Virus record (IMG/VR): IMGVR_UViG_3300033144_006348
Reading direction: 5' to 3' (one strand)
DNA from: a virus
Lineage: Duplodnaviria; Heunggongvirae; Uroviricota; Caudoviricetes
DNA length: 64,000 bases
Shown here one piece after another: positions 1 to 64,000 of the stretch. The position numbers were made by a program, and so were the translations under genes. The first letter of the stretch is position 1. Each line of letters begins with the position of its first letter. The notes beneath the pieces were generated by a model. That model had not been told where the DNA came from and did not search any database. It saw nothing but the letters and a program-made list of their open reading frames with translations.

Positions 1-749
1 ACTATACAATCTCCATTTATCCAGCTATATGTACATCCATCTGGAGGATTGGCTCCACCTAATAGATTCTGACCATTAGTTTGCCATGAATTAGTGTATA
101 TCCACAGTTTGTCACCCTCATAAACATATTTTGACACAGTATCAGTTGGGGGACCATTACTACAAATACCACATTGACTATCATTTACAGAGCCACTATA
201 AAACCACTCATATGTCCATTGACCGCCAGTATTTCTTATTACGATATTTATATCATTACCACACTCATCAACTACATGAACTGTGGCGGTTGGATCATAA
301 TTTACGCCGCATATTCCAGATTCAGAAGTCAGAATATTTTCTCCTGTGCTATCAGACCCATGAGCAAGACTATAACCGGTATCTCCAACAGACCAATAAT
401 AAGGAGGGCAACCACCTTGGACATACAATGTTATAGTTAATCCTGGAACTATAGTACTAGGAGTCCCAATGTCAGTTAAAACTAAACCTGTTGTGTCACA
501 GCAAAATTTAGTAGAACTTGATGAGCTTGAGCTTTGGAATGTATCAGTCCAAATACAAGAGATAGAAGATTCGCTAGAACTACTAGAAAAGGCAGAACTA
601 CTAGAGCTTGATGAGCTGCTTGAACTTGATCTACTTGAACTAGAGCTACTTGAACTTGAACTTGATCTGCTTGAACTTGAACTTGAACTAGAGCTTTCTG
701 AACTTGAACTAACTGAACTTGAACTGAAGAATAAGCTTGAATTACAAGT
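1..749 (-). CDS. Partial CDS running off the window start: poly-Ser linker then a Cys-containing C-terminal domain (..GGCPPYYWSVGDTGYS..CTYSWINGDC..). Likely the in-frame continuation of the tail-fibre gene 482..2752 after a -1 frame discontinuity near 726-750
   Basis: The minus-strand frame whose codon low coordinates are multiples of 3 contains no stop from 749 down to position 1. There is a stop at 750-752 and no ATG/GTG/TTG start downstream of it. The translation looks protein-like rather than random. Confidence 0.45.
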
Positions 750-2752
750 TTAGGTCTGCATCCTACATCAGGAGCTTCACTACTACAAAACTGAACTAAA
801 CCAAATGTTCGATTCCCACCTATCTTGGGATATCTTAAAATCCATCCGTATGGTTCATGATTTGCAAAAGCATATTGTACAGCTCTAGTGACATCCCAAT
901 CATACTCAGTGTTAGCTGCAGTTGGTATAATAGTGTCTTCAGCGTCATCTAAATGATTGGAACGACCAATAGCTCCTTGCGGTACCCAATAAATTCCTTC
1001 ATAAGGATTACTATTATAAATTCTAAACATCCAACTGACTTCGCCTTCTTGAACAGGGTCGCCAACTCCAGTTCCAGGCTCCCAATTGTCCAACATTCTA
1101 TGGACAGATATTTTAAATCCCGCTGGAACTACACTTGTAGTCTTTAGTATTAAAGTTGCTTCTGTTATGATCGGATTACTACTGTTAAGGAGGGTATATA
1201 AATCATTAAGACTAAACTTAAGTAGAGGTACAGATATTTCAGCTTGTTCTCTAACAACATCTAAGGTAGGATATGCTCCATAATTTGTATCTTGATCATT
1301 ACTATCAATAAAGGTGTCTTCAAGATCAAGGATATACCCAGAAGTTGAACTACTTGACTCACTTGAGCTAGAAGAACTCATACTTGATGAGCTAGAAGAG
1401 CTACTTGAACTTCTAGAACTACTTGATGAACTACTGCTTGAAGAACTTGACGAACTTGATTTACTAGATCCACTTGACGAACTAGAGGAACTTGAACTAG
1501 AGGAACTTGAACTGCTAGACAAACTGCTTGAACTACTACTACTTGAAGAAGATTTTGAGCTTGATGAGCTGCTTGATGAACTCATACTACTACTTGAACT
1601 ACTAGATGAATTTAGACATCGCCTAGCTGAAACATTATCAATATACCATGTAGAAGTTGTAGAATCTGGAGCTAAAAACTCAACTCGAGAACTAGGTCCA
1701 CCTTCTGGTTCTGACTCTTTGTATCTTCTGATGTAGTTCCACTGACCAAGACTAAGGCCGGTTATTTCAAACTCTAAAGTATTAGTTGAATCAATTCCGC
1801 TTCCATCGTACCATTTAACTGTGATACTATTATTATCTACTGGCCAAATCCAAAAACGTAGTATATAGAAAGCTCCTAACACTTGTGCAAAATCATCTGA
1901 TCTAATTCCATCACCAGTATTGTCAGTTCTTACCTTTCTCGAATATGGAAGGCCAGGAACATCTGTTGATCTTCTATTAATTAGTGGTGTGCCTACACTA
2001 TCCCAACAGCAAGTTGAGTCCATTGTTCCATTTGAAATTAATTCGCCACCAACAAAAAGGCACGGTGTAGATGAAGAACTAGATGAAGAACGACTACTAG
2101 ATGAAGATGAACTGGATAAGGAACTACTGCTCATTGACGAACTCGAACTACTTGATGAACTAGTTTCTCCAATATCGAGGTCTTTTGTGAATCCAACACT
2201 CGGATTTGTAATGGATGGGACACCAGTTGACATAACAGGATAGATATATTCATACGATTCAGTGATAGGCGTATCTAAAACAAGGAATTGTATAATAGAA
2301 GTTCTATCAGAATCTTCATATATTTCTAATGAACAAGTACTATCTGTTAAATCTCTATTAAGAGAACAGTAGTAATTTCCAGATGTCATATCAACTGCAG
2401 TAGAATTAGCTGCTGTTTCAAAGTCTCTTAGCGTTAAAGAAAATTCTCCATCAACCTGAGTTCTATATACTGCAAGACCATCTTGATTAACTACACAATC
2501 TGTAAGGGTTGTATTTGTCTCATCATCATTAACTAACCAGTGTACTTGTCTTGAAAAGTTAGCATCTAGTTCTAAACTAATTGTAAAAAGATGAGTAAAC
2601 GTTCCGAAGAAGTCTGGACCATAACTTTTTCTTGAATAGACGTTAGCAGCTCCATACAAATTATTTGCAGTGATCTTTGTAGGTGGGGCAACTACAAGAA
2701 AATTAGCAGTTGTGTCAATTGTCTCATATGTATTAAAATTTTGGAATGTCAT
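482..2752 (-). CDS. Tail fibre-like structural protein with two very long poly-Ser linkers. The C-terminal ~90 aa (VQVQLVQVQ...) look like an out-of-frame reading of a third Ser-coding repeat
   Basis: 756-aa ORF. Residue runs of about 30 and about 100 Ser. Globular segments between the linkers. Sits in the block with the other fibre genes. Confidence 0.6.
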   Translation of the reverse strand: MTFQNFNTYETIDTTANFLVVAPPTKITANNLYGAANVYSRKSYGPDFFGTFTHLFTISLELDANFSRQVHWLVNDDETNTTLTDCVVNQDGLAVYRTQVDGEFSLTLRDFETAANSTAVDMTSGNYYCSLNRDLTDSTCSLEIYEDSDRTSIIQFLVLDTPITESYEYIYPVMSTGVPSITNPSVGFTKDLDIGETSSSSSSSSSMSSSSLSSSSSSSSRSSSSSSSTPCLFVGGELISNGTMDSTCCWDSVGTPLINRRSTDVPGLPYSRKVRTDNTGDGIRSDDFAQVLGAFYILRFWIWPVDNNSITVKWYDGSGIDSTNTLEFEITGLSLGQWNYIRRYKESEPEGGPSSRVEFLAPDSTTSTWYIDNVSARRCLNSSSSSSSSMSSSSSSSSSKSSSSSSSSSSLSSSSSSSSSSSSSSSSGSSKSSSSSSSSSSSSSSSRSSSSSSSSSSMSSSSSSESSSSTSGYILDLEDTFIDSNDQDTNYGAYPTLDVVREQAEISVPLLKFSLNDLYTLLNSSNPIITEATLILKTTSVVPAGFKISVHRMLDNWEPGTGVGDPVQEGEVSWMFRIYNSNPYEGIYWVPQGAIGRSNHLDDAEDTIIPTAANTEYDWDVTRAVQYAFANHEPYGWILRYPKIGGNRTFGLVQFCSSEAPDVGCRPKLVIQAYSSVQVQLVQVQKALVQVQVQADQVQVQVALVQVDQVQAAHQALVVLPFLVVLANLLSLVFGLIHSKAQAHQVLLNFAVTQQV
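500..745. repeat. Tandem hexanucleotide repeat (GAACTTGAACTAGAGCT-type), the third poly-Ser-coding repeat of the fibre gene
   Basis: Period-6 repeats read directly. Encode Ser-Ser in the minus frame whose codon low coordinates are multiples of 3. Confidence 0.8.
1330..1625. repeat. Tandem hexanucleotide repeats encoding a ~100-residue poly-Ser linker
   Basis: Period-6 (AGTTCA/AGCTCA-like) repeats. SSSSSS... in the minus-strand ORF. Confidence 0.8.
2085..2175. repeat. Tandem hexanucleotide repeats encoding a ~30-residue poly-Ser linker
   Basis: Same repeat type as 1330-1625. Confidence 0.75.
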
Positions 2753-2880
2753 TCAGCTCCTTCTTTTATAATGGTCTACGCCGAACTACTTGAACTTCTA
2801 GAATTGTAGCTGTTCTAAAATTATCAAGTTTAAGAAATAAGTTCTATGTCTCCACATGCTCCAGCTAAATAGTTTAGAAT

Positions 2881-5800
2881 TTAGTAAATCAATAAATCTT
2901 TTACTTTAGCTTCTGTAATCCAGTCAGGAAAGATAAACTCCTGCCCCATTGTGGGATATAAATACCTATAACTTATACTAGTACCTGTGACGTTTAGAGT
3001 GTCAAGTAAAGCAAGCCTAGTCTCATCAGTATATATTTTTAGAGTTGTTGTTGTAATTGTTCTTTCAAGTGTCATATAGTATGATGTGGGATATGGTGGT
3101 GGTGCAAAAGTAAAATAAGTATCAACATTTATTACACCACCACCAGGTAAATCATAAAGGTATATAATTGTGCTACCTGCATCGAAATTTACTATTGCAT
3201 ATATTCCTTCATCCTTTGCAAAAAAGTCGAATTCTGTATTACTAGTACCATCGTTGCCTAGGGCAATAAACGGCATATTTCCCTGAATGCTATAATCAAT
3301 TATCTCGACAGTTATATCTATAAGCGTTGTTGTATCAAAATAATTAGATCCATAATCTCTTTGTATATAGCTGTCTGAAGTAGAAGGGATGTCATTTGCT
3401 GTTATAACTCTTGGAGATACAGAGAAATATCCTTCACTATCTGATTCTGTAAATTCTGTAAAATCTTCAAATGGTATTACTGATGTTGAACTGCTACTGC
3501 TGCTAGAAGAATTACTTGAAGAACTACTTGAGCTTCTAGATGAACTACTTAAACTACTTAAAGAAGATGAACTACTTGAGCTATTACTTGAACTTGAGCT
3601 ACTAGATGAACTACTTAAACTTGAAGAGCTACTTGAAGATAAGCTTGAACTACTTGAACTACTTCTAGAACTTGAGCTACTTGATGATCTTGAGCTTGAT
3701 GAACTAGAAGATGATCTTGAACTTGAACTTGAACTGCTTGATGAACTTCTACTTGAACTTGAGCTACTTGATTTTGATGAACTTGATGAACTACTCAATG
3801 AACTAGATGAACTACTTGAACTACTTCTAGAACTTAAACTACTTGATGAACTTGAGCTTTCAGATGAACTACTTGTTGATGATGAAGAACTGCTTGTACT
3901 TGTACTTGAGCTAGATGAACTAGAGACAGTTAGTAGTTTGTAGTATAGCATTAATGTAATATAATCTACATTGTTAGCTCCACCAGATGGAGACCCTTCA
4001 ACTCTGATTACATATCCTTCATCTTTAGTTACCGAATCAAACTCATTTTCGTCACCTGTAAAATAGTTATCAAAATCTAACTGTTTTAGAGTGACTATTG
4101 TATTGTTCGCCCAGATCTGACCAACAGAAGGATTATAAGATCTATCAAATAAACCAGTTCTGAGATGATCAGTAATCTGATCTGCACCCGACCCTGAATC
4201 AATACCTATATCTTCAAGTCGAATAAAAGATGCTTTTCTATTCCCATCATCTTGTACTTTCCACATTATTAACTGGAAGTCCCCGCTGTTGTTTTGAGCA
4301 AAGGCATCTAACCTGTAACCAATGATCTTGAAATCCCTATTTCCAAGGTCTGGATAGCCGATAACTCCATAATCATAATCTATGCCAGAAATTGTTCCAC
4401 TAGTAACATCAATATTTGTAACTTCCCACCACTTTTTAGTTGTCTGATAGTACTGACTAGCTGTTGTATCAATGTCAATTATTTCAGTATCACCAATGAC
4501 TGGTATTGCAGTAGATTCGCTTAGTGATGTACCTGTGATTATCATCTCACCACCAGTTGTTATTGAGTTAACTAAAATAAAAACATGTTGATTAGACACT
4601 GCCCAATCAGCTGCTACGTCTCCAGTTTCTCCTGAATCAACAGTCCTAAATTCTCCAGCAAGGGGAATTTGGTTGTCGGTGACACCAGCCATCGGAAGAG
4701 TATAAGTTACGACTCTTAGTCTATCTTTTAAATTATCATCAACATAAGTCTTTACAGCTGCCTGAGTTGGAATTGTAGTATTAGATGATCCCTCTCCATC
4801 CATACCGGAATTGGTTGAAATGTTATTAACTGAAGCTCCAATAGGTAGGGTTAGATTTCCTCCAACATTTACACCACCATCAACTTCCAAATCTCCAGCA
4901 GATTCACTTAAACTAACTGTACCTGAACCAAGATTAATAAGAGTTGAAATAGTTGCTGTACCATCAACAAATAAATCATTATTAATTGTAACGTCGCCTT
5001 CAAATCTATTTTGAGAAGTTGCGCCTGCCGAATAAAGATTGTAATCATTAGCAAAACCAGCTGCTGATTGGTCTTCAATATATAATCCATATAGATTAGT
5101 TTGTGTTCCAGTTGGATTAAAACCAGGAGCTTGAACTAAAACACCATATCCATCTGTAATATCAACTTCTCCTGAACCAAGATCAAGTAGTTGAAAGCTT
5201 CCAGCTATTGCTGTAGTAAGAGTAACTCCTGACATACCAAATGAACTACCAACAGCAAACTTACCACCTATTATTGTAGAAATTGTTGCGCTATTACCAG
5301 TGACTACGCCAGAACCTGATATACCAATTGCTTCTGTAACGGTACTACCTGTATTTATTGCAGCTGCAGCATTTATACCATTAACTAAAAGATGCTGTGC
5401 GCCTGCTGTATGGTTGGCTTGTAATAATAAACCAGTTGTAGTATTTGCAGCTCCACTAGCTTCAGAGTTTGCTACTAATACTACACCAGTCGCACCACCA
5501 GTGAAAGTAGAATCAAAAGTATCTCTAATATTTAAAATAACCCCATATGTTGGAAATCCTGGTACATCTATATCTGCATCTCCACCTATAGCGCTATGAC
5601 CTTCAATTTTAGCACCACCACTGACAAGTAAATCACCAGCAGATTCACTTAAACTAACTGTACCAGAACCAAGATTTATAAGATTTGTTATAGTTGCAGT
5701 TCCATCAACAACTAGATCTTGAGTTGTAATTTCAAAATTTCCAGCATCCCAGTTAGCTGTTAAAGGAGTAGTTCCATTTTTCTTTAAAAACGCCGTATCA

Positions 5801-7692
5801 GCATAATCATAGATTAACTTAGCTGTAGATAACTGATCATCAGTAGAAGCAGCACTAATTGAATCAGAATCAAGAACACTTAGAATCTCATTTACAGTGG
5901 CTTCATTGCCACCGGTCTGTAAGCCGAGACCGTCCGCAGTAAGATACATAACATTACTACCACCAGCCTCGAAGTATATTGTTTCATTTGTCTGATGTAC
6001 CTTGATTCCAAACGAGGCACCTGAATACATACCAGTAACGCCAGAGGTAGCATAGAATAGTGAATTATCTGCATTGGCGCCATAGATGTCGAAATCACCA
6101 TAACTAGCACCAGCCTCTGTATACCAAGATATAGAATTGGCATAACTATTGAAATCTTCACCAAGGAATAAGTAATCCCAAGGTACATTCAAACCGAGCA
6201 CTGGGTTACCATCAACTTCTACTAGAAAAGTATCATTAGCATAATCAAGATTAAAATTGGTATTAGTGGTTCCAAGTGAAATAACATTAGGAGTTATTGT
6301 TAGATGATTGGTACCAGTAATATCTACAGTGAATACATCATTTCCATAGTCTACTTCTATATTGGTTCCCACGCTTGAACCAAGCCCTATAACTGGACTT
6401 GCTGAATATAAACCATCATGAATAGATTGAGTTAAATGATAAAATTCGTCTGCTGTACTATCTCCACCTTGAAGTCCTAGAAGTTCATTATGTTCATCAA
6501 CTGTATCTATTTGAGCATCTACATAAGTCTTAACAGCCTTCTCTGTAGGGGCCGCATCATCTGAATTACCGGCGAGGGTTCCATCAATTGAGAACTCATT
6601 TATAGAAGCACCGGCTTTCAGAGAGACACCGTCCGTATCAATTCGCATCTCAGCAACATTGTCTGCCTCAAACTGTATCGCCGTAGAGGCTTGCCATATT
6701 TGTATATTGGTACCATTCGTAGGACCTAAAAAGGTTGTACCCGCAGAAAGCTGTAAGTACAAAGCATTTGGCTTTATGAAGCCTTTAATCTGGCCAGCTC
6801 CTTCCGCATCAGAATCTACCTCAATATAAGTATCCGCCGGAGTACCTAATTTAATTACCGTATTTTTAGTAGCAGAAATCTGAAGCTCTTCGTGAAGATT
6901 AAGATGATAGTATTCATCAGTATCTCCACCTTGAAGACCTTGTAGTTCATTATGTTCATCAACTGTATCTATTTGAGTATCAACATAAGATTTTATTGCT
7001 TGTTCAGTTACTAAGAGTGATGTACTATCGCCAGTTAAACTATTATTAGTTGAAACTCCAGTAATAGTTGGACCAGATGATAAAGTTATATCTGAAGTTA
7101 AAGTTCCTCCGCTAACTACTAAATCTCCAGCAGATTCACTAAGACTAACTGTACCAGAACCAAGATTTATAAGATTTGTTATAGTTGCAGTTCCATCAAC
7201 AACTAGGTCTTGAGTTGTAATTTCAAAGTTTCCAGCATCCCAATTACCTGTAAGTGGTAATGAACCATCTCTGAGTAAATAGTCATTATTTACTATAGAG
7301 TTATAATCGGCAAGCGTTAGATGGTAATATTGATTAGTACTATCTCCACCTTGAATATTTAGAAGCTCATTATGTTCGTCTACTCCAGCTATTTGATTAT
7401 CAACGTAAGTTTTTACAGCGTTTTCAGTTGGCAACGAAGTTGAAGAAGCACCCGCTAAAGTTGTATCATTAGAAAACTCATTAACAATAACTCCTGCTGT
7501 TACAGCTAATGTCGTAAACTCTCCTGTACCTGAAACTAAATCACCGATAGGACCAGGTTTTCCAAGTAAGTTTTGTTTTGAAATATTTTTAGTATTTGCG
7601 AAAGGCTGGTCAAAGTCAACAATGGCAAGTAAATCTGCTGGAGCAGCCTGTGCTAATGATACTAAATCTCTGATCTTTTCATCGTCGGCCAT
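2881..7692 (-). CDS. Giant tail fibre / structural protein (1603 aa) with internal repeated modules and a ~170-residue poly-Ser linker
   Basis: N-terminus MADDEKIRDLVSLAQAAPADLLAIVDFD.. looks fibre-like. The module GNFEITTQDLVVDGTATITNLINLGSGTVSLSESAGDL occurs 3 times, and KTYVDxQIxxVDEHNELxGLQGGD..YHL occurs 4 times. Long uninterrupted ORF. Confidence 0.7.
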   Translation of the reverse strand: MADDEKIRDLVSLAQAAPADLLAIVDFDQPFANTKNISKQNLLGKPGPIGDLVSGTGEFTTLAVTAGVIVNEFSNDTTLAGASSTSLPTENAVKTYVDNQIAGVDEHNELLNIQGGDSTNQYYHLTLADYNSIVNNDYLLRDGSLPLTGNWDAGNFEITTQDLVVDGTATITNLINLGSGTVSLSESAGDLVVSGGTLTSDITLSSGPTITGVSTNNSLTGDSTSLLVTEQAIKSYVDTQIDTVDEHNELQGLQGGDTDEYYHLNLHEELQISATKNTVIKLGTPADTYIEVDSDAEGAGQIKGFIKPNALYLQLSAGTTFLGPTNGTNIQIWQASTAIQFEADNVAEMRIDTDGVSLKAGASINEFSIDGTLAGNSDDAAPTEKAVKTYVDAQIDTVDEHNELLGLQGGDSTADEFYHLTQSIHDGLYSASPVIGLGSSVGTNIEVDYGNDVFTVDITGTNHLTITPNVISLGTTNTNFNLDYANDTFLVEVDGNPVLGLNVPWDYLFLGEDFNSYANSISWYTEAGASYGDFDIYGANADNSLFYATSGVTGMYSGASFGIKVHQTNETIYFEAGGSNVMYLTADGLGLQTGGNEATVNEILSVLDSDSISAASTDDQLSTAKLIYDYADTAFLKKNGTTPLTANWDAGNFEITTQDLVVDGTATITNLINLGSGTVSLSESAGDLLVSGGAKIEGHSAIGGDADIDVPGFPTYGVILNIRDTFDSTFTGGATGVVLVANSEASGAANTTTGLLLQANHTAGAQHLLVNGINAAAAINTGSTVTEAIGISGSGVVTGNSATISTIIGGKFAVGSSFGMSGVTLTTAIAGSFQLLDLGSGEVDITDGYGVLVQAPGFNPTGTQTNLYGLYIEDQSAAGFANDYNLYSAGATSQNRFEGDVTINNDLFVDGTATISTLINLGSGTVSLSESAGDLEVDGGVNVGGNLTLPIGASVNNISTNSGMDGEGSSNTTIPTQAAVKTYVDDNLKDRLRVVTYTLPMAGVTDNQIPLAGEFRTVDSGETGDVAADWAVSNQHVFILVNSITTGGEMIITGTSLSESTAIPVIGDTEIIDIDTTASQYYQTTKKWWEVTNIDVTSGTISGIDYDYGVIGYPDLGNRDFKIIGYRLDAFAQNNSGDFQLIMWKVQDDGNRKASFIRLEDIGIDSGSGADQITDHLRTGLFDRSYNPSVGQIWANNTIVTLKQLDFDNYFTGDENEFDSVTKDEGYVIRVEGSPSGGANNVDYITLMLYYKLLTVSSSSSSSTSTSSSSSSTSSSSESSSSSSSLSSRSSSSSSSSSLSSSSSSSKSSSSSSSRSSSSSSSSSSRSSSSSSSSRSSSSSSSRSSSSSSSLSSSSSSSLSSSSSSSSSSNSSSSSSSLSSLSSSSRSSSSSSSNSSSSSSSSTSVIPFEDFTEFTESDSEGYFSVSPRVITANDIPSTSDSYIQRDYGSNYFDTTTLIDITVEIIDYSIQGNMPFIALGNDGTSNTEFDFFAKDEGIYAIVNFDAGSTIIYLYDLPGGGVINVDTYFTFAPPPYPTSYYMTLERTITTTTLKIYTDETRLALLDTLNVTGTSISYRYLYPTMGQEFIFPDWITEAKVKDLLIY
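3485..3905. repeat. Tandem hexanucleotide repeats encoding a ~170-residue Ser-rich linker in the giant fibre gene
   Basis: Period-6 repeats with occasional R/L/K/N/T interruptions. Confidence 0.8.
5636..5762. repeat. Intragenic direct repeat copy A (~125 bp, ~95% identical to copy B at 7126-7257)
   Basis: AGATTCACT[T/A]A[A/G]ACTAACTGTACCAGAACCAAGATTTATAAGATTTGTTATAGTTGCAGTTCCATCAACAACTAG[A/G]TCTTGAGTTGTAATTTCAAA[A/G]TTTCCAGCATCCCA. A more diverged third copy lies at 4895-4980. Confidence 0.75.
7126..7257. repeat. Intragenic direct repeat copy B
   Basis: See copy A. Confidence 0.75.
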
Positions 7693-7712
7693 ATCTCTGT
7701 GTCCTATTTTCC

Positions 7713-8012
7713 TTAAATTTTAAATAAAACTTGTGTTCCGACACTTGTCGGATCTTTGTCATATAAGTCTTGTAACCTATTTCCAATAAGGGTGGGAGAT
7801 TTACTAGCTCTTTGCTTCGCTAGGGCTTCCAATGTCTGCAATTTTTCTAATGCTTGATACGCAGCCTCAAAGATGTGAATCTCCTCCGGATCAGGGTCCT
7901 CTTTATTCTCTAAATGCTCTAAAAGAAAAGTAAGAGATTCTAACATAGGTTTGACTTCTTTTGAGTGCAGCTCCTGTAGAAATATGGAGATAATCTTATT
8001 TGAGTTTGGCAT
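7713..8012 (-). CDS. Hypothetical protein (99 aa), possible fibre assembly/accessory protein by position
   Basis: ORF immediately downstream of the giant fibre gene. No recognisable motif. Confidence 0.35.
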   Translation of the reverse strand: MPNSNKIISIFLQELHSKEVKPMLESLTFLLEHLENKEDPDPEEIHIFEAAYQALEKLQTLEALAKQRASKSPTLIGNRLQDLYDKDPTSVGTQVLFKI

Positions 8013-8092
8013 AACCTAAATGCTCCTCTGGTTTATGAAATATTCTAAACATATATTTTTATTTTTAATTCTTAAAAAACACTCTTACTAAT

Positions 8093-8971
8093 TTATGCAA
8101 CAACTGTTACATGGACTGTAACTGTATCAACTGGCATCCAAATCCTTACATTTGTAGCACTTGTAAACTCTATATTTGCAGGAGTAATAATGTAATCATC
8201 ACTATCTCTTCTAACACTTACAATGGCGTTCATAGTAGATAGTGTTGTAATATCCACATCGGCACGAAAAATCCCTGCATCAGCTGTCCAACCTCCTGGA
8301 GCCGTGATTGTTTGGTTTACACTTATAACATTCCCTGCAAATGTCCAACCTGTTTCACCACCGTAATAGTATTGGTCCGTACTCTTCACATATAAAATTC
8401 TACCTTGATGTTGTAATCTGACAAAGGTTGGAAGGAATATTTCTGTACTGGCATATTGTTGGATAGATATTCGTTGAACATCTGTGTCTTCAGGATCATA
8501 GTCCCATAGACTTACTATTACATTAAAACCGCCAACATCTTCGACTTTGGCTGCTTTTAGGAAGGTTAAATTTGAATTGGGGTAGGTTCCTCTTTCTGAA
8601 GGTCTCAAAATTTTAATACGACCTTGTGGGGCAGGTCTCGATTTTATAAATTCGTATTCAAAAGTTATATAATAATAACCTGTTTCATTTAAAGTACCAT
8701 TAGGATTAAAATAGTGATTGGAGTCCATAAAATCAACAGTGAAATCAGATGTAATAAATATTTGCATATCATCTTTAAATATGATACCTGTAGTAACAAT
8801 AGCTTGTGTTGCTACGGTTCCATCAGTTACATCTAAATCATTTGGCCCGTTAAGCCAACCACTTTGATCTGTGACTCTAGTCACCATTCTAGTCAACTGA
8901 TTCACTATATCACTACCATAAGATGCAAATGGGTCTACCGTTCTTTCTTGATCTGGGATATTAGTAGCCAT
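8093..8971 (-). CDS. Putative tail/baseplate structural protein (292 aa)
   Basis: Beta-rich composition (T/V/N/G rich). Located in the fibre block. Its RBS is CTCCTT read on the plus strand. Confidence 0.4.
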   Translation of the reverse strand: MATNIPDQERTVDPFASYGSDIVNQLTRMVTRVTDQSGWLNGPNDLDVTDGTVATQAIVTTGIIFKDDMQIFITSDFTVDFMDSNHYFNPNGTLNETGYYYITFEYEFIKSRPAPQGRIKILRPSERGTYPNSNLTFLKAAKVEDVGGFNVIVSLWDYDPEDTDVQRISIQQYASTEIFLPTFVRLQHQGRILYVKSTDQYYYGGETGWTFAGNVISVNQTITAPGGWTADAGIFRADVDITTLSTMNAIVSVRRDSDDYIITPANIEFTSATNVRIWMPVDTVTVHVTVVA

Positions 8972-9046
8972 TAGATAAACTCTCCTTACTTAAAAACTCT
9001 AGTTTTTATATATTATGACGATAAGAATAGTACCGGAATCTTTATT

Positions 9047-9056
9047 TTTTGTTCTA
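9047..9056 (+). promoter_or_regulatory. TTTTGTTCTA box copy
   Basis: Same 10-mer at 9261-9270, 9963-9972, 21724-21733 (with T) and 35259-35268. Lies 30-80 nt from gene starts, in either orientation. Confidence 0.3.
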
Positions 9057-9117
9057 AATTTTTATTCTTATTGGATATCAACGAAAGGAAATTGGATTAG
9101 TTTAAAGTTCCTTATTC

Positions 9118-9132
9118 TATATATATTAATAA
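9118..9132 (+). promoter_or_regulatory. Conserved 15-mer TATATATATTAATAA (copy 1 of 4), promoter/TATA-box-like
   Basis: Exact 15-mer recurs at 21734, 45567 and 49546, always intergenic. Position anchored on the stop of 9288..9932. Confidence 0.35.
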
Positions 9133-9174
9133 CAAATAGGAGCTTGTTCTTATTGTTTGGTAGGATTTAATCAG

Positions 9175-9210
9175 CGAAAAAAGCGGGGTACCACTCATCC
9201 GTAGTACCCC
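9175..9210 (-). terminator. Intrinsic terminator for minus-strand gene 9288..9932
   Basis: Hairpin GGGGTACCACTCATCCGTAGTACCCC. On the minus strand it is followed by TTTTTTCG. Confidence 0.5.
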
Positions 9211-9287
9211 ATAACATAGTCGATAATTTCATACTTTTAAGTGAATTGTAAATATTTAATTTTTGTTCTAAAAAAATATGGACATTG

Positions 9288-9932
9288 TCATAAACTATTT
9301 AATACCTTCTCAATGTCTTTATCACTTGGAGCATTGGATTTAAACTTGAGAATTCTCCAACCATAACTCTCAAGTTTATAGTCTCTATTTAGATCTGGAG
9401 CAGCATCCATATTATGCCAGAATGTATCTGGAAAGTCAAAAACAATCTTGAGAACAGGATCGCAGAAGTCAGTTGTAAACTCAAAATCTAGGTTGTTGTC
9501 CCCACCTCTAAATTGCCTTATCAAATAGTCTTGCTGAACACTTGCTGAATATAGTCTAAGATAGTCTAGAATATTTCCTTTCATTTTTTCAATCGGGTTT
9601 AGACTTTTTTCTTCCTTAGCATATATTTCTTTAATGTCTAAATCCTCAATTTCTGGTTCCTCATCTTCAAAATCAACAATCAGATTAGGATCAAGTTTGA
9701 GATCATCTTCTATCTCAGGCCGATAAAACAGTTCTTTATTTTTTCCATATAATCCACGTTTTGCAAACTCAGTATTTGCAAGTGGTGCATCTGGAAATTT
9801 TTCTTTATATCTCTCATATTTCATTTTGTGAGAGAACAGATGCTTTGGTGAAATTACTAAATATGACTTTCCACATAATTGACAGTTAACTTTCCCTTTA
9901 TCGTCAAAAAACGGATATTTATATTCGCTCAT
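9288..9932 (-). CDS. C2H2-like zinc-finger protein with a C-terminal DUF559/Vsr-like endonuclease-type motif; possible homing/nicking endonuclease
   Basis: N-terminal CQLCGK..H..H motif. C-terminal ..YGWRILKF.. resembles the GWRVLRF signature of very-short-patch-repair-like endonuclease domains. A minus-strand terminator lies at 9175-9210. Confidence 0.4.
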   Translation of the reverse strand: MSEYKYPFFDDKGKVNCQLCGKSYLVISPKHLFSHKMKYERYKEKFPDAPLANTEFAKRGLYGKNKELFYRPEIEDDLKLDPNLIVDFEDEEPEIEDLDIKEIYAKEEKSLNPIEKMKGNILDYLRLYSASVQQDYLIRQFRGGDNNLDFEFTTDFCDPVLKIVFDFPDTFWHNMDAAPDLNRDYKLESYGWRILKFKSNAPSDKDIEKVLNSL

Positions 9933-9962
9933 TTAAATTTCTCCTCAGTATTCAAATTTAAA

Positions 9963-9972
9963 TTTTGTTCTA
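9963..9972 (+). promoter_or_regulatory. TTTTGTTCTA box in the 55-bp divergent junction, 15 nt upstream of ATG 9987
   Basis: Exact 10-mer, then AAAAAAGGAGTG. Confidence 0.3.
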
Positions 9973-9986
9973 AAAAAGGAGTGTTA

Positions 9987-10406
9987 ATGGATACAAATGA
10001 TTATATAAAACTGTATAATCTAAAAGTAGATCCAAAAATTCCTCATCATTACATTATTGGTCTCGCTACACAACCAATATTAAGTAAAAATCCAGGTAAA
10101 ATATTTTTAAAGTATGGACCTATACATTTCACAAATGATGAGGTAGTAAGTATGTCAGAAGTAAACCAACTGATGTCAGATGAAATATTTAAAACAACTG
10201 CAAATGAAGCTATAAATAGTCGTGAGGTAGGAGAATTAATAGCTTCTATATCTGGACTATTTATGGTTGCTAGAATGAATGAAGCATCCCTTCATCATTT
10301 CTCTTCAGAATATATTATTACGGATGAATGGTTTGTATCTTTTATAGAAACGGCACATATGAAACATACAAAAAAACTTTTAGATGAGGCAAGAATAAGA
10401 CCATGA
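9987..10406 (+). CDS. Hypothetical protein (139 aa)
   Basis: Start moved from the track start 9879 to the ATG at 9987, preceded by AAAAAGGAGTG. This avoids overlap with the divergent gene. Confidence 0.45.
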   Translation: MDTNDYIKLYNLKVDPKIPHHYIIGLATQPILSKNPGKIFLKYGPIHFTNDEVVSMSEVNQLMSDEIFKTTANEAINSREVGELIASISGLFMVARMNEASLHHFSSEYIITDEWFVSFIETAHMKHTKKLLDEARIRP

Positions 10407-10900
10407 TAGGTTCTTTTACGGGTAAATATAAAGGGTTTAGTAATTTTGAGCCTGTTGTTATATATTATAAACATTATACCTTTCCTTCAGTTGAACATGC
10501 TTATCAGGCTTCAAAAGAATTGTATCCTGGTTATTATTTTTATAAAATATTAGCTGTTCCAGCAGGCGAAGCGAACATTGCAAGAAAGTTGGGAAGGAAA
10601 TCAAAGTTAAGACCTGATTGGGGTAAATTTAAATTGAAATCAATGGAAAAATTTTTAAGACAAAAGTTTGAATATAAAAAATTTAAAAATTTACTCATAT
10701 CTACAGGAGATGAAACTCTTGTAGAAGGTAACTGGTGGCATGATAATTTTTGGGGAGATTGCCACTGTAAAAAATGTAAAGACATAGAGGGACAAAATCA
10801 TTTAGGAAAAATTTTGATGCGGCTAAGGGAGGAATATAACACAAATCGTGAACGTAATAATAACCGGAGACATCCACGGGGAATTTGGACGTCTCAATGA
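10403..10900 (+). CDS. NADAR (YbiA/DUF1768) domain protein
   Basis: Motifs GKYKGFSNFEP, SVEHAYQASK and LVEGN..D.FWGDC match the NADAR family signature. Confidence 0.6.
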   Translation: MIGSFTGKYKGFSNFEPVVIYYKHYTFPSVEHAYQASKELYPGYYFYKILAVPAGEANIARKLGRKSKLRPDWGKFKLKSMEKFLRQKFEYKKFKNLLISTGDETLVEGNWWHDNFWGDCHCKKCKDIEGQNHLGKILMRLREEYNTNRERNNNRRHPRGIWTSQ

Positions 10901-11510
10901 CCTTATTAACAGAAAGAGAAAGTATTTAGATTTAGTAATATGCTGTGGTGATTTTGGATATTGGCCAAATCATCCATATGAACAGATCTCTAATATAAGA
11001 AATCATGGAATACCTATCTTATGGTGCGATGGAAATCATGAAGATCATTGGGCTTTAAGAGAAAGAGATACAGATGAGCTAGCTCCTAATGTATTCTATA
11101 TGCCGAGAGGAAGTACTTATACTTTAGACGATGGAAGAACAATTATGTTTATGGGTGGAGCTGATTCAATTGACAAGCATTCAAGAGTTTATGGAAGAGA
11201 CTGGTTCCCGGAAGAGATTATAACACAGAAAGACTTAATGCATCTTCCGGATATAAAAATTGATATTTTCATCACGCACACTTGTCCAGATGAAGTATAT
11301 CCTATCATGGTCAAATTCTATATTGGCAAAGAAATGGAGCCTTCTAATTATGCTCTAAGTGAACTATGGAAAATTTATAAGCCTGATTTGTGGTTTTTCG
11401 GGCATTGGCATTATTTTCATCATGGTAGTCTAGAAGATACCAAATGGTATGCTTTGAGCCATCCCGGTGAGGGAACTCGTTGGTGGATGTGGCTTCCAAA
11501 GCCTAACTGA
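10848..11510 (+). CDS. Calcineurin-like metallophosphoesterase
   Basis: Motifs GDIHG, CCGDFGY and GNHED are the phosphoesterase metal-binding motifs I, II and III. Confidence 0.6.
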   Translation: MNVIITGDIHGEFGRLNDLINRKRKYLDLVICCGDFGYWPNHPYEQISNIRNHGIPILWCDGNHEDHWALRERDTDELAPNVFYMPRGSTYTLDDGRTIMFMGGADSIDKHSRVYGRDWFPEEIITQKDLMHLPDIKIDIFITHTCPDEVYPIMVKFYIGKEMEPSNYALSELWKIYKPDLWFFGHWHYFHHGSLEDTKWYALSHPGEGTRWWMWLPKPN

Positions 11511-11541
11511 AACTTTTAACACTTTGAATAAGGAGTTTAAA

Positions 11542-13353
11542 ATGATTTGGATTATTTTAGGACTAATTTTACTGATTGCAGCCACTCTGGCTTTTATTAA
11601 AATGCCAGCGACAAAAGACGTAGACGGCACCGAATACTCACTTACAACGGCCAAATATATTGCGACGGCAGTTTGTGTTGTTTTGGCTTTTCTATGCTTC
11701 TTTGCGACCAGTTTTGTCTTTATTGGTCAAAATGAAGTTGGGCATTTAAAGAGGATCTATATGGCCAGTTCAATGAAACCCGGACAGATAATTGCTGCTC
11801 CGTGGCAGAAAGGTGCCCAAGCAAGAATCATCATGCCTGGTTTTAATATTATTCCTTTGGTTTCTGTTCTATTTGATGTAGAGAAGTTTGACATTGTTAG
11901 AGTTCCCGAGGGAGAATATGGATTCGTCAAAACCAAAGATGGAAAGCCTTTAGAGGATGGTCAATATCTTGCCAGAAAGTGGGACGGAACTATAAAGCAA
12001 TTTACGAATGCCAACTATTTCCTTGGGTTTGATAAGGGTGAAGATAAATATACCGGTCCACGTGGTCAAATGGGACCGCAGATAACCGTATTGAGACCAG
12101 GAAATTACAGGATAAACAGATACCTATACGATATTGGTTCCGCCAAAGCCACCGAGGTCAAAGCTGGATTTGTTGGAGTTATCAAATCCAATGTTGGCGA
12201 CAAATACAAAGGAAAAGCCATTCTTCCCGCCGGGGTTAGTGAGACTGATCTCTCTGTTCCCATCGTTCCTAAAGGGTTTAAGGGTGTTTGGCAAGAAGTT
12301 CTGGAGCCTGCAACATACTACATCAACAGAGCTGCATATCAAGTTACCAATATTGATACTCGTGTCCAGGTGTGGAAATATCTTGGTGGATATACCAAAC
12401 GATGGATAGATCTTGAGATCACCGATGATGGAAAAATTAAACAAACGCCTGGTTCGGAACCTTTTGAGCCTCCGCAGGGTGTAGCAGATAAAGCAATCCT
12501 TCTGAGAGTTGAAGGTTGGGATGTTCCTCAAGATTGTAGAATTCAGGTTCAGGTTACACCAAATAATGCTCCATTTGTTGTTGCAGCGGTTGGAACTCTA
12601 CAGCAAGTCGAGGATAAGATCATCACTCCAAATCTTCGTTCCATTATGAGGAATGTGGTGGCGGCAGATACGATCATTGAGGTACCTGTACTGGATGAAA
12701 ATAAAGAACCTGTTCTAAATGTCGACGGAACTCCAAAGATTCGACTGATTCCACGCCCAAGAAAGGTTTTAGACCTTCTATATCAAAGGGAAAAATTGGA
12801 GACCGCTGTAGCGGACAAATTGATTCCTCAAGGTAAAAAGACTGGATTGATAGTTCAGTGGGTTCGGTTTGGTGATCCAGCTGTTCCGCCAGAGTTATTG
12901 GTTCCTGGAAAACGGAAACAATTGGCAGAGCAACTGAAGGATACATATATTCAGGAAAAACTGGCACAGACGGAACGAGTTGCTACTGAAAGTGAAAGAG
13001 CTAGAGCGGATCAACAGGTAGTTTTGATGAAGTCTGAGATTGGTATTACCGTTGCCACGAACCAAGCGACTGCAAGAGAGAAAATTGGGATAGGTGAAAA
13101 GAAATATCTTGAGGCCCTTGCTACGGGTCAAAAAGCACAGGCTATGGTTCTTGGTGTGGAGAAGACCTTTGAACTTGCATACCTCAAAGAGCTTCTTGGT
13201 GCTGCAATCAACAATCCTGAAATCGTTAAGATGAACAACATCTTGGTTATGGGTGCGGATAGTGGAATGTCCGGCCCAGCAGCTATTCTTGGTGCCAGTA
13301 ATCTCAGCTTGGGATTAATAAAACCAGCCAAAGCACCAGTTGCACCAAAGTAA
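11542..13353 (+). CDS. Membrane protein with SPFH/Band-7 (flotillin/HflKC-like) features
   Basis: Start at ATG 11542 after AAGGAG. N-terminal TM helix, large central domain, Ala/Glu/Gln-rich C-terminal coiled-coil segment. Confidence 0.35.
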   Translation: MIWIILGLILLIAATLAFIKMPATKDVDGTEYSLTTAKYIATAVCVVLAFLCFFATSFVFIGQNEVGHLKRIYMASSMKPGQIIAAPWQKGAQARIIMPGFNIIPLVSVLFDVEKFDIVRVPEGEYGFVKTKDGKPLEDGQYLARKWDGTIKQFTNANYFLGFDKGEDKYTGPRGQMGPQITVLRPGNYRINRYLYDIGSAKATEVKAGFVGVIKSNVGDKYKGKAILPAGVSETDLSVPIVPKGFKGVWQEVLEPATYYINRAAYQVTNIDTRVQVWKYLGGYTKRWIDLEITDDGKIKQTPGSEPFEPPQGVADKAILLRVEGWDVPQDCRIQVQVTPNNAPFVVAAVGTLQQVEDKIITPNLRSIMRNVVAADTIIEVPVLDENKEPVLNVDGTPKIRLIPRPRKVLDLLYQREKLETAVADKLIPQGKKTGLIVQWVRFGDPAVPPELLVPGKRKQLAEQLKDTYIQEKLAQTERVATESERARADQQVVLMKSEIGITVATNQATAREKIGIGEKKYLEALATGQKAQAMVLGVEKTFELAYLKELLGAAINNPEIVKMNNILVMGADSGMSGPAAILGASNLSLGLIKPAKAPVAPK

Positions 13354-13362
13354 ACCTGTTTG

Positions 13363-13395
13363 TGGGAGGGACTCCGGTCTCTCCCATCCTTTATT
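13363..13395 (+). terminator. Probable intrinsic terminator after the SPFH-like gene
   Basis: GC-rich hairpin TGGGAGGG-ACTCCGGTC-TCTCCCA followed by TCCTTTATT. Confidence 0.4.
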
Positions 13396-13408
13396 AAGTG
13401 GAGGCATC

Positions 13409-13594
13409 ATGAAGATTGAAAATGATTTAACTCGCATCGAGCAAATTAATACTATTAGACTCATTTTAGGAGATTATAAGTTTGAATTTAATGAAAACGG
13501 AATGACCGATATGCAAATGTTTGAGACCGAAGATGAATTATTTGAGCATATGGCTGAAGAGATTATAGATGCTATGGAAAAAGGAAGGATGTAA
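13409..13594 (+). CDS. Small hypothetical protein (61 aa)
   Basis: Internal ATG at 13409 preceded by GGAGG. Confidence 0.3.
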   Translation: MKIENDLTRIEQINTIRLILGDYKFEFNENGMTDMQMFETEDELFEHMAEEIIDAMEKGRM

Positions 13595-13603
13595 GGAAGC
13601 ATA

Positions 13604-13786
13604 ATGAAAATCAACACTGAAGAATTAGCAGAAAAAATTGTATCCCTTATAAAAAACGATTTAGCAGCGCTATTTTCATTGGGATCTGTTGAACCTATAT
13701 TAAAAAGTAGTTATGGAAAAAGTATTATGGATAATTGGATACCCATAATTGACGGATTTATTCAAGACGCAATTAAAAAAGAGTAA
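13604..13786 (+). CDS. Small hypothetical protein (60 aa)
   Basis: ORF with RBS GGAAGCATAATG. Confidence 0.3.
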   Translation: MKINTEELAEKIVSLIKNDLAALFSLGSVEPILKSSYGKSIMDNWIPIIDGFIQDAIKKE

Positions 13787-13800
13787 GAAAAGGAGAAGAA

Positions 13801-14631
13801 ATGAAGAATCACTTAATGATTGTTGATCCACAAAACTGTTTTTGCTTTCCAGGAGAGTCATTATATGTTACCAATGCTGACCGTGACATGTCCAATGTTG
13901 CAAAAATGATTATACGTCTTAATGAAAGAATATATGAGATTCACGTCACTCTCGACTCTCATCATCTCATTGATATAGCTCACCCCATTTTCTGGGTGAA
14001 CTCTCAAGGGACGGCTCCAGATCCCTTCACTATCATCACAAGAGACGATGTTTTGAATGGAGTCTGGATGCCAAGCATACCTGCTTATCTAAATCGAACG
14101 ACAATGAAAACAGCAGGTATAGATCGTGATGGAGTTGTAGAATATGTAACAACCCTTGAAAAAAATGGAAGATATCCTCTTTGTATCTGGCCTCCACATG
14201 GTCTTATAGGAAGCTTTGGTACACAAGTGTTTCAAGAACTTTTGGAAGCACTTTGGAAATGGGAAAAAGATAACTATGCAATGGTTAACTTTGTAACAAA
14301 AGGCTCGAATTTCATGACAGAACACTATTCGGCAGTTCAAGCAGATGTTCCCGATCCAGAAGACCCAAACACCCATTTAAATGAAGGTCTTATCGAAATT
14401 CTGAAAACAGCAGATGAAATCATATGGACTGGAGAAGCACTATCTCACTGTGTGGCTAATACAATAGAAGATATTGCCAATAACTTTGGAGAAGAAAACA
14501 TCAAAAGAATGATTCTTCTTATAGATGCCACTTCAAATGTTACAGGTTATGACCAGTTGGGTAAAGACCTTGTGAAAAAAATGGTTGGACGTGGGATGAG
14601 AACCTCAACAACAGTTGAGTATATGAAATGA
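13801..14631 (+). CDS. Isochorismatase-family cysteine hydrolase, nicotinamidase (PncA)-like
   Basis: IVDPQNCFCFPGESLYVTNA matches hhhDhQNDF..G.L.V of the family. LDSHHLIDIAHP is a metal-binding D-x-H..H motif. A candidate catalytic Cys lies in GEALSHCV. Confidence 0.45.
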   Translation: MKNHLMIVDPQNCFCFPGESLYVTNADRDMSNVAKMIIRLNERIYEIHVTLDSHHLIDIAHPIFWVNSQGTAPDPFTIITRDDVLNGVWMPSIPAYLNRTTMKTAGIDRDGVVEYVTTLEKNGRYPLCIWPPHGLIGSFGTQVFQELLEALWKWEKDNYAMVNFVTKGSNFMTEHYSAVQADVPDPEDPNTHLNEGLIEILKTADEIIWTGEALSHCVANTIEDIANNFGEENIKRMILLIDATSNVTGYDQLGKDLVKKMVGRGMRTSTTVEYMK

Positions 14632-15143
14632 AAACTGCAAAAGTCATAATGCACTGTAAGATATATACCGAAAGTTTTCCTGACTTTGATTATGAAGAAG
14701 GTGCCACTGGAGAGCAGATAATGGAATTTCTTCTTGATGATTGTGGTCAGGCCTTCAATTCTGGAGGAACTATAACACCGGGAGATTTAAATCTATGGTA
14801 TCTCGCAACTAATGAAAAACATGGTATCCTATCTATAAATGGATCAGAAGAAACATGGAAATGGGGAGAATCATCTTGGGAACGAGTTGAAGGTTTTGTT
14901 GAACTACTGAAAAAGTTTAAGGTTTTTTCAGAAGATCAGTACGATCTCATTATGGAAAAAATTAAGGAAGGTAAAGACAATTTTAATTTCATGTATGACA
15001 TTTCTAACTATTTAGAATCAAAAGAGCTTGGAACCCCTTGGCAGCATCCGGGTAATAAAGGTCGAGATGATTCTTTAAAGTTTTTTGGAAATATTATAAA
15101 AACATTAAAAGACGGAGGATATAAAACCGTATGCCCAGATTAG
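14628..15143 (+). CDS. Hypothetical protein (171 aa)
   Basis: ORF whose start overlaps the upstream stop by 4 nt. Confidence 0.4.
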   Translation: MKTAKVIMHCKIYTESFPDFDYEEGATGEQIMEFLLDDCGQAFNSGGTITPGDLNLWYLATNEKHGILSINGSEETWKWGESSWERVEGFVELLKKFKVFSEDQYDLIMEKIKEGKDNFNFMYDISNYLESKELGTPWQHPGNKGRDDSLKFFGNIIKTLKDGGYKTVCPD

Positions 15144-15901
15144 CACCAACAGACGACGAACAAATTATGACCATTCCTGGTGCAGGAAATATTCAATTCT
15201 CTGCGGTTCGTATGGACAAACTGGGAGCATCTCAGTACTCCCTTATCACAGTTGTTGCAGATAGATCAGGAAGTACCGAACCGTTTGAGAAATCTTTGAA
15301 TAAGCTTGCTCAAGCAGTAGTTGAAACATGCAACGACAAAAACAATCCCAGGAGAGAAAACCTACTTCTCCGGTATCTTATATTTAACGATACCATCACT
15401 GAAGTCCATGGCTTTAAGCTATTGTCATCAATAAACCCCGATGATTATGACTTATTAGAGTCTCGTGGAAGTACAGCTCTTTTTGGCGCAACAGATGATG
15501 CCGTTGGAGCAACATTGACACTGGCAGAAAGATTGATAAGCCAAGATTACGATGTCAATGGAGCTATATATATCATCACAGATGGTATGAATAACGTCTA
15601 CAGTTCTGCAACACCAGAAACAATTATGGACAGGATTAAAAACGCTCTTGGAAAAGAGACTATTATTGATTCTCTGCTAACAATTCTAATCGGACTCTAT
15701 GATCCTAAAATACCATGGAGTAATGAAACTAAAAAGGCTCTGGAAACCTTCAAAGATGATGCAGCCCTTGATGATTATATTGATGCTGGCGAAGCAACTC
15801 CAGAGAACCTTGCGAAAATATGCAACTATGTAAGTGGAAGTGTAAGTAGCGTCAGTCAAGGTCTACAGTCTGGCGTACAAAGTCAACCCTTAACATTTTA
15901 A
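15131..15901 (+). CDS. von Willebrand factor A (vWA) domain protein
   Basis: MIDAS-like ITVVADRSGST (DxSxS), then GSTALFGA and IITDG. Confidence 0.5.
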   Translation: MPRLAPTDDEQIMTIPGAGNIQFSAVRMDKLGASQYSLITVVADRSGSTEPFEKSLNKLAQAVVETCNDKNNPRRENLLLRYLIFNDTITEVHGFKLLSSINPDDYDLLESRGSTALFGATDDAVGATLTLAERLISQDYDVNGAIYIITDGMNNVYSSATPETIMDRIKNALGKETIIDSLLTILIGLYDPKIPWSNETKKALETFKDDAALDDYIDAGEATPENLAKICNYVSGSVSSVSQGLQSGVQSQPLTF

Positions 15902-15915
15902 GGAGAAAATTATCA

Positions 15916-17031
15916 ATGACAGAACCGAAAAAAATTGCAGCAAGTCTCAAAAACTTACTGGACTCTAAGTTGGTGTTAGATATTCTTGACAGAACATCTG
16001 ACATTGTACCAGCAGCAGATCTAGTTAAGAGCTTTTGGGATTATGATTTATTTACCAGAAAACCGTCGCCCGCTTATAATGAATACGGAATATTTCACGG
16101 GACGGATCTAGATTTGGCCTGTTTCCTATACTCACTTTCAGGTCGGGGTGCAGTTATCAATATCCCCTGGTACAAGGCAGCGACCCAGAAGAAGAAAAGA
16201 AAAGATCAGGAGTTATCTTCCTCAAGAAATCGACATGGGGAGCTTCTTTCAGTGGTTGGGAATCAAACATTCTTTAAGTTCAACGTAAAAATCATAGACC
16301 AAAATGTGATTGGCGCCGATAGGGTTGGAGACCCCAGGTTATTCACTATGACGGACTATGATGGAAACTGGTACCCTGGATGGGAAAAGATCGAATTTGT
16401 TCCCACTCTCAATGAAAACAAATTCATCACAGAGAACAAGTTGTGGAGCGGGCATCGGATCGTTTTCAAAAACTTTGTTCATCCAAACAGATGGACCAGC
16501 TTCTTCGGGCAGTATTATATCATCAGCAAATTGATGAGCGAAAGGATTACAGAGGAAGCGAAGTTTCTCAACAGGGAAATCAAAGAGATGAACCTTGAAG
16601 GGATTAAATTTGCTGTTGGCGAAGGGATACAGTCACACGACTATGAGCCGCCCGGTGAAACAAAATCAGTTACATTCAACGCCTTTGAGGCCAAAATCCA
16701 TGTTCCTGAGTTGGGTTTAAAGGGTGAATTTGTTAAACCGGAACACAACCAGAAAACCCTCCTTGAGATATATGAAAAGAGAAAAGGTCTAAACAGAATC
16801 AAGGAAGGTCTTACATTTATGACCCGGGCCACCGAATACGCCCATCACATTGTTCCAGATCGTATGCCAGCGTGGATTCAGAATGCCAAATGGGAAGATG
16901 ACTTCGTTGAACCAGGTAAGAGAATCAAATGGACCAGACTGAAACTGTTTCAGCCGGGAGTCGGAAAACATGCGGTTTCAATCTTGAAACGTGTATATCC
17001 AAAAGCGGCTCAAGTTGACATCGACTACTAA
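15916..17031 (+). CDS. Hypothetical protein (371 aa)
   Basis: ORF preceded by AAGGAGAAAA. Confidence 0.45.
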   Translation: MTEPKKIAASLKNLLDSKLVLDILDRTSDIVPAADLVKSFWDYDLFTRKPSPAYNEYGIFHGTDLDLACFLYSLSGRGAVINIPWYKAATQKKKRKDQELSSSRNRHGELLSVVGNQTFFKFNVKIIDQNVIGADRVGDPRLFTMTDYDGNWYPGWEKIEFVPTLNENKFITENKLWSGHRIVFKNFVHPNRWTSFFGQYYIISKLMSERITEEAKFLNREIKEMNLEGIKFAVGEGIQSHDYEPPGETKSVTFNAFEAKIHVPELGLKGEFVKPEHNQKTLLEIYEKRKGLNRIKEGLTFMTRATEYAHHIVPDRMPAWIQNAKWEDDFVEPGKRIKWTRLKLFQPGVGKHAVSILKRVYPKAAQVDIDY

Positions 17032-17082
17032 CGTCAAAGGGAGGGGTATATATTAATTATATATCCCTCCCATATAAAGGAG

Positions 17083-17571
17083 GTGAAAATGGAAAACAGA
17101 AATAAAGGAATAATAAAACTCGCATTGGTTTTTATAGGGGTTATTTTATTTGCAACTGGTTTATATTTATTATGTAAACCAGACTGGGAATATGAAGTAA
17201 ACACTACAATTAAAGCTAAAATTCTAATATCAAGTATTAACAGGTTGGGTATTCAATACAATCTTGGTAATATTAATGTTCTTGATGACTGGCTCAACGG
17301 ATCACCCTCTTATGTTAAATATTTAGAAAATCTTAATAAAAAACACGGATATATTGAATTCGAGTTGAATGTTTATGACAAACACGGCAGAGTTGTAGAT
17401 CCTATATTTACCTACTATCTTCCTAATGGAGTAGAACTTTTTGCAAGTTATCAACCATTAAGAAAGCAACTTGTAAAAAACTACAAAACAATTCCAGGTT
17501 TCAGGTGGTTAATCAAAGACGGGAAAAAAGTTACTTATAAACCTACTATAAGAAGGGGGAATGCTCTGTGA
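17083..17571 (+). CDS. Membrane-anchored hypothetical protein (162 aa)
   Basis: N-terminal TM helix. RBS AAGGAGGTG. Confidence 0.4.
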   Translation: MKMENRNKGIIKLALVFIGVILFATGLYLLCKPDWEYEVNTTIKAKILISSINRLGIQYNLGNINVLDDWLNGSPSYVKYLENLNKKHGYIEFELNVYDKHGRVVDPIFTYYLPNGVELFASYQPLRKQLVKNYKTIPGFRWLIKDGKKVTYKPTIRRGNAL

Positions 17572-18401
17572 CAACCATTAGTTTAGATACTTTCTTAAAA
17601 ATTGGACACAACCACAAAATATGTGAAGACTACGTTTTATCCGGAATGACTCCTACTCCATATATCATCATATCTGATGGATGCTCATCTTCAACCAACA
17701 CTGAAATGGGAGCTCGATTACTATGTTATTTAGCAAAACAATTCATGGTTTTAAAAGATATTAAGTGTTCAACATATGAACAAATGGGAACATGGATAAT
17801 TAACAACGCTGAAATGACAGCAAGACAACTCGGATTAAATCCTTCTTCTTTAGATGCCACTCTTATCGTATCATATTATAATGAAACAACGAACGAAATC
17901 ATTACCAGATTTTATGGAGATGGATATCTTATTGGAATTTCAAAAAAAGATAAAGTAGTCATCTTTGGACAAAAATTCACAGATAATTATCCATATTATC
18001 TATCTAATAAGATTGATCCAAAAAGAGCTAATGCTTACCATAATATGAAAATAGATTTGATTCTATCAAATCTACTCTTTGGTGACGATACAGGAAAAAT
18101 AACATATTCTGTAAGAGCTTATGATTTTGAAAACCAGATCCATATGAATCTAAGTGATAACAAACTTATTATGATATGTTCCGATGGTCTAGAGTCATTT
18201 TACAATGAAAAAATACGCAGTGATAACCTTATAGAGGTGAAAGATTTGGTTTCAGACTTCACCAACTTTAAAAATACAACTGGAGTGTTTCTTCAAAGAA
18301 GAGTTGGCAAGGCAATAGAAAAATATGAAAAGCAAAATATCTTTCATTTTGATGATCTTTCAATGGGTACTTTTCTTATAGAGGAGGAACAAGAAGAATG
18401 A
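17568..18401 (+). CDS. PP2C-family (PPM) Ser/Thr phosphatase-like protein
   Basis: IIISDGCSSSTNTEMGA and MICSDGLESF resemble PPM metal-binding motifs (xxDGxGG and LLxSDGL). Confidence 0.4.
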   Translation: MTTISLDTFLKIGHNHKICEDYVLSGMTPTPYIIISDGCSSSTNTEMGARLLCYLAKQFMVLKDIKCSTYEQMGTWIINNAEMTARQLGLNPSSLDATLIVSYYNETTNEIITRFYGDGYLIGISKKDKVVIFGQKFTDNYPYYLSNKIDPKRANAYHNMKIDLILSNLLFGDDTGKITYSVRAYDFENQIHMNLSDNKLIMICSDGLESFYNEKIRSDNLIEVKDLVSDFTNFKNTTGVFLQRRVGKAIEKYEKQNIFHFDDLSMGTFLIEEEQEE

Positions 18402-20080
18402 TCTATCATGCAAATGGAAAAAAAGTAGTACTGACTGATCAGGATTTTGTATTCAAAGGAGGTCAAGCGAGAATCTATGAAAAAGGAAATGTAGCATATA
18501 AAATATACATAAATCAGTCAGATATGATTCCAGAAGCAAAAATTCAAGAGTTGCAGTGTCTAGATGATCTAAGAATTGTTAATCCACAACATGTTCTTTT
18601 TAACGAAAAAAAGAAGATGGTAGGATTTTCTATGGAGTGGTTGGGAAATGACTGTATTACTATCTGTAGACTCTTTACAAATACATTTAGAGAGGACAAT
18701 AATGTAGAAGACGATCAGGTAATAAAACTGGTTGAAAATATTAAAACTGGAACTATATCAGTTCATGGTAAAAAGTGCTTGATAGTCGATGGAAATGAAA
18801 TGAATTACATGGTTTCTCAAGACTTTATAACGCCACATTTCATTGATGTCGATTGTTATAAAACTCCAAGCTTTCCTCCCACAGCAATAACACCATCAAT
18901 CAGGGACTGGACAACCACAAAACTTTCAGAATTAACCGATTGGTTTTCATTTGCTGTAGTAACCTTTCAACTGTTCATTGGAATACATCCATTTAGGGGA
19001 GGGCATCCAGACTATTCTAAAAATGACTTTGAAAAGAGAGTTAAGGACTGCGTTTCTGTATTAAACTCCAAAGTTAGCTGTCCACCTCCCACAAGAGACT
19101 TTAATCTAATTCCTTCAGCATACAGAGATTGGTATTATGATTTATTTGAAAAAGGAAAAAGAACAGAACCACCTCTACTGCCAGGAGAAGCCGGAGTTGT
19201 TCAAGTTGAAGTCATCTTAATCAAAAGTACAGATAATTTTAAAATTGAGCTGATAAAGAAATTTGGGCAGACTATAAATTATTATCATGTTCTTCATGGG
19301 AATGAAATTGTTAAAACAAAAGGAAAAATTCATTTTAATGAAAAAGAATACAATGTAACACCAGATGTTGAATTTATGCTAACAATTCCAGAATTAGAAC
19401 CAATTCTTATCAAGATTGAAGACAGAAGAATTAAATTTCATTCTTTAAATGGATTAAAGATAAGAAATTTAGATATTAAGTGCTCAGATAAAATGATCAT
19501 TGACAACACATTATATCTAAAAAGTGGTGGAAAGTTGGTTCAAATAGCTATTGACAAATTCGGAAACACATTAGTTCCATCAGTAAACAAGGATTGGAAT
19601 ATTGGGCTTAAATCAAGTCATTTATTTTCAGGTTTGGTTTATCAAGATCTTTTAGGAAAAGTCTATTTTTCAATACCAGTACCTGGTAAAAAATCTCTAA
19701 TGTTATCATCAATTCATGAACTTGATGAATACAGAGTGGTGGATGCAAAACATGATAATATGGTATGTGTTGTAACTGCTACAAAAGGTGGAGTATATAC
19801 ACGCTTTATCATCATATTTGCGCCTGATTATAAATCCTACAAGTTCAGGACAATAGAAGATATTAATTACTCGCCTATTAACTTTGTGACTCTTGACAAT
19901 GGAATTTGTATAATGATAAATGACGACGATTCAATTGAGATATTCTCAAACCAAATTGATAAGGATTCAATTAAGAAAATTCAGGATCCTCAAATTAATT
20001 CATCAATGAGGTTATGCAAAGATGGAATGCGAGTTCTATTTTTCAAGGAGAATAAATTATTCTCAATAAAAATGAAATGA
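18398..20080 (+). CDS. Protein-kinase-like protein (560 aa), tentative
   Basis: N-terminal KGGQARIYEKGNVAYKIY resembles a Gly loop plus a VAxK lysine. LTDWFSFAVVTFQLFIGIHPF resembles kinase subdomain IX. Translationally coupled to the PP2C-like gene. Confidence 0.3.
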   Translation: MIYHANGKKVVLTDQDFVFKGGQARIYEKGNVAYKIYINQSDMIPEAKIQELQCLDDLRIVNPQHVLFNEKKKMVGFSMEWLGNDCITICRLFTNTFREDNNVEDDQVIKLVENIKTGTISVHGKKCLIVDGNEMNYMVSQDFITPHFIDVDCYKTPSFPPTAITPSIRDWTTTKLSELTDWFSFAVVTFQLFIGIHPFRGGHPDYSKNDFEKRVKDCVSVLNSKVSCPPPTRDFNLIPSAYRDWYYDLFEKGKRTEPPLLPGEAGVVQVEVILIKSTDNFKIELIKKFGQTINYYHVLHGNEIVKTKGKIHFNEKEYNVTPDVEFMLTIPELEPILIKIEDRRIKFHSLNGLKIRNLDIKCSDKMIIDNTLYLKSGGKLVQIAIDKFGNTLVPSVNKDWNIGLKSSHLFSGLVYQDLLGKVYFSIPVPGKKSLMLSSIHELDEYRVVDAKHDNMVCVVTATKGGVYTRFIIIFAPDYKSYKFRTIEDINYSPINFVTLDNGICIMINDDDSIEIFSNQIDKDSIKKIQDPQINSSMRLCKDGMRVLFFKENKLFSIKMK

Positions 20081-20187
20081 GGTGAAAAATGATAGGATTA
20101 TTTGGATGGTTGCAAACGATTGGTATAATTTTTGGGGTTGTTCTAACGGGATTTTTGATTTTAGAAGATGACTTTTAGGGAGAAAAA

Positions 20188-20529
20188 ATGGAGGAAATAA
20201 AAATTATCACAGCGGCTGAGTTAGCAGAAAGAATGAAAAACGGAGAAACAGTTGAGCTTGTACATGCCTTCTCTTCTCCAAATGATGTTTTAAAACCAAG
20301 AGGTTCAATGCAAAAAAATTCAATTGGAGAGTATATGTTTCAAAAACTTGTAGATTCTTGGGAATCGTGGACAGACCCCAAGTACTCTGATAACCCTCCA
20401 GTTGATATGCTTATGGAAATATTATGTACCAATTTTAGAGGTGAGTGTACAGCAGCACTGGAAAAGTTTTTCGATCACGAACAAGTTAGGAAAGCTTTTC
20501 CAGAGAAATTTTCGATACCACCAAAATGA
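20188..20529 (+). CDS. Hypothetical protein (113 aa)
   Basis: ORF with RBS GGGAGAAAAAATG. Confidence 0.4.
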   Translation: MEEIKIITAAELAERMKNGETVELVHAFSSPNDVLKPRGSMQKNSIGEYMFQKLVDSWESWTDPKYSDNPPVDMLMEILCTNFRGECTAALEKFFDHEQVRKAFPEKFSIPPK

Positions 20530-21068
20530 ATGAAAGGAGAAAAAAAATGTACGAAAGATTAGAAAAGACTCCAGTGCAAGAGTTGATAGAAGCGCTGGAA
20601 ACTCCCACTATAGAATATATTTGGGATGGTAAAAAAGAGAGCGGAAGAAAAAAGAGAGGTGTCCTAATTGCTTCTGTACAGTATGGACATGTTCTCATTG
20701 GTTTTTCCATATGTCATAAAACTCTTGATCGGTTTGATTATGTTGATGGTATACATAAACCTGGTCGTGGGTTGGAATGTGCTATCGCCAGATCAGAAAA
20801 ATGGGCCGACTGGAAAAAAGCTTTCGTTGTGGAACCAAACAGGAAAAAAGCAGGAAAGAAAGCGGTTCCAATCCCCAGTCTGATGTCAACTGAAATAGAG
20901 GAATTCATCGGAAAATGTACGACCCTTAACCGCTATAAAAAGAAGAATTTTCCAGAATGGGCAATGGATCTATTGGCTTTTAACAGCGACGTTATTGATT
21001 TTGACAAAGGAGATGCCCATATTGAAACAAAAGTGGTAGAACCAATGCAAACACAAATACAACCATAA
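20526..21068 (+). CDS. Hypothetical protein (180 aa)
   Basis: ORF with RBS AAAGGAGAAAAAAAATG. Confidence 0.4.
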   Translation: MNERRKKMYERLEKTPVQELIEALETPTIEYIWDGKKESGRKKRGVLIASVQYGHVLIGFSICHKTLDRFDYVDGIHKPGRGLECAIARSEKWADWKKAFVVEPNRKKAGKKAVPIPSLMSTEIEEFIGKCTTLNRYKKKNFPEWAMDLLAFNSDVIDFDKGDAHIETKVVEPMQTQIQP

Positions 21069-21088
21069 ATCTTTTAGGGGGAAATACT

Positions 21089-21574
21089 ATGAAAATTTTG
21101 ATGATGTTACTAATAGTTTTATTAGTCCCAGTATCGTGCTCTGGGCAGTTACATAATGTACCTCTTGTATCTTCACACGGAAATCTAGATTCGAGCATAG
21201 TTGTGGGATGGATGGAGGATTTAGACATACTTAATGAAGACTCCTATGCTTTATCACTGGCGCTAAGACCTGCGGATTTTACCTCAACTGATCCTACTCT
21301 CCAGTTCTATAGAAACAAAATTGAAGTAGTTCAATTACTCACTGCTTCAACGGGAGCACTATTAGCTATGTCATTATATTGTGATCGAATGAATCAGATG
21401 ACAAAAACGTTAATAATCGAATATGCAAAAATTCTTGAAAATGACATGATTGAAGCTAAAATACATAATGAGTTTGTTAAAAAGCACAAGCACCTAACGA
21501 CCACGGCAACAGTTGTTATATCATCTACTTACTCGATGTTTTTAGAAATGAGTCTGAGCTTTAGAGATGAATAA
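21089..21574 (+). CDS. Secreted / signal-peptide protein (161 aa)
   Basis: N-terminal hydrophobic signal-like segment MKILMMLLIVLLVPVSCSG. An intrinsic terminator follows at 21591-21623. Confidence 0.4.
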   Translation: MKILMMLLIVLLVPVSCSGQLHNVPLVSSHGNLDSSIVVGWMEDLDILNEDSYALSLALRPADFTSTDPTLQFYRNKIEVVQLLTASTGALLAMSLYCDRMNQMTKTLIIEYAKILENDMIEAKIHNEFVKKHKHLTTTATVVISSTYSMFLEMSLSFRDE

Positions 21575-21590
21575 AGAATAGGGAAAAAAT

Positions 21591-21623
21591 AAATCCGAGT
21601 AATTTAATCGGATTTATTTTTTT
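21591..21623 (+). terminator. Intrinsic terminator
   Basis: Hairpin AAATCCGA-gtaatttaa-TCGGATTT followed by ATTTTTTT. Confidence 0.55.
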
Positions 21624-21723
21624 GGTTTGCAATCGTGACATTTACCACACGGATTCTTCTCTAAAGCTTCTAGGTAATCTTTCCAAATCTTTTTTATTTT
21701 TTTAATTATTTTTTTCATTTTTG

Positions 21724-21748
21724 TATTTTGTTCTATATATATTAATAA
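21724..21748 (+). promoter_or_regulatory. TTTTGTTCTA box fused to TATATATATTAATAA; candidate promoter for the 21792 gene cluster
   Basis: Lies 10-60 nt upstream of RBS/ATG 21792. 15-mer copy 2. Confidence 0.4.
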
Positions 21749-21791
21749 ATGAAAAGTGAAAAGATTATTCTATTTTTTTAAGGAGGTTAAA

Positions 21792-22034
21792 ATGATTACA
21801 TGGCTTTTATTTCTGGTTGTTTGTGTTTATCAAGCTCTTGATGTCTGGCAAAGCTGGTGGTTGTTTCATTTTGGAGCCGGAGAATTAAATCCTCTTGTGG
21901 CTTTAGGAATAGAAGGTGGAGGAATAATGTTCGTAGTTTATCTTAAAACATTATTTACATTGCTACTTTTACTAGGAATCATAATTCAAAAACGAAAAGA
22001 AAAGGAGAAAAAAAATGGAATGGGACAAGATTAA
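21792..22034 (+). CDS. Small membrane protein (two TM helices, holin-like topology), function unknown
   Basis: ATG 21792 after AAGGAGGTTAAA. Downstream of the TTTGTTCTATATATATTAATAA promoter-like motif. Confidence 0.35.
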   Translation: MITWLLFLVVCVYQALDVWQSWWLFHFGAGELNPLVALGIEGGGIMFVVYLKTLFTLLLLLGIIIQKRKEKEKKNGMGQD

Positions 22035-22365
22035 ACTTTCAATTTCAGAGTTTACAAATGCGTTTGTTATTCAGATATTATCTCAAGATATGAGTTATTC
22101 AAACCGAGTTACGAAAGAAGGCTTAGTGAATTTTGATGGATGGCGTATAGAATGTCAGAATAATCCTATGTTATATCCCTCAGAAAAAAAAATATTCCTT
22201 AGAGGTAGAAACCGGGGAGGACATTATAAATTGCTCATTTATGAAGGAGAACACAATCACGCTGTACTAGAAGAGGTCTTGAGAGCAATTAAACTATGGG
22301 CAAAAGCCTTAGACAAAAAAACCCTGTCAGAAAAAGGAGAAAAATGTTACGAAATATCTTTCTAA
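22015..22365 (+). CDS. Hypothetical protein (116 aa)
   Basis: ORF with RBS GGAGAAAAAAATG. Confidence 0.35.
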   Translation: MEWDKIKLSISEFTNAFVIQILSQDMSYSNRVTKEGLVNFDGWRIECQNNPMLYPSEKKIFLRGRNRGGHYKLLIYEGEHNHAVLEEVLRAIKLWAKALDKKTLSEKGEKCYEISF

Positions 22366-22534
22366 GGAGGTGAAATGAATATGCGATGAGACATAGACCT
22401 GAAATTCTAAAAAAATATTCCTTCAATCCATCACGTCAACCCAGCCGTCCTACCGTTTTCGATAAGCTGGATATAAAATCATATATAGATAACCTATTCT
22501 TACAACTATAAATCCCTATTAAGGAGGTAAAAAA

Positions 22535-23197
22535 ATGACAGAGGAAGTACAAGAATGCACAGTATATGCAGAAATTAACGGAACAAATTACGTTATAGAT
22601 AAATATGAAGGAATTTTGATTAACGCGGAAGATGAAACTATAACCTTTAAGATAGATGTGACTCCATACTGCCTCAAATGTAACGATCTTATGGAATTCT
22701 ATCATACAATTGACGAGAAATATGATCGGTATAGTTGTCCTAATCCTTGTAGAGAAGACAGATGGGTTCTAAAGGAGTTCACTCCGAGGACGATAGACGC
22801 TGAAGTAATTAATCCAGATTATGAATATATCGACCCTGTTGAAATGATCAATAGGTTAGAGGGTATGGGATCTTGTATTGCACACAGTACTTGGGACCCT
22901 TTTGATCTACGTCTATTTCTGGAATTTATTACAGCATCAGAATTACATTATTTCTATTTTGTCAAGGTTTTGGTGATGTATAAAAATGATTCAGATGTCT
23001 TTGTTTCCGGATCATGTATCCATAACATAGCAATGAATAGGTATCAGCCTTATAAAGACAGATCGGATTATCAAGGAAATCACCATATAGACCAAAAATA
23101 TGTCTTTAACTCAAAACATTATCCCAGACCCCCTCGCCCTATTATGCCGCCACATCAAGTTGATAATTATATTGAGTCTCTATTTAGTAGTATGTAG
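22535..23197 (+). CDS. Paralog A of a duplicated 220-230 aa Cys-containing protein family
   Basis: Shares NGTNYVIDKYEG..CLKCNDLMEFYHTIDEKYDRYSCPNPCREDRWVLKEFTPR.. with 23964..24656. RBS AAGGAGGTAAAAAAATG. Confidence 0.5.
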   Translation: MTEEVQECTVYAEINGTNYVIDKYEGILINAEDETITFKIDVTPYCLKCNDLMEFYHTIDEKYDRYSCPNPCREDRWVLKEFTPRTIDAEVINPDYEYIDPVEMINRLEGMGSCIAHSTWDPFDLRLFLEFITASELHYFYFVKVLVMYKNDSDVFVSGSCIHNIAMNRYQPYKDRSDYQGNHHIDQKYVFNSKHYPRPPRPIMPPHQVDNYIESLFSSM

Positions 23198-23221
23198 AGA
23201 TTCACAAAAAAGAGGTCTCTG

Positions 23222-23425
23222 ATGGTGAAAACCGATAAAATATGTCCAGGATGTTTAGATGTATGTGCTTGGTTTTTCTATGGTACACTTCAAGCACATC
23301 AGATTAGAAAAATGAAATCATGCCCATGTGGATATTGTATTGTCAAGGCTATGTGCTGGGACAACCAGGATTGTATTCTTTTTAGAGAAAATTTTAAATA
23401 TAAGGTTGGAGATCAATTAAAATGA
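23222..23425 (+). CDS. Cys-rich zinc-ribbon mini-protein, double CxxC type (C-x2-C..CPCGYCIVKAMC)
   Basis: Member of the recurrent P-C-x2-C-[IL]-V family. Tandem with 23422 and 23625. Confidence 0.45.
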   Translation: MVKTDKICPGCLDVCAWFFYGTLQAHQIRKMKSCPCGYCIVKAMCWDNQDCILFRENFKYKVGDQLK

Positions 23426-23628
23426 TAAATAAATCAGATGAACCTTGTGGTGGTTGTTCAATGAGATGTGCGTGGATTATGTTTAGACAACTTCAAGAAT
23501 ATCAGACCAAAAAGATGAAAACATGTCCATGTGGATACTGCATTGTCATGTCAATGTGCAAAAGTAAAAATACTTGCATTCTTTTTCAGGAGAATTTTAA
23601 ATATAAGGTTGGAGATCAAGTAGAATGA
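23422..23628 (+). CDS. Cys-rich zinc-ribbon mini-protein (MINKSDEPCGGC..CPCGYCIVMSMC)
   Basis: Paralog of 23222. Start overlaps the upstream stop (ATGA). Confidence 0.45.
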   Translation: MINKSDEPCGGCSMRCAWIMFRQLQEYQTKKMKTCPCGYCIVMSMCKSKNTCILFQENFKYKVGDQVE

Positions 23629-23858
23629 TAAATGAATCAGATGAACCCTGTGATGGTTGTTTATTATTATGTAATTGGTGGCATGGTTACTATAATAAAA
23701 CGGATGTAAAACTAACTCCTTATGCTCTTAAAAAAATGAAAGAGTGCCCCTGTGAATACTGTTTAGTAAAAGTAATGTGTAAAAAATTTAAGTGTATTTT
23801 ATTTGTTGAACATTTTGAAAACAGAACAGGACAGACTTCCATTTGGAGAAAGAAGTAA
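23625..23858 (+). CDS. Cys-rich zinc-ribbon mini-protein (MINESDEPCDGC..CPCEYCLVKVMC)
   Basis: Paralog of the two preceding mini-proteins. Confidence 0.45.
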   Translation: MINESDEPCDGCLLLCNWWHGYYNKTDVKLTPYALKKMKECPCEYCLVKVMCKKFKCILFVEHFENRTGQTSIWRKK

Positions 23859-23963
23859 TGGCAGCAATAAGACGATGGGCGTTAATATTAGAAGATAAAC
23901 CGTGCAATATTCAGAAATTAGATAAGTATTACAAGGTAAGTTATTAAAAATAATCACTAGGAG

Positions 23964-24656
23964 GTGAAACAAATGAGCGAGGAAATACCTGACCTTATGG
24001 AATTAATTGACATCAATGGAATATCTTATACCATTGACCCAAAAACAAATACTCTACATCACTCATTAGACACAGATATAAAATATGACCTAAATAAAAC
24101 TCCAGTATGTATGGCATGTAAAAAAATTATGAACTTCTACCATGCGGTTGATACAATATATGATCGGTATGATTGTCCATGCGGAGAGGATAGGTGGAGC
24201 ATATTACGAGAGTTCACACCGAGAGGGGAGAAGGTTGAGGAAGATATTAAGGAAGATCTCGATTGTAATCATCGGAGATTTACACCAGAAGAAATGTTCT
24301 TAAAGTTGGAGGAAATGGCGGTCTGTGTATCTAGAGGCTTATGGGACTCGAGAGACTTGAAAATATATCTAGAGTTTATCACATATTCAGACCAACATTT
24401 CTATTACTATATAGAATGTTTGAATCTGTTCCTTCGTAATTCAGATGTCTTTGTTGCATCAACAGCTATCCATATCCTGGCGGCGGCTAGATACCCCCCG
24501 TATGGTTCAAGACTGAAATTTCAAGAAGACTACAAAACTGCTATAGCCAGTGTGTATACTTTCGACCCACAAAATTATGATACACATAATCGTCCGGAAT
24601 TAGCAACTGGACAAGTTAATACATATGTGAGGGATCTATTTGATCTAATGGTGTAA
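23964..24656 (+). CDS. Paralog A' of the duplicated 220-230 aa family (see 22535..23197)
   Basis: NGISYTIDPKTN..CMACKKIMNFYHAVDTIYDRYDCPCGEDRWSILREFTPR aligns with paralog A. RBS AGGAGGTGAAACAAATG. Confidence 0.5.
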   Translation: MKQMSEEIPDLMELIDINGISYTIDPKTNTLHHSLDTDIKYDLNKTPVCMACKKIMNFYHAVDTIYDRYDCPCGEDRWSILREFTPRGEKVEEDIKEDLDCNHRRFTPEEMFLKLEEMAVCVSRGLWDSRDLKIYLEFITYSDQHFYYYIECLNLFLRNSDVFVASTAIHILAAARYPPYGSRLKFQEDYKTAIASVYTFDPQNYDTHNRPELATGQVNTYVRDLFDLMV

Positions 24657-24883
24657 TGGAGGTTCAAATGAACAACAAAGACCCATGTTTCGGTTGTCAT
24701 ACTAACAAGATATGTGAAATAAGAAATTTTCTCATCATTAAAAACTTCGAGATGATATTGGAAGTCTGCCCCTGTATAGAGTGCATTGTAAAACCTTCAT
24801 GTATGAAAGATTGTGATAGGAGGGGTCAATTTTCAAGTTTATTTAGTAAAACTCATTTTGGAGAAATATTTTTCAGTAAGTGA
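24656..24883 (+). CDS. Cys-rich zinc-ribbon mini-protein (CFGCH..CPCIECIVKPSC)
   Basis: Family motif present. Start overlaps the stop of 23964..24656. Confidence 0.4.
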   Translation: MEVQMNNKDPCFGCHTNKICEIRNFLIIKNFEMILEVCPCIECIVKPSCMKDCDRRGQFSSLFSKTHFGEIFFSK

Positions 24884-24926
24884 AGGAAAGAAATAAATGA
24901 CATCTGAAGTATGCTAGGGACATAAG

Positions 24927-25106
24927 ATGAAAAGAATAAAAAATGAAATCTGTCATTTCAGTTGCTATTGGAAGAATAGAATTGGAGAATGTACATATCT
25001 CCAATTCTATTCTAAGAAAAATCAATGCCCATGTATTGTTTGTATAGTTAAAGTCATGTGTCAAAAACCATGTGATATCCAATATAAATGGCGTCTTAAT
25101 TTTTGA
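24927..25106 (+). CDS. Cys-rich zinc-ribbon mini-protein, 59 aa, below the ORF-track size cutoff (..CHFSC..CPCIVCIVKVMCQKPC)
   Basis: Hand-translated. Carries the family core motif. Sits in the gap between 24883 and 25121. Confidence 0.35.
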   Translation: MKRIKNEICHFSCYWKNRIGECTYLQFYSKKNQCPCIVCIVKVMCQKPCDIQYKWRLNF

Positions 25107-25120
25107 AAGGAAATAAACGA

Positions 25121-25579
25121 ATGAGAGAACTACCAAAAAAACCACCACACCAAATTGATGGAGACCCCCATAATTTGTACCCAACACATACACATGGTCT
25201 TGAACAGGTTGGGTTACCAGAGATGTTTATCAATGGAAAAGCTTTCGGAAACGTTGATAATGCTAATATGCTTAACTATATTGTTGCATATCTTTATCTC
25301 AATGAATCAGAATGGGAAAGATGTGTTAAGGGCGAAGATATGGAAATAACTCTATATGAAGATCCCTCCGATCCAGTCTTTTGTTTAAGAAAAGTTGATC
25401 GAAAGTTTTCTGGAGTTACAACTTCATATTATCACGAAGATCTTAATTGTATAACCGGTTTTCGACAGTTATATGTGAAGGGAGATGATCATGTTTTAAC
25501 AGATGAGTACTTTCTTGAAGAAAACAGAAAATCTAAGATGACAGAGTGTGGCCCTGGTTGCTCAGGGTATGATAAATAA
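25121..25579 (+). CDS. Hypothetical protein (152 aa)
   Basis: ATG 25121 after GAAAGGA. The track start 25103 is a TTG. Confidence 0.4.
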   Translation: MRELPKKPPHQIDGDPHNLYPTHTHGLEQVGLPEMFINGKAFGNVDNANMLNYIVAYLYLNESEWERCVKGEDMEITLYEDPSDPVFCLRKVDRKFSGVTTSYYHEDLNCITGFRQLYVKGDDHVLTDEYFLEENRKSKMTECGPGCSGYDK

Positions 25580-25805
25580 ATTAGATGAACCCTGTGATGG
25601 TTGTTTAATTACATGTGCTTGGTGGAATAATATCTATGATAGTAACATTAAAATAAAACTAACTCCTTACGCTCTTGAAAAAATGAAAACATGTCCATGT
25701 TCATATTGTTTAGTAAAAATGATGTGTAATAGGATAAAATGCGATTTATTTCCTGAGCATTTTAAAAACATAACAGGATCGAAATCTATTATAATCATGA
25801 GTTAA
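25569..25805 (+). CDS. Cys-rich zinc-ribbon mini-protein (MINKLDEPCDGC..CPCSYCLVKMMC)
   Basis: Internal ATG 25569 gives the MINKLDEPC N-terminus shared with 23422 and 23625. A terminator follows. Confidence 0.45.
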   Translation: MINKLDEPCDGCLITCAWWNNIYDSNIKIKLTPYALEKMKTCPCSYCLVKMMCNRIKCDLFPEHFKNITGSKSIIIMS

Positions 25806-25821
25806 AGATAAGTCAGCGGAA

Positions 25822-25862
25822 AATAACCCTAGAAGGATTACTCCAACTAGGGTTATTTTTTT
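25822..25862. terminator. Terminator at the convergent junction between the plus block and the capsid-gene block (likely bidirectional)
   Basis: Hairpin ATAACCCTAG-aaggattactccaa-CTAGGGTTAT followed by TTTTTTTT. Confidence 0.55.
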
Positions 25863-25866
25863 GGTC

Positions 25867-27393
25867 TTATTTTCTCAATTCTGAGCTTGAGGCTGAGCAA
25901 TCCACACCAGAACCTTCTGGTCCACATGGAATATTACCACAGTTATTAGTGATACTAAGAGTAGCAATACCTGCACTTCTAATCAATGCTGTCGCATATC
26001 TTGACAGGATTGTTAGACTTGGAGTGAATCCTAGTGGATATGGATGCAGAACAGCTGGTACATAAGGACTATATACATAAATAGCCTTTAGTTCCTCAAC
26101 TGGTTTGTATACCATTACCATTGTGCCTTGTGTTACAACTGCTGATGTTAGAACTTTCCATTTTCCACCAGCTACTGTAGCACTTCTATATCCCAGGTCT
26201 CCATCAACTGAAGATGTTCCTGTATAATTAAACGTCTGTAAATCTTCAAGGATAGCAACATCTAGTGGGTTCGCTAGAATTGTATTTCCAGCTTCAATGT
26301 TAGTATCAGTGTAAATTTGTCCAGATAGTCTGTTCAGGACAGGGATAATGTTTTCATGCCAGTATTTGGTTCCCCAAGTATACGTTACAGGGGGGGTACA
26401 AGAGAATGTGTCTGTATGACAGATATTATTCAGTCTTGTATTTGCGGTAATAAGAGCATTGATAATTTCTCTATCAATATCTAGCGCCACTTGCTGTCCT
26501 AGAATATTTACTATTTCAGCTTGCATTGAGATATCAAACAGAGCTCTCATGTCTTGCTCCATGTTGATTGTCCAGTTTGCAGAGATCTGGCGGTCTCTAG
26601 CATATAGACGAATCTTTTCAACTGATAGTTCAACTCTTGGGTTGATTTGGTTTTCTTCTAGTGAAGTAGTTACTGTGAAACGAGCGTACAGTACAGTTCC
26701 TACTGTGCTGGAAATGACAACTGTTCCATTTAGATAATCTACTTGACCAGAAACAACATCTGCAACTCCACCGATGCTTACACTTGATGAAAAGTGACCT
26801 TCAACAGCAGGTACGATACAAACATCTGTAAAATGAGTTCCGTCAGCCGAAACAGCGTCAATTTCAAAGTCTCTCTCGAGATGTGCTTGAGCGGGTACTA
26901 GTCCTGCTGTAGCAAGTACGTCATAACCGCTGCTTGGTACAGGCATTATAGCTGCAACCTGTGTTCCAAATGCGACACCCTGTGAAATGTCAGGTGTAAT
27001 AACAGGAGCATTATATTGCAAATCGCTATTTGATGGACTAAATTTTGCTTTAACAAACGCTTTAACTGTTTCTGGTTTATCCATTGGTGAAACAGTAATA
27101 GCTTCTTTGGCAACTAGTTTCGGATAGAACACACGAAGAATAGGCAGAGTCAGTGTTTCATACGGGTTGATCTGAAACATTGAATTTTCAAGCAGATTCA
27201 CTCTAGTATTTTCTGCTAGTTGAATAAAATCTTTTCTGTCTTTCTTATTCTCAATAGATTCGGCCAGGCCAGTTACATATGTTTCAAAGGCAGCATCATC
27301 AACAAGAATAGCTTTTAAATTACCGGGCTTTGATGGGTCTATTCCACTGATTTTTTTAGTGGTTCTATAGACTTCGGTCAGTAATTCTTTCAT
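25867..27393 (-). CDS. Putative major capsid protein (508 aa)
   Basis: Large protein at the end of the head-gene block. Strong RBS GGAGGAAAATAATTATG on the minus strand. The bidirectional terminator lies downstream. Assignment is by size and position, with no motif evidence. Confidence 0.45.
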   Translation of the reverse strand: MKELLTEVYRTTKKISGIDPSKPGNLKAILVDDAAFETYVTGLAESIENKKDRKDFIQLAENTRVNLLENSMFQINPYETLTLPILRVFYPKLVAKEAITVSPMDKPETVKAFVKAKFSPSNSDLQYNAPVITPDISQGVAFGTQVAAIMPVPSSGYDVLATAGLVPAQAHLERDFEIDAVSADGTHFTDVCIVPAVEGHFSSSVSIGGVADVVSGQVDYLNGTVVISSTVGTVLYARFTVTTSLEENQINPRVELSVEKIRLYARDRQISANWTINMEQDMRALFDISMQAEIVNILGQQVALDIDREIINALITANTRLNNICHTDTFSCTPPVTYTWGTKYWHENIIPVLNRLSGQIYTDTNIEAGNTILANPLDVAILEDLQTFNYTGTSSVDGDLGYRSATVAGGKWKVLTSAVVTQGTMVMVYKPVEELKAIYVYSPYVPAVLHPYPLGFTPSLTILSRYATALIRSAGIATLSITNNCGNIPCGPEGSGVDCSASSSELRK

Positions 27394-27562
27394 AATTATT
27401 TTCCTCCATTTTGATTAACGTTAATAAAAATGTAAAACCCACACTTGATTTCAATTATGTTCTATGTTTTCAGACTAGTTAGTTTTATCCTTAATATGTT
27501 CGGGAGGCAGTTTAATTCTGAAGCAGTTTTTGAGTCTCAGAATTAAACTGAAATATGAAGAT

Positions 27563-27976
27563 TTATCGGGAGAACCTCTTTCTTATTTTTTGGAGGGTTT
27601 GATTTAAATGATCATCTATTTGTTTGTTCGATAATTTTGGTATTATTTTCAATAGGATAACAGTTTCATTTTTTAAAGTTCCATCATAAACAAGGCCAGA
27701 AGACACCAATTTATCAAGTCTTTCAAGAAGTTTTGAGATCTTCTTCTGACGTTTATATTCTATCATAGTTTTTTCTATAGAACCTTTCTGAGACTCCATT
27801 TTTTTTCTATTAGTTTGAATCTCTATTTTCAGATCATCAACTTGATCTACTTTCTCCGTATATATCTCATTAAATAGAGGATAAACATTATGAATTATAT
27901 TGTTTGCTAAGGTAAGTTTTGATTGATCTAAATTATCCGGCGTGACATCAGGAATGTTTGTTTCTATAATGTTCAT
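27563..27976 (-). CDS. Hypothetical head-block protein (137 aa)
   Basis: ORF overlapping the upstream gene by 4 nt. Confidence 0.35.
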   Translation of the reverse strand: MNIIETNIPDVTPDNLDQSKLTLANNIIHNVYPLFNEIYTEKVDQVDDLKIEIQTNRKKMESQKGSIEKTMIEYKRQKKISKLLERLDKLVSSGLVYDGTLKNETVILLKIIPKLSNKQIDDHLNQTLQKIRKRFSR

Positions 27977-28263
27977 AATTCGCTCCCTAAAGCTTCTAAC
28001 ATTCTACTCTTCAATTGAAAATTATTTTCGCTCAATAGATGTAGTCTCTCATCTAAATTTCTTTTCAATTCTGTAGACTGAATTAAAATAGCTTCTTGAC
28101 TTTCTTTTTTCTTCTCCAAATCTTCAACTATATCTTCTGCTACTCTCATTTCTTTTTTTATTGGAAAATGTTCATCGTTTTTACAGATAGCAAATATTCT
28201 GTTTACTATTTCAGGTAATAACTCTTTTTTTGGTTCCCTATGTTCTAAAAGTTCGATTTTCAA
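27973..28263 (-). CDS. Hypothetical head-block protein (96 aa)
   Basis: ORF with RBS AAGGGAGAACG. Confidence 0.35.
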   Translation of the reverse strand: MKIELLEHREPKKELLPEIVNRIFAICKNDEHFPIKKEMRVAEDIVEDLEKKKESQEAILIQSTELKRNLDERLHLLSENNFQLKSRMLEALGSEL

Positions 28264-28282
28264 GACGTTCTCCCTTCATATA

Positions 28283-28642
28283 TTAATATTTCTGTTTTTT
28301 TAGTTGGACTATCCTATTTTTTAGGTTGCTAAGATCTGTAGAGATATTTTGAATTTTACCCTTCAATTTTTCTTTACATGTTGGTTTTGCACATTTTCCA
28401 GACAACGATTTTATTTTAGAAAGTTCTGCCTGCTTAGCTATTGCTTTGGACTGTAGCATACAAATAGCTTTTTCTTTTTCAGGAAGATTTTTACAACGTC
28501 TGGCAGCTCGGGTGAAAAAATTTTGATATGTTTGATATGATAAATTTAGAAGACTGCCAGCACCTATTGCTACCCCTATCGCTAGAGGTTCAATTTCTTG
28601 TTGAACTTGTATTTCATTTAAATAATCTTCTAATATATTCAT
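28283..28642 (-). CDS. Lys/Cys-rich small protein (119 aa), paralogous in its C-terminal part to 28644..29192
   Basis: Shares a ..C..K.KAIC..KA.AK..C.KP.CK.KLKGK.. pattern with its neighbour. Confidence 0.35.
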   Translation of the reverse strand: MNILEDYLNEIQVQQEIEPLAIGVAIGAGSLLNLSYQTYQNFFTRAARRCKNLPEKEKAICMLQSKAIAKQAELSKIKSLSGKCAKPTCKEKLKGKIQNISTDLSNLKNRIVQLKKQKY

Positions 28643-28643
28643 T

Positions 28644-29192
28644 TTATGATTGCCCCAATTTAGCTTTTTCTTTTGCTATTCTTACCTGTAATTTACCTTT
28701 ACATTTAGCTGGATTTTTTGTTTTGCTACACGCTGCTAATCCTTTTTGCATAACCATTATTTTCGCTTTTTGAGCATCTATTTTAAATTTATTCATACAA
28801 GCTTTCTTTTCTGGACCTTTTCTGTTAGCACATGATTTAGATGCTGCTGAAAATTTCTTTCTATAAGCTATCATGCCGGCCGCTGCAGCAATGGCTGCAA
28901 TACCCAATATAGCCCATGGTTTAAAGCTATCTGGAATTAGTCCTTTACTTAAAAATAGTTCAACTTTTTGTGCGAAAGAATATCCACTTTCACCCATAAA
29001 TTCAAGAAGTTGATCTACTTCTTCTGTAGTAACATTTCTTTTAGCTTCTCCAGAAATCAATAAATGTATCACTTCGTTATCATTAGCTTCTGTAATAAAG
29101 TTTCCCAACCCTAATTTATTTTCTTTTGTTAAATTTTCGTGCTCCAAAACATAATACAAGGCTAGTACCTTTAAGTTTGTATTTCCGGTCAT
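28644..29192 (-). CDS. Membrane-anchored Lys/Cys-rich protein (182 aa)
   Basis: Central TM helix (WAILGIAAIAAAAGMIAY), then a basic Cys-containing tail. Confidence 0.35.
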   Translation of the reverse strand: MTGNTNLKVLALYYVLEHENLTKENKLGLGNFITEANDNEVIHLLISGEAKRNVTTEEVDQLLEFMGESGYSFAQKVELFLSKGLIPDSFKPWAILGIAAIAAAAGMIAYRKKFSAASKSCANRKGPEKKACMNKFKIDAQKAKIMVMQKGLAACSKTKNPAKCKGKLQVRIAKEKAKLGQS

Positions 29193-29204
29193 TTTTTTAT
29201 CTCC

Positions 29205-29870
29205 TTAAATCCACTTTTGAAAAAACTGAATAACTTTTGTTTCTACTAGCTTATCAAAATAATCTGGTACAAAACACCTATCTCCAACACAAACTATACC
29301 AGACTGAGACTCAAATAAAGTACTATATTCAAACTTCATTTCATTAAAGTCAACAACTGCAGATTTATGTGAAGGCATAGAGACAGCATCAAAGGCAATA
29401 ATTGTTAATGGAGATTTAACCACATTGTGATCTTGTAATCTTTCAAGCTCAGCTAGACCCCTCATGGAAAAACCAACGCCAGTTCTATCCTTCAGCAGTC
29501 CTAGTAAAATCCCTCCATTGGGTGTACTTGTAGTTTCCATTTCTCCAACAAGATGATTTCCTGTAAAATCGAACTCTCTTACAATATGTGATACCTTCTC
29601 TAAAGACACTGTAGTTTGTCTTATACCATCAATTTGTTCGTTTCCAGTTGGAAGAGGATGGTCTAATTCAGAATAAAAAGCTCTTCTCTTAATTCTTCCT
29701 TCACAATTACTCATTCCTTCTTTTAATACTCCTCTAGGATACATTCTATTATTTTGATTGACCTCATCAACTGATTGTATAGGACATCTGAATATAGCTT
29801 TAGATGGTGTTTCTTTAATCATTTTGGCTTCTGAAAAAACACTTTGTTCTATAATAAGTTTACTTGACAT
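29205..29870 (-). CDS. Head-morphogenesis protein (possible prohead protease or core protein), tentative
   Basis: Placed between the putative scaffold and the small head proteins. No confident motif. Confidence 0.25.
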   Translation of the reverse strand: MSSKLIIEQSVFSEAKMIKETPSKAIFRCPIQSVDEVNQNNRMYPRGVLKEGMSNCEGRIKRRAFYSELDHPLPTGNEQIDGIRQTTVSLEKVSHIVREFDFTGNHLVGEMETTSTPNGGILLGLLKDRTGVGFSMRGLAELERLQDHNVVKSPLTIIAFDAVSMPSHKSAVVDFNEMKFEYSTLFESQSGIVCVGDRCFVPDYFDKLVETKVIQFFQKWI

Positions 29871-29879
29871 AGTGACTCC

Positions 29880-30905
29880 TTAATCATCGTTCTTTGCATC
29901 ATTTTTATAGTAACTACGGAGAATCTCATAAGTTATATCCAAAAACTTATAAAAGGTAACTATGATTTCATTTATTTGTTCTTTATATTGGTCAAAGTTT
30001 ACTACTACAGTTTCAAATAAATCCATAGCTTCTGAAACCATTCCTCTCATTGTTAGTAAAGATACATCAGTTGTAGCTGATAGATGTGCTTCAAGAGAAG
30101 ACATTCTTGAATATATTTTCTTCATTTCATATACTTTTCCAATTTCACTTGAAGTAAGGGTTTGCTCTCGTTCTTGCCCCATTCCCATTCCCATCATTCC
30201 ACCCATTTCTCCACCAGCTCCCATTTCTCCACCAGCTCCTAAATCTTCACCCGCTCCCATATTCTCTTCGCCTGGTACTGGAGGAATAGTTTCAGTTGTC
30301 TTGGCTTTTTCTTTTGTGTCTTTCTCTACTTTCGCTGGAGGTTCTTGCTCAGTTAGTTCATCATGTTCCTTAATCTTCGCTCTATCTATCAGATTATATT
30401 TTGAGATTTTTCCATTTCGGACTACCATCTGAATGGCATTTCTAGAAGAAAGCCCTTTCACACCATAATATAAATATATAGCACTTGGTGTAAAATGTAG
30501 GGATAATGGTTCAACACCTGTTCCACTCTTTTCATCAGCTACCTTAGTCCAACTCTGAAAATTTTTAGCAATAATATCTTTTTGTTTAGTGGATGGTTTT
30601 CCTGTGAATTTTGGAATCTGGTATCCCTGGCCTTTCTTACCCCCAAAAATTTCTTGTATTTTCATGTCTTCTTCTGCTGTATTTAGTTCAGAATCATCTT
30701 GTTCCATTGCTTTATATGTTTGATATTCTTTTGGGTCTTCAATATATGGGAAATCTTTAAACTGATCTTGACTTCCTTCATAATCATCTCTATCACCAGC
30801 TAAATTTGGAGTAGTTCTTGAAGTAGCGTAAGGAGCCTCATTAATATCAACTTCAACATCTACAGCACCTTTTAATTGGTCCCAAACATCTTGCGATCTT
30901 GCCAT
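29880..30905 (-). CDS. Putative scaffolding protein (341 aa)
   Basis: Acidic protein with a Gly/Met-rich repeat (GAGEDLGAGGEMGAGGEMGGMMGMGMG), located next to the putative portal. Confidence 0.3.
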   Translation of the reverse strand: MARSQDVWDQLKGAVDVEVDINEAPYATSRTTPNLAGDRDDYEGSQDQFKDFPYIEDPKEYQTYKAMEQDDSELNTAEEDMKIQEIFGGKKGQGYQIPKFTGKPSTKQKDIIAKNFQSWTKVADEKSGTGVEPLSLHFTPSAIYLYYGVKGLSSRNAIQMVVRNGKISKYNLIDRAKIKEHDELTEQEPPAKVEKDTKEKAKTTETIPPVPGEENMGAGEDLGAGGEMGAGGEMGGMMGMGMGQEREQTLTSSEIGKVYEMKKIYSRMSSLEAHLSATTDVSLLTMRGMVSEAMDLFETVVVNFDQYKEQINEIIVTFYKFLDITYEILRSYYKNDAKNDD

Positions 30906-30919
30906 TTTTTTATCCTCAT

Positions 30920-32845
30920 TTAAATTCCTGGAGTTCCTCCAAAATTACCCATTCCTCCAAGACCTCCCATTTCATCTTCTTTCTTTTCTGGATCAATAAT
31001 TTCATCAATTTTAGTATCGACTTCATATTTCTCAACATCTCCCCAATCAATTTGAGGTAAGTATCTTTTCTTTGAATACTCTTTTGGAATTCCAATTCTT
31101 TCAAGGTTTTCAATTAGAGTGGTTATTTCTCCCATGTATCTAGATTCTCTTTCAAATTGGAGTGACCTAGGTGGAGGTAGCGAAATATCTACATTATCTA
31201 AAATAGTTAATGCTTCCTCAGGATTTATAATTTGAAAAACTTTTAGTATTAACTCTCTAAGTTGATGACTTAAATATTTTTGATGTCCAATTACAGTTCT
31301 AGCAAATAAAATATTTTCTTCACTTAATGCAGCTTTATTTGAAAGGTTCTCTTCAATACCGATAAAAGCTGGTGGAACTCCCAAACTAGCTACCATTTGA
31401 TCTCTCATAAATTTTAGTTCATCAACTTTACTTCTAATATCTACATTTCCTTCATTAAAGGTTGAAATATCTACAAATGGTTTCCCATCTTTTTGTGGAA
31501 TATATACATCCTCAAATGTTGTGATCATACTTGGAATTGTATCTACTGTTCCAAAACTATCGAGACTAACTTTTCTTTTTCTGAACTCTTCTTTCATTAA
31601 CTCAATAGCTTTTCTTGCGTCTCTTGGGAGACCGATTTCAATAGCAATTTTTCGTTTTTCTGTGGATCTTGAAAGTCTTTGAACTGCTAATGCTGTTTCT
31701 AATGAAATTAATACCTTAGCAGAATATTGAGTACTATCAAAAATTGATTCTCCATATGGATAATATTTTGTTGTCGGTAATATAAAATGGACCATTTTGT
31801 CAGGTGGAATATAGCGAATATTTACTGATTTGTTATAGTCAGAATTTGTTAGCATTGATAACACCAAATCTTTTATTTCTTTGTTATCTTTAAAATCTGC
31901 CATTTGTGGGAGTTTATTTGCTAAACTTTTTAGAATAGCGATACATATGTTATTAATGGCTTCATCTGCTAAAGTGGCACCAGGAACTGCAGTAATGGAA
32001 GGAAAAACTAAATAACCAAAGCAAATAGGGAACATTGCACTTTGTAGTTTAACAACAAACTCTGGAGTGTGAAATATCAACTGTAGATTTTTTAATAATT
32101 TTTTCTCTTTTGCCTTTTCTTTTTTGGTAGGTTTATCTAGATCGGCTTCTTGAAGAGCTGTATAATCCATGTTAATTTCATATTCTTCTTTATCAATAGT
32201 TTGAGTTATTGTTTCTCTAAATCCATTGATGTACTGATCTTTGATTACTTGCTGATATAGTGGAGCTTCATTTAATAGGGTCTGACTTGTTAGAGCTTCC
32301 TTCGGACCTCCGATTTCACAAAATAAATCTCCATACATTAGAGTGTTTCTAACAATAAGATCCAAACGCCTTTCCAAATCTATTAGTTTTATAACTTCTT
32401 TGACATATCTTGTTCTTGAAGCTGTGGGTACCTCATCCTCAAGAAAGGTTTGTGGTTTTACTTCCAATACCATTTTTGTAATATCATCAGGTGATAAAAT
32501 GTTATCGACTAATACATTTAAAGCTCTATAAGCATAATTTATTTGAGATACAATTGCTTGATATGCTTTATACCTCATAATTCGACTACCCTGACCAAAT
32601 GCTGTAGGAGTTACACCTTGAGCAAATAACCCACCACCTGCACCTGTTATTTTCACATCTGCTGTTTTTGAAATTAAACTACGAACTAGTTGGATATAAC
32701 CATTTCGGCCTGAGTTGTTTTTAAAAACTAAAATATCTTTAACAGCTTGATCTAATTTAGCATCAATTTTACTAGTTTGTGTCTTAACGATAGTGGATTT
32801 TAATTTCTGTAGTGTGTTCTGTACTGATGTTAGAGGACCTGCCAT
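30920..32845 (-). CDS. Putative portal protein (641 aa)
   Basis: Size and position upstream of the scaffold/capsid genes. Gly-rich C-terminal tail. No Walker motif, which argues against a terminase. Confidence 0.35.
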   Translation of the reverse strand: MAGPLTSVQNTLQKLKSTIVKTQTSKIDAKLDQAVKDILVFKNNSGRNGYIQLVRSLISKTADVKITGAGGGLFAQGVTPTAFGQGSRIMRYKAYQAIVSQINYAYRALNVLVDNILSPDDITKMVLEVKPQTFLEDEVPTASRTRYVKEVIKLIDLERRLDLIVRNTLMYGDLFCEIGGPKEALTSQTLLNEAPLYQQVIKDQYINGFRETITQTIDKEEYEINMDYTALQEADLDKPTKKEKAKEKKLLKNLQLIFHTPEFVVKLQSAMFPICFGYLVFPSITAVPGATLADEAINNICIAILKSLANKLPQMADFKDNKEIKDLVLSMLTNSDYNKSVNIRYIPPDKMVHFILPTTKYYPYGESIFDSTQYSAKVLISLETALAVQRLSRSTEKRKIAIEIGLPRDARKAIELMKEEFRKRKVSLDSFGTVDTIPSMITTFEDVYIPQKDGKPFVDISTFNEGNVDIRSKVDELKFMRDQMVASLGVPPAFIGIEENLSNKAALSEENILFARTVIGHQKYLSHQLRELILKVFQIINPEEALTILDNVDISLPPPRSLQFERESRYMGEITTLIENLERIGIPKEYSKKRYLPQIDWGDVEKYEVDTKIDEIIDPEKKEDEMGGLGGMGNFGGTPGI

Positions 32846-32848
32846 TAA

Positions 32849-33088
32849 TTATCTCCTTGCTTGGCTTCTGACTCTCGGTGAGTATTTTTTATGGATCATA
32901 TTTCTATATTTAAAATAGTTATCTCTAAAATAAATCATCCTTTTATACATAGGATCATTCTTTTTCCTTGCTGTTGTAGTCGATAGTTGCCCAGTAACCC
33001 TTTTGATTTTAGTTTGTCTAGAGATGGTGTACCGTGTCGTTTTCTTTGGCTTTTCTTGAAGAAATTGTAAGTATCCTTCTAATATCAT
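32849..33088 (-). CDS. Small basic protein (79 aa)
   Basis: ORF with a Lys/Arg-rich composition. Confidence 0.3.
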   Translation of the reverse strand: MILEGYLQFLQEKPKKTTRYTISRQTKIKRVTGQLSTTTARKKNDPMYKRMIYFRDNYFKYRNMIHKKYSPRVRSQARR

Positions 33089-33519
33089 TGTAGTCCCTCT
33101 GTATTTTCTTCCTCCATTAGATTACTCATCGAATTCTTTCTTATTTCATCATTCTCATATTTAGTATTAAAATATTCTACCATATTAAATACTAAGGTAT
33201 CATAATCACCGTAAAAAAATTCGAACTCTTTCAAAAGGGAGGGTCCCATAATTTTTTGTGCTAATCTTAGAAATACTTTAGAATATTCATTAAACTCTTT
33301 ATCTGGAAGAGTAGTAGCTTCTAATGAATATATTAATATCTTATCTTTATGAACAAGTTCATAAGCTCTTTCTAAATGGTAATCCAACACAGTTGAATAT
33401 GCAACAAAGTTCTTTACTATCCTCTCTCGCTTCAAATCATCATATGATCTTTTCAAGATGTATAGCACTCCACTTCCAAGTATAACCAAGCAAATAACTA
33501 ATAATATGCTATTTAACAT
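33085..33519 (-). CDS. Membrane-anchored hypothetical protein (144 aa)
   Basis: N-terminal TM helix. Confidence 0.35.
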   Translation of the reverse strand: MLNSILLVICLVILGSGVLYILKRSYDDLKRERIVKNFVAYSTVLDYHLERAYELVHKDKILIYSLEATTLPDKEFNEYSKVFLRLAQKIMGPSLLKEFEFFYGDYDTLVFNMVEYFNTKYENDEIRKNSMSNLMEEENTEGLQ

Positions 33520-33523
33520 TTTC

Positions 33524-33811
33524 TTATTTATCCGTAATAGAATCTTTTATTTTTTGGTCCCCTTTTAAAGGATCTTTAATTTCTTTTTCTATTTTAGGTT
33601 CTTCATCTTTTGCTTCTACCTCTTGAACTAAAATAGATTGTATTTGGCTTGGTCTTACAATGGCAGTAGAATATGTAGATTGAAGTAATGATATATTATT
33701 TATGATTAGAAGCTTAGATAAAGAATTACAATATTCATCAAAATCAACATCCGACTCATCATAAACTATAGTCTTACTGCCGTTACAATGGTCAAGACAA
33801 ATTTTTCTCAT
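33524..33811 (-). CDS. Hypothetical protein (95 aa)
   Basis: ORF. Confidence 0.3.
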   Translation of the reverse strand: MRKICLDHCNGSKTIVYDESDVDFDEYCNSLSKLLIINNISLLQSTYSTAIVRPSQIQSILVQEVEAKDEEPKIEKEIKDPLKGDQKIKDSITDK

Positions 33812-33828
33812 ATTTATTCTCCAATTCG

Positions 33829-34125
33829 TTATTTTGTTTCAAGAAGTTGGCTAAGGATTGATTTATTATCTTCATCTATATTTGTAACCAACTCTTCAAT
33901 AAGGATTTCTTCCTCTTCTTCTGTAATAGTATAGGAGTCGTCAATAACATCTTCTTCATTTCTAATATAACATTTTATATCAAGTCTTTTTGTTTGAGAT
34001 TTTAACAAGTCCAACTCTGCTTTAGTTATATTTTCAAACTCTACGGGAGATCTTACTTGTCTATTTCTCAAAAATATTATATGATTTGCATCGGGAATCT
34101 CTACTCTATACCTTTTCTCATTCAT
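33829..34125 (-). CDS. Hypothetical protein (98 aa)
   Basis: ORF. Confidence 0.3.
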   Translation of the reverse strand: MNEKRYRVEIPDANHIIFLRNRQVRSPVEFENITKAELDLLKSQTKRLDIKCYIRNEEDVIDDSYTITEEEEEILIEELVTNIDEDNKSILSQLLETK

Positions 34126-34187
34126 TTTACATCCTTTTGCATAATAGATTAAGAAGTTTTATAATCTTAATCTATTATGCCATTAAA

Positions 34188-35201
34188 TTAGACTTTAATA
34201 TTGTCTGTATCTATATCTTCGATTTCTTCCTCAATAGCTTCTTTGAAAATCTTGAAAGCTTCTTCGTAGACATCTTCTTCTGCATCTTCACCTGTTTTCT
34301 TTGGGGATGGACCACCAGGAACTGCGCTAGGTGCTGCTTGTTCTTTCATCTCTTTATCTACGTCAAGTTTTTCATCTTCATCTTCATCTTCGTCACCAGT
34401 TGGTGCTGGCGGTTCGTCTTCTTCATCTTGCTCTAGAATACTTACTTCTAGATCGTCAAGAGCTGCTTGAACTGAATCAGAAATTTTGTCGTCTTGAGGA
34501 ACATCAGCTGATTTTACAGCTTGATCCGCTCTATCTTTTCTAGGCGGAAGTTCTTTTGTTGCATTACCAGTACCTGCTTGTTGCGTACCAGCACCTTTAG
34601 CATCTTCCTCTGACGATGTTGCTTCTTTTTCCTCTTTTACAGGAGCTTCTTCTTCTATGGCATCTTTTACGTCACCACCGTGAAAATCCTCTGCTTCTTC
34701 TACATCTTCCATTTCTGCTATCAGTTTTTCGATAATAGCATTTTCTAATTCAAGACCTTCTTCCATTTCTTCTTTTTCATCTTCATCTTCATCTTTTGCC
34801 ATTTCTACATCTTCTTCATCTTGTTCAGAAAGATCTACATCTTCTTTGGCAATATCTTTCTCTTTGTCTTTCTTTGCCCCTTGGATGTTTTTGGCAGGAG
34901 AAGTTCCAGCTTGCTCTGTTCCTTCACCTTCTGCATCTTTCATTGCTTTACTATCACCAATTTGACCTTTGTCATTTTCATAACCCATTTCATCTAGGAT
35001 TCCAACTCCTTCATCTCTGTTTTCGTTGAAGTAGTATCTCTCTAAAATGCTAGCAGCATCTTTGTTGGTCGGCAGTTCGCCGTCACCTTGCCATGAGAGA
35101 ATGGGATCTAGCATTGGGCCTTTGACATCAACTGTATCACTCGTGTCAAATTCTGCAATAGCTTCTTTCAGTAAATTAATGTAAGTTACTTTTTTACTCA
35201 T
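34188..35201 (-). CDS. Extremely acidic protein (337 aa; long D/E tracts)
   Basis: Runs such as DEDEDEKEEMEEG and EEDEPPAPTGDEDEDEDEK. RBS GGAGGAATTAGAAAATG. Confidence 0.45.
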   Translation of the reverse strand: MSKKVTYINLLKEAIAEFDTSDTVDVKGPMLDPILSWQGDGELPTNKDAASILERYYFNENRDEGVGILDEMGYENDKGQIGDSKAMKDAEGEGTEQAGTSPAKNIQGAKKDKEKDIAKEDVDLSEQDEEDVEMAKDEDEDEKEEMEEGLELENAIIEKLIAEMEDVEEAEDFHGGDVKDAIEEEAPVKEEKEATSSEEDAKGAGTQQAGTGNATKELPPRKDRADQAVKSADVPQDDKISDSVQAALDDLEVSILEQDEEDEPPAPTGDEDEDEDEKLDVDKEMKEQAAPSAVPGGPSPKKTGEDAEEDVYEEAFKIFKEAIEEEIEDIDTDNIKV

Positions 35202-35311
35202 TTTCTAATTCCTCCATCTATTTTATTCCTAGAATATAGATAACTTTTTTGATTTGTTTTTTGTTCTATATTTTTCCCACCTTTACAGTCAGTTTGATTC
35301 TCAAAAAATTA

Positions 35312-36796
35312 CTATAGACCAGTAAAACCAGTAAAACATTCTATGAGTTGATCTGTTGATGCGTCTGGCTTTCTTTTATTTGCTAATGGTGATACTTCTT
35401 TAAATTTAAATTTTGAGAAATCAACAGTAAAATTAACAGATATGTTTGCTTTACCACTACGGTTTTTTCCTATTTTACAAAATACTATATCTTGATCTGT
35501 TTGACTCTTAGCTAGAAGAGCTACCAAATCAGCATGCTCTACTTTTTTGATTGATTCTGACATTTGATCAAGATTTAAACTTTGAGCATCAGGGATTTTA
35601 TACACGCCTCTTCCCAGTTGTGAAGCAGTTATTACCGGAATATTATATTGAACTGCAAGAGTTTTTAATGAAAGTGTTATATGACCAAGTTCTAATCTAT
35701 ACATATCATATTTTATATCAGTTTTTAATAGATCAAGATAATCAATGTATAGTCCAGCAATACGTTCTTCCCCATATTCATTGATTACATCATCAACAAC
35801 TGCCATAATATCAAGTGTACTTATACTCATTGCAGGGAAATACTTCATTATAATTGTAGAACCTTTTTTAGCAAGCTCATTATTTATTAGTTGCTTAATA
35901 TCAACACCTTTCATAATATCATCAATCATTTGTGGAATTGTTCTATCAAACATTGGTTGATATGTTCTCATTAGAGATTCTTCAATAGTATTTTCCATAG
36001 TGATATAAATATAAACTTTAGTTATCTCTCCAGGTTTTGGAATCTGATCTTCTAGAGTTGGGGATTTTGTAGCAGATTTGTAGATTGTATTATTTAAAAA
36101 AGTAGATTTACCAGCACCTGAGCCACCTCCAAAAACATATAGTCTTGAAGGTTCGTATCCTCCAGACATTACTTCTTGATCTAAATAAGCAAACCCCGTT
36201 GACGTAGTGTTTTTAGATTGATATTTACTTTTGATCATATCTATAACATGAGTGTAATCGTCTTTGACTAAATCAAGAGAAGCAGCAGCTTCAAGAGTAA
36301 TTGATCTATTACTCTCCATCACATTTGTATATAGTTTTTTAATGGTTACCTCATAGTCTTCAACCATATCATCTATTGAATCAAATGAACCATCCCTGAT
36401 AGAATCTAACACTCTACTAAGTTCATCATAGTTGTTGAACAAAGCATTAATCTTTTTTCTGAGTCTTATTTGTTTTATTATATCCTGAAAAATTTGTTCA
36501 TTAATATTTTCATTCATTTTGAGATCTAAAAAATCAACATGCTGCTTGAACTTTTCACTAAATAAAATACTATCTATAATATTTTCAATAGTTTTATCTT
36601 CAAGAGCCATTGAAGAAATCTTTTTAAGGCAATCTAATTTATTTTTTACAGTTATTGGAACATCAATTGTTTCTTTCTCTGAATAAAAATCTAAAATATC
36701 AAGTATGTCTCTATATAATGCCTTACTTCTCTTAATCATTGACTTTTTATTCAATAGTATTGAAAAACATGAATTTAAAAAAGATTCAGTTATCAA
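35312..36796 (-). CDS. DnaB-like replicative DNA helicase
   Basis: Walker A LYVFGGGSGAGKSTFLNN. Walker B/H2 LYIDYLDLLK resembles DnaB hhIDYLQLM. PVITASQLGR resembles DnaB PVIALSQLNR. Confidence 0.65.
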   Translation of the reverse strand: MITESFLNSCFSILLNKKSMIKRSKALYRDILDILDFYSEKETIDVPITVKNKLDCLKKISSMALEDKTIENIIDSILFSEKFKQHVDFLDLKMNENINEQIFQDIIKQIRLRKKINALFNNYDELSRVLDSIRDGSFDSIDDMVEDYEVTIKKLYTNVMESNRSITLEAAASLDLVKDDYTHVIDMIKSKYQSKNTTSTGFAYLDQEVMSGGYEPSRLYVFGGGSGAGKSTFLNNTIYKSATKSPTLEDQIPKPGEITKVYIYITMENTIEESLMRTYQPMFDRTIPQMIDDIMKGVDIKQLINNELAKKGSTIIMKYFPAMSISTLDIMAVVDDVINEYGEERIAGLYIDYLDLLKTDIKYDMYRLELGHITLSLKTLAVQYNIPVITASQLGRGVYKIPDAQSLNLDQMSESIKKVEHADLVALLAKSQTDQDIVFCKIGKNRSGKANISVNFTVDFSKFKFKEVSPLANKRKPDASTDQLIECFTGFTGL

Positions 36797-36811
36797 ATAG
36801 TTATCCTCCTT

Positions 36812-37222
36812 TCATTTTATTGTTTTTTCTAAATCCTCTATAATAGGATCTGAGGTTTTAGCTTCTGGTAGTATTTTTCTAGCAAAATATTTTCCTATTT
36901 TTTTAGCATACTCACGTAAATCTTCAGTTCTTGGATCAGGTGGATATTTATGTTTTAGAATAGAAGATGAGATAGATGTAGCAGAGACAGAATTACTAGA
37001 TTGACTAGTGGATGTAGAAGAACAGGTATAATCAGGTTCTGGTACTCCCATGATATTAGTAACCCAATCAGTTTTTCCTTCTCCATCACATTGATAACAA
37101 GGAACCTCATATTCTCCTTCCATCCAGTAGTCATTTGTAATAAAAGTTACTCCAGTTCCATCACATAAACTACATATTACTTCGCCTTCTTCAAGATTAA
37201 GTTCCTTCATTGTAATCTCCAC
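36812..37222 (-). CDS. DnaJ-type zinc-finger (CxxCxGxG) mini-protein with a Ser/Thr-rich tail
   Basis: CSLCDGTGV..CYQCDGEGKTDW: two CxxCxGxG repeats plus the conserved KTDW motif. Confidence 0.45.
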   Translation of the reverse strand: MEITMKELNLEEGEVICSLCDGTGVTFITNDYWMEGEYEVPCYQCDGEGKTDWVTNIMGVPEPDYTCSSTSTSQSSNSVSATSISSSILKHKYPPDPRTEDLREYAKKIGKYFARKILPEAKTSDPIIEDLEKTIK

Positions 37223-37475
37223 ATATGTTTTTTATAATGTCTCTATCAATATCTTCCTTTAACTTTTCAGCCATCACTTTAAAAATCTCAAATTCTCCAG
37301 TGAACCAACATATATCAGGACGTTCTCCCATAGCATTAGTAATCCAATCAGTTTTTCCTTCTCCATTACATTTTGAGCATGTAAATTGAGCATATTGGTA
37401 TCCCAAATATGGAGTACACCCTTCTCCCTCACACTTAGAACATATTACTTCGCCTTCTTCAAGTACAATATCCAA
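37197..37475 (-). CDS. DnaJ-type zinc-finger (CxxCxGxG) mini-protein
   Basis: CSKCEGEGC..CSKCNGEGKTDWITNAMGERPD, a paralog of 36812 and 39119. Confidence 0.45.
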   Translation of the reverse strand: MDIVLEEGEVICSKCEGEGCTPYLGYQYAQFTCSKCNGEGKTDWITNAMGERPDICWFTGEFEIFKVMAEKLKEDIDRDIIKNICGDYNEGT

Positions 37476-37694
37476 TTATTCTTCCCCCTTAATTAGTTTC
37501 CCATTTTCTTTTAAGACCTCATTAGCTATATTATACTGATCTTCCTCACTAAATTTACTAATATCAAGATATGAAATCAGATGATTTATAAAGTCGTCAC
37601 AAGATTCTTTGCACATTCCTCTAACTATGCATGTTTTACAAGGAGTGGGATGTTTAATTGAAGTATTAAATTCATCAAGTCTTTTATAGATCAT
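37476..37694 (-). CDS. Cys-rich zinc-ribbon mini-protein of the P-C-x2-C-I-V family (PCKTCIVRGMCKESC), encoded in the replication block
   Basis: Same core motif as the tRNA-array mini-proteins. Confidence 0.4.
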   Translation of the reverse strand: MIYKRLDEFNTSIKHPTPCKTCIVRGMCKESCDDFINHLISYLDISKFSEEDQYNIANEVLKENGKLIKGEE

Positions 37695-39079
37695 ACTGTT
37701 AATACCCTTTTTCTTTCATCAAGTTCTACAAATTCATCTTTTGCTAAAACTTTATTGATAAGATACTCACAATAATCTTCATCAAGATTGGTTAACATAT
37801 CCAACGATCTTGCTATACTGAAAGACTTAATCTTTTGTTTTTTTGTTATTTTTCCTTGGTTAAGAATGCTTGTAGCATGGAGGCAAGATTGATGAAATTC
37901 TTCTATTTCTCCATTTACATATAATGGATAAATATCGCCTGCGTAATCTCGCAACCACCCTTGAATTTCAGAAAATAAAAGGATTGGATAAAATAAAGTA
38001 AGATAAATTTTTAAATCTTCATTATATGTATTGGTTTCATCATTATATATTCTATCAACATCAATTCGTTTGAAGTTGAGAGTATCTGCTACATGATCAA
38101 CTAACCTCTGTGCAGCATCAATACATCTTTCTCCTTTGTAGAATCTTTTATCAATATCGGCAGACTTAAGGCTCATTTTCCTAACATATCCATCACCATC
38201 TTTAACATGAATATATCTTGCCATTTGACTTTGCTTATAAGGACCAGATGAATCATAAGTCATATTCAATTTAATTTTATGCTTATCCCAAACAATTTTA
38301 GTAAAAAATTCATAGAATAAAATATCTCTCCAGTTTGCACCTCCTAAAATATGGAAGTTGAGAAAGTCTCTATTATATTTTTTACATTCATTTAAGAGCG
38401 GGATTAATGGAAGGACATAGATAATACAGGGGATAGACATATCAGTAGCCATATTAGCTACTATACCACCTGTTCCATGTGATTGAAAATAAGGAAATAG
38501 TTCATTGTCTCTCATGATTCGAGTATATATATCCCAAAGTTTAGGAGTTCTAAAATGATGAATATATACAATTTTATCACGAACTACTTTTGGAAGGTCT
38601 CTTGCTTGTGTGTATGACTCTAAATTGAGTTTATAAACATCGTAGAAATTATGGAATATTTTACATCCGGGTCCAGGTGGAATATCTAAAATAAAAGCTT
38701 TGGCAAATAACTCATGATTATTTTTCAACCATTCATAATACATTTTAAATAAATTCTCTGATCTTTCTCTGGAAAATCGACCAGTAGATATTTGAAACCC
38801 GCCGCTATCAACATAAAAATCACATTTATCAAATATACCCATCTCTATACACTGATTAAACATTCGGGTTTCATTTATATCATGTTTTTCAAGTTTCTTT
38901 TTCTTATCGAAGTTTTGTCCATATGAGTGAAGAAAACCAGAGCAAGTAGTCGACAAAAATTTCGCTACATCTGCCCTAGTAAAGTTATCATGAAATTGTC
39001 CTCTTTCTCCCTTAATAAATCTATCAACAATGCCTGCTAAGGTTTCAAATCCAGCAAGGATATAACCACTTCTAACCAT
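37691..39079 (-). CDS. tRNA-guanine transglycosylase superfamily protein, DpdA-like (candidate DNA 7-deazaguanine transglycosylase)
   Basis: FYVDSGGFQIS matches the TGT catalytic-region signature TDSGGFQ. 462 aa with no obvious Zn-binding C-terminal motif, consistent with the DpdA-type branch. QueE-like gene nearby. Confidence 0.45.
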   Translation of the reverse strand: MVRSGYILAGFETLAGIVDRFIKGERGQFHDNFTRADVAKFLSTTCSGFLHSYGQNFDKKKKLEKHDINETRMFNQCIEMGIFDKCDFYVDSGGFQISTGRFSRERSENLFKMYYEWLKNNHELFAKAFILDIPPGPGCKIFHNFYDVYKLNLESYTQARDLPKVVRDKIVYIHHFRTPKLWDIYTRIMRDNELFPYFQSHGTGGIVANMATDMSIPCIIYVLPLIPLLNECKKYNRDFLNFHILGGANWRDILFYEFFTKIVWDKHKIKLNMTYDSSGPYKQSQMARYIHVKDGDGYVRKMSLKSADIDKRFYKGERCIDAAQRLVDHVADTLNFKRIDVDRIYNDETNTYNEDLKIYLTLFYPILLFSEIQGWLRDYAGDIYPLYVNGEIEEFHQSCLHATSILNQGKITKKQKIKSFSIARSLDMLTNLDEDYCEYLINKVLAKDEFVELDERKRVLTV

Positions 39080-39118
39080 TCTAAAACTCCCTTTTATTAT
39101 TTTGTTCCCAATTCACAT

Positions 39119-39334
39119 TTAAAATTCTATAGCACCAATTGCTAAATCTTTTATACCAACTGCTTTTTCAATCCAATCTACTTTACCATGACCAGAACAT
39201 TTAAAACATATTTTTTTATGATCCTTGATATTTAAAATAGATCCTACTTCTATTCCGTAACCATTACACTCAGGACATAACTCTTCTCCTTCTTTTACAA
39301 TTACAAAATCTCTCGTCCAATAATTAAAGGCCAC
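39119..39334 (-). CDS. DnaJ-type zinc-finger (CxxCxGxG) mini-protein
   Basis: CPECNGYG..CFKCSGHGKVDW. Confidence 0.45.
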   Translation of the reverse strand: MAFNYWTRDFVIVKEGEELCPECNGYGIEVGSILNIKDHKKICFKCSGHGKVDWIEKAVGIKDLAIGAIEF

Positions 39335-39900
39335 TATTCCATAACCTCAATAGTATAAGGCTCACCAACAGCGAAAGAAAATTCTGCAGCAGCTTTAAGA
39401 GCAGTCAAAACTCTTTTAGATGGAGACTTAACTCTTTTAGAAGTAAAAAATGATCCCAATGCTGTATTTGCTCCTGACCCTATAGCATTATAGTATCCAT
39501 ACGTTTTATTCATTTGGAAATCAAGTAAAATGTCATAGAGCTCACCTTTCCATGCTATTAAAAAATTGGACTGTTGTATTACAGCTCCATCTTCATCATT
39601 ACATATAACTCCCTTTTTAGTAAAATACTCATACATAGCATCAGGCATTTCTTTTATATCTTTAGGTGGAGTAAAGTAATCAGGTTTTATAAGTTGGCCA
39701 GTTCTAATACTTCCAGTAAATCCAATAAGATAGTCTCCATTCCAAAAAAGCTTTTCACAAAAAACAGGTCTATATTCAGCACGAGGATTAGTTGCAACTC
39801 CATCCGCACCCATATAAACTTTGCCATTTTGTAACAAACCAACAACACATGACATACTTATTCTCCCTTTAACTGTATATTTTCTTGCATCCTTAAACAT
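39334..39900 (-). CDS. HslV/proteasome-beta-like Ntn-hydrolase peptidase
   Basis: VYMGADGVAT and AIGSGANTALG parallel the HslV motifs (GDGQAT, AIGSGG). An N-terminal Ser (MSCVVG) sits where HslV has Thr. Confidence 0.45.
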   Translation of the reverse strand: MFKDARKYTVKGRISMSCVVGLLQNGKVYMGADGVATNPRAEYRPVFCEKLFWNGDYLIGFTGSIRTGQLIKPDYFTPPKDIKEMPDAMYEYFTKKGVICNDEDGAVIQQSNFLIAWKGELYDILLDFQMNKTYGYYNAIGSGANTALGSFFTSKRVKSPSKRVLTALKAAAEFSFAVGEPYTIEVME

Positions 39901-40661
39901 TTTGCTAAGTCAAAAACATAATCGTAAATATGCAGACCCTTAGACGAAGCTATCATTTCTCCATCTTCAACTCCAATTTCTGCTGCAACATACTCTTTTA
40001 ATAATTGAATTGCTGCTAAATTTGCTGGTAATCCATTCCACATATCCCATGATCTAAAATATGGATAAAAATGTAATTTGCCGTCCTGTATTCGTGTGTC
40101 TATATGTCTTAAACATGGAGGATCTTTAAGTAACATATCTGTTGGATGTGCCACCTGTAAAACCATTTGATTATTTCTAAACCCTTTATTTTTATAAGTC
40201 CATATCAGTAGATCTATTTGATTAAGACAAGTACACTTAAACTCTTTATCATAAAAAATTATCTCTAACTCAGATAATGTATCTAGTTCATTAATATAAA
40301 TATCAACCTTACCAATATAATGCAACGCTGCTGGAGGAATAGGATATCTTGTTAATCTCTGACCATAAGTGTAACTCTCCCCTTCTTTTAATTCTCCAGT
40401 CATCAAATAAGGAAGATACCCATCTAAATAATCATCTGCAACTGGATTTGGAATCCCATACTGTGGTTCAATTTGTGGTAGTAAAGGTCTTTCGCCAGGA
40501 TGTGTAATATGAATATCAACATAATCAAATTCCAACCTTTTTTGACCAGCATATGACCCTCTATCAATTGTAAAAACGCTTCCCTCAGTTATCATTCTAA
40601 ATAATGTTTGAAACCAAGCATCTCCTAAATGTGTAGCTTTTATATCTTGTTTATTTAACAC
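39858..40661 (-). CDS. Thymidylate synthase (ThyA) family enzyme; may be a dNMP hydroxymethylase rather than a true TS
   Basis: DPPCLRHIDTRIQDGKLHFYPYFRSWDMWNGLPANLAAIQLL parallels ThyA LPPCH..DGKLS.QLYQRS.D.FLGLPFNIASYALL. Confidence 0.55.
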   Translation of the reverse strand: MLNKQDIKATHLGDAWFQTLFRMITEGSVFTIDRGSYAGQKRLEFDYVDIHITHPGERPLLPQIEPQYGIPNPVADDYLDGYLPYLMTGELKEGESYTYGQRLTRYPIPPAALHYIGKVDIYINELDTLSELEIIFYDKEFKCTCLNQIDLLIWTYKNKGFRNNQMVLQVAHPTDMLLKDPPCLRHIDTRIQDGKLHFYPYFRSWDMWNGLPANLAAIQLLKEYVAAEIGVEDGEMIASSKGLHIYDYVFDLAKCLRMQENIQLKGE

Positions 40662-41010
40662 CGTGAAGAATACCTCCTTGTGGGATTACTACAGCAGTTC
40701 CTTCTTGGGACATTAATTCTACAGAAGTCAATTGACTTATTAAATTTTTATCAGTAAGTTTCCCATATACGTCTTCGTATCTGAGAACTTTAAGAATCCT
40801 GTTTTTAATAACTATAGTCTGGCCTCCATGTTGAAGATGAAAAATTAAAACATCTCCAACTTTAATTGCAGAGACATCTTCTCCAACTGTTACAACTCTT
40901 CCATAACCTTGAGGATCTATAATTGCATCAGTAGGAGCAATTATTCCTCCACTAGATTTTTGTCTCTTTAATTCTTCAACGATAATCTTGTCTTTTACTG
41001 CTTCCAGCAT
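40651..41010 (-). CDS. GroES/gp31-like co-chaperonin
   Basis: Size about 110-120 aa. N-terminal MLEAVKDKIIVEELKRQKSSGGIIAPT fits the GroES pattern (roof hairpin, mobile loop GGI). Confidence 0.5.
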   Translation of the reverse strand: MLEAVKDKIIVEELKRQKSSGGIIAPTDAIIDPQGYGRVVTVGEDVSAIKVGDVLIFHLQHGGQTIVIKNRILKVLRYEDVYGKLTDKNLISQLTSVELMSQEGTAVVIPQGGILHGVK

Positions 41011-41296
41011 CTTGTTTTCTCCTTTTCATTTGATATTTTCTTGCTCTATCTTGCATCTCTTTCTTTTTTTCTTCCTCTTTTTTGAGCATTCTGATTGCTC
41101 TAGCTCTTTTCTTCCTCTTTTTTATACTAGGTTTTTCATGAAACATAGAATCTCGAAACTCTTTTGCGATTCCGCTTTTAGAATACTTTTTCCTGAACCT
41201 CTTGATAAGTTCGTGAGTAGATTCTCCCTTTTTCTGGACAACACATATTCCAAAATTCTCTTCTGGCTGATAATGTTCAGGTCTTTCTAAGTGCAT
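40976..41296 (-). CDS. rpsU: Ribosomal protein bS21-like protein with N- and C-terminal extensions
   Basis: ..ICVVQKKGES..LIKRFRKKYSKSGIAKEFRDSMFHEKPSIKKRKKRARAIR aligns with bacterial bS21 (..VIKV.[41 protein letters not shown]). Confidence 0.5.
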   Translation of the reverse strand: MHLERPEHYQPEENFGICVVQKKGESTHELIKRFRKKYSKSGIAKEFRDSMFHEKPSIKKRKKRARAIRMLKKEEEKKKEMQDRARKYQMKRRKQDAGSSKRQDYR

Positions 41297-41583
41297 TTTT
41301 AATCATCTCCTTCCTTAACCTCTTCACGAAAGTTATAATTAGGTGTCCTAAAAGAGGCACACCCAGACCAACGATTACTGGACTCAAACTACCAAGAACC
41401 CATGCAAGATCTGTGTTCATATTTAACATCCTTTTAACGAGGAAATAACAATTTTGTCCTCGCCCTTCTTTTTAAATAGTAAAAACCATATAATCTTCCA
41501 AACATTTTGATCAGGCCTATTACTTGCAGACCCTCCGTCTTTAGATTCTAGTTGAATACTATATTTTCTCATTTCTTTCCTCC

Positions 41584-42270
41584 TTATACAAAACCATAAA
41601 TTATATGACTTCGTGACGAAAAATTGAATTTGTACTTCTCTGCAACATCAAAAACTTCTCCTGAATTTTTGATTAGCGTACTTCTATTTGTACCCTCTGG
41701 CATTAACCAAACTCTTCTACTTGCGAATCTATCTTTTTTCATTAATTGAGATAATATTTCTAAATAATCAATCACAGTAGATCGAGTCTCATAAACAATC
41801 TTAATATAAACATCATCAAAATCTAATAATTCTTTAGTTTTTTCAACCGCTTCTCTGAGATCTTCAGGTGTAAATATTTTTGGTGAATATATAAACTTTA
41901 CATTTTTAGCCTTAGATGTTGATAAAACTAGTCGTGGTAATTTATATCCATTTGACTCAACATTTACAATTGGATACTCTAATTCATTTAATAATGCAAG
42001 AGTTTCAGCATAATGTTTCGGTACCGTAGGTTCTCCACCTGTTATTAACAAACCGCAATTTGTATCATCTATCTGTTTTTGAATGTCTGATAAAAGGTGG
42101 GGTGCCTCTGCTGAGATACGCATTTTTACAGATGTATCACACCAAGAGCATTTGAGGTTACACGTTTTGAACCTGAGGATAAGCATTGCTCGGCCCATAT
42201 CTGGACCTTCCCCTTGAAAACTCCTAAAATTTTCGATTAGTCTTACCGATTCCATAAATTCCCCTTTCAT
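41584..42270 (-). CDS. queE: Radical-SAM 7-carboxy-7-deazaguanine synthase (QueE)-like enzyme
   Basis: IENFRSFQGEGPDMGRAMLILRFKTCNLKCSWCDT fits the QueE N-terminus (F.T.QGEG..G.P..F.R..GC.L.C.WCDT). A GGEP motif is also present. Confidence 0.55.
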   Translation of the reverse strand: MKGEFMESVRLIENFRSFQGEGPDMGRAMLILRFKTCNLKCSWCDTSVKMRISAEAPHLLSDIQKQIDDTNCGLLITGGEPTVPKHYAETLALLNELEYPIVNVESNGYKLPRLVLSTSKAKNVKFIYSPKIFTPEDLREAVEKTKELLDFDDVYIKIVYETRSTVIDYLEILSQLMKKDRFASRRVWLMPEGTNRSTLIKNSGEVFDVAEKYKFNFSSRSHIIYGFV

Positions 42271-42286
42271 TTTTTATTTGTTCTAA

Positions 42287-45200
42287 TTAAAAAGTCAATA
42301 CTTCCATGTTTTTCTGTACATCTAATAACGGTTTTAACATCAATTCATATCTATCAACAAATACAAATTTTAGAGTTGCTTTAGTATCTCTTATGAAATA
42401 ATCTGGTAATTTTTCCTCTTCGTCGGGGATTGCTATTACTTGTAACTTTTTCCCTTCTGAAATAAACTTATGATACTTGTTCCTAACATCTTCTGGAGCT
42501 TTCATAATATCAACGCCTGAAACCCAATACATATATGCTCTAGCACCAGGTCTATGACTCATATACATTATTTCATTCCATGCTTCCATAGCCTTAACTC
42601 CCTGTGGAATGAGTTTATAATCTTTCAATGGTCTTCCATATGACACAGGCCTTGCTATGGTTTTACTTCCTTCCTTAATTAATCTGATAAATTCCCCTTC
42701 TTTACTTTGGACAAATTTTAATAGGCCTGATATTAATATCTTTTCAGATTTTAAAATTAACTCTGAAAGTTCAGTTAGAAACTCTTTTGATTTACTTGGG
42801 TAGTCTGATCTTTTAATCTCTACTCCCATATAACTAATTTCGTCCACATCTTCTCCTTCTATATTTATAACACGAATTGCATATCTCTTTTTAGCTAAAA
42901 ATAAGCCTCTTGAAATAACCAACTCATTTTTTAACATCAATCTGTTAAAGTCCATATCTGTATTATGTTTCTTTACAACTTCAATAATTTTATCATTGTT
43001 TAAAAACTCTTTTATTTTAGAACACCAAGAAAGAATATTTTCAACTGTCTTATCTTCTGGAAAATTTTCAAAACAACAAAAAATTGAGTCAGTATCACCG
43101 GTTACAATGTATTCATTACTTCTATCTGGCATTGCCTTTTCAAACATTTCTTGTTTAGTTAGAGGATTTGGTTTTACATATGGTAGTCCTGTACTTAAAT
43201 GCCTCATAAAAGCATCAGCCTCAATGATAGAAGTTTTTAGAGCTTCTTGCCCTGATAGTGTTACTGCAGCAGCTAGAGATGTATCAAAAAATCTGAATGC
43301 TTTATTTGCAACAACTCCATATAAAGTATTAGCTAGCACTTTATAAACTAATTGCCTTGTATAAAAGAATGCTCTTCCATCTTGATCTTTCTTGTCGATT
43401 GCCTCAAACATCTTCTTTTTATATTCTTTTCTGGACTTCATTAAATTATCAACAATTTCTCCAAAAACAGAAAACTCTTTCTTCTGAGGTTTGAAAAAAC
43501 AACCATTAATAGTAAATATTAATTCATCATCTTTTATTTTTTTAAACAGTTGATCCTTAGAAACTTTAACTAATTTATTTTCATACAATGGGTCAATATA
43601 CACTTCAATTTTTTCTGGTAGATTGTCTGGATAATATGTCAATTCATATCCTAAATGAGGATCTTTTGTTTTCATTACATAACTATTTACCCCTATATTG
43701 TATGTAATCATTAAACTTGGATATAGTGAAGCAAAATCAAAGTCTGTGATATGATCATAGATTCCAGGAATTGGTTCAAATACAAATGCTCCTGGATAAT
43801 CTTTCTTTTTAACATGAGGATCAGCATTTTTTGATGCAAGTCCCTTTTTATTCAAGTATGAAACCATCAATGTATCAATTTGTCCGAACGGTGAAGATCC
43901 TGTATCAAAACTTGCATTACAAATAATCCTTAACTCATTCAACAAATTTATATGAGATAATTTATTTTCAAGACTCTCCAAAATTTCAGCATCTCTAATA
44001 TTATACTCTATCGTTGTATTTAACATCTTCCAGTACATTTCGTTAAATTTAAGAGGAAGTTGTATCTTGGTTATTTCTAATTCATGTTGTGCAATAAAAC
44101 CAAGCTTATAGTTCTCCATCTTTGTGAATGTAAAAAATTTATATAAAAACTCTTGATCCAAAATAACACAACCTGGAATATGGCAAATATATTTAGAACC
44201 ATCAATATACACTTCTCCAAAATTTGAAAGTGAATTAGGCGGCATCCCTATTTTATTCATACGGTTATAAATATAGTCCATATCAAAGTTAATGAAGTTC
44301 CACCCACTCATAAAATCTGGATCATCTTTTTTAAAGTCTTTAATAAAAGTATTTAATAACTGTCTTTCATTACTGAATATTTTAATTTCAACTCCTTCTT
44401 GATCTTTAATTGGTTCAGTTTTATTATCAATAACGTAAGTAGTTTTCTTTCCATTTAAAATTGTAGTAATCATATTGATCGGAAACAATGATTTCTTTGG
44501 ACTGGGGAATATAGTTTCTTTTCCAGTATCAACCTCAATATCACAAAACATCACATTATTTTGTGATTTCTGTGGTTCTCCCTCATTAAAGAAATAATAA
44601 TCCATTGTATGTTTCGCTGTAATTTTATAGTCGCCTTCATATGTAATCTTTGGATCTAAACTAAATCTGTCTTTGTATGGAATTGAAATCTGATTCAGGT
44701 CATCATATGGAACTAATTTCCTTGCTTCAACTCCCTCTGGAACTTGATAACATACAAACTCATCACTTTCTTGGTGATAACATTTAAAATTATGTTTGTC
44801 TCTAAAAATATATAAAACTTTACTCTTTTTATTTAAATACTGAACATCTATTAATCTATACTCATCCGTATAAAACTTATCTGGAATCCTGTATCTATGA
44901 ACGCCTTTTCCTAGCGTTTTCCCTTTTACAGTTGCTTTTATATCAATCTTCTTTCCACTAATTAATTCAGCAACCTTTGCTATATCAGCTTCAAATTTTG
45001 GCATCCATAAATTTTTATTTCTATTTACAAACGATGGATGAACTGTCAAGAATAATTTATAATCCTCCCACTCAAAAATCTGTCCGTGGATATTAGTTAT
45101 TCCACTCTTGGCAATTCCAAAAGCAGACATTGGGCTTCCGCCCATCAAAAGAACTAAATCTGGATTGCATACTCGAATCATATTCATACAATTCTCTTTA

Positions 45201-45550
45201 CATCTTTCAATAACATCATCAGTTGGATTTCCTGTAGTTCCATCTGGATTTAATGTCTGACATAAAACAACATTTGTTAAAAGATATTTAATTTTATTCA
45301 ACCCAAACATTTCAAAATATTGACGAAATACTTTTCCCGCAGTTCCTATCAATGGTTGTCCTTTCTTGATTTCATTCTTTCCAGGATTTTCAGCTACAAC
45401 CACAAGAGAAACTTTAGATAAATCATCTTCTGAATTAGTTTCTATCATACAAGAAGGTGTATCTAAAAGAGGACACACTGAACAGTTTGCAAATGATTTT
45501 TTTATTGATTCCAAATATATACCCCTTTCTTTTTGATTGTTTGTTCCCAT
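42287..45550 (-). CDS. Family-B DNA polymerase with 3'-5' exonuclease and an N-terminal family-4 UDG-like domain
   Basis: N-terminus: C..C.L, VVAENPGKNE..GQPLIGTAGKVF and HPSFV, as in UDG family 4. Exo I DIEVDTG. Motif B KVLANTLYGV. Motif C VTGDTDSIF. Confidence 0.75.
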   Translation of the reverse strand: MGTNNQKERGIYLESIKKSFANCSVCPLLDTPSCMIETNSEDDLSKVSLVVVAENPGKNEIKKGQPLIGTAGKVFRQYFEMFGLNKIKYLLTNVVLCQTLNPDGTTGNPTDDVIERCKENCMNMIRVCNPDLVLLMGGSPMSAFGIAKSGITNIHGQIFEWEDYKLFLTVHPSFVNRNKNLWMPKFEADIAKVAELISGKKIDIKATVKGKTLGKGVHRYRIPDKFYTDEYRLIDVQYLNKKSKVLYIFRDKHNFKCYHQESDEFVCYQVPEGVEARKLVPYDDLNQISIPYKDRFSLDPKITYEGDYKITAKHTMDYYFFNEGEPQKSQNNVMFCDIEVDTGKETIFPSPKKSLFPINMITTILNGKKTTYVIDNKTEPIKDQEGVEIKIFSNERQLLNTFIKDFKKDDPDFMSGWNFINFDMDYIYNRMNKIGMPPNSLSNFGEVYIDGSKYICHIPGCVILDQEFLYKFFTFTKMENYKLGFIAQHELEITKIQLPLKFNEMYWKMLNTTIEYNIRDAEILESLENKLSHINLLNELRIICNASFDTGSSPFGQIDTLMVSYLNKKGLASKNADPHVKKKDYPGAFVFEPIPGIYDHITDFDFASLYPSLMITYNIGVNSYVMKTKDPHLGYELTYYPDNLPEKIEVYIDPLYENKLVKVSKDQLFKKIKDDELIFTINGCFFKPQKKEFSVFGEIVDNLMKSRKEYKKKMFEAIDKKDQDGRAFFYTRQLVYKVLANTLYGVVANKAFRFFDTSLAAAVTLSGQEALKTSIIEADAFMRHLSTGLPYVKPNPLTKQEMFEKAMPDRSNEYIVTGDTDSIFCCFENFPEDKTVENILSWCSKIKEFLNNDKIIEVVKKHNTDMDFNRLMLKNELVISRGLFLAKKRYAIRVINIEGEDVDEISYMGVEIKRSDYPSKSKEFLTELSELILKSEKILISGLLKFVQSKEGEFIRLIKEGSKTIARPVSYGRPLKDYKLIPQGVKAMEAWNEIMYMSHRPGARAYMYWVSGVDIMKAPEDVRNKYHKFISEGKKLQVIAIPDEEEKLPDYFIRDTKATLKFVFVDRYELMLKPLLDVQKNMEVLTF

Positions 45551-45581
45551 TTAAAAAAATAATTACTATATATATTAATAA
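45543..45581 (+). promoter_or_regulatory. GTTCCCATTTAAAAA box + 18-nt spacer + TATATATATTAATAA; candidate promoter driving rightward into the GC-rich non-coding segment
   Basis: Near-identical composite to 49522-49560, with the same spacer length. Overlaps the polB start codon on the other strand. Confidence 0.4.
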
Positions 45582-45590
45582 CTGTCATAG

Positions 45591-45982
45591 TCAATTCTTG
45601 TGATTGGCAATTATAGAAACTGCCATGGTTTCTGGGCTTTTAGTTTCACAAGAGATATCTAAGGCCGAATTCGATGCTAGGGATGTACAGCATTGGATTG
45701 CCCGGTCGGGTCTAACTTTTACTCCGGTACATGGCTTAGTTTTCCCAAATTCCATATTTTCCCAAATTCTACTAGTGGCTTTAAGGAGGGCCAAAGACAA
45801 TGTAAAATAATTTTATAGAGGCTGCAAGGAAGTGCGCCAATAGAGCGTTGCGTATTGATCCTCGGTATACCCGAATGCCTGATAGGAGGGGGCAAAAAAG
45901 TCATGAGATTATAAAGCAAAATAATCATTTTAAATAATACAGCCAGAGATACCTTTAGTGGGGAAGCGCTTGGTAGCGTGCC
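45591..45982 (+). ncRNA. Candidate structured non-coding RNA (~390 nt), class unknown
   Basis: GC content far above genome background. Only short mutually overlapping ORFs on both strands. Bracketed by the promoter-like composite motif and a strong terminator. Confidence 0.3.
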
Positions 45983-46033
45983 GAGGGAGAGAAGAGCCGG
46001 TGACGACGGCCATGACTCTCTCCCTCATTTTTT
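45983..46033 (+). terminator. Intrinsic terminator closing the 45.6-46.0 kb non-coding segment
   Basis: Hairpin GAGGGAGAGA-agagccggtgacgacggccatgac-TCTCTCCCTC followed by ATTTTTTC. Confidence 0.55.
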
Positions 46034-46167
46034 CAATGCATGTCTGATCAACGACTGTGTTGGAACTGGTGAGGCATAGAGATATGATTGCCTGATCACT
46101 CTATGCCTCAGCAGTCTCAACAGATTTCATTTTTATAAAATCAACTTTATATGAAAGGAGATACACC

Positions 46168-46806
46168 ATGTCAACAGAGTTAATACCTTTAGCTGAAGCG
46201 GAGAAATTTTTGGGTATGGGTAACCTCCCATACGATAAAGATAGAGTTCATAAAAATTGTGACATTTTAGTAGAATGCGCTACAGAAAATGAGGAAGCTG
46301 AAAAAATTCCTCTTTATTATGACGCGAGATTTATTTGCTTGAATGTTATAGGTGAAGCTCAACTTGTCAAAACGGGACAGTTTCATCTTGAATCTCCGCT
46401 AGCAGATGCCTGTGATCGGTGTAAAGGTGTTGGACGAATGCTAAAGCGGGAAATGAAGGAAATAGAAGTTGGATGTCACGACTGCGGCGGCGAGGGTGGG
46501 ACCAAAGAGGAATGCCCTGCATGTAATGGAACCAGGCGACATGTTAGAAAATTTCCAGGGTTGACAATTTCTGTTAACTGCACTCAATGTGATAATAATG
46601 GAGCGAAGATCGCAAAATGCGAAGTTTGCCGAGGATCTGCTAAGGTTAAAAAATCAATTAGCACAGGCAAATTCGCTTCTTCAAGCCAATGTAAATCATG
46701 TAAAGGAACCGGAAAGAAACCTCCAAAGAAACCAAAACGAATTTTTCATGACGATTTTCAGAGTCAATTGGCCGGTTTTCTTAAAAATGCAGCTAACGTA
46801 AAGTAG
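46168..46806 (+). CDS. DnaJ central-domain-like zinc-finger protein (four CxxCxGxG-type repeats)
   Basis: CDRCKGVGR, CHDCGGEGG, CPACNGTRR, CTQCDNNG, CEVCRGSAK, CKSCKGTGK. Lone plus-strand gene after the ncRNA-like segment. Confidence 0.45.
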   Translation: MSTELIPLAEAEKFLGMGNLPYDKDRVHKNCDILVECATENEEAEKIPLYYDARFICLNVIGEAQLVKTGQFHLESPLADACDRCKGVGRMLKREMKEIEVGCHDCGGEGGTKEECPACNGTRRHVRKFPGLTISVNCTQCDNNGAKIAKCEVCRGSAKVKKSISTGKFASSSQCKSCKGTGKKPPKKPKRIFHDDFQSQLAGFLKNAANVK

Positions 46807-46822
46807 AGGCAAGGGAGCATTT

Positions 46823-47338
46823 TTATACTTTCATAGTAGAAAAGTGCTCCCTCAAAAATTGTTTTAATGATATTTTTTTCTTCTCTATTTTTTTCTTTCT
46901 TATTTTTTGTTTTTTTGGTTTATCAATCCCAAGAGATTCATACACTATATCCTTATCTTCTGATTTATTAATTATATCACATAATAAAGAAACATCTCCA
47001 TTTTTCAACGTTGGAGTTTTCTCTCTCAGTTTTTCATATAATTGATTTCTTGCTCTTCTTGGGTAATAAACTATATCTCTTTTATTCACTCTAAAGTCCA
47101 ACACACATCTCTTTATAAAATAAAACAACTCTTCTTTTAAAAGATATCTTAAATCAATATTATTAAAGTAGTTGTTTAAATAATGATTTAATTTTGCATT
47201 TCTTAAAAATAATGAAATAACAAACGTATGAGTTATAGGACTATTATATTTAAGAATATCAACTCCATCTTTTTCTTTTGGTATTGGAGTTTTTATATTT
47301 CCATCAAACAACCAAGTGTTGAACGTTTTAAATGGCAT
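46823..47338 (-). CDS. Hypothetical protein with a Lys-rich C-terminus (171 aa)
   Basis: ORF. Confidence 0.35.
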   Translation of the reverse strand: MPFKTFNTWLFDGNIKTPIPKEKDGVDILKYNSPITHTFVISLFLRNAKLNHYLNNYFNNIDLRYLLKEELFYFIKRCVLDFRVNKRDIVYYPRRARNQLYEKLREKTPTLKNGDVSLLCDIINKSEDKDIVYESLGIDKPKKQKIRKKKIEKKKISLKQFLREHFSTMKV

Positions 47339-48271
47339 TTAAGACTCCTTCATTATTTGTATTATGTTCCTATAGAAATCTTTCATATCCTGCCAACATA
47401 AGATTTCAGGAACTTCTAACTCTCCATTTAAAGCTTTTCTTAACTTTCTAAATAAATCTCTCTTGCTTGTGTACAAATATTCTTTTGGTAATAATTCTGG
47501 ATAAGAACACCTTTTTGGAGCTATTGGAATACAACCATTTAAGACAGCATCAACAATCTGGTAGCCAAAAGTCTCTTCCTGTGCTGTAATAAGAAGAACC
47601 TTTGACTCTGCTAAAAATTCATAATAGTTATGCCATTCTTTTGTTTCTTTTCTAATAATTTTAGAAAACTCAAACTCAACCTCTTGCTCAAGACCTGAAT
47701 CAACTTTTTGAATGGATGGTCTTGAAGCTGAAACTATATCAAATTGCTTACGCATTCCTATATATATTTCTAATGGAGGAATTGGGAGTCTAGTAACAAC
47801 TGTATTATCCCAAAGCTTCTTTTGATGATACTTACTTCCTACAAATATTTTCTTAAAAAATCTAGAGTGAGATGTTTCTACTGGAAATTTTATACATTGA
47901 ACTCCAGCAAAATAATCATATTTATTAACACTTGTAGCATGACAAAATGCAAACATCTTTGGAACTAATTTATGATATAATGCACTACAAAATAAACCAG
48001 GAAAACTTATATCTGCTAAAAATAAAATATCATCTGAAAATATATCCATATTCATATATTCTCTTATTTGCTCAGTTTCAAATTCAATTGCTTCACTTAT
48101 AGGAGCAAACATTGATGCTGTTGCTGCTTTATTTTTCATCTTCTTAAAATATGTTTCTCCAAGAGTTACAACTGTAGCGACCTCTCTAAATTTTTTTTGA
48201 AACTCTGAAATCCACCACTCTTGATATCTCATTGGAGTTGGATACTGAGGTACAAAAATTATCCTTCTCAT
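47339..48271 (-). CDS. Putative GT-B fold glycosyltransferase
   Basis: C-terminal EETFGYQIVDAVLNGCIPIA resembles the GT4/GT1 E-x7-E nucleotide-sugar binding motif. 310 aa. Confidence 0.4.
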   Translation of the reverse strand: MRRIIFVPQYPTPMRYQEWWISEFQKKFREVATVVTLGETYFKKMKNKAATASMFAPISEAIEFETEQIREYMNMDIFSDDILFLADISFPGLFCSALYHKLVPKMFAFCHATSVNKYDYFAGVQCIKFPVETSHSRFFKKIFVGSKYHQKKLWDNTVVTRLPIPPLEIYIGMRKQFDIVSASRPSIQKVDSGLEQEVEFEFSKIIRKETKEWHNYYEFLAESKVLLITAQEETFGYQIVDAVLNGCIPIAPKRCSYPELLPKEYLYTSKRDLFRKLRKALNGELEVPEILCWQDMKDFYRNIIQIMKES

Positions 48272-48570
48272 TAAAATTCTCCCATATGATCTAAAATGCT
48301 CTGTTCAAATAACTCTGGATCAATTTCTGATTCTTTATCCTCTTTCTCCAAATAAGATTTTACTTCGTCAAGCATCTCTCTAACCTTATCTTTGGATAGG
48401 TTGATTTTTAACGCTTCTGTCATTATTGCGGCTATTTCATCTAGTACTAGACTATCAACTCCTCTTTTCAAATCATACTCTGGATTTATAGTCCAGTCTT
48501 CTCCTATCCTTTTCGCAATTAAATTCTCTTCTTCATCAAATAAACACACACCCACTTTTAAATGTTTCAT
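48271..48570 (-). CDS. Hypothetical protein (99 aa), paralog of 48575..48910
   Basis: VGVCLFDEEENLIAKRIGEDW aligns with KLGICFLDMEDNIIAKKVVEANW. Confidence 0.35.
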   Translation of the reverse strand: MKHLKVGVCLFDEEENLIAKRIGEDWTINPEYDLKRGVDSLVLDEIAAIMTEALKINLSKDKVREMLDEVKSYLEKEDKESEIDPELFEQSILDHMGEF

Positions 48571-48574
48571 TTCA

Positions 48575-48910
48575 TTATCCTTTCTCTAGTTCACTTCTAC
48601 ACTCTAGTAACATTTCTCTAATTACATCTGGAGTTGTTTCTAATTTTAAATGTTCCGCTAATATAGTTGCAACTTCTTTCTGAATATCAATATCAAAAAA
48701 TTTGTTCACATCAGTCTCAAGATTGATACTCCAGTTTGCTTCAACTACTTTTTTGGCGATTATATTATCTTCCATGTCTAAAAAACATATTCCTAATTTT
48801 AAAGTTTTCATTTGATCTCCTCTCTTACACTCGTCACATGGATCTCCAATAGCATCACTTCCCATAAATTCTGTCCCACATGATGGACATCTCTGTTTGG
48901 TTGGCATCAT
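48575..48910 (-). CDS. Hypothetical protein with an N-terminal CxxC..CxxC zinc ribbon (111 aa)
   Basis: CPSCGTEF..CDECKRG. The C-terminal part is paralogous to 48271..48570. Confidence 0.35.
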   Translation of the reverse strand: MMPTKQRCPSCGTEFMGSDAIGDPCDECKRGDQMKTLKLGICFLDMEDNIIAKKVVEANWSINLETDVNKFFDIDIQKEVATILAEHLKLETTPDVIREMLLECRSELEKG

Positions 48911-48925
48911 TCTAAAATCCTCCTT

Positions 48926-49465
48926 TTAAAATATCCATTTACAATACCCTTCAAATAATATATATTTTTTATCATATTCCCACAAGCTTTTTTGATTTGG
49001 ATATACATTATTTAACAACTCTTCTTTTTTATCTGGTTCCTGAACTTCATGAATATATGGAGCATTCATATTAGTTGTATAAAAAGTTACATTCATTCCA
49101 GCTCTTGCCAGTTGTTCTCCCATCAGTCCATATTGTCTATGAATTGGATGAATCTCATATATAGGGTCTGGAAAATAAAAAGTAGTGTTTTGATTAATAA
49201 AGGTAGGGGGAACTGTCATAAGAAAGTGTTGCATTTTAACAGAGATGTATTCTTGAATTTTAAGAGCTTCTTCTCTTCTTTTAACATCTGTATTTCCGGA
49301 GTAAATAATAATTAAACTAGATCTTTTCTTCAATACTTCGTAGCAACCAATAATTTCATCATCTGGATGTGGTGCTATTATTACAGTATCGTTTTGAGGT
49401 TGTTTTACTTGCTCTTCATATATGTCATCTTTTTGCACTAATTCTATTATATTATCTTTACTCAT
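48926..49465 (-). CDS. PIG-L/LmbE-family N-acetylglucosaminyl deacetylase-like protein
   Basis: VIIAPHPDDEIIG carries the family hallmark HPDDE. Confidence 0.5.
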   Translation of the reverse strand: MSKDNIIELVQKDDIYEEQVKQPQNDTVIIAPHPDDEIIGCYEVLKKRSSLIIIYSGNTDVKRREEALKIQEYISVKMQHFLMTVPPTFINQNTTFYFPDPIYEIHPIHRQYGLMGEQLARAGMNVTFYTTNMNAPYIHEVQEPDKKEELLNNVYPNQKSLWEYDKKYILFEGYCKWIF

Positions 49466-49486
49466 ACATTACTCCTTTTATATTTA

Positions 49487-49560
49487 TGTTCCCATTCATT
49501 AAAAAAATTACCCATTTATATGTTCCCATTTAAAAATTGATAATCTATATATATTAATAA
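49487..49560 (+). promoter_or_regulatory. Two GTTCCCATT boxes + TATATATATTAATAA; candidate promoter for the 49.57-50.2 kb non-coding RNA / tRNA array
   Basis: Composite motif shared with 45543-45581. Confidence 0.4.
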
Positions 49561-49566
49561 CTAATG

Positions 49567-50143
49567 ATAGAGTGTTTGTTAGTTTTATAATTACTTCGGA
49601 GATGGGATAGCTTTGGGTTGTGATCCCCAAAGTGAACTCCGTGAATTCATAGCCAGGATTATGAGTGGCCAGAGCTTAATCTCTCTAGGTACCACTGTAA
49701 CTGGCCCCTATATTTAATATAGAACAAATTGAAAATTTGTGGGGTTTTGCTCGTTTGTGGAAATAACGAGACCTCCGGATTAGGATGCGTTATATGCCGG
49801 CTTTTAAAAATATGACGGGTTGCTAGTATGGAGGGATGTATAGAAGGAGTACAGGATACAGTCCTGGTATTTCGCGGATACAAAAACTGAGACGGTATGC
49901 TATAGTCAGTTGTGACGTTTGGGCCTCATCGCCGACGGACCACAGACCGAGAAAGACTCCGGTTCGTCCTCCGCCTCCCTGCCGCCGGATACGAAAGCGG
50001 CTATGTGGGAGTGCGTTATCGGCTTCGGCTGGGATTTTTCCCCCGCCAGAATGAAACCGCAATTGGAATAGAATCCGTCCCCCACTTTATTTTAGCAGGT
50101 GACTAAGACTAATTCTCACTGATAGAGTTTTAATTTTCCTGCG
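49567..50143 (+). ncRNA. Candidate structured non-coding RNA (~580 nt), class unknown
   Basis: Locally ~55-60% GC around 49.9-50.06 kb versus ~33% background. Four short mutually overlapping ORFs on both strands. Promoter-like motif upstream, terminator downstream. Confidence 0.3.
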
Positions 50144-50206
50144 AATTGATAGGGATGCTAAGGATGCTGTCAGTGCTAGAGAGCATCCTTCCTATCAATT
50201 TTTTTA
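50144..50206 (+). terminator. Intrinsic terminator closing the 49.57-50.14 kb non-coding segment, upstream of tRNA-Pro
   Basis: Long bulged hairpin AATTGATAGG[gatgct]AAGGATGC...GCATCCTTCCTATCAATT followed by TTTTTTAG. Confidence 0.55.
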
Positions 50207-50303
50207 GTAACTTTAATTTGAGAATGAAACTTATTTTTACAGTTTGTTTCTAGAATCTATCTATTAAAAAGTTTAGAACATATGAAAAATGTAGTTAGTA
50301 TCT

Positions 50304-50381
50304 CGGGGTGTAGCTCAGTCTGAGTAGAGCGCTCGGTTTGGGGCCGAGGTGTCGGAGGTTCGAATCCTCTTACCCCGACCA
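50304..50381 (+). tRNA. tRNA-Pro (anticodon TGG)
   Basis: Hand-folded cloverleaf. Acceptor CGGGGTG/TACCCCG, anticodon loop TTTGGGG, T-loop TTCGAAT, A discriminator, encoded CCA. Confidence 0.8.
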
Positions 50382-50422
50382 TTTTAGAAGTAAACTAAAA
50401 CAGTGAAAGGGAGAATTAGTGA

Positions 50423-50698
50423 ATGAATCTTAGGAAAAAAAGTTATAAAAGTATTGTTGCACCATTGGTCAAAATGGCAGGGGATCTAAAAGATTACGCC
50501 GACAGTCAAAAAACTGTAATCTTAGATTTGGTAGAGAAGAAAACCAAGATTGAGAGCGACATGGAATCATCACAGCTTGAAATAACAAGATCACAATACA
50601 CCTCAGAAAAGATTTCAGAATTGTTAGCTTCTGATGGGGTTGACGACTATGAAGAAGATCCAGAACAAGATGAAACAAAACCAGAAATAACAGAATAG
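50423..50698 (+). CDS. Small acidic hypothetical protein (91 aa)
   Basis: Lies between two tRNAs. RBS GAAAGGGAG. Confidence 0.4.
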   Translation: MNLRKKSYKSIVAPLVKMAGDLKDYADSQKTVILDLVEKKTKIESDMESSQLEITRSQYTSEKISELLASDGVDDYEEDPEQDETKPEITE

Positions 50699-50706
50699 AG
50701 ATGAGT

Positions 50707-50791
50707 GCCAGTGTGGCGTAACTGGTAGGCGCGCATGATTTAGGATCATGTGTCTTAGGGCGTGGAGGTTCAACTCCTCTCACTGGCACCA
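50707..50791 (+). tRNA. tRNA-Leu (anticodon TAG), type II with long variable arm
   Basis: Acceptor GCCAGTG/CACTGGC, anticodon stem CATGA/TCATG, loop TTTAGGA, encoded CCA. Confidence 0.8.
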
Positions 50792-50822
50792 TTTTTAATT
50801 CACGAATTGCGAAAGGAGTATT

Positions 50823-51059
50823 ATGAAACAAGATGAAATTGATAGAGTAGAAAAAGTAAAACAGGAACACGCACAAAATTTAAAAGAAAAGATGAAATCA
50901 ACTGGAGATAAATTTCAGGATTTCGTAAACTGTTTAGAATATATGAAACACGAGTTTTGTTATGATGAAATAAAGGTAATAATATCAAGCTCCTCTAGTA
51001 ATCCAACGCTTGAATGGTCCATAGAAACCTCTAGAGAAAATATAGAGACTAAAAAATGA
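50823..51059 (+). CDS. Hypothetical protein (78 aa)
   Basis: RBS GCGAAAGGAG 7 nt before the ATG, directly after tRNA-Leu. Confidence 0.4.
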   Translation: MKQDEIDRVEKVKQEHAQNLKEKMKSTGDKFQDFVNCLEYMKHEFCYDEIKVIISSSSSNPTLEWSIETSRENIETKK

Positions 51060-51454
51060 GTCAAGAATTTGTACAATTTACTTTTCCATGTTCTGATTGT
51101 ATAGTCAGAGCAGCATGTAAAGACCAAGAAAGATTAACAGTTAAGGATCTATATAACACTAAATCTGCCAAATGTCTTACAATACCAAAACTCGAAGATG
51201 ATAAATCATATCATAAAGTCTTAATGGAATGTATGGCAAATTTATTCAAAGATATAATGGGCAGTGTACAAAAAGATGAAGATCCAATAGGAGTGAATAA
51301 AGAAAACAAACTTCCTTACAGATATGTTACATTATTTTATCAGATGGCATGTGCTATGCAATACATGGTAAATTCAACAAGCTGGAAAATAGGTGAATTG
51401 AAAGATTTTGATAGGGATGAAATAAATAGAAAGTTGAAGCTTGCTAAACTGTGA
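51056..51454 (+). CDS. Cys-motif protein related to the P-C-x2-C-I-V family (FPCSDCIVRAACKD)
   Basis: Core motif present; 132 aa. Confidence 0.4.
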   Translation: MSQEFVQFTFPCSDCIVRAACKDQERLTVKDLYNTKSAKCLTIPKLEDDKSYHKVLMECMANLFKDIMGSVQKDEDPIGVNKENKLPYRYVTLFYQMACAMQYMVNSTSWKIGELKDFDRDEINRKLKLAKL

Positions 51455-51798
51455 AAAAAAATATTCATGAACTTCTAAAAATATGTAATGAAAATAGTGG
51501 AAAAATCCTAAGATCAAAAGAGATTTTAAAACTATTTGGATATTCTACAAACACTAATGTTAATGAAACAACAGCTGGCTATTTTTTAACAATGGCGGGT
51601 AATTCTCCTGGTTCTGGTACGCCACAAATGTGGAAAATAGGTAGTTGGGTAATTGTTACAAGAGATGAACTAAATAGTTTAGTAAATCCGAAAGACATAT
51701 GGGAAGGTAGATGGACAACAATAAAATATAATCAATATTTATTTCCTAGAGACCGTATTCCATGGTGGAGACTAAAGGAATATGGTGGAAAATTATGA
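51451..51798 (+). CDS. Hypothetical protein, tandem paralog 1
   Basis: LLKICNENSGKILRSKEILKLFGYS..WKIGSWVIV..WWRLKEYGGKL. Confidence 0.4.
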   Translation: MKKNIHELLKICNENSGKILRSKEILKLFGYSTNTNVNETTAGYFLTMAGNSPGSGTPQMWKIGSWVIVTRDELNSLVNPKDIWEGRWTTIKYNQYLFPRDRIPWWRLKEYGGKL

Positions 51799-52130
51799 AA
51801 GACATATATGATCTGCTTAGAATATGTAATGAAAATAGTGGTAAGGTTTTAAAAACTCCAGAGATTTTAGAACTATTTGGATACTCTATAAAAAGTAGCA
51901 TATTTCAGACAAAAGTTATAGAATTTTTGTTTTTTCAAGGATATATACATCCATCAAACTATTGGAAAATTGGAAGTTGGGTGCTTCTCTCTTATAAAGA
52001 ATTAAGAGAATATGAACCAGAAGAAAGACAAGCATATTTTGAGGCAAGTAAAATATCTAAAAATCTATATCTATATGATAAAAATAAAGTTGAATGGTGG
52101 AATCTAAAGGAATATGGAGGTAATCTATGA
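51762..52130 (+). CDS. Hypothetical protein, tandem paralog 2
   Basis: LLRICNENSGKVLKTPEILELFGYS..WKIGSWVLL..WWNLKEYGGNL. Confidence 0.4.
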   Translation: MVETKGIWWKIMKDIYDLLRICNENSGKVLKTPEILELFGYSIKSSIFQTKVIEFLFFQGYIHPSNYWKIGSWVLLSYKELREYEPEERQAYFEASKISKNLYLYDKNKVEWWNLKEYGGNL

Positions 52131-52302
52131 CTATAGAGGCATTTCAAATATTATCTAATTTTTATTCTACAATAGTTCTAATAGGAATGGCGGTATGGTG
52201 GAGTCGTAAGAGTAAAATAGATAGACTTGTAAAGGGTATTCTCTTAATCGGTGGTATGATGGAAATTTTTACTATTATTTTAAATTTGTAGAAAGGAAAT
52301 GT

Positions 52303-52680
52303 ATGTTAAGACAAGATGGAGAATATATTATCTTTATTATACAACATAAATATAAAGATAAAAAAGTTGAAGGCTGGAGTAATTCAGGAGATTGTGGTCA
52401 GTTTTTTCCTAACGGGCCATTTACAGAAAAGGAATGGAGAACCAAACATAAAGAAATAGATTATTTTAATGCATCGGGGGATTGCTGGCAAGATACTGGA
52501 GTACATGGAACATATGATCTAAACGAGGCATTTCAGCTTTTAGTGAAGGTAATTCAATGGGCTCCAGAACACAGATTCCGTATTGCAAGAATAGAAATAA
52601 AACAAAAAACAGAACAGGTTGCAGAAGCCAAAGGGAACGAAAGTAAATCAAAAGAAGAAGTAGAAGCAGTATTAACATAG
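52303..52680 (+). CDS. Hypothetical protein (125 aa)
   Basis: RBS GAAAGGAAATG. Its stop abuts tRNA-Thr. Confidence 0.4.
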   Translation: MLRQDGEYIIFIIQHKYKDKKVEGWSNSGDCGQFFPNGPFTEKEWRTKHKEIDYFNASGDCWQDTGVHGTYDLNEAFQLLVKVIQWAPEHRFRIARIEIKQKTEQVAEAKGNESKSKEEVEAVLT

Positions 52681-52681
52681 T

Positions 52682-52758
52682 GCCGATGTAGCTCAGCAGG
52701 CCAGAGCTGGGGTTTTGTAAACCTCATGTCGCAGGTTCGATTCCTGTCATCGGCCCCA
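52682..52758 (+). tRNA. tRNA-Thr (anticodon TGT)
   Basis: Acceptor GCCGATG/CATCGGC, D-stem GCTC/GAGC, anticodon loop TTTGTAA, encoded CCA. Confidence 0.8.
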
Positions 52759-52776
52759 TTTATGAAAGGAGAATCA

Positions 52777-53301
52777 ATGCAAAAACACACCGATATTACA
52801 GTTGGGTTATTTGGCACATGTGACAACATTCCTTGGCGTATACCCTTTATCGAACGGTATGAAAAAGAAGGAATAAAGTGGTTTAATCCCGATTATGGTT
52901 CTGGATGGCATCCAGGATGCATACCTGAAGAGAATTATTTTTTAAACAACGCTGAAATCATCTTATTTCCTATCCTAAAAGACTCCCTAGGGTCTGGTAG
53001 TCTTGCAGAGATAGGGTTCAGTATACAGAACGTAGTACGAAATATTCAAAATGGTAAACAACAGTTCCTTATAGTACTCATAGATGATGACTGTACTGAT
53101 GAACGCAAAACGGATGAAGAAAGAAAAAGGTCTATCAAGGATAGAAAGTTAGTCAAAACTAAGTTAATGGAAAAACTGTCATATCCATCCATAACCATAG
53201 TTAATTCGCTTGAAGAGATGCTTGATCTTAGTGTCGATCTTTACATACTTGCGAAGAAAGGGGAGACAGTAGAAGATAACAGCGAAAGTACGGCTTCTTA
53301 A
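52777..53301 (+). CDS. Hypothetical protein (174 aa)
   Basis: ATG 52777 lies 18 nt after the tRNA CCA, with RBS GAAAGGAG. Confidence 0.4.
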   Translation: MQKHTDITVGLFGTCDNIPWRIPFIERYEKEGIKWFNPDYGSGWHPGCIPEENYFLNNAEIILFPILKDSLGSGSLAEIGFSIQNVVRNIQNGKQQFLIVLIDDDCTDERKTDEERKRSIKDRKLVKTKLMEKLSYPSITIVNSLEEMLDLSVDLYILAKKGETVEDNSESTAS

Positions 53302-53307
53302 TTTAAT

Positions 53308-53399
53308 GCCCCTGTAGCTCAATGGATAAAATTCTTAACAGAAAACAGAGCACCTGAACTGTCAGGTAGACGTTGGTTCGAATCCTGCCGGGGGCACCA
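53308..53399 (+). tRNA. Atypical tRNA-like gene (92 nt): perfect acceptor stem and T-arm, ~20-nt insertion in the D-loop region, non-canonical 6-nt anticodon-region loop AACTGT; identity undetermined, possible pseudo-tRNA
   Basis: Acceptor GCCCCTG/CGGGGGC, A discriminator, encoded CCA, T-loop TTCGAAT. D-region reads GCTCAATGGA[taaaattcttaacagaaaac]AGAGC. Confidence 0.4.
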
Positions 53400-53420
53400 T
53401 TTAAAAGAAAGGAGTGAAAA

Positions 53421-53639
53421 ATGGGATATGATCTCAATACAGTTGGAGATATTAGAAGAAGATTAAAACAATATCCATCAGACTTAAAAGTATTAACTCT
53501 TCACGATGGACTTGGTTATCCAATTAATGAAATTAGAGTTACTTATGTTAAACCAGATAAAAATTGGTCAGGTGACGACTGTTTCATAGGGGCTGAAGAA
53601 GATGATCCTGATGCTATTCAAGTTCTGGAGATTGACTAA
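53421..53639 (+). CDS. Small hypothetical protein (72 aa)
   Basis: RBS AAAGGAGTGAAAAATG 22 nt after the tRNA-like gene. Confidence 0.4.
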   Translation: MGYDLNTVGDIRRRLKQYPSDLKVLTLHDGLGYPINEIRVTYVKPDKNWSGDDCFIGAEEDDPDAIQVLEID

Positions 53640-53872
53640 TGAAATATCATATTGCTTATCAAGATGGTGATGATGCAATACTTTCCAGTTTTAATTCCAT
53701 GGAAGATTTAAAAAGGTTTATGACATCATGTAATCTACAACCAGATGATGTATGGTTAATTGAAGGAGGTGAACTAATTTCTGGGATTGGAAATAAACAC
53801 ATGCCAAAGGAATTTTTTGATGATAAAAGAAAACGGAAAAATAGTAAAATGCCCCGAATGCGGAAGCGATGA
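53639..53872 (+). CDS. Small hypothetical protein (77 aa)
   Basis: ATGA overlap with the upstream gene. The C-terminal basic tail overlaps the next ORF, so its true end is uncertain. Confidence 0.3.
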   Translation: MKYHIAYQDGDDAILSSFNSMEDLKRFMTSCNLQPDDVWLIEGGELISGIGNKHMPKEFFDDKRKRKNSKMPRMRKR

Positions 53873-53984
53873 TATTGAAGCGCCTATGCCATTTGATTAT
53901 ATAAAGCGATGTAATAATGATGAGTGCCCATTTTATTTAGAGAATAATATGAGAAATGAATTTATGACCGGTGAACATAATTAA
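53820..53984 (+). CDS. Small zinc-ribbon protein (CPECG..CNNDECP)
   Basis: Internal ATG of track ORF 53787..53984. Its stop abuts tRNA-Arg. Confidence 0.3.
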   Translation: MIKENGKIVKCPECGSDDIEAPMPFDYIKRCNNDECPFYLENNMRNEFMTGEHN

Positions 53985-54064
53985 GCCTCTGTAGCTCAGT
54001 CCGGAAGTAGAGCAGCTGGTTTCTACCCAGCATGTCGGGGGTTCAAATCCCTCCAGGGGCTCCA
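53985..54064 (+). tRNA. tRNA-Arg (anticodon TCT)
   Basis: Acceptor GCCTCTG/CAGGGGC, anticodon stem GCTGG/CCAGC, loop TTTCTAC, encoded CCA. Confidence 0.8.
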
Positions 54065-54080
54065 TTTTGAAAGGATCTTT

Positions 54081-54266
54081 ATGAAGATATTCAACATATT
54101 TTGGGTAGAATCTCCATGCAAAAAATGTATCATTCGACCATGCTGTCATAGAAGAGATGATTGTGACACAAGATTTGAATTTGAAGAAGGAATATTTTTT
54201 AGGATATTAAGTGCTGGGTTTGCAGGAATTATATTTGGAATTATAAGAAACATAACTGGAATTTAA
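54081..54266 (+). CDS. Tail-anchored Cys-rich zinc-ribbon mini-protein (SPCKKCIIRPCCH + C-terminal TM)
   Basis: Family motif. TTTGAAAGGA RBS directly after the tRNA. Confidence 0.45.
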   Translation: MKIFNIFWVESPCKKCIIRPCCHRRDDCDTRFEFEEGIFFRILSAGFAGIIFGIIRNITGI

Positions 54267-54284
54267 AAGAGAAAGGAGTGAAAA

Positions 54285-54458
54285 ATGTCAATTAATGTAG
54301 AGGATATTGTTGTTGATTTTGAATGTCCAGAATGTAAGTTAACACAACAATCTTCAGTTGGTGATATAATCGAAGTAGGATGCCCTGTATGTACCGTATG
54401 TCAACACAATCCTATAATGTGTCATGGAGATGCATGGATTTATGAAAACAGAACGTGA
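54285..54458 (+). CDS. Small double CxxC zinc-ribbon protein (57 aa, below the ORF-track cutoff)
   Basis: Hand-translated MSINVEDIVVDFECPECKLT..GCPVCTVCQHNPIMCHG. RBS GAAAGGAGTGAAAAATG. Confidence 0.35.
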   Translation: MSINVEDIVVDFECPECKLTQQSSVGDIIEVGCPVCTVCQHNPIMCHGDAWIYENRT

Positions 54459-54480
54459 ATTAATTGGAAAGGAGTGAATA

Positions 54481-54912
54481 ATGGAAACATTTACATCAGG
54501 TGCATCAGTATTTGAAGAAATGCTTGGAGACATTGATTATCCAGAAGATAGTTTTGCGGGAAAATTATATAAATTTAAATGTAGGGTAGGTTGTGTTAAA
54601 AGACGACCTCCTCGTCATGACTATTTTGAATATATTCTTGAGATGGGAGTTGGAGATATTGATAAAGTATTTAAAGGTGAGTCTTTTGATGGGAAAACAC
54701 ATTTAACATTTGTATTTCCTGAGAGATATATGGCAGTTACTGAGCAACAGGCATTTACAAGTATTTTAAACAACCATCCAGAGGCAGATTCTTTAGAACA
54801 AGTCGATATTATAACATCTTGCCCTATGCTAATTGGTTCTTTTCACAACGTACAAATTAGAATTCTAACATGGGAAGACGATCATCTATATGATTGTGGT
54901 AATACTGGTTAA
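54481..54912 (+). CDS. Hypothetical protein (143 aa)
   Basis: RBS GGAAAGGAGTGAATAATG. Confidence 0.4.
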   Translation: METFTSGASVFEEMLGDIDYPEDSFAGKLYKFKCRVGCVKRRPPRHDYFEYILEMGVGDIDKVFKGESFDGKTHLTFVFPERYMAVTEQQAFTSILNNHPEADSLEQVDIITSCPMLIGSFHNVQIRILTWEDDHLYDCGNTG

Positions 54913-54931
54913 AATTTGAAGTGAATTTATA

Positions 54932-55171
54932 ATGCGATACTTAATATTGAATATTAATGAAAATTTTACTCTGCTATGTCATAAAGACCCGTGTAAAAAA
55001 TGTATCGTCCAACCAGCATGTAGTATGTTATGTAAAGAAAAAATTCAACTGGATATTATGTTATATCCATACAATTCTTGGTTTGTAAGATTTCTGGCAG
55101 GAGTGGTTTTATTTGTTCCCTTAAGTATGGTAGTTTATACCTTTGTAATGATATATAAAGGGCTAACATGA
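54932..55171 (+). CDS. Tail-anchored Cys-rich zinc-ribbon mini-protein (DPCKKCIVQPACSMLC + TM)
   Basis: Family motif with a hydrophobic C-terminus. Confidence 0.45.
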   Translation: MRYLILNINENFTLLCHKDPCKKCIVQPACSMLCKEKIQLDIMLYPYNSWFVRFLAGVVLFVPLSMVVYTFVMIYKGLT

Positions 55172-55190
55172 AAATATTAAGAGGTTTAAT

Positions 55191-55430
55191 ATGGGAATAA
55201 TAAAGTGGTGGATTGACGAAATCCAAAAAGCAATAATTATTTTATTTTATAAAAACCCATGTAAAAAATGTATTGTCAGAGCAGGCTGCTCAGTTGGATG
55301 TGACCAAAAAATATATTTGACCGATCCTATTACCTTGTTAAAAATAGAAGCTACCCTGAAGTTGATAGTATTTTTCGAGATACTCTCATTACTCTATGTT
55401 TTTATATATAGAGGGATCCTTGGAGCGTAA
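55191..55430 (+). CDS. Tail-anchored Cys-rich zinc-ribbon mini-protein (NPCKKCIVRAGCSVGC + TM)
   Basis: Family motif with a hydrophobic C-terminus. Confidence 0.45.
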   Translation: MGIIKWWIDEIQKAIIILFYKNPCKKCIVRAGCSVGCDQKIYLTDPITLLKIEATLKLIVFFEILSLLYVFIYRGILGA

Positions 55431-55432
55431 AT

Positions 55433-55714
55433 GTGAAACTCATATCTTCAATGAAAGGATATAGCATCACTTCCAGCCTTCTTTGTTCTATACTTGCTGC
55501 GATGTTTATTATTCCTTTCATAAAAGAACCATGTAAAAAATGTATCGTGAGAGCTTGTTGTAGAGAATACTGTGATGAAAAAACAGAGTTTAACTCCCTT
55601 ATTAGCAATTCAAGTTTGATTGAAATCAGAATATGCGCAATAATTCTATGGTTAGGATTTATTTCCATAATTATAGCTACTTTTGCAATCACAGGAATAA
55701 TAGAGTTAACATAG
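55433..55714 (+). CDS. Cys-rich zinc-ribbon mini-protein with N- and C-terminal hydrophobic segments (EPCKKCIVRACCREYC)
   Basis: Family motif. Its stop codon overlaps the 5' end of tRNA-Gln. Confidence 0.45.
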   Translation: MKLISSMKGYSITSSLLCSILAAMFIIPFIKEPCKKCIVRACCREYCDEKTEFNSLISNSSLIEIRICAIILWLGFISIIIATFAITGIIELT

Positions 55715-55790
55715 GGGTGTTGCCTAGTCTGGCTAAGGCACGAGACCTTGGATCTCGCATTCGTTGGTTCGAATCCAACCACCCCTTCCA
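55713..55790 (+). tRNA. tRNA-Gln (anticodon TTG)
   Basis: Acceptor AGGGGTG/CACCCCT, anticodon stem CGAGA/TCTCG, loop CCTTGGA, encoded CCA. Confidence 0.75.
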
Positions 55791-55806
55791 TATGAAAGGA
55801 GAACAT

Positions 55807-56043
55807 GTGAAAAATTTTATACAAGACTTATTCTATGACTATGTAACTGTAATCTTTATCAAAAATCCATGTTATACATGTCTAGTCGCCCCTTCATGTA
55901 CAACTTGTTGTAATATATGTGAAACCACCAGAAATTATATTTGTAAAAAAGATATAGAATCTAAACAAGCCAATGCTCTTTTTGCATGGTCTTTTGTAAT
56001 ACTATTTATTATCGTTGTGTCAATTAGTTTATATATCAGTTGA
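55807..56043 (+). CDS. Tail-anchored Cys-rich zinc-ribbon mini-protein (NPCYTCLVAPSCTTCC + TM), GTG start
   Basis: RBS GAAAGGAGAAC 17 nt after the tRNA CCA. Family motif. Confidence 0.4.
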   Translation: MKNFIQDLFYDYVTVIFIKNPCYTCLVAPSCTTCCNICETTRNYICKKDIESKQANALFAWSFVILFIIVVSISLYIS

Positions 56044-56053
56044 GAAGAATAAT

Positions 56054-56138
56054 GGGGGAGTGGCGTAACTGGTAGGCGCGCGGGATTTAAGATCCCGTGT
56101 CTTAGGGCGTGAGGGTTCGACTCCCTCCTTCCCCACCA
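56054..56138 (+). tRNA. tRNA-Leu (anticodon TAA), type II
   Basis: Acceptor GGGGGAG/CTTCCCC, anticodon stem CGGGA/TCCCG, loop TTTAAGA, long variable arm, encoded CCA. Confidence 0.8.
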
Positions 56139-56153
56139 TTTGAAAGGATAAAA

Positions 56154-56507
56154 ATGTCAAGAAATCAAATTTATATAGTTTCAATTCCTAAAGAATGGGA
56201 ACCAAAAAGAAATGAGATCAAAGAAATCTATGAAAAAGAAGGTATAGGAGAAAGGGGTTATTCTTTTAATGATGCTCACAAAGATGTTCTTGAAAATATT
56301 GAAGACTTAAAATCTGAAATTCCTTTTACAGACTTTAGGGATAATTTTGAACTAGAACAAACTCGAATGATTGAGGTATTATGTGAGCGTCATAAGTTTA
56401 TACTTCATTATGATGAAGTATCATCAAATAGTTATGCTGTTATATTTGGAATAAGTCCGAAAACTTTACCAACAATAAAAGATGCTAAGAAAGGGCGAGT
56501 GAAGTAA
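56154..56507 (+). CDS. Hypothetical protein (117 aa)
   Basis: ATG 16 nt after the tRNA CCA. RBS TTTGAAAGGA. Confidence 0.4.
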   Translation: MSRNQIYIVSIPKEWEPKRNEIKEIYEKEGIGERGYSFNDAHKDVLENIEDLKSEIPFTDFRDNFELEQTRMIEVLCERHKFILHYDEVSSNSYAVIFGISPKTLPTIKDAKKGRVK

Positions 56508-56508
56508 T

Positions 56509-56697
56509 TTGGATATATACTGGTTAAGAAACCCGTGTAAAAAATGTTTGGTAAGGGCATGTTGTAGTTTGACATGTTTGAAAAAATATGAATCGGTAGA
56601 TTTTAACATAATTGCCTTATGTTTTCTCATTCTTTTTATATCATCATTTCTAGGGATTATGGAAATAATAAGAATCTTAAATGGGCGAGTGGCGTAA
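56509..56697 (+). CDS. Tail-anchored Cys-rich zinc-ribbon mini-protein (NPCKKCLVRACCSLTC + TM)
   Basis: Family motif. Its 3' end overlaps the start of tRNA-Leu(CAA) by 15 nt. Confidence 0.45.
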   Translation: MDIYWLRNPCKKCLVRACCSLTCLKKYESVDFNIIALCFLILFISSFLGIMEIIRILNGRVA

Positions 56698-56769
56698 CTG
56701 GTAGGCGCGCAGGGTTCAAATTCCTGTGAGATAATTCTCGTAAGGGTTCAACTCCCTTCTTGCCCACCA
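56683..56769 (+). tRNA. tRNA-Leu (anticodon CAA), type II
   Basis: Acceptor GGGCGAG/CTTGCCC, anticodon stem CAGGG/TCCTG, loop TTCAAAT, variable arm with GAGA/TCTC stem, encoded CCA. Confidence 0.75.
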
Positions 56770-56788
56770 AATAAATTAAGGAGTCAAC

Positions 56789-57421
56789 ATGAAAAGATTA
56801 TTAATCTTAGTTATTTTAATATTATTTATAGCATCATGCGCAACTATGGGAGAAAAAGAGACTACAGGAATGGTAACTGGTGCAGTCATCGGAGGAGTAT
56901 TAGGAGCAGTTGTAGGTCATAATACCGGTGGTAACACTGCAGCAGGAGCAGCTATAGGGGCTGCAATTGGCGGAACAGTTGGAAATAGAGCTGGCGCCTA
57001 TATGGATAAACAAGAGGCAGCGCTGAACAATGCTCTAGCTTCAGCACAGGCTGCAAATCAGGTTTCTATTCAAAGAAGTAACGACGTACTGATGGCTACA
57101 TTTAAAGGAGATGTGTTTTTTGCTAATAACTCCGCCATCGTTAAACCTGGTGGTTATGCAGAATTGGATAGGGTGGCTACAGTCCTAAATTCATATCCAA
57201 ATACAAGTATTAGAATAGAAGGACATACAAGCCTAGCTGGATCTGAGGGATATAACCAACTCTTATCAGAAAGTCGAGCTGTTAATGTAAGGAACATCCT
57301 CATTCAAAAAGGGGTTGCTTCTTCAAGAATGGTTGCGATTGGGTTTGGTAAGTCTATGCCTATATCTTCAAGTCCATCAATTAACCGGAGAGTTACGATT
57401 GTAATTACTCAAAACGCTTAA
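56789..57421 (+). CDS. OmpA-family lipoprotein (lipobox, glycine-zipper segment, C-terminal OmpA/peptidoglycan-binding domain)
   Basis: LFIASC lipobox. GAVIGGVLGAVVG glycine zipper. OmpA-like signature ..IEGHTS..GSEGYNQLLSESRA..V...L...G.....GFGKS.P......NRRV. Confidence 0.55.
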   Translation: MKRLLILVILILFIASCATMGEKETTGMVTGAVIGGVLGAVVGHNTGGNTAAGAAIGAAIGGTVGNRAGAYMDKQEAALNNALASAQAANQVSIQRSNDVLMATFKGDVFFANNSAIVKPGGYAELDRVATVLNSYPNTSIRIEGHTSLAGSEGYNQLLSESRAVNVRNILIQKGVASSRMVAIGFGKSMPISSSPSINRRVTIVITQNA

Positions 57422-57444
57422 ACAGAAAGAAAGGGGAATTTGTA

Positions 57445-57963
57445 ATGAGAAAATTGAATATGAGTATTTTGGCCTTGATTCTTGGTGGGACCATTGTTTT
57501 ATTTGGATTAAGCAGTTGCTGTTTTTTGGATATTTGTACCATTCCAAAGAGGGGCAGTAACAGTATAGCGAATGTCGTCCCAATGGAATATACCGTTCCA
57601 CAACTGGCAAGTGTAGAAGCGCCTCCACTACTCATGAAGGTCAATATTGCCGAACGTGTCTTGTTTGACTTTGATTCTTCCGATATTGATGCAAGGGGAA
57701 TCATTACCATCAGAAAAGTTGCGTTCTTCATCGACCAGTATCCGGATACGACCATCGTTCTCAAGGGACACACAGATCCGGTCGGGACAGATTTTTACAA
57801 CCAGGGTCTCTCTGAGCGAAGAGCTGAATCGGTTAAAAATGCTCTTATGGAAAATGGTGTCGATCCCGCTGCAATTGTCAGCGTGACTGGTTTTGGAGAA
57901 AGTAAAATTATCTCCGAGATCAACAGGCAAAATCGCCGGGTTATGATTCTGAACATTGAATAA
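57445..57963 (+). CDS. OmpA-family lipoprotein, second copy
   Basis: LFGLSSC lipobox. LKGHTDPVGTDFYNQGLSERRAESV..L...GV......GFGE.........NRRV. Confidence 0.5.
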   Translation: MRKLNMSILALILGGTIVLFGLSSCCFLDICTIPKRGSNSIANVVPMEYTVPQLASVEAPPLLMKVNIAERVLFDFDSSDIDARGIITIRKVAFFIDQYPDTTIVLKGHTDPVGTDFYNQGLSERRAESVKNALMENGVDPAAIVSVTGFGESKIISEINRQNRRVMILNIE

Positions 57964-58220
57964 CCTTTTTCTAAGAAGCGATCCATGTGAGAACATAATT
58001 CACATGGATCACTTCTTGTAAGTTAAAAGGAGTTATAATTGGTAAACAAAAAAGAATTATTAGAGAAAGGAGTGAAAGTTTTCAAGGACTCTGAGCAAAA
58101 AACTGATGATTATATGCAACTATTTTTAGTTGTAAGAAAAGTTCTACAACCAGCAGATGGATTGCTCTGGTCTACTATAAAAGAAGTTCTTGATGAGGTT
58201 CTTAATGAAGTATAAAATGG

Positions 58221-58299
58221 CGCGGGGTGGAGGAGTTTGGTCGTCCTCGCTGGGCTCATATCCCAGAGATCACGGGTTCAAATCCCGTTCCCGCTACCA
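58221..58299 (+). tRNA. tRNA-Met (anticodon CAT) with initiator-like features
   Basis: Anticodon stem CTGGG/CCCAG gives three consecutive G:C pairs next to loop CTCATAT. Position 1:72 is an unpaired C.U. A discriminator, encoded CCA. Position anchored on the GTG of track ORF 58227. Confidence 0.7.
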
Positions 58300-58421
58300 A
58301 TTTTTGCGTGAAGGATGCCGAATGTGCTAAGGTAGCGAGAAATAGTGGCATGGGTCGTAAGGCGACAGGCCGAGTCTTTGGCATACTGAAATCTCTCTTG
58401 ATCCGACACGCATTGAAAGGA

Positions 58422-58637
58422 ATGAATATGGGCGAAAAATATTTAATAAAAATGATGTTATTCAGTTTGTCACTTCACTCTAAAATATTCATACCAGTGT
58501 CTGAAAAATTGTTGGAAAAATATGGGAAAGGGCACTTTTTTGTAAAAGCATGGAGTGAAGTAGCTCTATTATTTTGTGGCTTAAGTAAAACTTTTGCATT
58601 AATATACTTGTTTTTATATATGGCAAAGGAGAAGTGA
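58422..58637 (+). CDS. Small membrane protein (71 aa)
   Basis: Internal ATG 58422 after GAAAGGAATGAAT. The upstream part of track ORF 58227 overlaps the tRNA and is rejected. Confidence 0.35.
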   Translation: MNMGEKYLIKMMLFSLSLHSKIFIPVSEKLLEKYGKGHFFVKAWSEVALLFCGLSKTFALIYLFLYMAKEK

Positions 58638-58639
58638 AT

Positions 58640-58813
58640 ATGGCGAATCTTGATAAAGTAATAATTTTCTTTCAATGCAAACATTGCCAAGATAAAATGG
58701 AGATGACCGCAGCTAAGTTAATGGAAGCTAGTACTAAAAGTCCTCCCATATGCTATTGTAACGAAGAAAATGATGAATTGAATGTTATAGGCGCCTATTT
58801 TAAAAGAAAATGA
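58640..58813 (+). CDS. Small CxxC..CxC zinc-ribbon protein (57 aa, below the track cutoff)
   Basis: Hand-translated MANLDKVIIFFQCKHCQDK..PPICYCNEEND. ATGA overlap with the next gene. Confidence 0.3.
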   Translation: MANLDKVIIFFQCKHCQDKMEMTAAKLMEASTKSPPICYCNEENDELNVIGAYFKRK

Positions 58814-59049
58814 AATGTCCATGCGAAAATTGCATTACATTATCTATGTGTAAAAATTTATATCCTCATAGCAAGACTGGAAATGTAATGCACGCAATAA
58901 CAAAATGCTCTCTTTTATATGATTACATAAATGTTAAAAAAATAAACACTCCAACTAATGAAATATGGTCTGATTTGGAACATGAAATACTAACCGAACG
59001 AATGGATATATTACACGAATTTTTACCGTGGAAAGAGGAGAAAAAGTGA
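58810..59049 (+). CDS. Cys-rich mini-protein of the P-C-x2-C-I family (MKCPCENCITLSMCKNL)
   Basis: Family motif at the N-terminus. Confidence 0.4.
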   Translation: MKCPCENCITLSMCKNLYPHSKTGNVMHAITKCSLLYDYINVKKINTPTNEIWSDLEHEILTERMDILHEFLPWKEEKK

Positions 59050-59426
59050 TTGAAAAGAACGTAATGAAGGTTGATGAATATAAAGATTCTATTACATTTC
59101 GTATAGCATGTGACTGTGGAGATCCTGAGCATGATACAACAATAGATTTTGAAAAAGATAAAGATCTCCCAACAATGTATTTTATGACCATTTCTAAAAA
59201 TATGGCATGGTCATGTTACTGGAAAAATAATAATTGGTTTGATGCACAATGGAGAAAACTAAAAGCTATTTTTAAGCTTTTCTTTACAGGTTATATTGAA
59301 TTGGGTGATGACTTTATTATCAAAGGTGAAGAACATATTGATTCGTTCATAAAAGCCCTTGAAGAAGGAAAAAGGCATATGAAAGGAGAAACCAGTGAAA
59401 ACTCAAGTGAAATTCAAAAAGAATAA
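59046..59426 (+). CDS. Hypothetical protein (126 aa), GTG start
   Basis: GTG 59046 after AAGAGGAG. The track start 59028 is an upstream GTG inside the previous gene. Confidence 0.35.
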   Translation: MIEKNVMKVDEYKDSITFRIACDCGDPEHDTTIDFEKDKDLPTMYFMTISKNMAWSCYWKNNNWFDAQWRKLKAIFKLFFTGYIELGDDFIIKGEEHIDSFIKALEEGKRHMKGETSENSSEIQKE

Positions 59427-59622
59427 TGATGTTGAAGTTCATACTCCAGAAAATGATACAACATTACATATGAAAAAAGATGTGTTTGATCATTTGCAAA
59501 AAATAATCAATGGGGATTATGAAACCGTTGATTATGAGGAAGATTTTAAAAGTTTTAACAATTTCAATGTTTTAATTACAGTCGAAGGGAAGTATGAATT
59601 CAATAGGATAGAACTATGTTAA
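59395..59622 (+). CDS. Small hypothetical protein (75 aa)
   Basis: RBS GAAAGGAGAAACCAGTG. Ends 9 nt before tRNA-Ser. Confidence 0.35.
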   Translation: MKTQVKFKKNNDVEVHTPENDTTLHMKKDVFDHLQKIINGDYETVDYEEDFKSFNNFNVLITVEGKYEFNRIELC

Positions 59623-59631
59623 AAAATAATT

Positions 59632-59719
59632 GGCGAGGTGCCCGAGTATGGTAAGGGAACTGTTTGCTAAGCAGCCGGGTGTAAAAGCTCCGCAGGTTCA
59701 AATCCTGTCCTCGCCTCCA
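59632..59719 (+). tRNA. tRNA-Ser (anticodon GCT), type II
   Basis: Acceptor GGCGAGG/CCTCGCC (perfect), 3-bp D-stem CCC/GGG, anticodon loop TTGCTAA, 16-nt variable arm, encoded CCA. Confidence 0.75.
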
Positions 59720-59736
59720 TTTTGAAAGGAATGAAA

Positions 59737-60018
59737 ATGGAAATTTTAGACGAAAAATTTATTATCAATAATGAAGTAACCCAAGAATTAATAAGAGGAA
59801 ACTTTGAAGAATTTCCAGAAGTCAAAAATGGAGTATGGTCTTGTGTTCAAAGAGACTATAGATTTATGTTTTTCAAGTACAAAACATTGAAAAGCATAAT
59901 TAATCATACAGATGCTATTTCAAATAAAGAATTAGAAGCAACAATAGCAATCTGGATTGACGGAAAATGTTTTATAGAATCCTCTCCTTGTCTACATTTT
60001 GAAAGGAGTGAATCGTGA
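59737..60018 (+). CDS. Hypothetical protein (93 aa)
   Basis: ATG 59737 six nt after GAAAGGA. The track start 59722 is a TTG inside the RBS. Confidence 0.4.
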   Translation: MEILDEKFIINNEVTQELIRGNFEEFPEVKNGVWSCVQRDYRFMFFKYKTLKSIINHTDAISNKELEATIAIWIDGKCFIESSPCLHFERSES

Positions 60019-60341
60019 ATGAATTATACAAGTTTCTACATAATTTTACCAAAATAGAGTTAAAAGAAATAGGCGGTGGTAATTTTGATATTGGTCAAGA
60101 ATCTGATGTATATATTGATGAGATGTTCTTGGGGTTGTCTTTAAAAGATGATCTTCTTTATATTTATTTTCATAATTGCCCAGGAAGAGATTATGTTGTC
60201 TATAAATGGCCGTGGGGAAAAGAAGAATTTGATTACTTTATAGATATTATAAACGAGGTAGAAGAAAGATCAACCATCTTAGGAATATCTTTAAAGCTTC
60301 TAACTAAATATGTAGGATTGAAAAATGTCAAACCCATGTGA
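60015..60341 (+). CDS. Hypothetical protein (108 aa)
   Basis: RBS GAAAGGAGTGAATCGTG. GTG/ATG start. Confidence 0.4.
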   Translation: MNELYKFLHNFTKIELKEIGGGNFDIGQESDVYIDEMFLGLSLKDDLLYIYFHNCPGRDYVVYKWPWGKEEFDYFIDIINEVEERSTILGISLKLLTKYVGLKNVKPM

Positions 60342-60627
60342 TGATTGTGTAGTCAAACCATCATGTACATCTGTTTGTCCTGATAAAGAAAACTATGGGG
60401 TTTTTTTAGAAATGGGTGCAAGACAGTTAAAATCATCTTTAAGACATTATACATCAAAAGGAACACAAGTTCCCAAAAGCATTCAGGATCAGAGTCTATT
60501 TCATGGTAGAAAATTAATAATTCATAACCTTGAAGTATATCGTATACAGAACAATAACAAAGGTAAGAGACTTTATAAAGATGAACATGTACCATTTCCA
60601 ATTACGAAACGAGGTAGGTTCCTATAA
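60325..60627 (+). CDS. Cys-rich protein of the P-C-x2-C-V-V family (SNPCDDCVVKPSCTSVCPDK)
   Basis: Family motif at the N-terminus. Confidence 0.4.
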   Translation: MSNPCDDCVVKPSCTSVCPDKENYGVFLEMGARQLKSSLRHYTSKGTQVPKSIQDQSLFHGRKLIIHNLEVYRIQNNNKGKRLYKDEHVPFPITKRGRFL

Positions 60628-60646
60628 AAATAGAGAAGGGAGAATA

Positions 60647-61000
60647 ATGAAAAAAATAATACTGTTTACAATTATGTTACTATGGATGTCATCTACAATT
60701 TGTTTAGCGATGGATCTGAATGAAACTGTAGGGACAATAAACTCTAAAATCAAAGTGCTATATGACTATAATCATAATGCATTTATTCTTGGACACCCTC
60801 ATCATGGAGTAATAAATGTATCAGTACCAACTAAAATGCTTCTGAAGATTAGCTTCAAATGTAGAGTAGAAGCTTTAAAATCTATTTTCGATAAAGTTGG
60901 ACCCTACATTCAAGAAGTTCGTATGATTAATGAACGAAATACTATCATTATGTATATCAAAAAGGTAGGCCGCGAAATAGAGTTACTATATCTCTTTTAA
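60647..61000 (+). CDS. Secreted protein with signal peptide (117 aa)
   Basis: Internal ATG 60647 after GAAGGGAGAATAATG. N-terminus MKKIILFTIMLLWMSSTICLA. Confidence 0.4.
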   Translation: MKKIILFTIMLLWMSSTICLAMDLNETVGTINSKIKVLYDYNHNAFILGHPHHGVINVSVPTKMLLKISFKCRVEALKSIFDKVGPYIQEVRMINERNTIIMYIKKVGREIELLYLF

Positions 61001-61016
61001 TAGAAAGGAGTGAATT

Positions 61017-61406
61017 GTGAGCGAATCATATATACATCTATTTGTAGTTCCTAAAAACTATAAAATAGAAGAAGATCGTTTTAAACAAGTATTTGAAAAT
61101 CAATACTTTAAACAAACATGCTCTCATGAGATATTTGAAGAAGTATGTAAAGTTATTGAGAATCTCGCAGGTGGTGGGAGATATATCCATTGTCAAGATG
61201 TTTTTGATGATATTGATGCAAGTGGAGATGTATGGGAGTCAATGATAGATATATTGAAAGAGGATCTAGTTCTTGTACATGAGTTTGTAGATGGAGCTAA
61301 TGGAGCGAATGACTCAATTGAATCTCTATCAAAAGAAAAATTTCAAGAAATTGTTTTGGCAATGACAGAAGTTAATAACATAATGGACCTACTGGATAAA
61401 GTTTAA
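61017..61406 (+). CDS. Hypothetical acidic protein (129 aa), GTG start
   Basis: RBS GAAAGGAGTGAATTGTG. Confidence 0.4.
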   Translation: MSESYIHLFVVPKNYKIEEDRFKQVFENQYFKQTCSHEIFEEVCKVIENLAGGGRYIHCQDVFDDIDASGDVWESMIDILKEDLVLVHEFVDGANGANDSIESLSKEKFQEIVLAMTEVNNIMDLLDKV

Positions 61407-61605
61407 AAGAAAAACTATTGGAAGGGTAGGAGGGTTCTATGAAAAGAAATAATGTGAATTTTCGAGGAATAAAATATAAAATCTTTGATTATTTTATGAA
61501 GTATCTTTTAGCGTGCGGAATTGGTGCCAACATATTTTTCATTTTTGTAATTATTTGGAAGATTACTTCGTGAAAGGATCTCAACAATTTAAAAGATAAA
61601 ATAAA

Positions 61606-61695
61606 GGAGGGGTGGCCGAGTCTGGTTTAAGGCGCTAGTTTTGAAAACTAGAGTGTGTAAAAGCTCCGGGGGTTCAAATCCCTCTCCCTCCTCCA
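61606..61695 (+). tRNA. tRNA-Ser (anticodon TGA), type II
   Basis: Acceptor GGAGGGG/TCCCTCC, anticodon stem CTAGT/ACTAG, loop TTTGAAA, long variable arm, encoded CCA. 3' end anchored 16 nt before ATG 61711. Confidence 0.75.
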
Positions 61696-61710
61696 GGTGA
61701 AAGGCGAAAT

Positions 61711-62124
61711 ATGATAAGAATTATAATCGACTGGGATTTTATGAGTCCTGTACTTGGAGTATCAAGTGGAATAGTATCAATAGACGATACTGATTATACT
61801 CGACCATATGGAGGTCAACTAATCAATATCCTAAAATTTAGAATAAAAGTTGAACCTGGTTGTTTGGGTTTTTCAGGAATAGAAGAAGGTACAGGAATCC
61901 CATCAAAACTATTTGATGTTTTTCGAGAACAAGTTTCCCAAATGGCATATTCATTTCATAGAGGGATGTTATTAGAAAATTGTGATTTCTACTGGTACGA
62001 ATCAGAAGAGATTAATCTTGAAGATCTCGAAAAAGAAAATAAAAATTACATGGAGGAAGTATCAGAGCCAGGAAAGAACACTTTTATTTATAGAGAGACA
62101 AAATCAGTAGTGATATCCCTTTAA
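61711..62124 (+). CDS. Hypothetical protein (137 aa)
   Basis: RBS GTGAAAGGCGAAATATG after the tRNA. Stop is 2 nt before tRNA-Val. Confidence 0.4.
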   Translation: MIRIIIDWDFMSPVLGVSSGIVSIDDTDYTRPYGGQLINILKFRIKVEPGCLGFSGIEEGTGIPSKLFDVFREQVSQMAYSFHRGMLLENCDFYWYESEEINLEDLEKENKNYMEEVSEPGKNTFIYRETKSVVISL

Positions 62125-62126
62125 AT

Positions 62127-62202
62127 AGGTCCTTAGCTCAGCTGGGAGAGCGCTGCCCTTACAAGGCAGATGTCGCAGGTTCAATCCCTGTAGGACCTAC
62201 CA
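62127..62202 (+). tRNA. tRNA-Val (anticodon TAC)
   Basis: Acceptor AGGTCCT/AGGACCT (perfect), D-stem GCTC/GAGC, anticodon loop CTTACAA, encoded CCA. Confidence 0.8.
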
Positions 62203-62221
62203 TTTTTCAAAGGAGTGAATA

Positions 62222-62503
62222 TTGAAATACCCATGCAGAACCTGTATAGTAAAAGCGATGTGTATGAGTAAAGGAAAAGAGTTCTTTGGTTTATATGTTA
62301 TTATAGACGAATGTAGTCTTTTACAAGATTTCTTAAAAACTACTGAAATCTATCCTATAATAAGACAAATTACTACATTTCTAAGAAAAAGAGATTTCAA
62401 AATAAAAATAAGAGATATAATTAAAGATTTAAACATTAAACAATCTAATGAACCATTATGTTGCTTATCACATAAAGATGGTTATGATAATTTTGATATC
62501 TGA
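62222..62503 (+). CDS. Cys-rich mini-protein of the P-C-x2-C-I-V family (MKYPCRTCIVKAMCMS), probable TTG start
   Basis: RBS CAAAGGAGTGAATATTG 20 nt after the tRNA CCA. Family motif. Confidence 0.4.
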   Translation: MKYPCRTCIVKAMCMSKGKEFFGLYVIIDECSLLQDFLKTTEIYPIIRQITTFLRKRDFKIKIRDIIKDLNIKQSNEPLCCLSHKDGYDNFDI

Positions 62504-62514
62504 AAGGAACGAAT

Positions 62515-62769
62515 ATGAGTGAATTACCAAAAGAAGTCAAAGAAAAATTAGATGAATGGTTTAGTGGAGATGACAAATATTCTATTCTTCATTTTTGGGA
62601 AAGTCATTATAAAGATACTTACTATATTGTATGCAGACGTTTTGATATAACTGAAGAAATAACCTTTATAAGGGTCTTTAAACTTGGAAATGAATGGGCC
62701 CTTTCTCAAGATGGAAACACTATATTACTACTGACAGATGGAAAGAACATTTCCTTTGGTTATTGCTAA
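62515..62769 (+). CDS. Hypothetical protein (84 aa)
   Basis: RBS GAAAGGAACGAATATG. Confidence 0.4.
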   Translation: MSELPKEVKEKLDEWFSGDDKYSILHFWESHYKDTYYIVCRRFDITEEITFIRVFKLGNEWALSQDGNTILLLTDGKNISFGYC

Positions 62770-62771
62770 TA

Positions 62772-63053
62772 ATGGAATGTCCATGTGAAAATTGTATAGT
62801 TCTAGCAATATGTAAAAGTATAGACCATGGACCATTAACAATATTTGAGCTCATAGACCATTGTAGTATTTTAAAAGAATTCTTGCAGATCCGCGGTTGT
62901 AATAAATTCCCTAGAGAAATCAGGACTGATCTCACAATACTATACTTTAAACTTGCAATTAGAGAAATAAATAAATTCTTAAATACACAATCGTCTGGTA
63001 TATTGATAGCCTTTTATTCATTTCATGATGGTGTTTATAATTTTTATTTGTAG
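62772..63053 (+). CDS. Cys-rich mini-protein of the P-C-x2-C-I-V family (MECPCENCIVLAICKS)
   Basis: Internal ATG 62772 gives an N-terminus parallel to 58810 (MKCPCENCITLSMCK). Confidence 0.4.
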   Translation: MECPCENCIVLAICKSIDHGPLTIFELIDHCSILKEFLQIRGCNKFPREIRTDLTILYFKLAIREINKFLNTQSSGILIAFYSFHDGVYNFYL

Positions 63054-63217
63054 CATATATAAGTTTGTGCGAGGAACCTAATGGAGGATGGTGGTTGCAA
63101 TTCTTAGTGAGTACTTGACTTGTTCATGTGGAAACGACTGACAAGAATGTGTAGAACAAAACCATGATAAGATTGGGGCGCTAATCTTATTAAATTGGAT
63201 ACACCCGCACAATTAAT

Positions 63218-63304
63218 GGGAGCGACAACAAATGTGGTAAAGATAGCTGGCTGTAAACCAGTGGCCTGAGTGCTGTGTAGGTTCGATTCCTTCCGCTCCC
63301 ACCA
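63218..63304 (+). tRNA. tRNA-Tyr (anticodon GTA), type II, with a weak D-stem
   Basis: Acceptor GGGAGCG/CGCTCCC (perfect), anticodon stem GCTGG/CCAGT, loop CTGTAAA, T-loop TTCGATT, encoded CCA. D-arm pairing is poor (AACA/AGAT). Confidence 0.6.
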
Positions 63305-63342
63305 CTTTTAAATTAGAACAAAATATAAAAAAGGAGTGTAAT

Positions 63343-63420
63343 CATGGAACTAGAATGTAAATATCCAGCAGGATGGAAATATCCATCATTACCTCGACCA
63401 ACAAAGGAGAAAGTAATATG
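63343..63420 (+). CDS. Possible 25-aa upstream mini-ORF, translationally coupled (ATGA) to the Cys-rich peptide gene
   Basis: RBS AAAAAAGGAGTGTAATCATG. Confidence 0.2.
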
Positions 63421-63564
63421 ACAAAAGAAGAAGAAACTGGAAAACCAACCGGTGGCAATTTGATAGACGAGGCATGTGGCTGCTGCTCGGGATGTTGTGG
63501 AATATATGAACCAGATCGTAACGATCCAGATGAAAATAAGAAACCAACAGAATCTGGTCCGTAG
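63418..63564 (+). CDS. Cys-rich 48-aa peptide (..DEACGCCSGCCGIYEPDRNDPDENKKPTESGP)
   Basis: RBS AAAGGAGAAAGTAATATG. CGCCSGCCG cluster. Confidence 0.35.
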   Translation: MTKEEETGKPTGGNLIDEACGCCSGCCGIYEPDRNDPDENKKPTESGP

Positions 63565-63654
63565 ATGATTCCACCGTAGGGTCGTTCTAGAGATCCTCCT
63601 AAAATGATTTTTAACCGCATCTACTGTTTAAAAATCAAACGGAGGGTCATCAAG

Positions 63655-63966
63655 ATGACTTTTAAAGAACTAAAAAATAAAATCAAAGAAGAACAAAAAA
63701 CTTTAGCACAAAACATAAGAAATGGAAAATCGGGGAGAAAACCTGACAATCGGGGAGATGACAATTTAAAAGATTATAAAAATTTAGATTGGAATCGAGA
63801 TCATTATAGACATACTCATGTTGCTTATTGTTTATTTTTCAATAATACCCCATATGAAAAGATTGAAAATCCAAGAGAAGAGAATAGCCCAAGATCATCT
63901 ACCATTGAAAGTTTGAAAGAAAAATGGTCAGGAGAAATTGATGAAGCTCTTCGTAACTGTGCGTAA
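63655..63966 (+). CDS. Basic hypothetical protein (103 aa)
   Basis: Internal ATG 63655 after AACGGAGGG. Confidence 0.35.
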   Translation: MTFKELKNKIKEEQKTLAQNIRNGKSGRKPDNRGDDNLKDYKNLDWNRDHYRHTHVAYCLFFNNTPYEKIENPREENSPRSSTIESLKEKWSGEIDEALRNCA

Positions 63967-64000
63967 GGATTTGTCTAGTTCTCAACAGGCCGTGCAAGCA

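Follow-up and report, generated by a model that had tools for sequence, protein, structure and literature searches.

The 64,000-nucleotide stretch of viral DNA analysed here (the window) opens on a fibre-like gene, read on the minus strand, whose coding sequence lies in two frames. The listed ORF (482..2752) encodes a product of 756 aa ending in a Val/Gln-rich tail, and an overlapping -1 frame runs on to the window edge. Is the frame change programmed, is it a lesion, or is it an error in the sequence record? An earlier sequence-only reading had noticed the discontinuity and offered three options: an assembly indel in a repeat, a fibre pseudogene, or programmed -1 frameshifting. Codon tables of both frames bore out everything it said about the sequence at the break. 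The features of the locus are as follows.

725..2752, minus strand: frame-0 part of the gene, 676 codons, with its ATG at 2752
2752-2162, minus strand: N-terminal domain (coding score and linker codon counts)
About 2161-2093, minus strand: Ser linker 1 (linker codon counts)
About 2092-1610, minus strand: second globular domain (coding score)
1609-1337, minus strand: Ser linker 2 (linker codon counts)
1336-731, minus strand: CBM96 carbohydrate-binding module (Pfam PF24517, E 3.6e-8)
750..752, minus strand: TAA closing the -1 frame upstream (codon tables)
730-725, minus strand: first two Ser codons of linker 3, in frame 0
722..730, minus strand: frame junction, TCT TCA / GT TCA (codon tables, both frames)
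564..725, minus strand: Ser linker 3 in the -1 frame, 54 codons, SSSSVSSSSESSSSSSSSSRSSSSSSSSSSSRSSSSSSSSSSSSAFSSSSSESS
3..563, minus strand: C-terminal module in the -1 frame, 187 codons, continuing past the window edge
482..724, minus strand: spurious frame-0 tail of ORF 482..2752, 80 codons, VQVQLVQVQK...AVTQQV and TAG

In frame 0 the gene reads ...CRPKLVIQAY(733-731), S(730-728), S(727-725, codon TCA). Past 725 the same frame continues as V(724-722) Q V Q L V Q V Q K A L V Q... and meets TAG 484-482 after 80 codons; this is the Ser hexamer repeat in the wrong frame, as had been recognised, at a length previously put at ~90 residues. The -1 frame from AGT 725-723 on reads SSSSVSSSSESSSSSSSSSR..., and from 563 it continues as ISCIWTDTFQ..GGCPPYYWSVGDTGYS..CGVNYDP..IRNTGGQW..CGICSNGPP..CTYSWINGDCI. 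As already described, no stop interrupts it between 749 and the window edge; 249 open codons (749 to 3) follow TAA 752-750. The TAA confines the frame change to 752-725. Within that interval the break coincides exactly with a domain/linker boundary: the CBM96 module ends ...PKLVIQAY, and the other domain boundaries of the gene likewise pass directly into poly-Ser. The AGTTCA hexamers from 725 down to 581 are all in the -1 register. Adding one A between 725 and 724 (TCA/AGT, giving TCT TCA AGT TCA) yields a single gene of at least 917 aa; deletion of TC at 727-726 is an alternative way of joining the frames. The missing base falls in an AA dinucleotide, with no long homopolymer.

The sequence downstream of the break is true coding sequence. 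Base composition gives a stop probability of 0.072 per codon, so that 187 open codons would arise by chance with P about 8e-7; for 249 codons without a stop, P is about 7e-9. Over 563-1 the codon-usage log-odds were +0.34 per codon in the -1 frame; the other two frames scored -0.27 with 15 stops and -1.10 with 26 stops. The three upstream domains gave the same pattern, shifted by one frame. Ser codon usage in linker 3 (AGT 17, TCA 16, AGC 8 and TCT 8 over 749-564) is that of the in-frame linkers in the fibre-like gene and the neighbouring gene. The out-of-frame VQ tail had no homologues. Its openness is nothing special, since the Ser repeat (AGTTCA)n is itself stop-free in the +1 register; the corresponding frame has only 8 stops in 260 codons across the other three Ser linkers.

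A separate gene with an internal start, suggested by the long open frame, its good coding statistics and the bacterial homologues of the C-terminal module that stand alone as secreted proteins of 195-290 aa, is scarcely credible. The first 107 codons of the -1 frame are without ATG, GTG or TTG up to TTG 428-426 (codon 107), which lies inside an Ig-like beta-strand, in the middle of that domain and past the conserved N-terminal part of the module. Moreover, the frame opens with the 54-codon Ser linker, which makes sense only as a tether to a preceding module. The claim that this frame cannot be an independent gene thus stands.

The C-terminal module belongs to a sizeable family, with 405 homologues at E<=1e-3 and 100 at E<=1e-10 (best match E 3.9e-25, 49% identity). 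Its signature is 'GGCPPYxW ... CGVxYD ... IRNTGGxW ... YxWxC', which the window module matches. All family invariants (W57, G63, G83, C85, D99, C101, G114, W116, C177 and C186) are kept, indicating that the module is undecayed. Among the homologues the module always lies at the protein C-terminus, and some carry phage tail PHROGs at the N-terminus, which fits a fusion to the frame-0 part. About residues 30-115 of the window module form an Ig-like beta-sandwich (GGCPPYYW...CGVNYDP...IRNTGGQW). In the Cys-rich tail that follows, the Y.W..C motif with which the family ends (YSWINGDC) comes at the window edge, and the module's own end lies beyond it. An AF2 model had a core pLDDT above 90, and Foldseek returned generic Ig-like folds (SbsB, decoration proteins of phages N4 and Moo19, SraP and Fabs). 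Sub-threshold SprB and PKD Pfam matches were found among the homologues. Pfam, NCBIfam and PHROG hold no model of the family, and no solved structure was detectable by sequence. The module is thus an Ig-like sandwich with an SprB/PKD-like GGCPPYxW motif and a Cys-rich tail, of an unnamed family. Its earlier description as a lectin-like receptor-binding domain is only loosely right, as no lectin family was matched in sequence family searches or by Foldseek.

In 25 homologues from elsewhere an in-frame TGA stands at the position of the invariant Cys85, with a SECIS-like hairpin 12 nt downstream. Many members of the terminal-module family, two on IMG/VR viral contigs among them, seem to place selenocysteine at this position. 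The selenoprotein form was not found in the window, where the codon is TGC (311-309) and the RNA downstream of it has no special fold (z +0.15).

The module preceding the break (window:725-1336:-) matched Pfam CBM96 (PF24517) in two stretches at 33.9 bits (cut-off 26, E 3.6e-8) when scanned alone; the whole-protein scan did not return the match. The NCBIfam DNRLRE model, which we had taken to be similar to this module, gave no match and is set aside in favour of CBM96. The N-terminal domain matches the C-terminal domain of the 1603-aa protein encoded upstream (26% identity, E 4e-8). The gene shares CBM96 and Ig-like GGCPPYxW modules with modular phage fibre and adhesin proteins (CBM96, SprB/PKD-like Ig repeats). 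It differs from them in stringing its modules on long poly-Ser linkers of AGT/TCA hexamers and in ending with a module of a family that has no database model. The gene probably encodes a distal fibre protein or adhesin in a distant T4-like phage.

We then consider recoding. In well-known programmed cases a slippery heptamer lies in the overlap of the frames, usually conserved among relatives, and it is often accompanied by a hairpin downstream or an SD-like stimulator upstream. The check proposed earlier, for a slippery heptamer with downstream structure, came out negative on both counts. No X_XXY_YYZ heptamer or X_XXZ occurs in 752-725 (AAA CTT GTA ATT CAA GCT TAT TCT TCA), and the only heptamers in the whole ORF are at 2741 and 509. 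The RNA from 770 to 600 folds with an MFE of -21 kcal/mol, whereas its shuffles average -25.7 (z +1.6); these 171 nt are less stable than 193 of 200 shuffles. Transcriptional slippage is excluded, as 752-725 contains no A/T run of 4 or more and the shift point lacks the stretch of some 7 or more A or T residues that it would use; the sole homopolymer of at least 4 bases in 800-700 is TTTT at 790. By eye, the only SD-like element is AGGA about 35 nt upstream (about 765-762), at the wrong spacing, and no Rfam element or unusual tRNA was found. The would-be take-off codon TCA 727-725 is followed by GTT, neither a stop nor a rare codon. Bypassing of the T4 gene 60 type finds no counterpart either: the frames abut without an untranslated gap, and no stop follows the take-off codon. 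The phage structural genes lambda G/GT (tail assembly chaperone) and T7 gene 10A/10B, and also dnaX, resemble the fibre gene in that a -1 frame extends the gene with a C-terminal part that has no start of its own. In contrast to the fibre gene, which has neither, they possess a slippery heptamer and often a stimulator.

Recoding would thus have to be of a non-canonical kind, a -1 (or +2) frameshift or a hop from TCA 727-725 to TCA 722-720, making mainly a short product, with the full-length fibre that carries the tip module as the minor one. The intact downstream frame without its own start is what such an event would leave. Ser is encoded in both frames across the junction, with identical TCA codons 5 nt apart, and genes for tRNA-Ser(UGA) and tRNA-Ser(GCU) are carried by the phage itself. 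Nevertheless, we consider it improbable: apart from the missing signals, the frame-0 product would bear 80 residues of out-of-frame repeat, and the openness of that VQ frame is already explained by the repeat. Equally, it is very unlikely that the base is truly absent and that a low-frequency -1 shift, or a 5-nt TCA-to-TCA hop, operates at the Ser repeat without a canonical site. A -1 shift would give the junction peptide ...LVIQAYSSSSSSVSSSSE..., and at low frequency it would produce mostly tip-less protein and a little full-length fibre with the Ig-like/Cys-rich module.

With no sign of programmed frameshifting, the two frames are best read as one long gene. Of the three options raised at the outset, the programmed shift is therefore unsupported, an old pseudogene is unlikely and an indel is favoured. 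We consider it moderately likely that this is one gene of at least 917 aa whose break is unprogrammed and stems from a consensus or assembly error in the imperfect hexamer repeat. The gene would begin with ATG 2752, minus strand, and end just past position 1, encoding in order the N-domain, the second globular domain, CBM96 and the C-terminal Ig-like module with its Cys-rich tail, with Ser linkers between them. The base would have been lost at the first hexamer of linker 3, TCA-AGT being written TCAGT (727-723), and the in silico translation would then enter the wrong register, yielding a meaningless VQ-rich tail and orphaning the last module. If the error lies in the consensus or assembly, virions would carry the full-length protein. 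An ordinary single-base indel that divides a gene between two overlapping ORFs has the same appearance: frames that abut without a gap, one base that restores a continuous protein, parts that match known families, and no recoding signals or homologues of the tail. The only oddity here is the 80 codons over which the wrong frame meets no stop.

What remains to be weighed is whether the base is missing from the record or from the phage. That the dominant assembled genotype really lacks it, through a recent mutation or as a population variant, is possible, though we hold this only tentatively. The protein would then be 756 aa long, with a junk VQ tail and no C-terminal Ig-like/Cys-rich module, a young pseudogene-like truncation. 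The features of the sequence would be the same as under an artefact. Distal fibre modules of phages are often gained, lost or inactivated, which fits a mutation. The rest of the window also speaks for a mutation, as it is otherwise free of detectable frameshifts. None was seen in the 24.4 kb comparable with 30 related phage contigs, and the only other long start-less open frames in the 64 kb run antisense within longer genes. The assembly is therefore not prone to errors in general, which counts against an artefact. In the same comparison, an apparent second frame switch at 28.6 kb proved to be two adjacent small paralogous genes. On the other side, the 241 codons downstream of the break are undecayed, without stops and with all invariant family residues. 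This makes an old pseudogene unlikely, and a mutation could only be very recent. Selection would usually act against a dominant genotype that had lost the distal module of a long multi-domain fibre. Furthermore, slippage in a hexamer repeat changes length by multiples of 3 or 6 bases, not by 1. Consensus errors, in turn, concentrate in repeat-rich, low-complexity sequence, and it is in such a part of the gene that the break lies, which favours an artefact. On balance, the missing base is more likely an artefact than a real mutation.

Relatives offered no second copy of the gene for comparison. Megablast and tblastn against phage records found no close orthologue, and a word-indexed protein search with the fused query gave no matches. 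Scans of IMG/VR with peptides and DNA from three modules and both neighbouring genes returned nothing usable; a JGI metagenome scan for the fibre-like gene and exact-product look-ups for three window proteins returned nothing. IMG/VR does contain related phages (for example IMGVR_UViG_3300040801_004532 and 3300021511_000003), with major capsid proteins 63-85% identical and contigs up to 312 kb, and their stored flanks are without the fibre-like gene or its C-terminal module. Ser-rich frames in the relatives' loci, which are not on the strand of the capsid gene, were taken as antisense of acidic or Leu-rich genes.

For annotation, the 756-aa VQ-tailed product should not be carried forward; the gene should be described as a single protein of at least 917 aa, or be given a frameshift flag, and its C-terminal module should be recognised. 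Should the break be genuine, the terminal module would be missing from the phage, and binding carried by that module could be changed or abolished, a matter of local interest only. The side observation on selenocysteine in the family of this module may outweigh the finding on the frame break. For the phage itself, CBM96 and the Ig-like/Cys-rich end are the parts of the protein likeliest to touch the host surface, which bears on host-range inference.

The fibre-like gene that begins with an ATG at 2752 is the last gene at the left edge of the window, on the minus strand, and is listed as ORF 482..2752. Translation of all three minus-strand frames of 1-800, with codons tabulated by coordinate, bore out the frame discontinuity described in the sequence-only reading. 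The frame of the ORF (frame 0) reads ...C R P K L V I Q A Y(733-731) S(730-728) S(727-725) and, after 725, V Q V Q L V Q V Q K A L V Q... for 80 codons, ending at TAG 484-482. The -1 frame contains a TAA at 752-750 and is then stop-free to position 3 (249 codons). From AGT 725-723 it encodes a 54-codon Ser linker, followed from 563 by a C-terminal module of 187 residues, ISCIWTDTFQ...GGCPPYYWSVGDTGYS...CGVNYDPTATVHVVDECGNDINIVIRNTGGQW...CTYSWINGDCI. The AGTTCA hexamers from 725 to 581 are all in the -1 register, in which the linker Ser codons (AGT 17, TCA 16, AGC 8, TCT 8) are used as in the in-frame linkers of this gene and its neighbour. The frame change is confined between the -1-frame stop at 752-750 and position 724, where frame 0 ceases to make sense; 730-720 encodes Ser in both frames. 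Adding one base between 725 and 724 (TCA AGT for TCAGT) yields ...IQAYSSSSSSVSSSSESSS..., a perfectly periodic repeat; the frame is alternatively repaired by deleting TC at 727-726. The repaired gene encodes 676 + 241 = 917 residues inside the window.

Several lines of evidence bear on the coding status of the -1 frame. At a stop probability of 0.072 per codon (from base composition), 187 open codons have a P of ~8e-7 and 249 a P of ~7e-9. With codon-usage log-odds trained on 33 other window ORFs, the -1 frame of 563-1 scored +0.34 per codon, the other frames scoring -0.27 (15 stops) and -1.10 (26 stops); the same triplet of scores, displaced by one frame, recurs in the three upstream domains. 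When the 187 residues were searched with HMMER against 1.84 billion representative proteins, 405 proteins matched at E<=1e-3, of which 100 reached E<=1e-10 (best 3.9e-25, 49% identity). Alignment with 27 homologues showed that W57, G63, G83, C85, D99, C101, G114, W116, C177 and C186 are all kept in the window copy. Open length, codon score, homologues and invariant columns together show that the downstream -1 frame is really coding. It lacks a start codon for 107 codons, the first being TTG 428-426, inside the Ig-like domain; the downstream part is therefore no separate gene, in agreement with the sequence-only reading. That the VQ frame stays open for 80 codons does not indicate selection: across 260 codons of the other three Ser linkers, the same register contains only 8 stops.

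The window is phage DNA of ~34% G+C, with PHROG matches to a portal, a DnaB-like helicase, a family-B DNA polymerase and a major head protein:

25867-27393, major head protein (PHROG match)

Identity to cultured T4-like phages is only 24% for the head protein and ~27% for the polymerase. Thirty related contigs occur in IMG/VR, ranging in size from 27 kb fragments up to 312 kb; their head proteins are 63-85% identical. Together these values assign the window to a distant T4-like lineage that is uncultured and has a large genome. Directly upstream of the broken gene lies a fibre-like protein of 1603 aa (2881-7692, minus strand), which also has a long poly-Ser stretch. Its N-terminal third carries ~3 copies of the motif (A)VKTYVD.QI..VDEHNEL.G(L/I)QGGD....YHL; the motif alone gives short matches in unrelated IMG/VR contigs. 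Long plus-strand 'ELLELLDEL' ORFs opposite each Ser linker (469-753, 1314-1736 and 3389-3943) are antisense AGTTCA repeats, not genes. A cluster at 50304-63301 contains 11-13 phage tRNA genes, in which the sole unusual point is two tRNA-Ser genes:

59632-59719, plus strand, tRNA-Ser(GCT)
61606-61695, plus strand, tRNA-Ser(TGA)

These decode AGY and UCA, the two codons that build the poly-Ser linkers of the fibre genes.

Programmed -1 frameshifting had been put forward as one origin of the break, and the search for a slippery heptamer with downstream structure turned up neither. Neither an X_XXY_YYZ heptamer nor an X_XXZ tetramer occurs in the interval AAA CTT GTA ATT CAA GCT TAT TCT TCA; heptamers in the whole ORF occur only at 2741 and 509, and the only nearby homopolymer of 4 or more bases is TTTT at 790. 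Of 200 shuffles of the 770-600 RNA (171 nt), 193 folded more stably than the native sequence (z +1.6). An Rfam scan of the window returned only tRNA families, and no minus-strand terminator was found after 482. The sole trait shared with lambda G/GT and T7 10A/10B, known phage cases of -1 frameshifting, is an extension in the -1 frame, whereas both of their defining features that could be tested, slippery site and stimulator, are missing. With all recoding tests negative, programmed recoding is very improbable; the gene behaves like an ordinary indel-split gene.

The downstream part shows no decay whatsoever, so the frame break must be very recent if it exists at all. Loss of one base in an imperfect hexamer repeat is typical of consensus or assembly error, and repeat slippage does not yield such a loss. 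We favour an artefact, which we give roughly an even chance, over a genuine recent mutation; the latter is a less probable though serious candidate. No orthologue of the broken gene was found in phage records, IMG/VR, JGI metagenomes or protein collections. Elsewhere, tblastn with every ORF of at least 100 residues in the 30 related contigs covered 24.4 kb of the window and revealed no frameshift in that comparable part. The sole apparent one, at 28.6 kb, proved to be two adjacent small Lys/Ala/Cys-rich genes:

28283-28642, minus strand, small Lys/Ala/Cys-rich gene
28644-29192, minus strand, small Lys/Ala/Cys-rich gene

In two more distantly related contigs (L016 and L021) one stop-free frame matches both genes, a possible case of gene fusion or fission in this group of relatives. 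A search for long start-less open frames with good coding scores returned 3-749 only, antisense frames inside longer genes aside.

Outside the window, an in-frame TGA occupies the exact position of the invariant Cys85 (motif SASGT-C-GVxYD) in many members of the C-terminal module's family. In a word-indexed search, 13 of 16 returned proteins stop precisely at this residue. In the bacterial and metagenomic contigs encoding the truncated proteins, including the Deltaproteobacteria MAG GCA_019307285.1, the stop is always TGA, and readthrough recovers the remaining module to its Y.W.C(P) terminus. The gene is likewise interrupted by TGA in the IMG/VR viral contigs L043 and L044, and a pattern scan of JGI metagenome DNA added 20 members confirmed by the family HMM, for at least 25 distinct TGA loci:

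L043:5178-5180, TGA codon
L044:5175-5177, TGA codon
L048:3349-3351, TGA codon
L050:2589-2591, TGA codon
L053:830-832, TGA codon
20 further loci among L060-L092, TGA codons

The 25 TGA regions align without gaps. Most have a 5-7 bp hairpin beginning 12-13 nt past the TGA, with a loop that is usually AGUU or GGUC, placing G and U at +22 and +23. The stems vary by compensatory changes (pair 18-27: UA 10, CG 6, GC 6). Paired cells make up 78% over the 25 sequences, and the covariation score is 0.294 versus 0.133 in shuffles (0/500 reach 0.294), figures to be read with three stem bases fixed by the search pattern and the region coding. The module family has the look of a Sec/Cys family that uses a bacterial-type SECIS, and phage-borne selenoproteins may be among its members. 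Phage, viral or secreted selenoproteins go unmentioned in a 2026 review on the selenoproteomes of prokaryotes. The window equivalent of the TGA is TGC 311-309, with no such hairpin. The same pattern scan also returned a well conserved, unrelated sequence, ...NSNFFHGELN..FVHGG-TGA-GYAYGALSGAEDRDFCEL..., in six JGI/GenBank metagenome contigs (L062, L065, L070, L076, L084 and L093), which does not belong to the C-terminal module family.

Among the first 60 tabulated homologues, most carry the module at the protein's C-terminus, with 14-101 residues following the matched stretch and usually a closing Y-x-W-x-C(P); four long multi-repeat proteins and one truncated match depart from this pattern. 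Since the window copy reaches YSWINGDC in its last bases, the gene probably ends just beyond the window. Two homologous proteins (P0022 and P0028) have N-terminal phage tail PHROG matches, which places the module, as judged by homology, at the distal end of phage tail proteins. AlphaFold2 with the alignment modelled residues ~30-115 confidently as an Ig-like sandwich (pLDDT above 90); the Cys-rich rest came out poorly defined. The suggestion of a lectin-like domain found no support: Foldseek against the PDB returned generic Ig-like folds only, and Pfam, NCBIfam and PHROG models and solved structures gave no sequence match. A CBM96 module, above the Pfam threshold when scanned alone, precedes the third linker:

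1336-725, minus strand, CBM96 module (residues 473-676)

The N-terminal domain (2162-2752, minus strand) is paralogous to the C-terminal domain (2884-3486, minus strand) of the upstream 1603-aa protein (26% identity, E 4e-8), which suggests module shuffling, or interaction, between the two adjacent genes. The protein consists of globular modules strung on poly-Ser tethers, and the break coincides exactly with the junction between the CBM96 module and the third tether; the other domain-to-linker boundaries in both fibre-like genes also pass straight into poly-Ser. The gene adds a new member to the wide class of modular fibre or adhesin proteins in phages.

Follow-up and report, generated by a model that had tools for sequence, protein, structure and literature searches.

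Birth-and-death evolution of orphan genes, among them eight-cysteine mini-proteins, in an apparent accessory cassette of a T4-like phage

In the window, the 64,000-nucleotide stretch of viral DNA analyzed as a whole, a series of small orphan ORFs at about 21.7-25.8 kb appears to form an accessory operon of ~4.1 kb on the + strand, within the plastic periphery of the genome (Table 1). Because gene relics were found at two places between the intact genes, the layout reads p116, d-large, L1, m1, m2, m3, d-p116, L2, m4, m5, p158 and m6. The window thus contains three large-family genes (two intact and one truncated), two p116-family genes (one intact and one truncated), and six genes for mini-proteins (minis) that fall into three subclades. 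All of the ORFs named in an earlier note on this DNA were present on the + strand.

Table 1 Features of the cassette and its edges, with coordinates in the window
Feature	Coordinates	Strand	Description	Remarks
I3	21583..21623	.	A-run/hairpin/T-run, inverted repeat	RNA fold -16.7 kcal/mol, z=-5.2 vs shuffles
Membrane protein	21792..22034	+	small, 80 aa, DUF5658-like; heads the operon	synteny shared with relatives
p116	22015..22365	+	orphan protein, 116 aa; part of repeated cassette	homologues in L001, L046
d-large	22374..22511	+	relic of a third large-family gene, 5'-truncated: final ~45 codons	large HMM positions 176-220
L1	22535..23197	+	acidic two-domain large protein, 220 aa	L2 paralog; strong Shine-Dalgarno
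m1	23222..23425	+	eight-Cys mini, 67 aa, beta clade	78% DNA identity with m2 over 196 nt
m2	23422..23628	+	eight-Cys mini, 68 aa, beta clade	4-nt ATGA start/stop overlap with m1
m3	23625..23858	+	eight-Cys mini, 77 aa, beta clade	4-nt ATGA start/stop overlap with m2; nearest paralog m6
d-p116	23846..23947	+	relic of a second p116-family gene: final ~33 codons	immediately 5' of L2
L2	23973..24656	+	acidic large protein, 227 aa (230 from GTG 23964)	L1 paralog; ATG 23973
m4 (mini-alpha)	24668..24883	+	eight-Cys mini, 71 aa (75 aa from ATG 24656)	conserved adjacency to clade-B large genes
m5	24927..25106	+	eight-Cys mini, 59 aa, C-x3-C variant, separate subclade	Cys-column alignment
I6	24973..25013	.	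perfect 16-bp hairpin within the m5 coding region, inverted repeat	-21.9 kcal/mol, z=-7.0
p158	25121..25579	+	acidic orphan, 152 aa (158 from TTG 25103)	pI 5.0
m6	25569..25805	+	eight-Cys mini, 78 aa, beta clade, dispersed copy	3' of p158
I7	25819..25862	.	strong hairpin with A-/T-runs at its sides, inverted repeat	-25.1 kcal/mol, z=-5.4

The phage is uncultivated and, judged by its sequence, belongs to a distant T4-like lineage with a T4-type core. A Gp23-type capsid protein, a T4-type Gp20 portal, a prohead protease and a DnaB-type helicase are present, and a gp43-like PolB and a UDG are fused in one gene. Its genome measures only about 80 kb, and its capsid, portal, protease and PolB-UDG proteins are only 24-27% identical to those of cultured T4-like phages. 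The cassette is placed between core modules. NADAR, metallophosphoesterase, SPFH and PP2C genes are encoded within its + strand block, the NADAR and phosphoesterase genes upstream of it, and at 50-62 kb of the window small ORFs are interspersed in a tRNA cluster.

The hairpins I3 and I7 are the putative boundaries of the operon. I3 is terminator-like in both directions and would end transcription at the upstream boundary, and I7, which sits between the converging m6 and major-capsid genes, is proposed to do so at the downstream one. The first gene of the operon, whose ATG at 21792 is preceded by the Shine-Dalgarno site AAGGAGGT, encodes a membrane protein 57% identical to a homologue in the related contig L001 (256-489), which itself has a weak PF18902 match; contig L046 encodes a further homologue. 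The p116 protein has a homologue of 33% identity in L001 (3742-4098, E=2e-14) and two copies in L046, on either side of a large-gene stub and mini-alpha; searches of Pfam, PHROG and NCBIfam gave no match to it. The p158 protein is 66% identical to its counterpart in L001 (3278-3745), is unrelated to L1 and L2, and showed only a sub-threshold similarity to DUF4261 (Pfam, E=0.011). At E<=1 nothing above noise was found in PHROGs and NCBIfam for L1, L2, the six minis, p116 and p158, or in PADLOC for L1, L2, the six minis and p158.

L1 and L2 are paralogs, as the earlier note had claimed: the proteins align end to end with 85 of 228 positions identical (37%, E=6e-55), and both peptide strings quoted from them are present. 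At the DNA level the self-similarity of the locus is extended only in the minis (77-78%); in L1 and L2 it comes down to one common stretch of 63 nt at 73%. Both genes are preceded by strong Shine-Dalgarno sites, and the 227-aa form of L2 is that of JGI gene call P0001. In the AF2 model of L1 (pLDDT 78.5), residues 9-79 contain strands and residues 101-219 helices, giving a beta-rich N-terminal domain with four Cys and a six-helix C-terminal domain; Cys46, Cys49, Cys68 and Cys72 are conserved. No match to the large family was found in Pfam, PHROG, NCBIfam, PADLOC or PDB sequences, nor any significant fold match or enzyme homology, and the WWE domain (PF02825) might serve as a lead for the N-terminal beta domain.

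Each of the six minis has exactly eight Cys, and in their alignment the Cys columns are invariant. Chance likeness is excluded by hmmsearch E-values of 1e-14 to 5e-17 for the six (225 short ORFs of the region). The minis contain the CxxC motifs C9-x2-C12 and C37-x2-C40 and four more invariant Cys at C-x-C, x5 and x3-7 spacings. The N-terminal C-x2-C that had been described as an extra pair is present, but the extension adds four Cys in all: the two of the C-x2-C, one more, and the Cys that opens the CPC. In m5 the C-x2-C is replaced by C-x3-C. The start of m4 is most likely ATG 24668 (MNNKDPCFGC); JGI call P0011 and the L001 orthologue agree on it, and GGAGGT lies just upstream. Orthologues of m4 are in L001 (1939-2166, 55% amino-acid and 71% DNA identity) and in L046 (P0015). 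For m6, the start at ATG 25569 yields MINKLDEPCDGC, like m2 and m3, in place of the frame from GTG 25548 first reported. The m3 and m6 proteins are 61-63% identical (DNA 77% over 210 nt). Among paralog pairs dN/dS ranged from 0.26 to 0.68, and such overall purifying selection (dN/dS<1) is by itself no sign of an arms race. The AF2 model of a mini (pLDDT 54.5) was too poor for a fold reading.

Across an alignment of 36 sequences, from the window and other contigs, all eight Cys are invariant, with a mean column identity of only 18%. The invariant or near-invariant columns are the eight Cys, one Pro and one Lys, giving the pattern C-x2-C...C...C-P-C-x2-C-[ILV]-V-K-x2-C-x3-7-C. In a classical zinc ribbon, two CxxC/CPxC knuckles on beta-hairpins jointly bind one Zn. 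No Pfam family of any kind, zinc ribbons included, matched the six window minis (E<=1) or the 36 members (E<=0.1); PHROG, NCBIfam, PADLOC and fold searches gave no significant match to the family either. These minis appear to be a previously undescribed family, found so far on viral-looking contigs only, whose arrays in other viruses reach about 25 genes. Arrays of about 10-25 genes were seen on at least five further viral contigs: 25 HMM hits within 11.5 kb adjoining a T4-like terminase in L024, 22 in L011, 16 in L026+L031, 15 in L041+L043, and 10 in L013.

The earlier note had explained the locus as a tandem duplication of a whole module. Duplication of a multi-gene unit is indicated by the two relics, which were detected at E=3e-5 (d-large, large HMM) and E=3.3e-5 (d-p116, p116 HMM positions 88-121) among 225 short ORFs, each assignment being based on 33-45 residues. 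In local alignment to p116 the d-p116 relic has a Smith-Waterman score of 55 against 22.4+/-4.0 for shuffles and is co-terminal at the stop codon; it is also similar to the C-terminus of p116-a in L046. Both relics are co-terminal. Judged by them, the repeated unit was roughly p116, a large gene and minis, and the sequence supports an old duplication of this cassette followed by divergence. It does not look like a simple en-bloc copy, because the minis behind L1 belong to the beta clade and those behind L2 to other subclades (the alpha clade and that of m5), and because extended DNA similarity within the locus is confined to the minis (m1/m2 and m3/m6). Each of these subclades has its own orthologue behind a single large gene in L001, so the present strings arose mainly by mini-only tandem duplication, and these duplications are the youngest events.

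Copy differences were also found between strains and lineages. In strain contig L007, which is 99.66% identical to the window, the frame of the d-large relic is open up to the contig end, and eight of the ten SNPs, together with a loss of homology, fall at 22372-22419. This near-identical strain differs exactly at the d-large relic, which is a strain-level breakpoint. Decay of the cassette in contigs L046-L049 was independent of that in the window. The locus thus combines the tandem paralogs, truncated copies, strain and lineage differences and accessory position of a plastic-region multigene family, and its three orphan gene types (p116, the acidic large proteins and the basic eight-Cys minis) are under birth-and-death evolution.

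The earlier note had also treated the large protein and its minis as one functional unit. Taken strictly, this would be an obligate hetero-oligomer in which a large scaffold and its own Zn-ribbon minis were duplicated en bloc and are now sub-functionalising, a reading that we consider unlikely. The linkage it requires is partly conserved: in the window and L001-L003 mini-alpha comes after a clade-B large gene at an intergenic gap of <=11 nt, a clade-A large gene has minis on its flanks in L004/L005, and in L011 the array of 22 minis starts right behind a free-standing homologue of the large C-domain. The cassette duplication recorded by the relics would fit as well, as would the opposite charges of the large proteins (pI 4.8) and the minis (pI 8.4-9.3, except m4 at 7.5). 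However, jackhmmer detected no large-family domain in the 6-14 kb retrieved around each of the arrays of L024, L026/L031, L041/L043 and L013. Further, m6 lies behind the unrelated p158, L008 has a C-domain homologue with no minis nearby, the L1 and L2 minis are of different subclades, and in L046-L049 (four samples) an intact mini-alpha adjoins a large gene of which a 37-position N-terminal stub is left, although L048 comes from the same sample as L004 and the two are possibly one genome. A dedicated obligate partner of the minis is thus not supported by these comparisons. The neighbourhood of large-family domain and minis does recur in three contig groups (window/L001, L004 and L011), so functional coupling may exceed our own estimate.

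The arrays that occur without a large protein also bear on a RiPP-like cluster, in which the large protein would modify or recognise the minis as Cys-rich precursor peptides. The architecture, a larger ORF with several small Cys-rich ones behind it, is only superficially alike; the Cys are conserved over the full mini length with no leader/core split, and neither a radical-SAM, YcaO or lanthipeptide-type enzyme nor enzyme homology or a fold match of the large protein was found, which makes this reading scarcely credible.

A further proposal, that the minis are iron-sulfur proteins with two [4Fe-4S] clusters and a redox or sensor role suited to hosts in anoxic sediment, draws on the eight invariant Cys in 59-78 aa, on the C37-x2-C40-x5-C46-x3(-7)-C spacing, and on source samples that look like sediment metagenomes by their sample ids, a putative habitat. 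The motif C-x2-C-x5-C-x3-C resembles that of SPASM/twitch clusters, and its C-x2-C-x5-C part that of WhiB-like (Wbl) proteins. All mini members have the Wbl pattern C-xn-C-x2-C-x5-C, and most end with the x3 spacer of SPASM (x5 in the window beta clade). However, SPASM (PF13186), Fer4 and Whib (PF02467) matched neither the six minis (E<=1) nor the 36 members (E<=0.1). The GxWGG motif was absent from the alignment, so that the Wbl combination of PF02467, G[VI]WGG turn and basic tail was not found, and the minis stand alone rather than being fused to or paired with a radical-SAM protein, the only one in the window being 16 kb away (41584-42270). The final Cys spacer varies from x3 to x7. An electron-transfer role sits uneasily with dozens of divergent paralogs in each genome, and we regard the proposal as quite improbable.

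Reshuffling by the minis' own mobility, as miniature PacI/HNH-like selfish nucleases, has an analogue in the Opia viruses of Atabeyarchaeia, whose Cys-rich proteins reach 197 aa, are HNH/PacI-like, contain H, DR and CxxCN residues and are encoded by sequential, combinatorial genes within a hypervariable hot spot that differs between otherwise near-identical genotypes (bioRxiv 10.1101/2024.03.22.586370). Like that set, the cassette has runs of small Cys-rich genes, two predicted four-Cys sites (eight invariant Cys would fit the two Cys4 sites of the PacI type) and a strain-variable viral location. Unlike the Opia proteins, compared here by their description, the minis have no conserved catalytic residue, with His, Asp and Asn invariant in none of the 36 sequences, and at 59-78 aa have roughly half the length of PacI (142 aa, PDB entry 3M7K; bioRxiv 10.1101/2024.03.22.586370). 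No HNH Pfam match was found, and a profile run against the whole set of PDB sequences at E<=10, expected to cover 3M7K, gave a single, unrelated match (E=0.12). With the catalytic residues (His, Asp-Arg, Asn; beta-beta-alpha-metal) not conserved, the nuclease reading is largely refuted and very improbable.

On balance the locus is somewhat better explained than not as a birth-and-death accessory cassette of a distant T4-like phage, in which diversified, basic, metal-binding minis are accompanied by an acidic possible partner. The repeated p116 and large paralogs may serve as direct repeats at which unequal recombination produces duplications and deletions. The eight Cys most probably form two Zn(Cys)4 sites (alternatively two Fe-S clusters), and each mini would be a non-enzymatic scaffold displaying variable loops and tails, the family forming a diversified set of binders for host takeover or counter-defence. 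In the window lineage the acidic large proteins may be binding partners or helpers of the basic minis, with no such need in the family overall. A bolder joint reading, to which we give rather little credence, would make the minis an undescribed virus-restricted metal-scaffold fold, a library of up to ~25 variable-loop binders in phages and possibly archaeal viruses, with the large protein as dedicated adaptor and its N-terminal domain perhaps a WWE-like ADP-ribose reader tied to the NADAR/phosphoesterase genes. If true, the minis would be a combinatorial counter-defence or host-takeover arsenal.

One of the closest settings is that of the hyperplastic (plastic-periphery) regions in the T4 phage superfamily, such as those Comeau et al. 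reportedly described in 2007: the cassette likewise consists of small orphan ORFs between core modules of T4 type and varies between near-identical strains. Unlike those regions, it is dominated by paralogs of one Cys-scaffold family, and a unit of several genes in it has been duplicated and has left relics. P2 Ogr/Delta and Mu Com are small phage zinc-finger regulators, single-copy and with a single Cys4 site. The minis resemble them in being basic, phage-encoded, ~60-80 aa long and probably metal-binding through Cys, but differ in their eight Cys, multiple copies and lack of a Pfam match. The ASFV MGF110 and poxvirus host-range families evolve by tandem duplication and loss, and resemble the cassette in having paralogs in tandem, some of them truncated, in copy numbers that differ between strains, and in an accessory location. 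Those are eukaryotic viruses and the folds are unrelated, whereas the cassette belongs to a prokaryotic virus, and its unit is much smaller and Cys-scaffolded.

The large and mini ORFs are, as far as sequence can tell, genuine coding genes and not chance ORFs. All of the ORFs listed in the earlier note were present on the + strand, homologues were predicted as genes in several independent metagenomes, and dN/dS for pairs of mini paralogs was 0.26-0.68. The two acidic large proteins, L1 and L2, had been described as paralogs, and pairwise alignment bore this out over their full length (85 of 228 identical, 37%; E=6e-55). Each of the six minis (m1 to m6) has eight cysteines, which form invariant columns in the alignment. 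By kind, the cassette belongs with the multigene families of plastic regions in T4-superfamily phages.

A JGI contig of ~80 kb contains the window. The virus is tailed, and its T4-type core includes a Gp23-family capsid protein, a T4-type portal, a prohead protease, a DnaB-type helicase, and a gp43-like DNA polymerase. Identity between these core proteins and their counterparts in cultured T4-like phages was just 24-27%, and no nucleotide similarity to known phages was found in the phage collection searched. The cassette is the 3' end of a + strand block that also holds NADAR, metallophosphoesterase, SPFH and PP2C phosphatase genes, which indicates that this is an accessory or host-interaction block. 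The NADAR and metallophosphoesterase genes may be an ADP-ribose-processing pair, with possible relevance to a weak WWE-like lead for the large proteins. The orphan 560-aa ORF that begins within the PP2C-like gene had no match in Pfam, PHROG or PADLOC.

Two strong hairpins with flanking A-/T-runs enclose a unit of ~4.1 kb, in which the genes overlap or are closely spaced. L1 and L2 have strong AAGGAGG-type Shine-Dalgarno sites and the minis weaker ones. Scans for consensus promoters and terminators gave no excess over shuffled expectation. Directly upstream of the operon, a short candidate ORF overlaps the 3' arm of the first hairpin and extends ~95 nt past it. A perfect inverted repeat within m5 encodes the variable loop of that mini; no T-run follows the repeat, whose possible roles include recombination, RNA processing and attenuation.

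Coordinates of the cassette and of other features of the window
Feature	Position	Strand	Remarks
Accessory block	9.9-25.8 kb	+	cassette at 3' end
NADAR-domain gene and calcineurin-like metallophosphoesterase gene	10403-11510	+	overlapping; NADAR E=1.7e-20
171-aa ORF	14628-15143		homologue on L008
Strict-regex 'eight-Cys' match	15458-15676	-	antisense inside ORF 15131-15901
PP2C-like phosphatase gene	17568-18401	+	overlaps start of 560-aa ORF
560-aa orphan ORF	18398-20080
Hairpin	21583-21623		z=-5.2
Candidate ORF	21614-21718	-	34 aa, Lys-rich; C-terminus CGKCHDC
p116	22015-22365		116 aa
Breakpoint against L007	22372-22419
d-large	22374-22508		45-codon relic, immediately upstream of L1
L1	22535-23197	+
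m1, m2, m3	23222, 23422, 23625	+
d-p116	23846-23944		relic, immediately upstream of L2
L2	23964/23973-24656	+
m4, m5	24656/24668, 24927	+
Inverted repeat	24973-25013		16 bp, 9-nt loop; -21.9 kcal/mol, z=-7.0
m6	25569	+
Hairpin	25819-25862		z=-5.4
Gp23-family capsid protein	25867-27393	-
Four-Cys-only ORF	37479-37715	-	example
Weak queuine-tRNA-ribosyltransferase-like protein	37691-39079		candidate nucleotide/DNA-modification gene
Thymidylate-synthase-like protein	39858-40661		candidate nucleotide/DNA-modification gene
Radical-SAM protein	41584-42270		candidate nucleotide/DNA-modification gene
gp43-like family-B DNA polymerase (PolB)	42287-45550		N-terminal uracil-DNA-glycosylase-superfamily (UDG) domain, residues 46-183
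DnaJ CXXCXGXG zinc-finger domain protein	46168-46806
Eleven tRNA genes	50304-62202		Pro, Leu x3, Thr, Arg, Gln, Met, Ser x2, Val
Four-Cys-only ORFs	51053, 53985, 54920, 55167, 55412, 58804, 60322, 62694		examples
Three consecutive four-Cys ORFs	54920-55711		C-terminal hydrophobic segment

The region had also been read as two copies of one module, a large gene followed by a string of minis. Duplication holds, and two truncated relics show that the unit duplicated was larger. The large-family HMM matched the d-large frame (E=3e-5 among 225 short ORFs) over HMM positions 176-220, the C-terminus. An HMM built from p116, an orphan protein of the cassette, and its homologue on contig L001 matched d-p116 (E=3.3e-5) over positions 88-121, also the C-terminus, and the match ends together with a stop codon. 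BLASTP and blastp-short both failed to detect this second relic, which was recovered only by the HMM and by shuffle-tested local alignment (score 55 versus 22.4+/-4.0 for shuffles). With the relics, the layout becomes DUF5658-like gene, p116, d-large, L1, m1, m2, m3, d-p116, L2, m4, m5, p158 (another orphan), m6. A 2,978-bp contig from another sample (L007), 99.66% identical to the window, differs exactly at the d-large relic, where 8 of the 10 SNPs and then a total loss of homology are found. The d-large frame of L007 is open up to the contig end, and this near-identical strain may, on its partial sequence, still have a longer third large gene.

Self-comparison of the DNA, suggested in the earlier note, revealed extended similarity among the minis only (m1/m2 78%, m3/m6 77%), while L1 and L2 share merely 63 nt at 73%. 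The beta clade of minis consists of m1-m3 (behind L1), m6 and the beta mini of L001; the alpha clade consists of m4, the alpha mini of L001 and the homologue P0015, and m5 is separate. L001 has just one clade-B large gene, with alpha behind it and beta behind alpha, and this order indicates that the mini strings of the window are not two copies of one string. The youngest events are therefore duplications of minis, one of which placed a copy behind p158. As the relics show, a unit of p116 and a large gene (plus minis) was duplicated earlier and is decaying now. A related phage, found in four samples (L046-L049), shares its gene order with the window, starting at the 180-aa gene. Its layout is p116-a, a large stub limited to HMM positions 3-37, mini-alpha and p116-b; the stub indicates that decay occurred independently in that lineage. 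The flanking p116 paralogs would act as direct repeats for unequal recombination. Among the minis of L001 there is also a gene (2399-3058) whose 219-aa product, without a counterpart in the window, shows an HExxH-like motif (HETYHLLGCGH) and, at its N-terminus, a lipoprotein-like signal.

An alignment of 36 minis, from the window and other contigs, gave the pattern C-x2-C-x(3-15)-C-x(10-25)-C-P-C-x2-C-[ILV]-V-K-x2-C-x(3-7)-C. The eight Cys are invariant and the Pro and Lys near-invariant, mean column identity is 18%, and the Cys2-Cys3 loop, the Cys3-Cys4 loop and the C-terminal tails vary widely. A word-indexed search with this profile added few minis. Minis and large family alike gave only sub-threshold noise against Pfam, PHROGs, NCBIfam and PADLOC, and PDB sequence profile searches returned one unrelated match each (E=0.12 for the minis and E=0.3). 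Both families are orphans in every library tested, with clear sequence signatures. The AF2 model of a mini is unreliable (pLDDT 54.5). A common origin of the mini N-terminal half and the CxxC...CPC site of the large proteins was rejected (hhalign probability about 1%). The C-terminal four-Cys unit, P-C-x2-C-[ILV]-V-x3-C-x3-5-C, is found by itself in further small ORFs of the window, some with a C-terminal hydrophobic segment resembling a transmembrane helix, so that the eight-Cys type is a two-site elaboration of a smaller module. The tRNA genes alternate with many small ORFs, several bearing the four-Cys core only. The antisense 'eight-Cys' match, absent from the mini-HMM matches, was treated as chance.

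Scanning DNA with a degenerate pattern for the core, and scoring the matches by HMM, revealed mini arrays elsewhere. There were 25 HMM hits in 11.5 kb next to a T4-like terminase on an 88.9-kb IMG/VR contig (L024), 22 on a Thorarchaeota-binned contig (L011, JBHLRM010000005.1), 16 on a Thermoplasmatales-binned contig (L026/L031, DAOVGR010000034/22), 15 on an Aenigmatarchaeota-binned contig (L041/L043, JAAOXY010000082.1), and 10 on a Logan assembly contig (L013). To our knowledge, few small-protein families of prokaryotic viruses form tandem arrays as long as these. Searches by jackhmmer with either large-protein domain found no homologue in the stretches of L013, L024, L026, L031, L041 and L043 that were analysed. 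The long-array contigs L011, L026/L031/L039 and L041/L043 are binned in MAGs of three archaeal phyla. These contigs look viral (small-ORF runs, RNA ligase, ATP-dependent DNA ligase) and are either mis-binned viruses or archaeal viruses. The window has T4-like core genes and a DnaB-type helicase.

The large family is extremely rare, with six members in a word-indexed search of 5.8 billion proteins and 8 matches (E<=1e-3) when 1.84 billion cluster representatives were searched exhaustively with HMMER. No further loci were found in IMG/VR, and a metagenome scan returned only L001 and L005, both already found. In a neighbor-joining tree, L1 and L2 share a clade with L001-B, and a second clade holds L001-A, P0004 and P0005. 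The AF2 model of L1 (pLDDT 78.5) predicts two domains: a beta-rich N-terminal domain (residues 9-79) with conserved Cys46/49/68/72 and the motif YDRYDCPCGEDRW-LKEFTPR, and a C-terminal domain of six helices (residues 101-219, pLDDT about 90). Foldseek found no match to this model in BFVD or PDB at E<=0.001. P0020 and P0021 carry the N-domain fused to zinc-ribbon repeats, and P0022, P0023 and L011 7433-7813 have the C-domain by itself. L008, another contig with a stand-alone C-domain homologue, also encodes (650-1225) a protein 41% identical to the 171-aa ORF of the window, indicating that the two viruses have other accessory genes in common.

Each mini most likely holds two Zn(Cys)4 sites. Two Fe-S clusters may be present instead, since the core cysteines are spaced as in SPASM domains (C-x2-C-x5-C-x3-C), a spacing that also contains the C-x2-C-x5-C of Wbl proteins, though homology to either group was tested and not found. 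The lack of invariant residues beyond Cys, Pro and Lys favours a structural metal scaffold over an enzyme and, together with the variable loops and tails, favours a binder. The minis would then be small, basic, metal-stabilised binders that diversify through duplication and that the phage expresses from an accessory operon to take over the host or counter its defences.

The proposal that a large protein and its minis form a functional unit survives in a looser form. The acidic large proteins may be partners of the basic minis, given that the neighbourhood recurs in three contig groups, the genes are tightly spaced and the charges are complementary. Evidence against an obligate partnership comes from mini arrays with no large gene in the stretches searched, from the large stub of L046, and from m6, which lies behind an unrelated gene.

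Gene birth and death have left a compact natural record at this locus: copies that are still intact, two relics, a breakpoint between strains and an orthologous locus that decayed independently survive here or in relatives. This record is unusually clear and the array sizes are striking; the function is putative. The locus could help in studying how diversity is generated in phage accessory regions. If the minis are true variable-loop binders or counter-defence factors, they would offer a new supply of small binding scaffolds stabilised by metal and would mark a poorly known clade of sediment viruses; otherwise, this would be an ordinary plastic-region paralog cluster. The closest published parallel to the mini cassette is in the Opia viruses, where a hot spot encodes sequential Cys-rich proteins with double zinc sites (bioRxiv 10.1101/2024.03.22.586370). 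Those proteins are described as HNH/PacI-like, whereas the minis have no catalytic residues.

Follow-up and report, generated by a model that had tools for sequence, protein, structure and literature searches.

Three small genes with cysteine repeats of the DnaJ type lie close to a GroES-like and an HslV-like gene in an uncultured T4-like phage, which raises the question of whether they belong to a "phage proteostasis toolkit", as a preliminary description of this DNA had proposed, or serve another purpose. The window considered here is the whole stretch of 64 kb that was analysed, and the positions of all open reading frames (ORFs) are numbered along it. The three genes, called mini1, mini2 and mini3 below, and the genes around them are the following.

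35312..36796, minus strand: DnaB-like helicase (DnaB_C in orthologues), one boundary of the slot discussed below
36812..37210, minus strand: mini1, 132 aa from the ATG at 37210 (the ORF reaches a GTG at 37222)
37197..37475, minus strand: mini2, 92 aa, TTG start
37691..39079, minus strand: DpdA/TGT-like gene (phrog_887, E = 8e-7), the other boundary of the slot
39119..39334, minus strand: mini3, 71 aa, GTG start
39334..39855, minus strand: HslV/proteasome-like Ntn-hydrolase, 173 aa from the ATG at 39855, its stop overlapping the start of mini3
40651..41010, minus strand: GroES/Cpn10 homologue (Pfam Cpn10, PF00166, 35.1 bits against a cut-off of 21.1; phrog_3188)
46168..46806, plus strand: a fourth, 212-aa protein with cysteine repeats, divergently upstream of the polymerase gene

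Three paralogous zinc-knuckle genes

All four ORFs with cysteine repeats are present at the positions at which they were first described. A six-frame scan of the 64 kb gave 16 matches to CxxCxG, 11 of which fall inside the three minis and the ORF at 46168–46806, and exactly two full CxxCxGxG motifs in each mini. In an alignment of the three minis, E-G-E, four Cys, four Gly and K-x-D-W are invariant, and BLASTP relates mini1 to mini2 (E = 8e-15) and mini3 to mini2 (E = 1e-10), in agreement with the earlier claim of paralogs that carry two CxxCxGxG repeats and GK[TV]DW[IV]. Shine-Dalgarno-like sequences precede all three, and neighbouring genes overlap or are tightly packed; the GTG of mini3 and the HslV-like stop codon have one base in common, and the mini3 orthologue in the related locus L004 has an identical 1-nt overlap and an identical C-terminus. 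Judged by these sequences, the minis are genuine paralogous genes, predicted to be translationally coupled. The start of mini1 is most likely the ATG at 37210 (MKELNLEEGEV, with GGAG upstream) rather than the GTG at 37222, and that of the HslV-like gene is probably the ATG at 39855 (MSCVVG...). The T4 late-promoter motif TATAAATA was found 11 times against 10 expected, i.e. without enrichment, and scans for sigma-70 promoters and terminators gave results at chance level.

The layout of mini1 consists of an N-terminal zinc knuckle (two CxxCxGxG), a Ser-rich linker and a conserved C-terminal segment, DPRTEDLxEYAKKIGKYFARKxLPEAKxSxPIIEDLE, and this tail is retained in its orthologues P0003 (L014) and P0046 and in a 203-aa protein of L004. 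For mini2, the AlphaFold2 model (pLDDT 85) has the knuckle at residues 1–50, followed by a linker and an amphipathic helix at residues 59–85, while mini3 is a knuckle with a short conserved C-terminus, ...AIGAIEF.

A single-zinc knuckle of a phage-restricted family

The best solved matches of the family profile are the DnaJ cysteine-rich domain (CR; 1exk, E = 8e-6), DNAJA3, DNAJA2, BSD2 and anti-TRAP, and a Foldseek search with the AlphaFold model, whose top hit is the DNAJA2 CR, again ranked DnaJ CR, BSD2 and anti-TRAP first. Profile and fold searches thus agree with the initial assignment of the repeats to the DnaJ cysteine-rich type, rather than to rubredoxin or a generic zinc ribbon. The match to PF00684 holds at the level of the family (145 of 150 members at E ≤ 0.01), but the minis of the window score 20.3 (mini1), 17.1 and 20.0 bits, under the gathering cut-off of 32.7. 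The first module of these proteins is a single-zinc knuckle of ~50 residues, akin to one hairpin of the DnaJ CR (repeats 2–3), to anti-TRAP and to BSD2.

Kinship does not make the minis isolated DnaJ domains, as they had been called; they form a distinct, phage-only family with its own motifs, one zinc site and no J domain (at E ≤ 1, neither the minis nor the fourth protein match PF00226). They share the CxxCxGxG motifs with the DnaJ CR (PF00684), and the match to 1exk spans repeats 2–3 and the hairpin between them, the one of zinc centre II. Against the four repeats and two zinc centres of DnaJ/Hsp40, however, the minis have two repeats and one site, and the fourth protein has six CxxC pairs; the G/F region and the C-terminal client-binding domains of DnaJ are also missing from the minis. 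Anti-TRAP (RtpA, PF15777) from Bacillus, which acts through competitive binding of another protein, resembles them in its ~50 residues, its one DnaJ-type CxxC zinc site and its C-terminal helix, an architecture found in mini2 with its predicted knuckle and helix. PF15777 is matched by 118 of the 150 family members at E ≤ 0.01 (PDB 3lcz, E = 0.0036), but the minis of the window reach 15.1, 17.9 and 17.4 bits against a cut-off of 32, LEEGE and GKxDWIxN are missing from anti-TRAP, and the minis have hypervariable tails and belong to a phage-only family with no link to trp regulation. The Rubisco assembly factor BSD2 (PF25436; 6ekb, E = 4.6e-4, Foldseek ranks 4–6) is likewise a small stand-alone DnaJ-like zinc finger, and it offers a functional precedent for a cap by binding, since it caps an assembly intermediate until displaced; unlike the minis, it belongs to plants/plastids, has two zinc sites and lacks a mimic tail, and the similarity is confined to the Cys motifs. 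Anti-TRAP and BSD2 are both precedents for isolated DnaJ-like knuckles that work as competitive binders or caps.

Mini-like knuckles also occur in other small phage proteins, namely those of PHROGs 8027, 9961, 3931, 32371 and 27975 ("unknown function"), the first of which is matched by 83 of the 150 family members, and those that BFVD lists under "DnaJ cysteine-rich domain" or "anti-TRAP domain", with weak structural matches. Stand-alone DnaJ-like zinc knuckles are annotated across many phages, and to our knowledge a function is known for none of them. The DNA polymerase of HMO-2011-type phages contains an inserted half of a DnaJ CR with exactly two CxxCxGxG (PMC9038755), which lies inside the polymerase and has no variable tail, whereas the minis are free small proteins.

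Clustered at 50% identity, the family has no fewer than 3,218 representatives (E ≤ 1e-3; 441 at 1e-10). Nearly all of them are 53–250 aa long, and the sampling, besides resting on such representatives, is skewed to one phage clade. Its own motifs are LEEGE ahead of the first knuckle motif and GKxDWIxNxxG behind the second, and its core profile has 52 positions with the E-G-E, four Cys, K-x-D-W and N/G motifs. The three minis match this profile over its full length, although the match is not independent, as they helped to build it; independent support comes from the pairwise similarity between the minis and from the hundreds of proteins elsewhere that fit the profile from end to end. With the region, mini2, P0099 and the consensus core as queries, no family members were found in 50,697 deposited phage records, and P0097 retrieved capsid genes only, through its tail. 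Among 185,579 species genomes, there were only three family loci, in two archaeal MAGs. Elsewhere in the family, tandem arrays reach 14 copies per 20 kb, closely related cores bear unrelated tails, and distant members are found with clamp loader/RNase H genes (L008) or in small-ORF arrays (L006, L027 and L038). The family is therefore a phage-restricted, uncharacterised and very large set of small modular proteins, so that one group of stand-alone knuckles proves to be a virus-only, tandemly expanding family.

Tails that resemble segments of virion proteins

The second module is a hypervariable C-terminal tail. A substantial subset of the tails are old and diverged copies of short conserved segments of virion and morphogenesis proteins, and their commonest parent is the T4-type major capsid protein (MCP), from which either the start of the mature protein (the Gol region) or a strand and the spine helix is copied. 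The genes of the window concerned are the following.

25867..27393, minus strand: T4-type MCP (Pfam Gp23, PF07068, 112.7 bits, profile positions 9–351 of 376)
29205..29870, minus strand: prohead protease, S77-like (Pfam Peptidase_S77, 25.9 bits, just under the cut-off of 27)
48271..48570, minus strand: 99-aa ORF, paralog of the next (BLASTP E = 1e-20), without Cys ribbon, with the same MCP-like segment
48575..48910, minus strand: 111-aa ORF with another CxxC...CxxC ribbon followed by a copy of the MCP strand and spine helix, outside the EEGE..DW family

The MCP residues copied are about 81–124 in class-a tails and about 270–331 in class-b tails. Among 207 large ORFs, the profiles of these tails matched only MCPs (E = 2e-13 for class a, 6e-7 for class b), and when 94 window ORFs were screened without bias against 287 tails, 19 of these tails matched the MCP. 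The other matches in that screen were two MCP-like small ORFs, the prohead protease (one tail) and a borderline, low-complexity match to a Ser-rich ORF fragment at 3–749 (E = 0.008). Pfam Gp23 was found above its cut-off in the tails of P0044 (42.4 bits, E = 8e-11) and P0097 (26.4 bits), and the stored Pfam annotation of a 117-aa gene of L012 independently gives Gp23; the mini tails cover just 30–50 positions of this profile and so represent pieces of a capsid protein, not whole ones. Tail stretches of 44 and 39 aa are 57% and 54% identical, respectively, to the window MCP. Overall, tails of this kind are 22–57% identical to MCP segments that are almost invariant among relatives, which fits an antagonist-like divergence; exact self-mimicry was rejected on the same figures.

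The Gol residues of T4 gp23 are presumably 93–122. The class-a profile aligns to residues 98–125 of gp23, inside the conserved segment of the Gol peptide, although Gol is part of a capsid protein while the tails belong to separate genes. This short and most conserved segment of gp23 is by itself able to bind EF-Tu and to trigger Lit (PMC3014915). The CapRel sensor is predicted to touch the P-domain sheet and the spine helix, and escape mutations map there (PMC9712102). The two copied capsid segments thereby coincide with regions implicated as triggers of abortive infection, namely Gol (Lit) and the spine-helix region (CapRel). The helix of mini2, MAEKLKEDIDRDIIKNI, is a degenerate copy of the spine helix (BLASTP against residues 273–311 of its own MCP, E = 0.002, ungapped), although the similarity is weak on its own (E = 0.002–0.007); its relatives P0043 (L014) and P0044 have longer tails that are clearly MCP-derived.

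The prohead-protease N-terminus and a tail-fibre repeat also appear among the tail parents: the tail of P0104 matches residues 34–64 of the protease (phrog_207, head maturation protease, E = 1.1e-6; window ORF, E = 2e-4), and the class-d profile has a single PDB match, a cyanophage fibre protein (E = 8e-4). Capsid, protease and fibre proteins have thus each lent short conserved stretches to the variable tails, and have done so repeatedly. The 111-aa ORF matches Gp23 at positions 149–195 (22.7 bits, E = 8e-5) and its own MCP at residues 270–315 (BLASTP E = 6e-11), and the 99-aa ORF matches class-b tails; since the MCP segment occurs in these two small ORFs with a different N-terminal module or with none, the modules are independent. 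Roughly 60% or more of the tails compared have no recognisable parent, including those of mini1 and mini3; for the mini1 tail none was detectable in the window, and a homologue search with the tail alone gave no candidates. Class-e tails ("NKLxVYDGxxW") found no parent among the large ORFs of the compared loci, and the sheath N-terminus found no support as the source of class-c tails ("PGVYxKEIDLS"), its match (residues 3–14, E about 2) falling below chance matches to aminopeptidases.

A hypervariable slot and its neighbourhood

In 25 of 26 loci a mini is found no more than 300 bp from the DpdA-like gene, and in 25 of 25 no more than 300 bp from DnaB. The slot between these two genes is hypervariable, with 0–7 mini copies across relatives (none in L020) and a homing endonuclease inside it in L012, and mini number and tail type vary between close relatives whose MCPs are 80–83% identical. 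The dN/dS ratio is 0.61 for mini1 (against L014), 0.59 for mini2 and 0.14 for mini3, compared with 0.10 for the adjoining DnaB. The variable copy number, the dN/dS values and the copying of virion segments in tails are more in keeping with fast-evolving accessory effectors than with a proteostasis kit of fixed composition. A link to 7-deazaguanine genes, considered because the minis abut the DpdA-like gene, was rejected given the other contexts of distant members and the 0–7 copies in the slot.

The GroES-like and HslV-like genes reported near the minis are real. The former is above the Pfam cut-off and matches Cpn20/GroES chains (E = 2e-6 to 1e-4), and we take its SSGGII (KSSGGIIAP) to be a mobile-loop-like segment. 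The latter matches phrog_1040, "peptidase HslV family" (E = 1.3e-13), its best solved relative being the proteasome homologue BPH (5ovs, E = 0.013); it has no Pfam match in the window, and there is a faint Proteasome match in its L012 orthologue. Position 3, after Met-Ser, is Cys in the window and in L004 and Thr in L005, and counting from it, GADG (D16) and K33 of EKL presumably line up with T1/D17/K33 of HslV. Of 54 loci, 26 have a GroES homologue and 19 an HslV-like gene within 10 kb of a mini. The median distance from GroES to the nearest mini is 2.8 kb, and a mini is within 300 bp of HslV in 8 of 16 loci, mostly close relatives.

Possible functions of the minis

Our preferred reading, which is a tentative one, is that the minis act by competitive binding through tail mimicry, probably in host–phage or phage–phage conflict, and we rank it above a housekeeping assembly chaperone. 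The knuckle would be a compact and stable handle that may have a shared partner of its own, and the tail would mimic a virion segment and compete for the binders of that segment, as a competitive cap or antagonist. The tail could either blunt host factors or sensors that read capsid segments (of the Lit/Gol–EF-Tu or CapRel type) or disturb the assembly of co-infecting relatives. In a more specific form, which we hold to be rather unlikely, the tandem genes would be a "bait library" whose knuckles display antagonist copies of capsid epitopes read by abortive-infection systems, or would poison competing T4-like phages; the baits, i.e. the Gol/EF-Tu-binding segment and the P-domain strand with the spine helix, would be made before or alongside the real MCP and would occupy sensors or host cofactors without firing them. 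Several points count against mimicry. Avs7 and other STAND sensors recognise large fold surfaces (PMC13581612), so that a peptide of 30–50 residues is unlikely to block them, and a trigger mimic could activate CapRel or Lit instead of blocking them. Outside the Cys residues, too, the surface of the knuckle is strongly conserved, which hints at a shared partner and would suit an adaptor or a chaperone equally well, and the co-occurrence with GroES is compatible with a role in folding.

The chaperone reading takes the minis for DnaJ-type holdases or assembly chaperones in a proteostasis kit with the GroES-like and HslV-like proteins, the tail docking onto its cognate virion protein until assembly as BSD2 holds RbcL. 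We find it possible but doubtful. The knuckle does resemble the DnaJ CR and BSD2, with a conserved surface that could bind a host chaperone, zinc centre II of DnaJ being required for cooperation with DnaK; the tail parents are proteins folded and assembled in bulk, and the two companion genes lie within 10 kb at the frequencies given above. Against it stand the absence of a J domain and the single zinc site. Copy number and tail type that differ among relatives with such similar MCPs, the empty slot of L020, the high dN/dS and the arrays of up to 14 copies also speak against it, as do the coupling of the minis to the DpdA-like gene and DnaB instead of head genes and the many loci of the wider family without GroES or HslV nearby. 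The proposed toolkit thus keeps its GroES-like, HslV-like and DnaJ-type components, but the minis themselves are a distinct, fast-evolving family of variable copy number, in a slot tied to DpdA and DnaB. Should the minis be assembly caps after all, they would be the first phage analogues of end-state chaperones of the BSD2 type.

A less probable reading links the minis to proteolysis: they would serve the HslV-like peptidase, or else a host AAA+ protease, as adaptors, activators or substrates, with the knuckle or C-terminal peptide docking and the tail picking the client. A mini overlaps the HslV-like stop codon in the window, L004, L005 and L010, the hydrophobic C-terminus AIGAIEF of mini3 is conserved (dN/dS as above), and one subfamily ends in YLRR[VI]K, which recalls LRVVK, the ClpX-docking tail of SspB. 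The mini that follows HslV carries different tails between relatives, however, in half of the loci with HslV no mini adjoins it, many mini-rich loci have no HslV, and no AAA+ partner, HslU-like or other, was noticed among the annotated ORFs. The hypervariable slot with its changing copy number, the homing endonuclease of L012 and the relaxed dN/dS could be seen as the work of a recombination hot spot that fuses a selfish or neutral knuckle cassette to random gene fragments, the tails being non-functional debris; this is quite improbable, as the fragments are non-random (the MCP dominates the screen), distantly related cores carry the same two MCP segments again and again, their motif residues kept despite the low identity, and the ORFs are intact and translationally coupled, with ribosome-binding sites and dN/dS below 1. 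A very improbable role is that of nucleic-acid-binding zinc ribbons with a Q-like or Com-like part in regulating transcription or translation: 31 and 12 of the 150 members match PHROGs whose label is "anti-termination protein Q-like", and lambda Q appears low in the Foldseek list. The Q-like matches, however, stem from nothing but the Cys motif, the cores have an acidic character (LEEGE, D-W), and the proteins that come out best by profile and by fold are DnaJ-type knuckles that bind protein.

If the preferred reading of the tails as competitive mimics is correct, they would represent a general and easily testable means by which phages manage how their most conserved proteins are seen or assembled, as well as a ready-made catalogue of functionally important short motifs of virion proteins.

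The fourth cysteine-repeat protein

The fourth, longer repeat protein of the preliminary description is real and has six CxxC pairs, but it belongs to another family than the minis. It consists of a helical N-terminal region, the cysteine pairs (five CxxCxG and CTQCDNNG in the six-frame scan) and a conserved C-terminal NPV.. motif, and it matches Pfam DnaJ_CXXCXGXG with 42.9 bits, above the cut-off of 32.7 (PDB 1exk, E = 0.0026). A degenerate J domain at its N-terminus was considered but found no support, as the N-terminal profile of its family finds no J domain in the PDB. The mini profile matches it over one repeat (15 columns) only, and by this comparison it is a separate conserved family, with orthologues in 11 further loci (10 distinct sequences).

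Zinc knuckles with modular tails

The three small minus-strand genes studied here (mini1-3) couple a stable zinc knuckle, of the type seen in DnaJ and anti-TRAP, to a modular tail, and in many members of their family this tail imitates a short conserved segment of a virion protein. The four Cys-repeat reading frames of the preliminary description, three on the minus strand and one on the plus strand, were all found at their positions; a further small Cys-rich ORF lies next to mini2.

36812-37210, minus: mini1
37197-37475, minus: mini2
37476-37694, minus: orf72, a 72-aa Cys-rich ORF (CKTCIVRGMCKESC) between the DpdA-like gene and mini2
39119-39334, minus: mini3
46168-46806, plus: longer Cys-repeat protein

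A six-frame scan gave 16 CxxCxG matches in the 64 kb of the window, 11 of which lie within the three minis and the 46168-46806 ORF, and each mini carries exactly two full CxxCxGxG repeats, as described. In the alignment of the three, E-G-E, four Cys, four Gly and K-x-D-W are invariant, and the proposed paralogy agrees with significant pairwise similarities (E 8e-15 and 1e-10). The start of mini1 is probably the ATG at 37210 rather than the GTG at 37222. The stop and start codons of the DpdA-like gene, orf72, mini2, mini1 and DnaB overlap or abut, with plausible ribosome-binding sites, and the GTG start of mini3 and the HslV-like gene's stop codon have one base in common. The orf72 product, for which no family match was found, is seen only in the window and in its closest relative, locus L014.

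The fold class of the knuckle is known. The best solved match of the family core profile (52 positions) is the cysteine-rich domain of DnaJ (1exk, E 8e-6, over repeats 2-3), with DNAJA3, DNAJA2, BSD2 and anti-TRAP as further best matches. The minis themselves score below the Pfam cut-offs for both DnaJ_CXXCXGXG (17-20 bits, cut-off 32.7) and Anti-TRAP (15-18 bits, cut-off 32); at E<=0.01, PF00684 is matched by 145 of 150 family members and PF15777 by 118. The Cys repeats did not match another zinc-ribbon class, the DnaJ type being the best. The minis nevertheless differ from DnaJ in having no J domain and a single zinc site, which places them outside its defining features, and in the LEEGE and GKxDW[IV]xNxxG motifs of their core, which are absent from the DnaJ domain. 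Comparison with the mini profile showed that the plus-strand protein is not a member of the family. It contains a true DnaJ_CXXCXGXG domain and has six CxxC pairs, its approximately six repeats comprising five CxxCxG and one CTQCDNNG, and no J domain was detectable in it. Conserved counterparts occur in another 11 related loci (10 distinct sequences), as a rule divergently upstream of the polymerase.

Size and distribution of the family

A word-indexed search returned 32 small metagenomic relatives, and an exhaustive profile search gave 3,218 cluster-50 representatives at a threshold of E<=1e-3 and 441 at the stricter 1e-10, almost all of them 53-250 aa long and matched over the whole core. 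In addition to the zinc ligands, two motifs are conserved in the core: L-E-E-G-E ahead of the first knuckle, and G-K-x-D-W-[IV]-x-N-x-x-G following the second. No recognisable member was found in 50,697 deposited phage records, and the yield from 185,579 species genomes was no more than three loci, from two archaeal MAGs; these loci are probably mis-binned viral contigs. The core pattern identified 36 loci in IMG/VR, on contigs of 8-277 kb, and a local profile search of the collected loci gave 201 family matches in 54 loci, including tandem arrays within 20 kb.

Extreme tandem arrays
Locus L038, 9944-16813: 14 copies
Locus L054, 9360-18260: 13 copies
Locus L027, 5972-8343: 9 copies

N-terminal transmembrane segments occur in some array copies, and these extreme arrays also encode a 423-aa protein with a large additional C-terminal domain. 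An N-terminal extension before the knuckle, (E)LIGLKKQQEK, is common to about ten family members (P0008, P0013, P0037, P0045, P0047, P0049, P0103, P0120, P0141 and P0145). Small phage proteins of the knuckle kind are already annotated and are uncharacterised; the literature searched seems to hold no description of the family-specific core, of the tandem arrays or of the modular tails derived from virion proteins.

Tails derived from virion proteins

The sequences following the core diverge completely and fall into recurring tail classes, a feature absent from the preliminary description. Classes a and b are, at the level of sequence, demonstrably capsid-derived. The head module of the window is T4-type, and two small ORFs elsewhere also carry a segment of the major capsid protein (MCP).

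25867-27393: MCP, Gp23 family (112.7 bits)
29205-29870: prohead protease, S77-like
29880-30905: scaffold
30920-32845: portal
48271-48570, minus: small ORF with MCP segment, without Cys
48575-48910, minus: small ORF with MCP segment and a CPSC...CDEC ribbon

Class b (family members P0044 and P0043, a 118-aa protein of locus L005 and mini2, among others) corresponds to a strand and the spine helix of the MCP. Residues 63-113 of P0044 match Pfam Gp23 positions 149-199 (42.4 bits, E 8e-11), its tail is 57% identical to residues 276-319 of the window MCP over 44 residues, and the stored Pfam annotation of the P0044 gene in locus L012 independently includes Gp23. Mini2 has an ungapped alignment with MCP 273-311 (E 0.002) and is joined to this class via its closest relatives, P0004 (71% identical overall) and P0043, the latter from L014, whose DnaB is 91% identical to that of the window. 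Class a (P0133, P0097, P0112, P0117 and an 84-aa protein of L005) corresponds to the first ~40 residues past the predicted maturation site, which follows LLE: P0133 is 54% identical to MCP 83-121 over 39 residues, and P0097 matches Gp23 positions 3-34 with 26.4 bits. When profiles were built from the tails only, MCPs were the sole matches among 207 large ORFs (E 2e-13 for class a, 6e-7 for class b).

For an unbiased screen, 94 ORFs from the window, each 100 aa or longer, were compared with 287 non-redundant tails. The MCP matched 19 tails (best E 1e-13), the prohead protease matched the tail of P0104 (E 2e-4; this tail also matches phrog_207 at 1e-6), and the two small MCP-like ORFs matched tails as well. 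A fragment of a Ser-rich ORF (3-749) gave the one borderline match (E 0.008), which was treated as low-complexity noise. Weaker evidence points to other parents: the only PDB match of the class-d tail profile is the fibre protein of cyanophage P-SCSP1u (E 8e-4), and the TxQA[IV]KxYVD motif from the tails of relatives' minis is present in two copies in the 1,603-aa Ser-rich protein of the window. A sheath origin for the PGVYxKEIDLS tails was not supported, and for most tails, those of mini1 and mini3 included, no parent was identified.

The capsid fragment is a module in its own right. The tandem ORFs 48575-48910 and 48271-48570 lie outside the mini genes; the former matches Gp23 positions 149-195 (22.7 bits) and the phage's own MCP (BLASTP, E 6e-11) and has a ribbon that differs from the mini knuckle, and the latter is its paralog (E 1e-20). 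Because both carry the MCP segment, the strand and spine-helix piece recurs on differing N-terminal supports.

Divergence and selection

The MCPs of relatives are 80-83% identical overall and almost invariant in both copied segments, whereas tails from within this clade show only 22-57% identity with those segments (22% over 45 residues in locus L045, where the mini and its own MCP occur together). The motif residues, (L/I)P..+..YPKLIA..L..V.PM in class a and W(T/S)I(E/N)...(D/E)(I/V)D.EI(L/I) in class b, are preserved in the tails. Low identity combined with retained motifs indicates old, separately evolving copies rather than recent duplications. Cores at 60-90% identity usually have unrelated tails, an effect inflated by the merging of sequences above 50% identity in the representative library. 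The dN/dS ratio is 0.61 for mini1 against L014 (core 0.52, tail 0.68) and 0.59 for mini2 against P0043, with 0.10 for the adjoining DnaB; mini3 gave 0.14 against its orthologue in locus L004.

Genomic setting

A single long minus-strand block runs from PolB through the QueE-like, S21, GroES-like, ThyA-like and HslV-like genes, mini3, the DpdA-like gene, orf72, mini2, mini1 and DnaB to the head genes.

37691-39079, minus: DpdA/TGT-like gene (weak PHROG match, E 8e-7)
39334-39855, minus: HslV-like peptidase, putative nucleophile after a Met-Ser dipeptide
39858-40661, minus: thymidylate-synthase-like gene
40976-41296, minus: ribosomal protein S21 homologue (Pfam Ribosomal_S21, 46.2 bits)
41584-42270, minus: QueE-like radical-SAM gene
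42287-45550, minus: family-B DNA polymerase (PolB), 1,087 aa, with an N-terminal extension of ~300 residues

The conserved block formed by the DpdA/TGT-like, QueE-like and thymidylate-synthase-like genes suggests 7-deazaguanine and/or pyrimidine DNA modification. The PolB orthologue in locus L010 carries the Pfam domains UDG, DNA_pol_B_exo1 and DNA_pol_B, and the S21 homologue beside the GroES-like gene is conserved in 20 of the loci examined. The GroES-like gene is, as proposed earlier, a bona fide Cpn10, and the HslV-like product is, judged by its sequence, a plausible proteasome-type Ntn hydrolase. Its Asp and Lys fall at what we take, from an alignment by eye, to be the D17 and K33 positions of HslV. 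The putative nucleophile is Cys in the window and L004 and Thr in L005, an interchange unusual for this enzyme type.

In the clade sharing the QueE-S21-GroES-ThyA-(HslV)-DpdA-DnaB block, non-redundant loci were scored for a mini no more than 300 bp away from a given gene: 25 of 26 have one by the DpdA-like gene, and 25 of 25 by DnaB. The DpdA-DnaB interval holds 0-7 mini copies (none in locus L020), the median distance from GroES to a mini is 2.8 kb, and HslV is abutted by a mini in 8 of 16 loci. Distant family members have other neighbours: QueC, dCMP-deaminase and other nucleotide genes (L001), FolE amid many small ORFs (L006), or clamp-loader and RNase H genes (L008). In our reading, the slot is a hypervariable accessory island within a conserved replication/modification block, and its position is not taken as evidence for a functional tie to any single neighbour. 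In L012, a NUMOD3-type homing endonuclease gene (1523-2395) sits between the HslV-like and DpdA-like genes, which fits a hot spot for mobile or accessory DNA.

Possible functions of the minis

Past the knuckle and the imitating tail, we infer the mechanism. Among isolated knuckles of this kind, anti-TRAP blocks TRAP competitively and BSD2 caps RbcL8 until displaced, precedents which favour action by protein binding. The class-a profile aligns to residues 98-125 of T4 gp23. These lie in a short region, the most conserved of gp23, that on its own binds EF-Tu and activates Lit (PMC3014915). We take the region to span residues 93-122. The predicted contact of CapRelSJ46 with an HK97-fold MCP involves the P-domain sheet and the spine helix, the parts to which escape mutations map (PMC9712102). 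These links to the copied segments are suggestive and, since the genes are also accessory, fast-evolving and tandemly amplified, we tentatively rank first the composite proposal that the tails would act as competitive mimics of virion segments in a conflict setting. On the other hand, STAND sensors read large surfaces (PMC13581612), and a mimic may fire a sensor instead of blocking it.

The conserved knuckle surface further hints at a common partner, as for an adaptor or chaperone, and GroES co-occurs in about half of the loci. These arguments against mimicry are real, and for that reason a chaperone or holdase role, though unlikely, is kept in consideration. The preliminary description had placed the minis in a phage proteostasis toolkit; its observations were confirmed, and this interpretation is only partly supported. 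A role as protease adaptors, to which the coupling of a mini to the HslV-like gene and the conserved C-terminal peptides (e.g. AIGAIEF, YLRR[VI]K) would point, seems improbable. We doubt still more that the tails are recombinational debris, and give least credence to the minis being regulatory zinc ribbons.

Other features of the phage

The window is part of an 80,276-bp JGI metagenome contig, for which no close relative was found among deposited phages; its PolB is 27% identical to cyanomyovirus gp43. Two giant proteins with very long poly-Ser-rich tracts, without a match in PHROGs, are probably fibre or surface proteins.

482-2752, minus: giant protein, 756 aa
2881-7692, minus: giant protein, 1,603 aa
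50304-62202, plus: eleven tRNA genes (Pro, Leu x3, Thr, Arg, Gln, Met, Ser x2, Val)

The tRNA genes are scattered between small plus-strand ORFs. At the junction of this region with the minus-strand block lies a GC-rich island without a long ORF (49600-50150; 47-61% GC in a genome of 33% GC), which has no match in Rfam. Its plus-strand fold z-score is -2.35, and we regard it as a candidate structured RNA.
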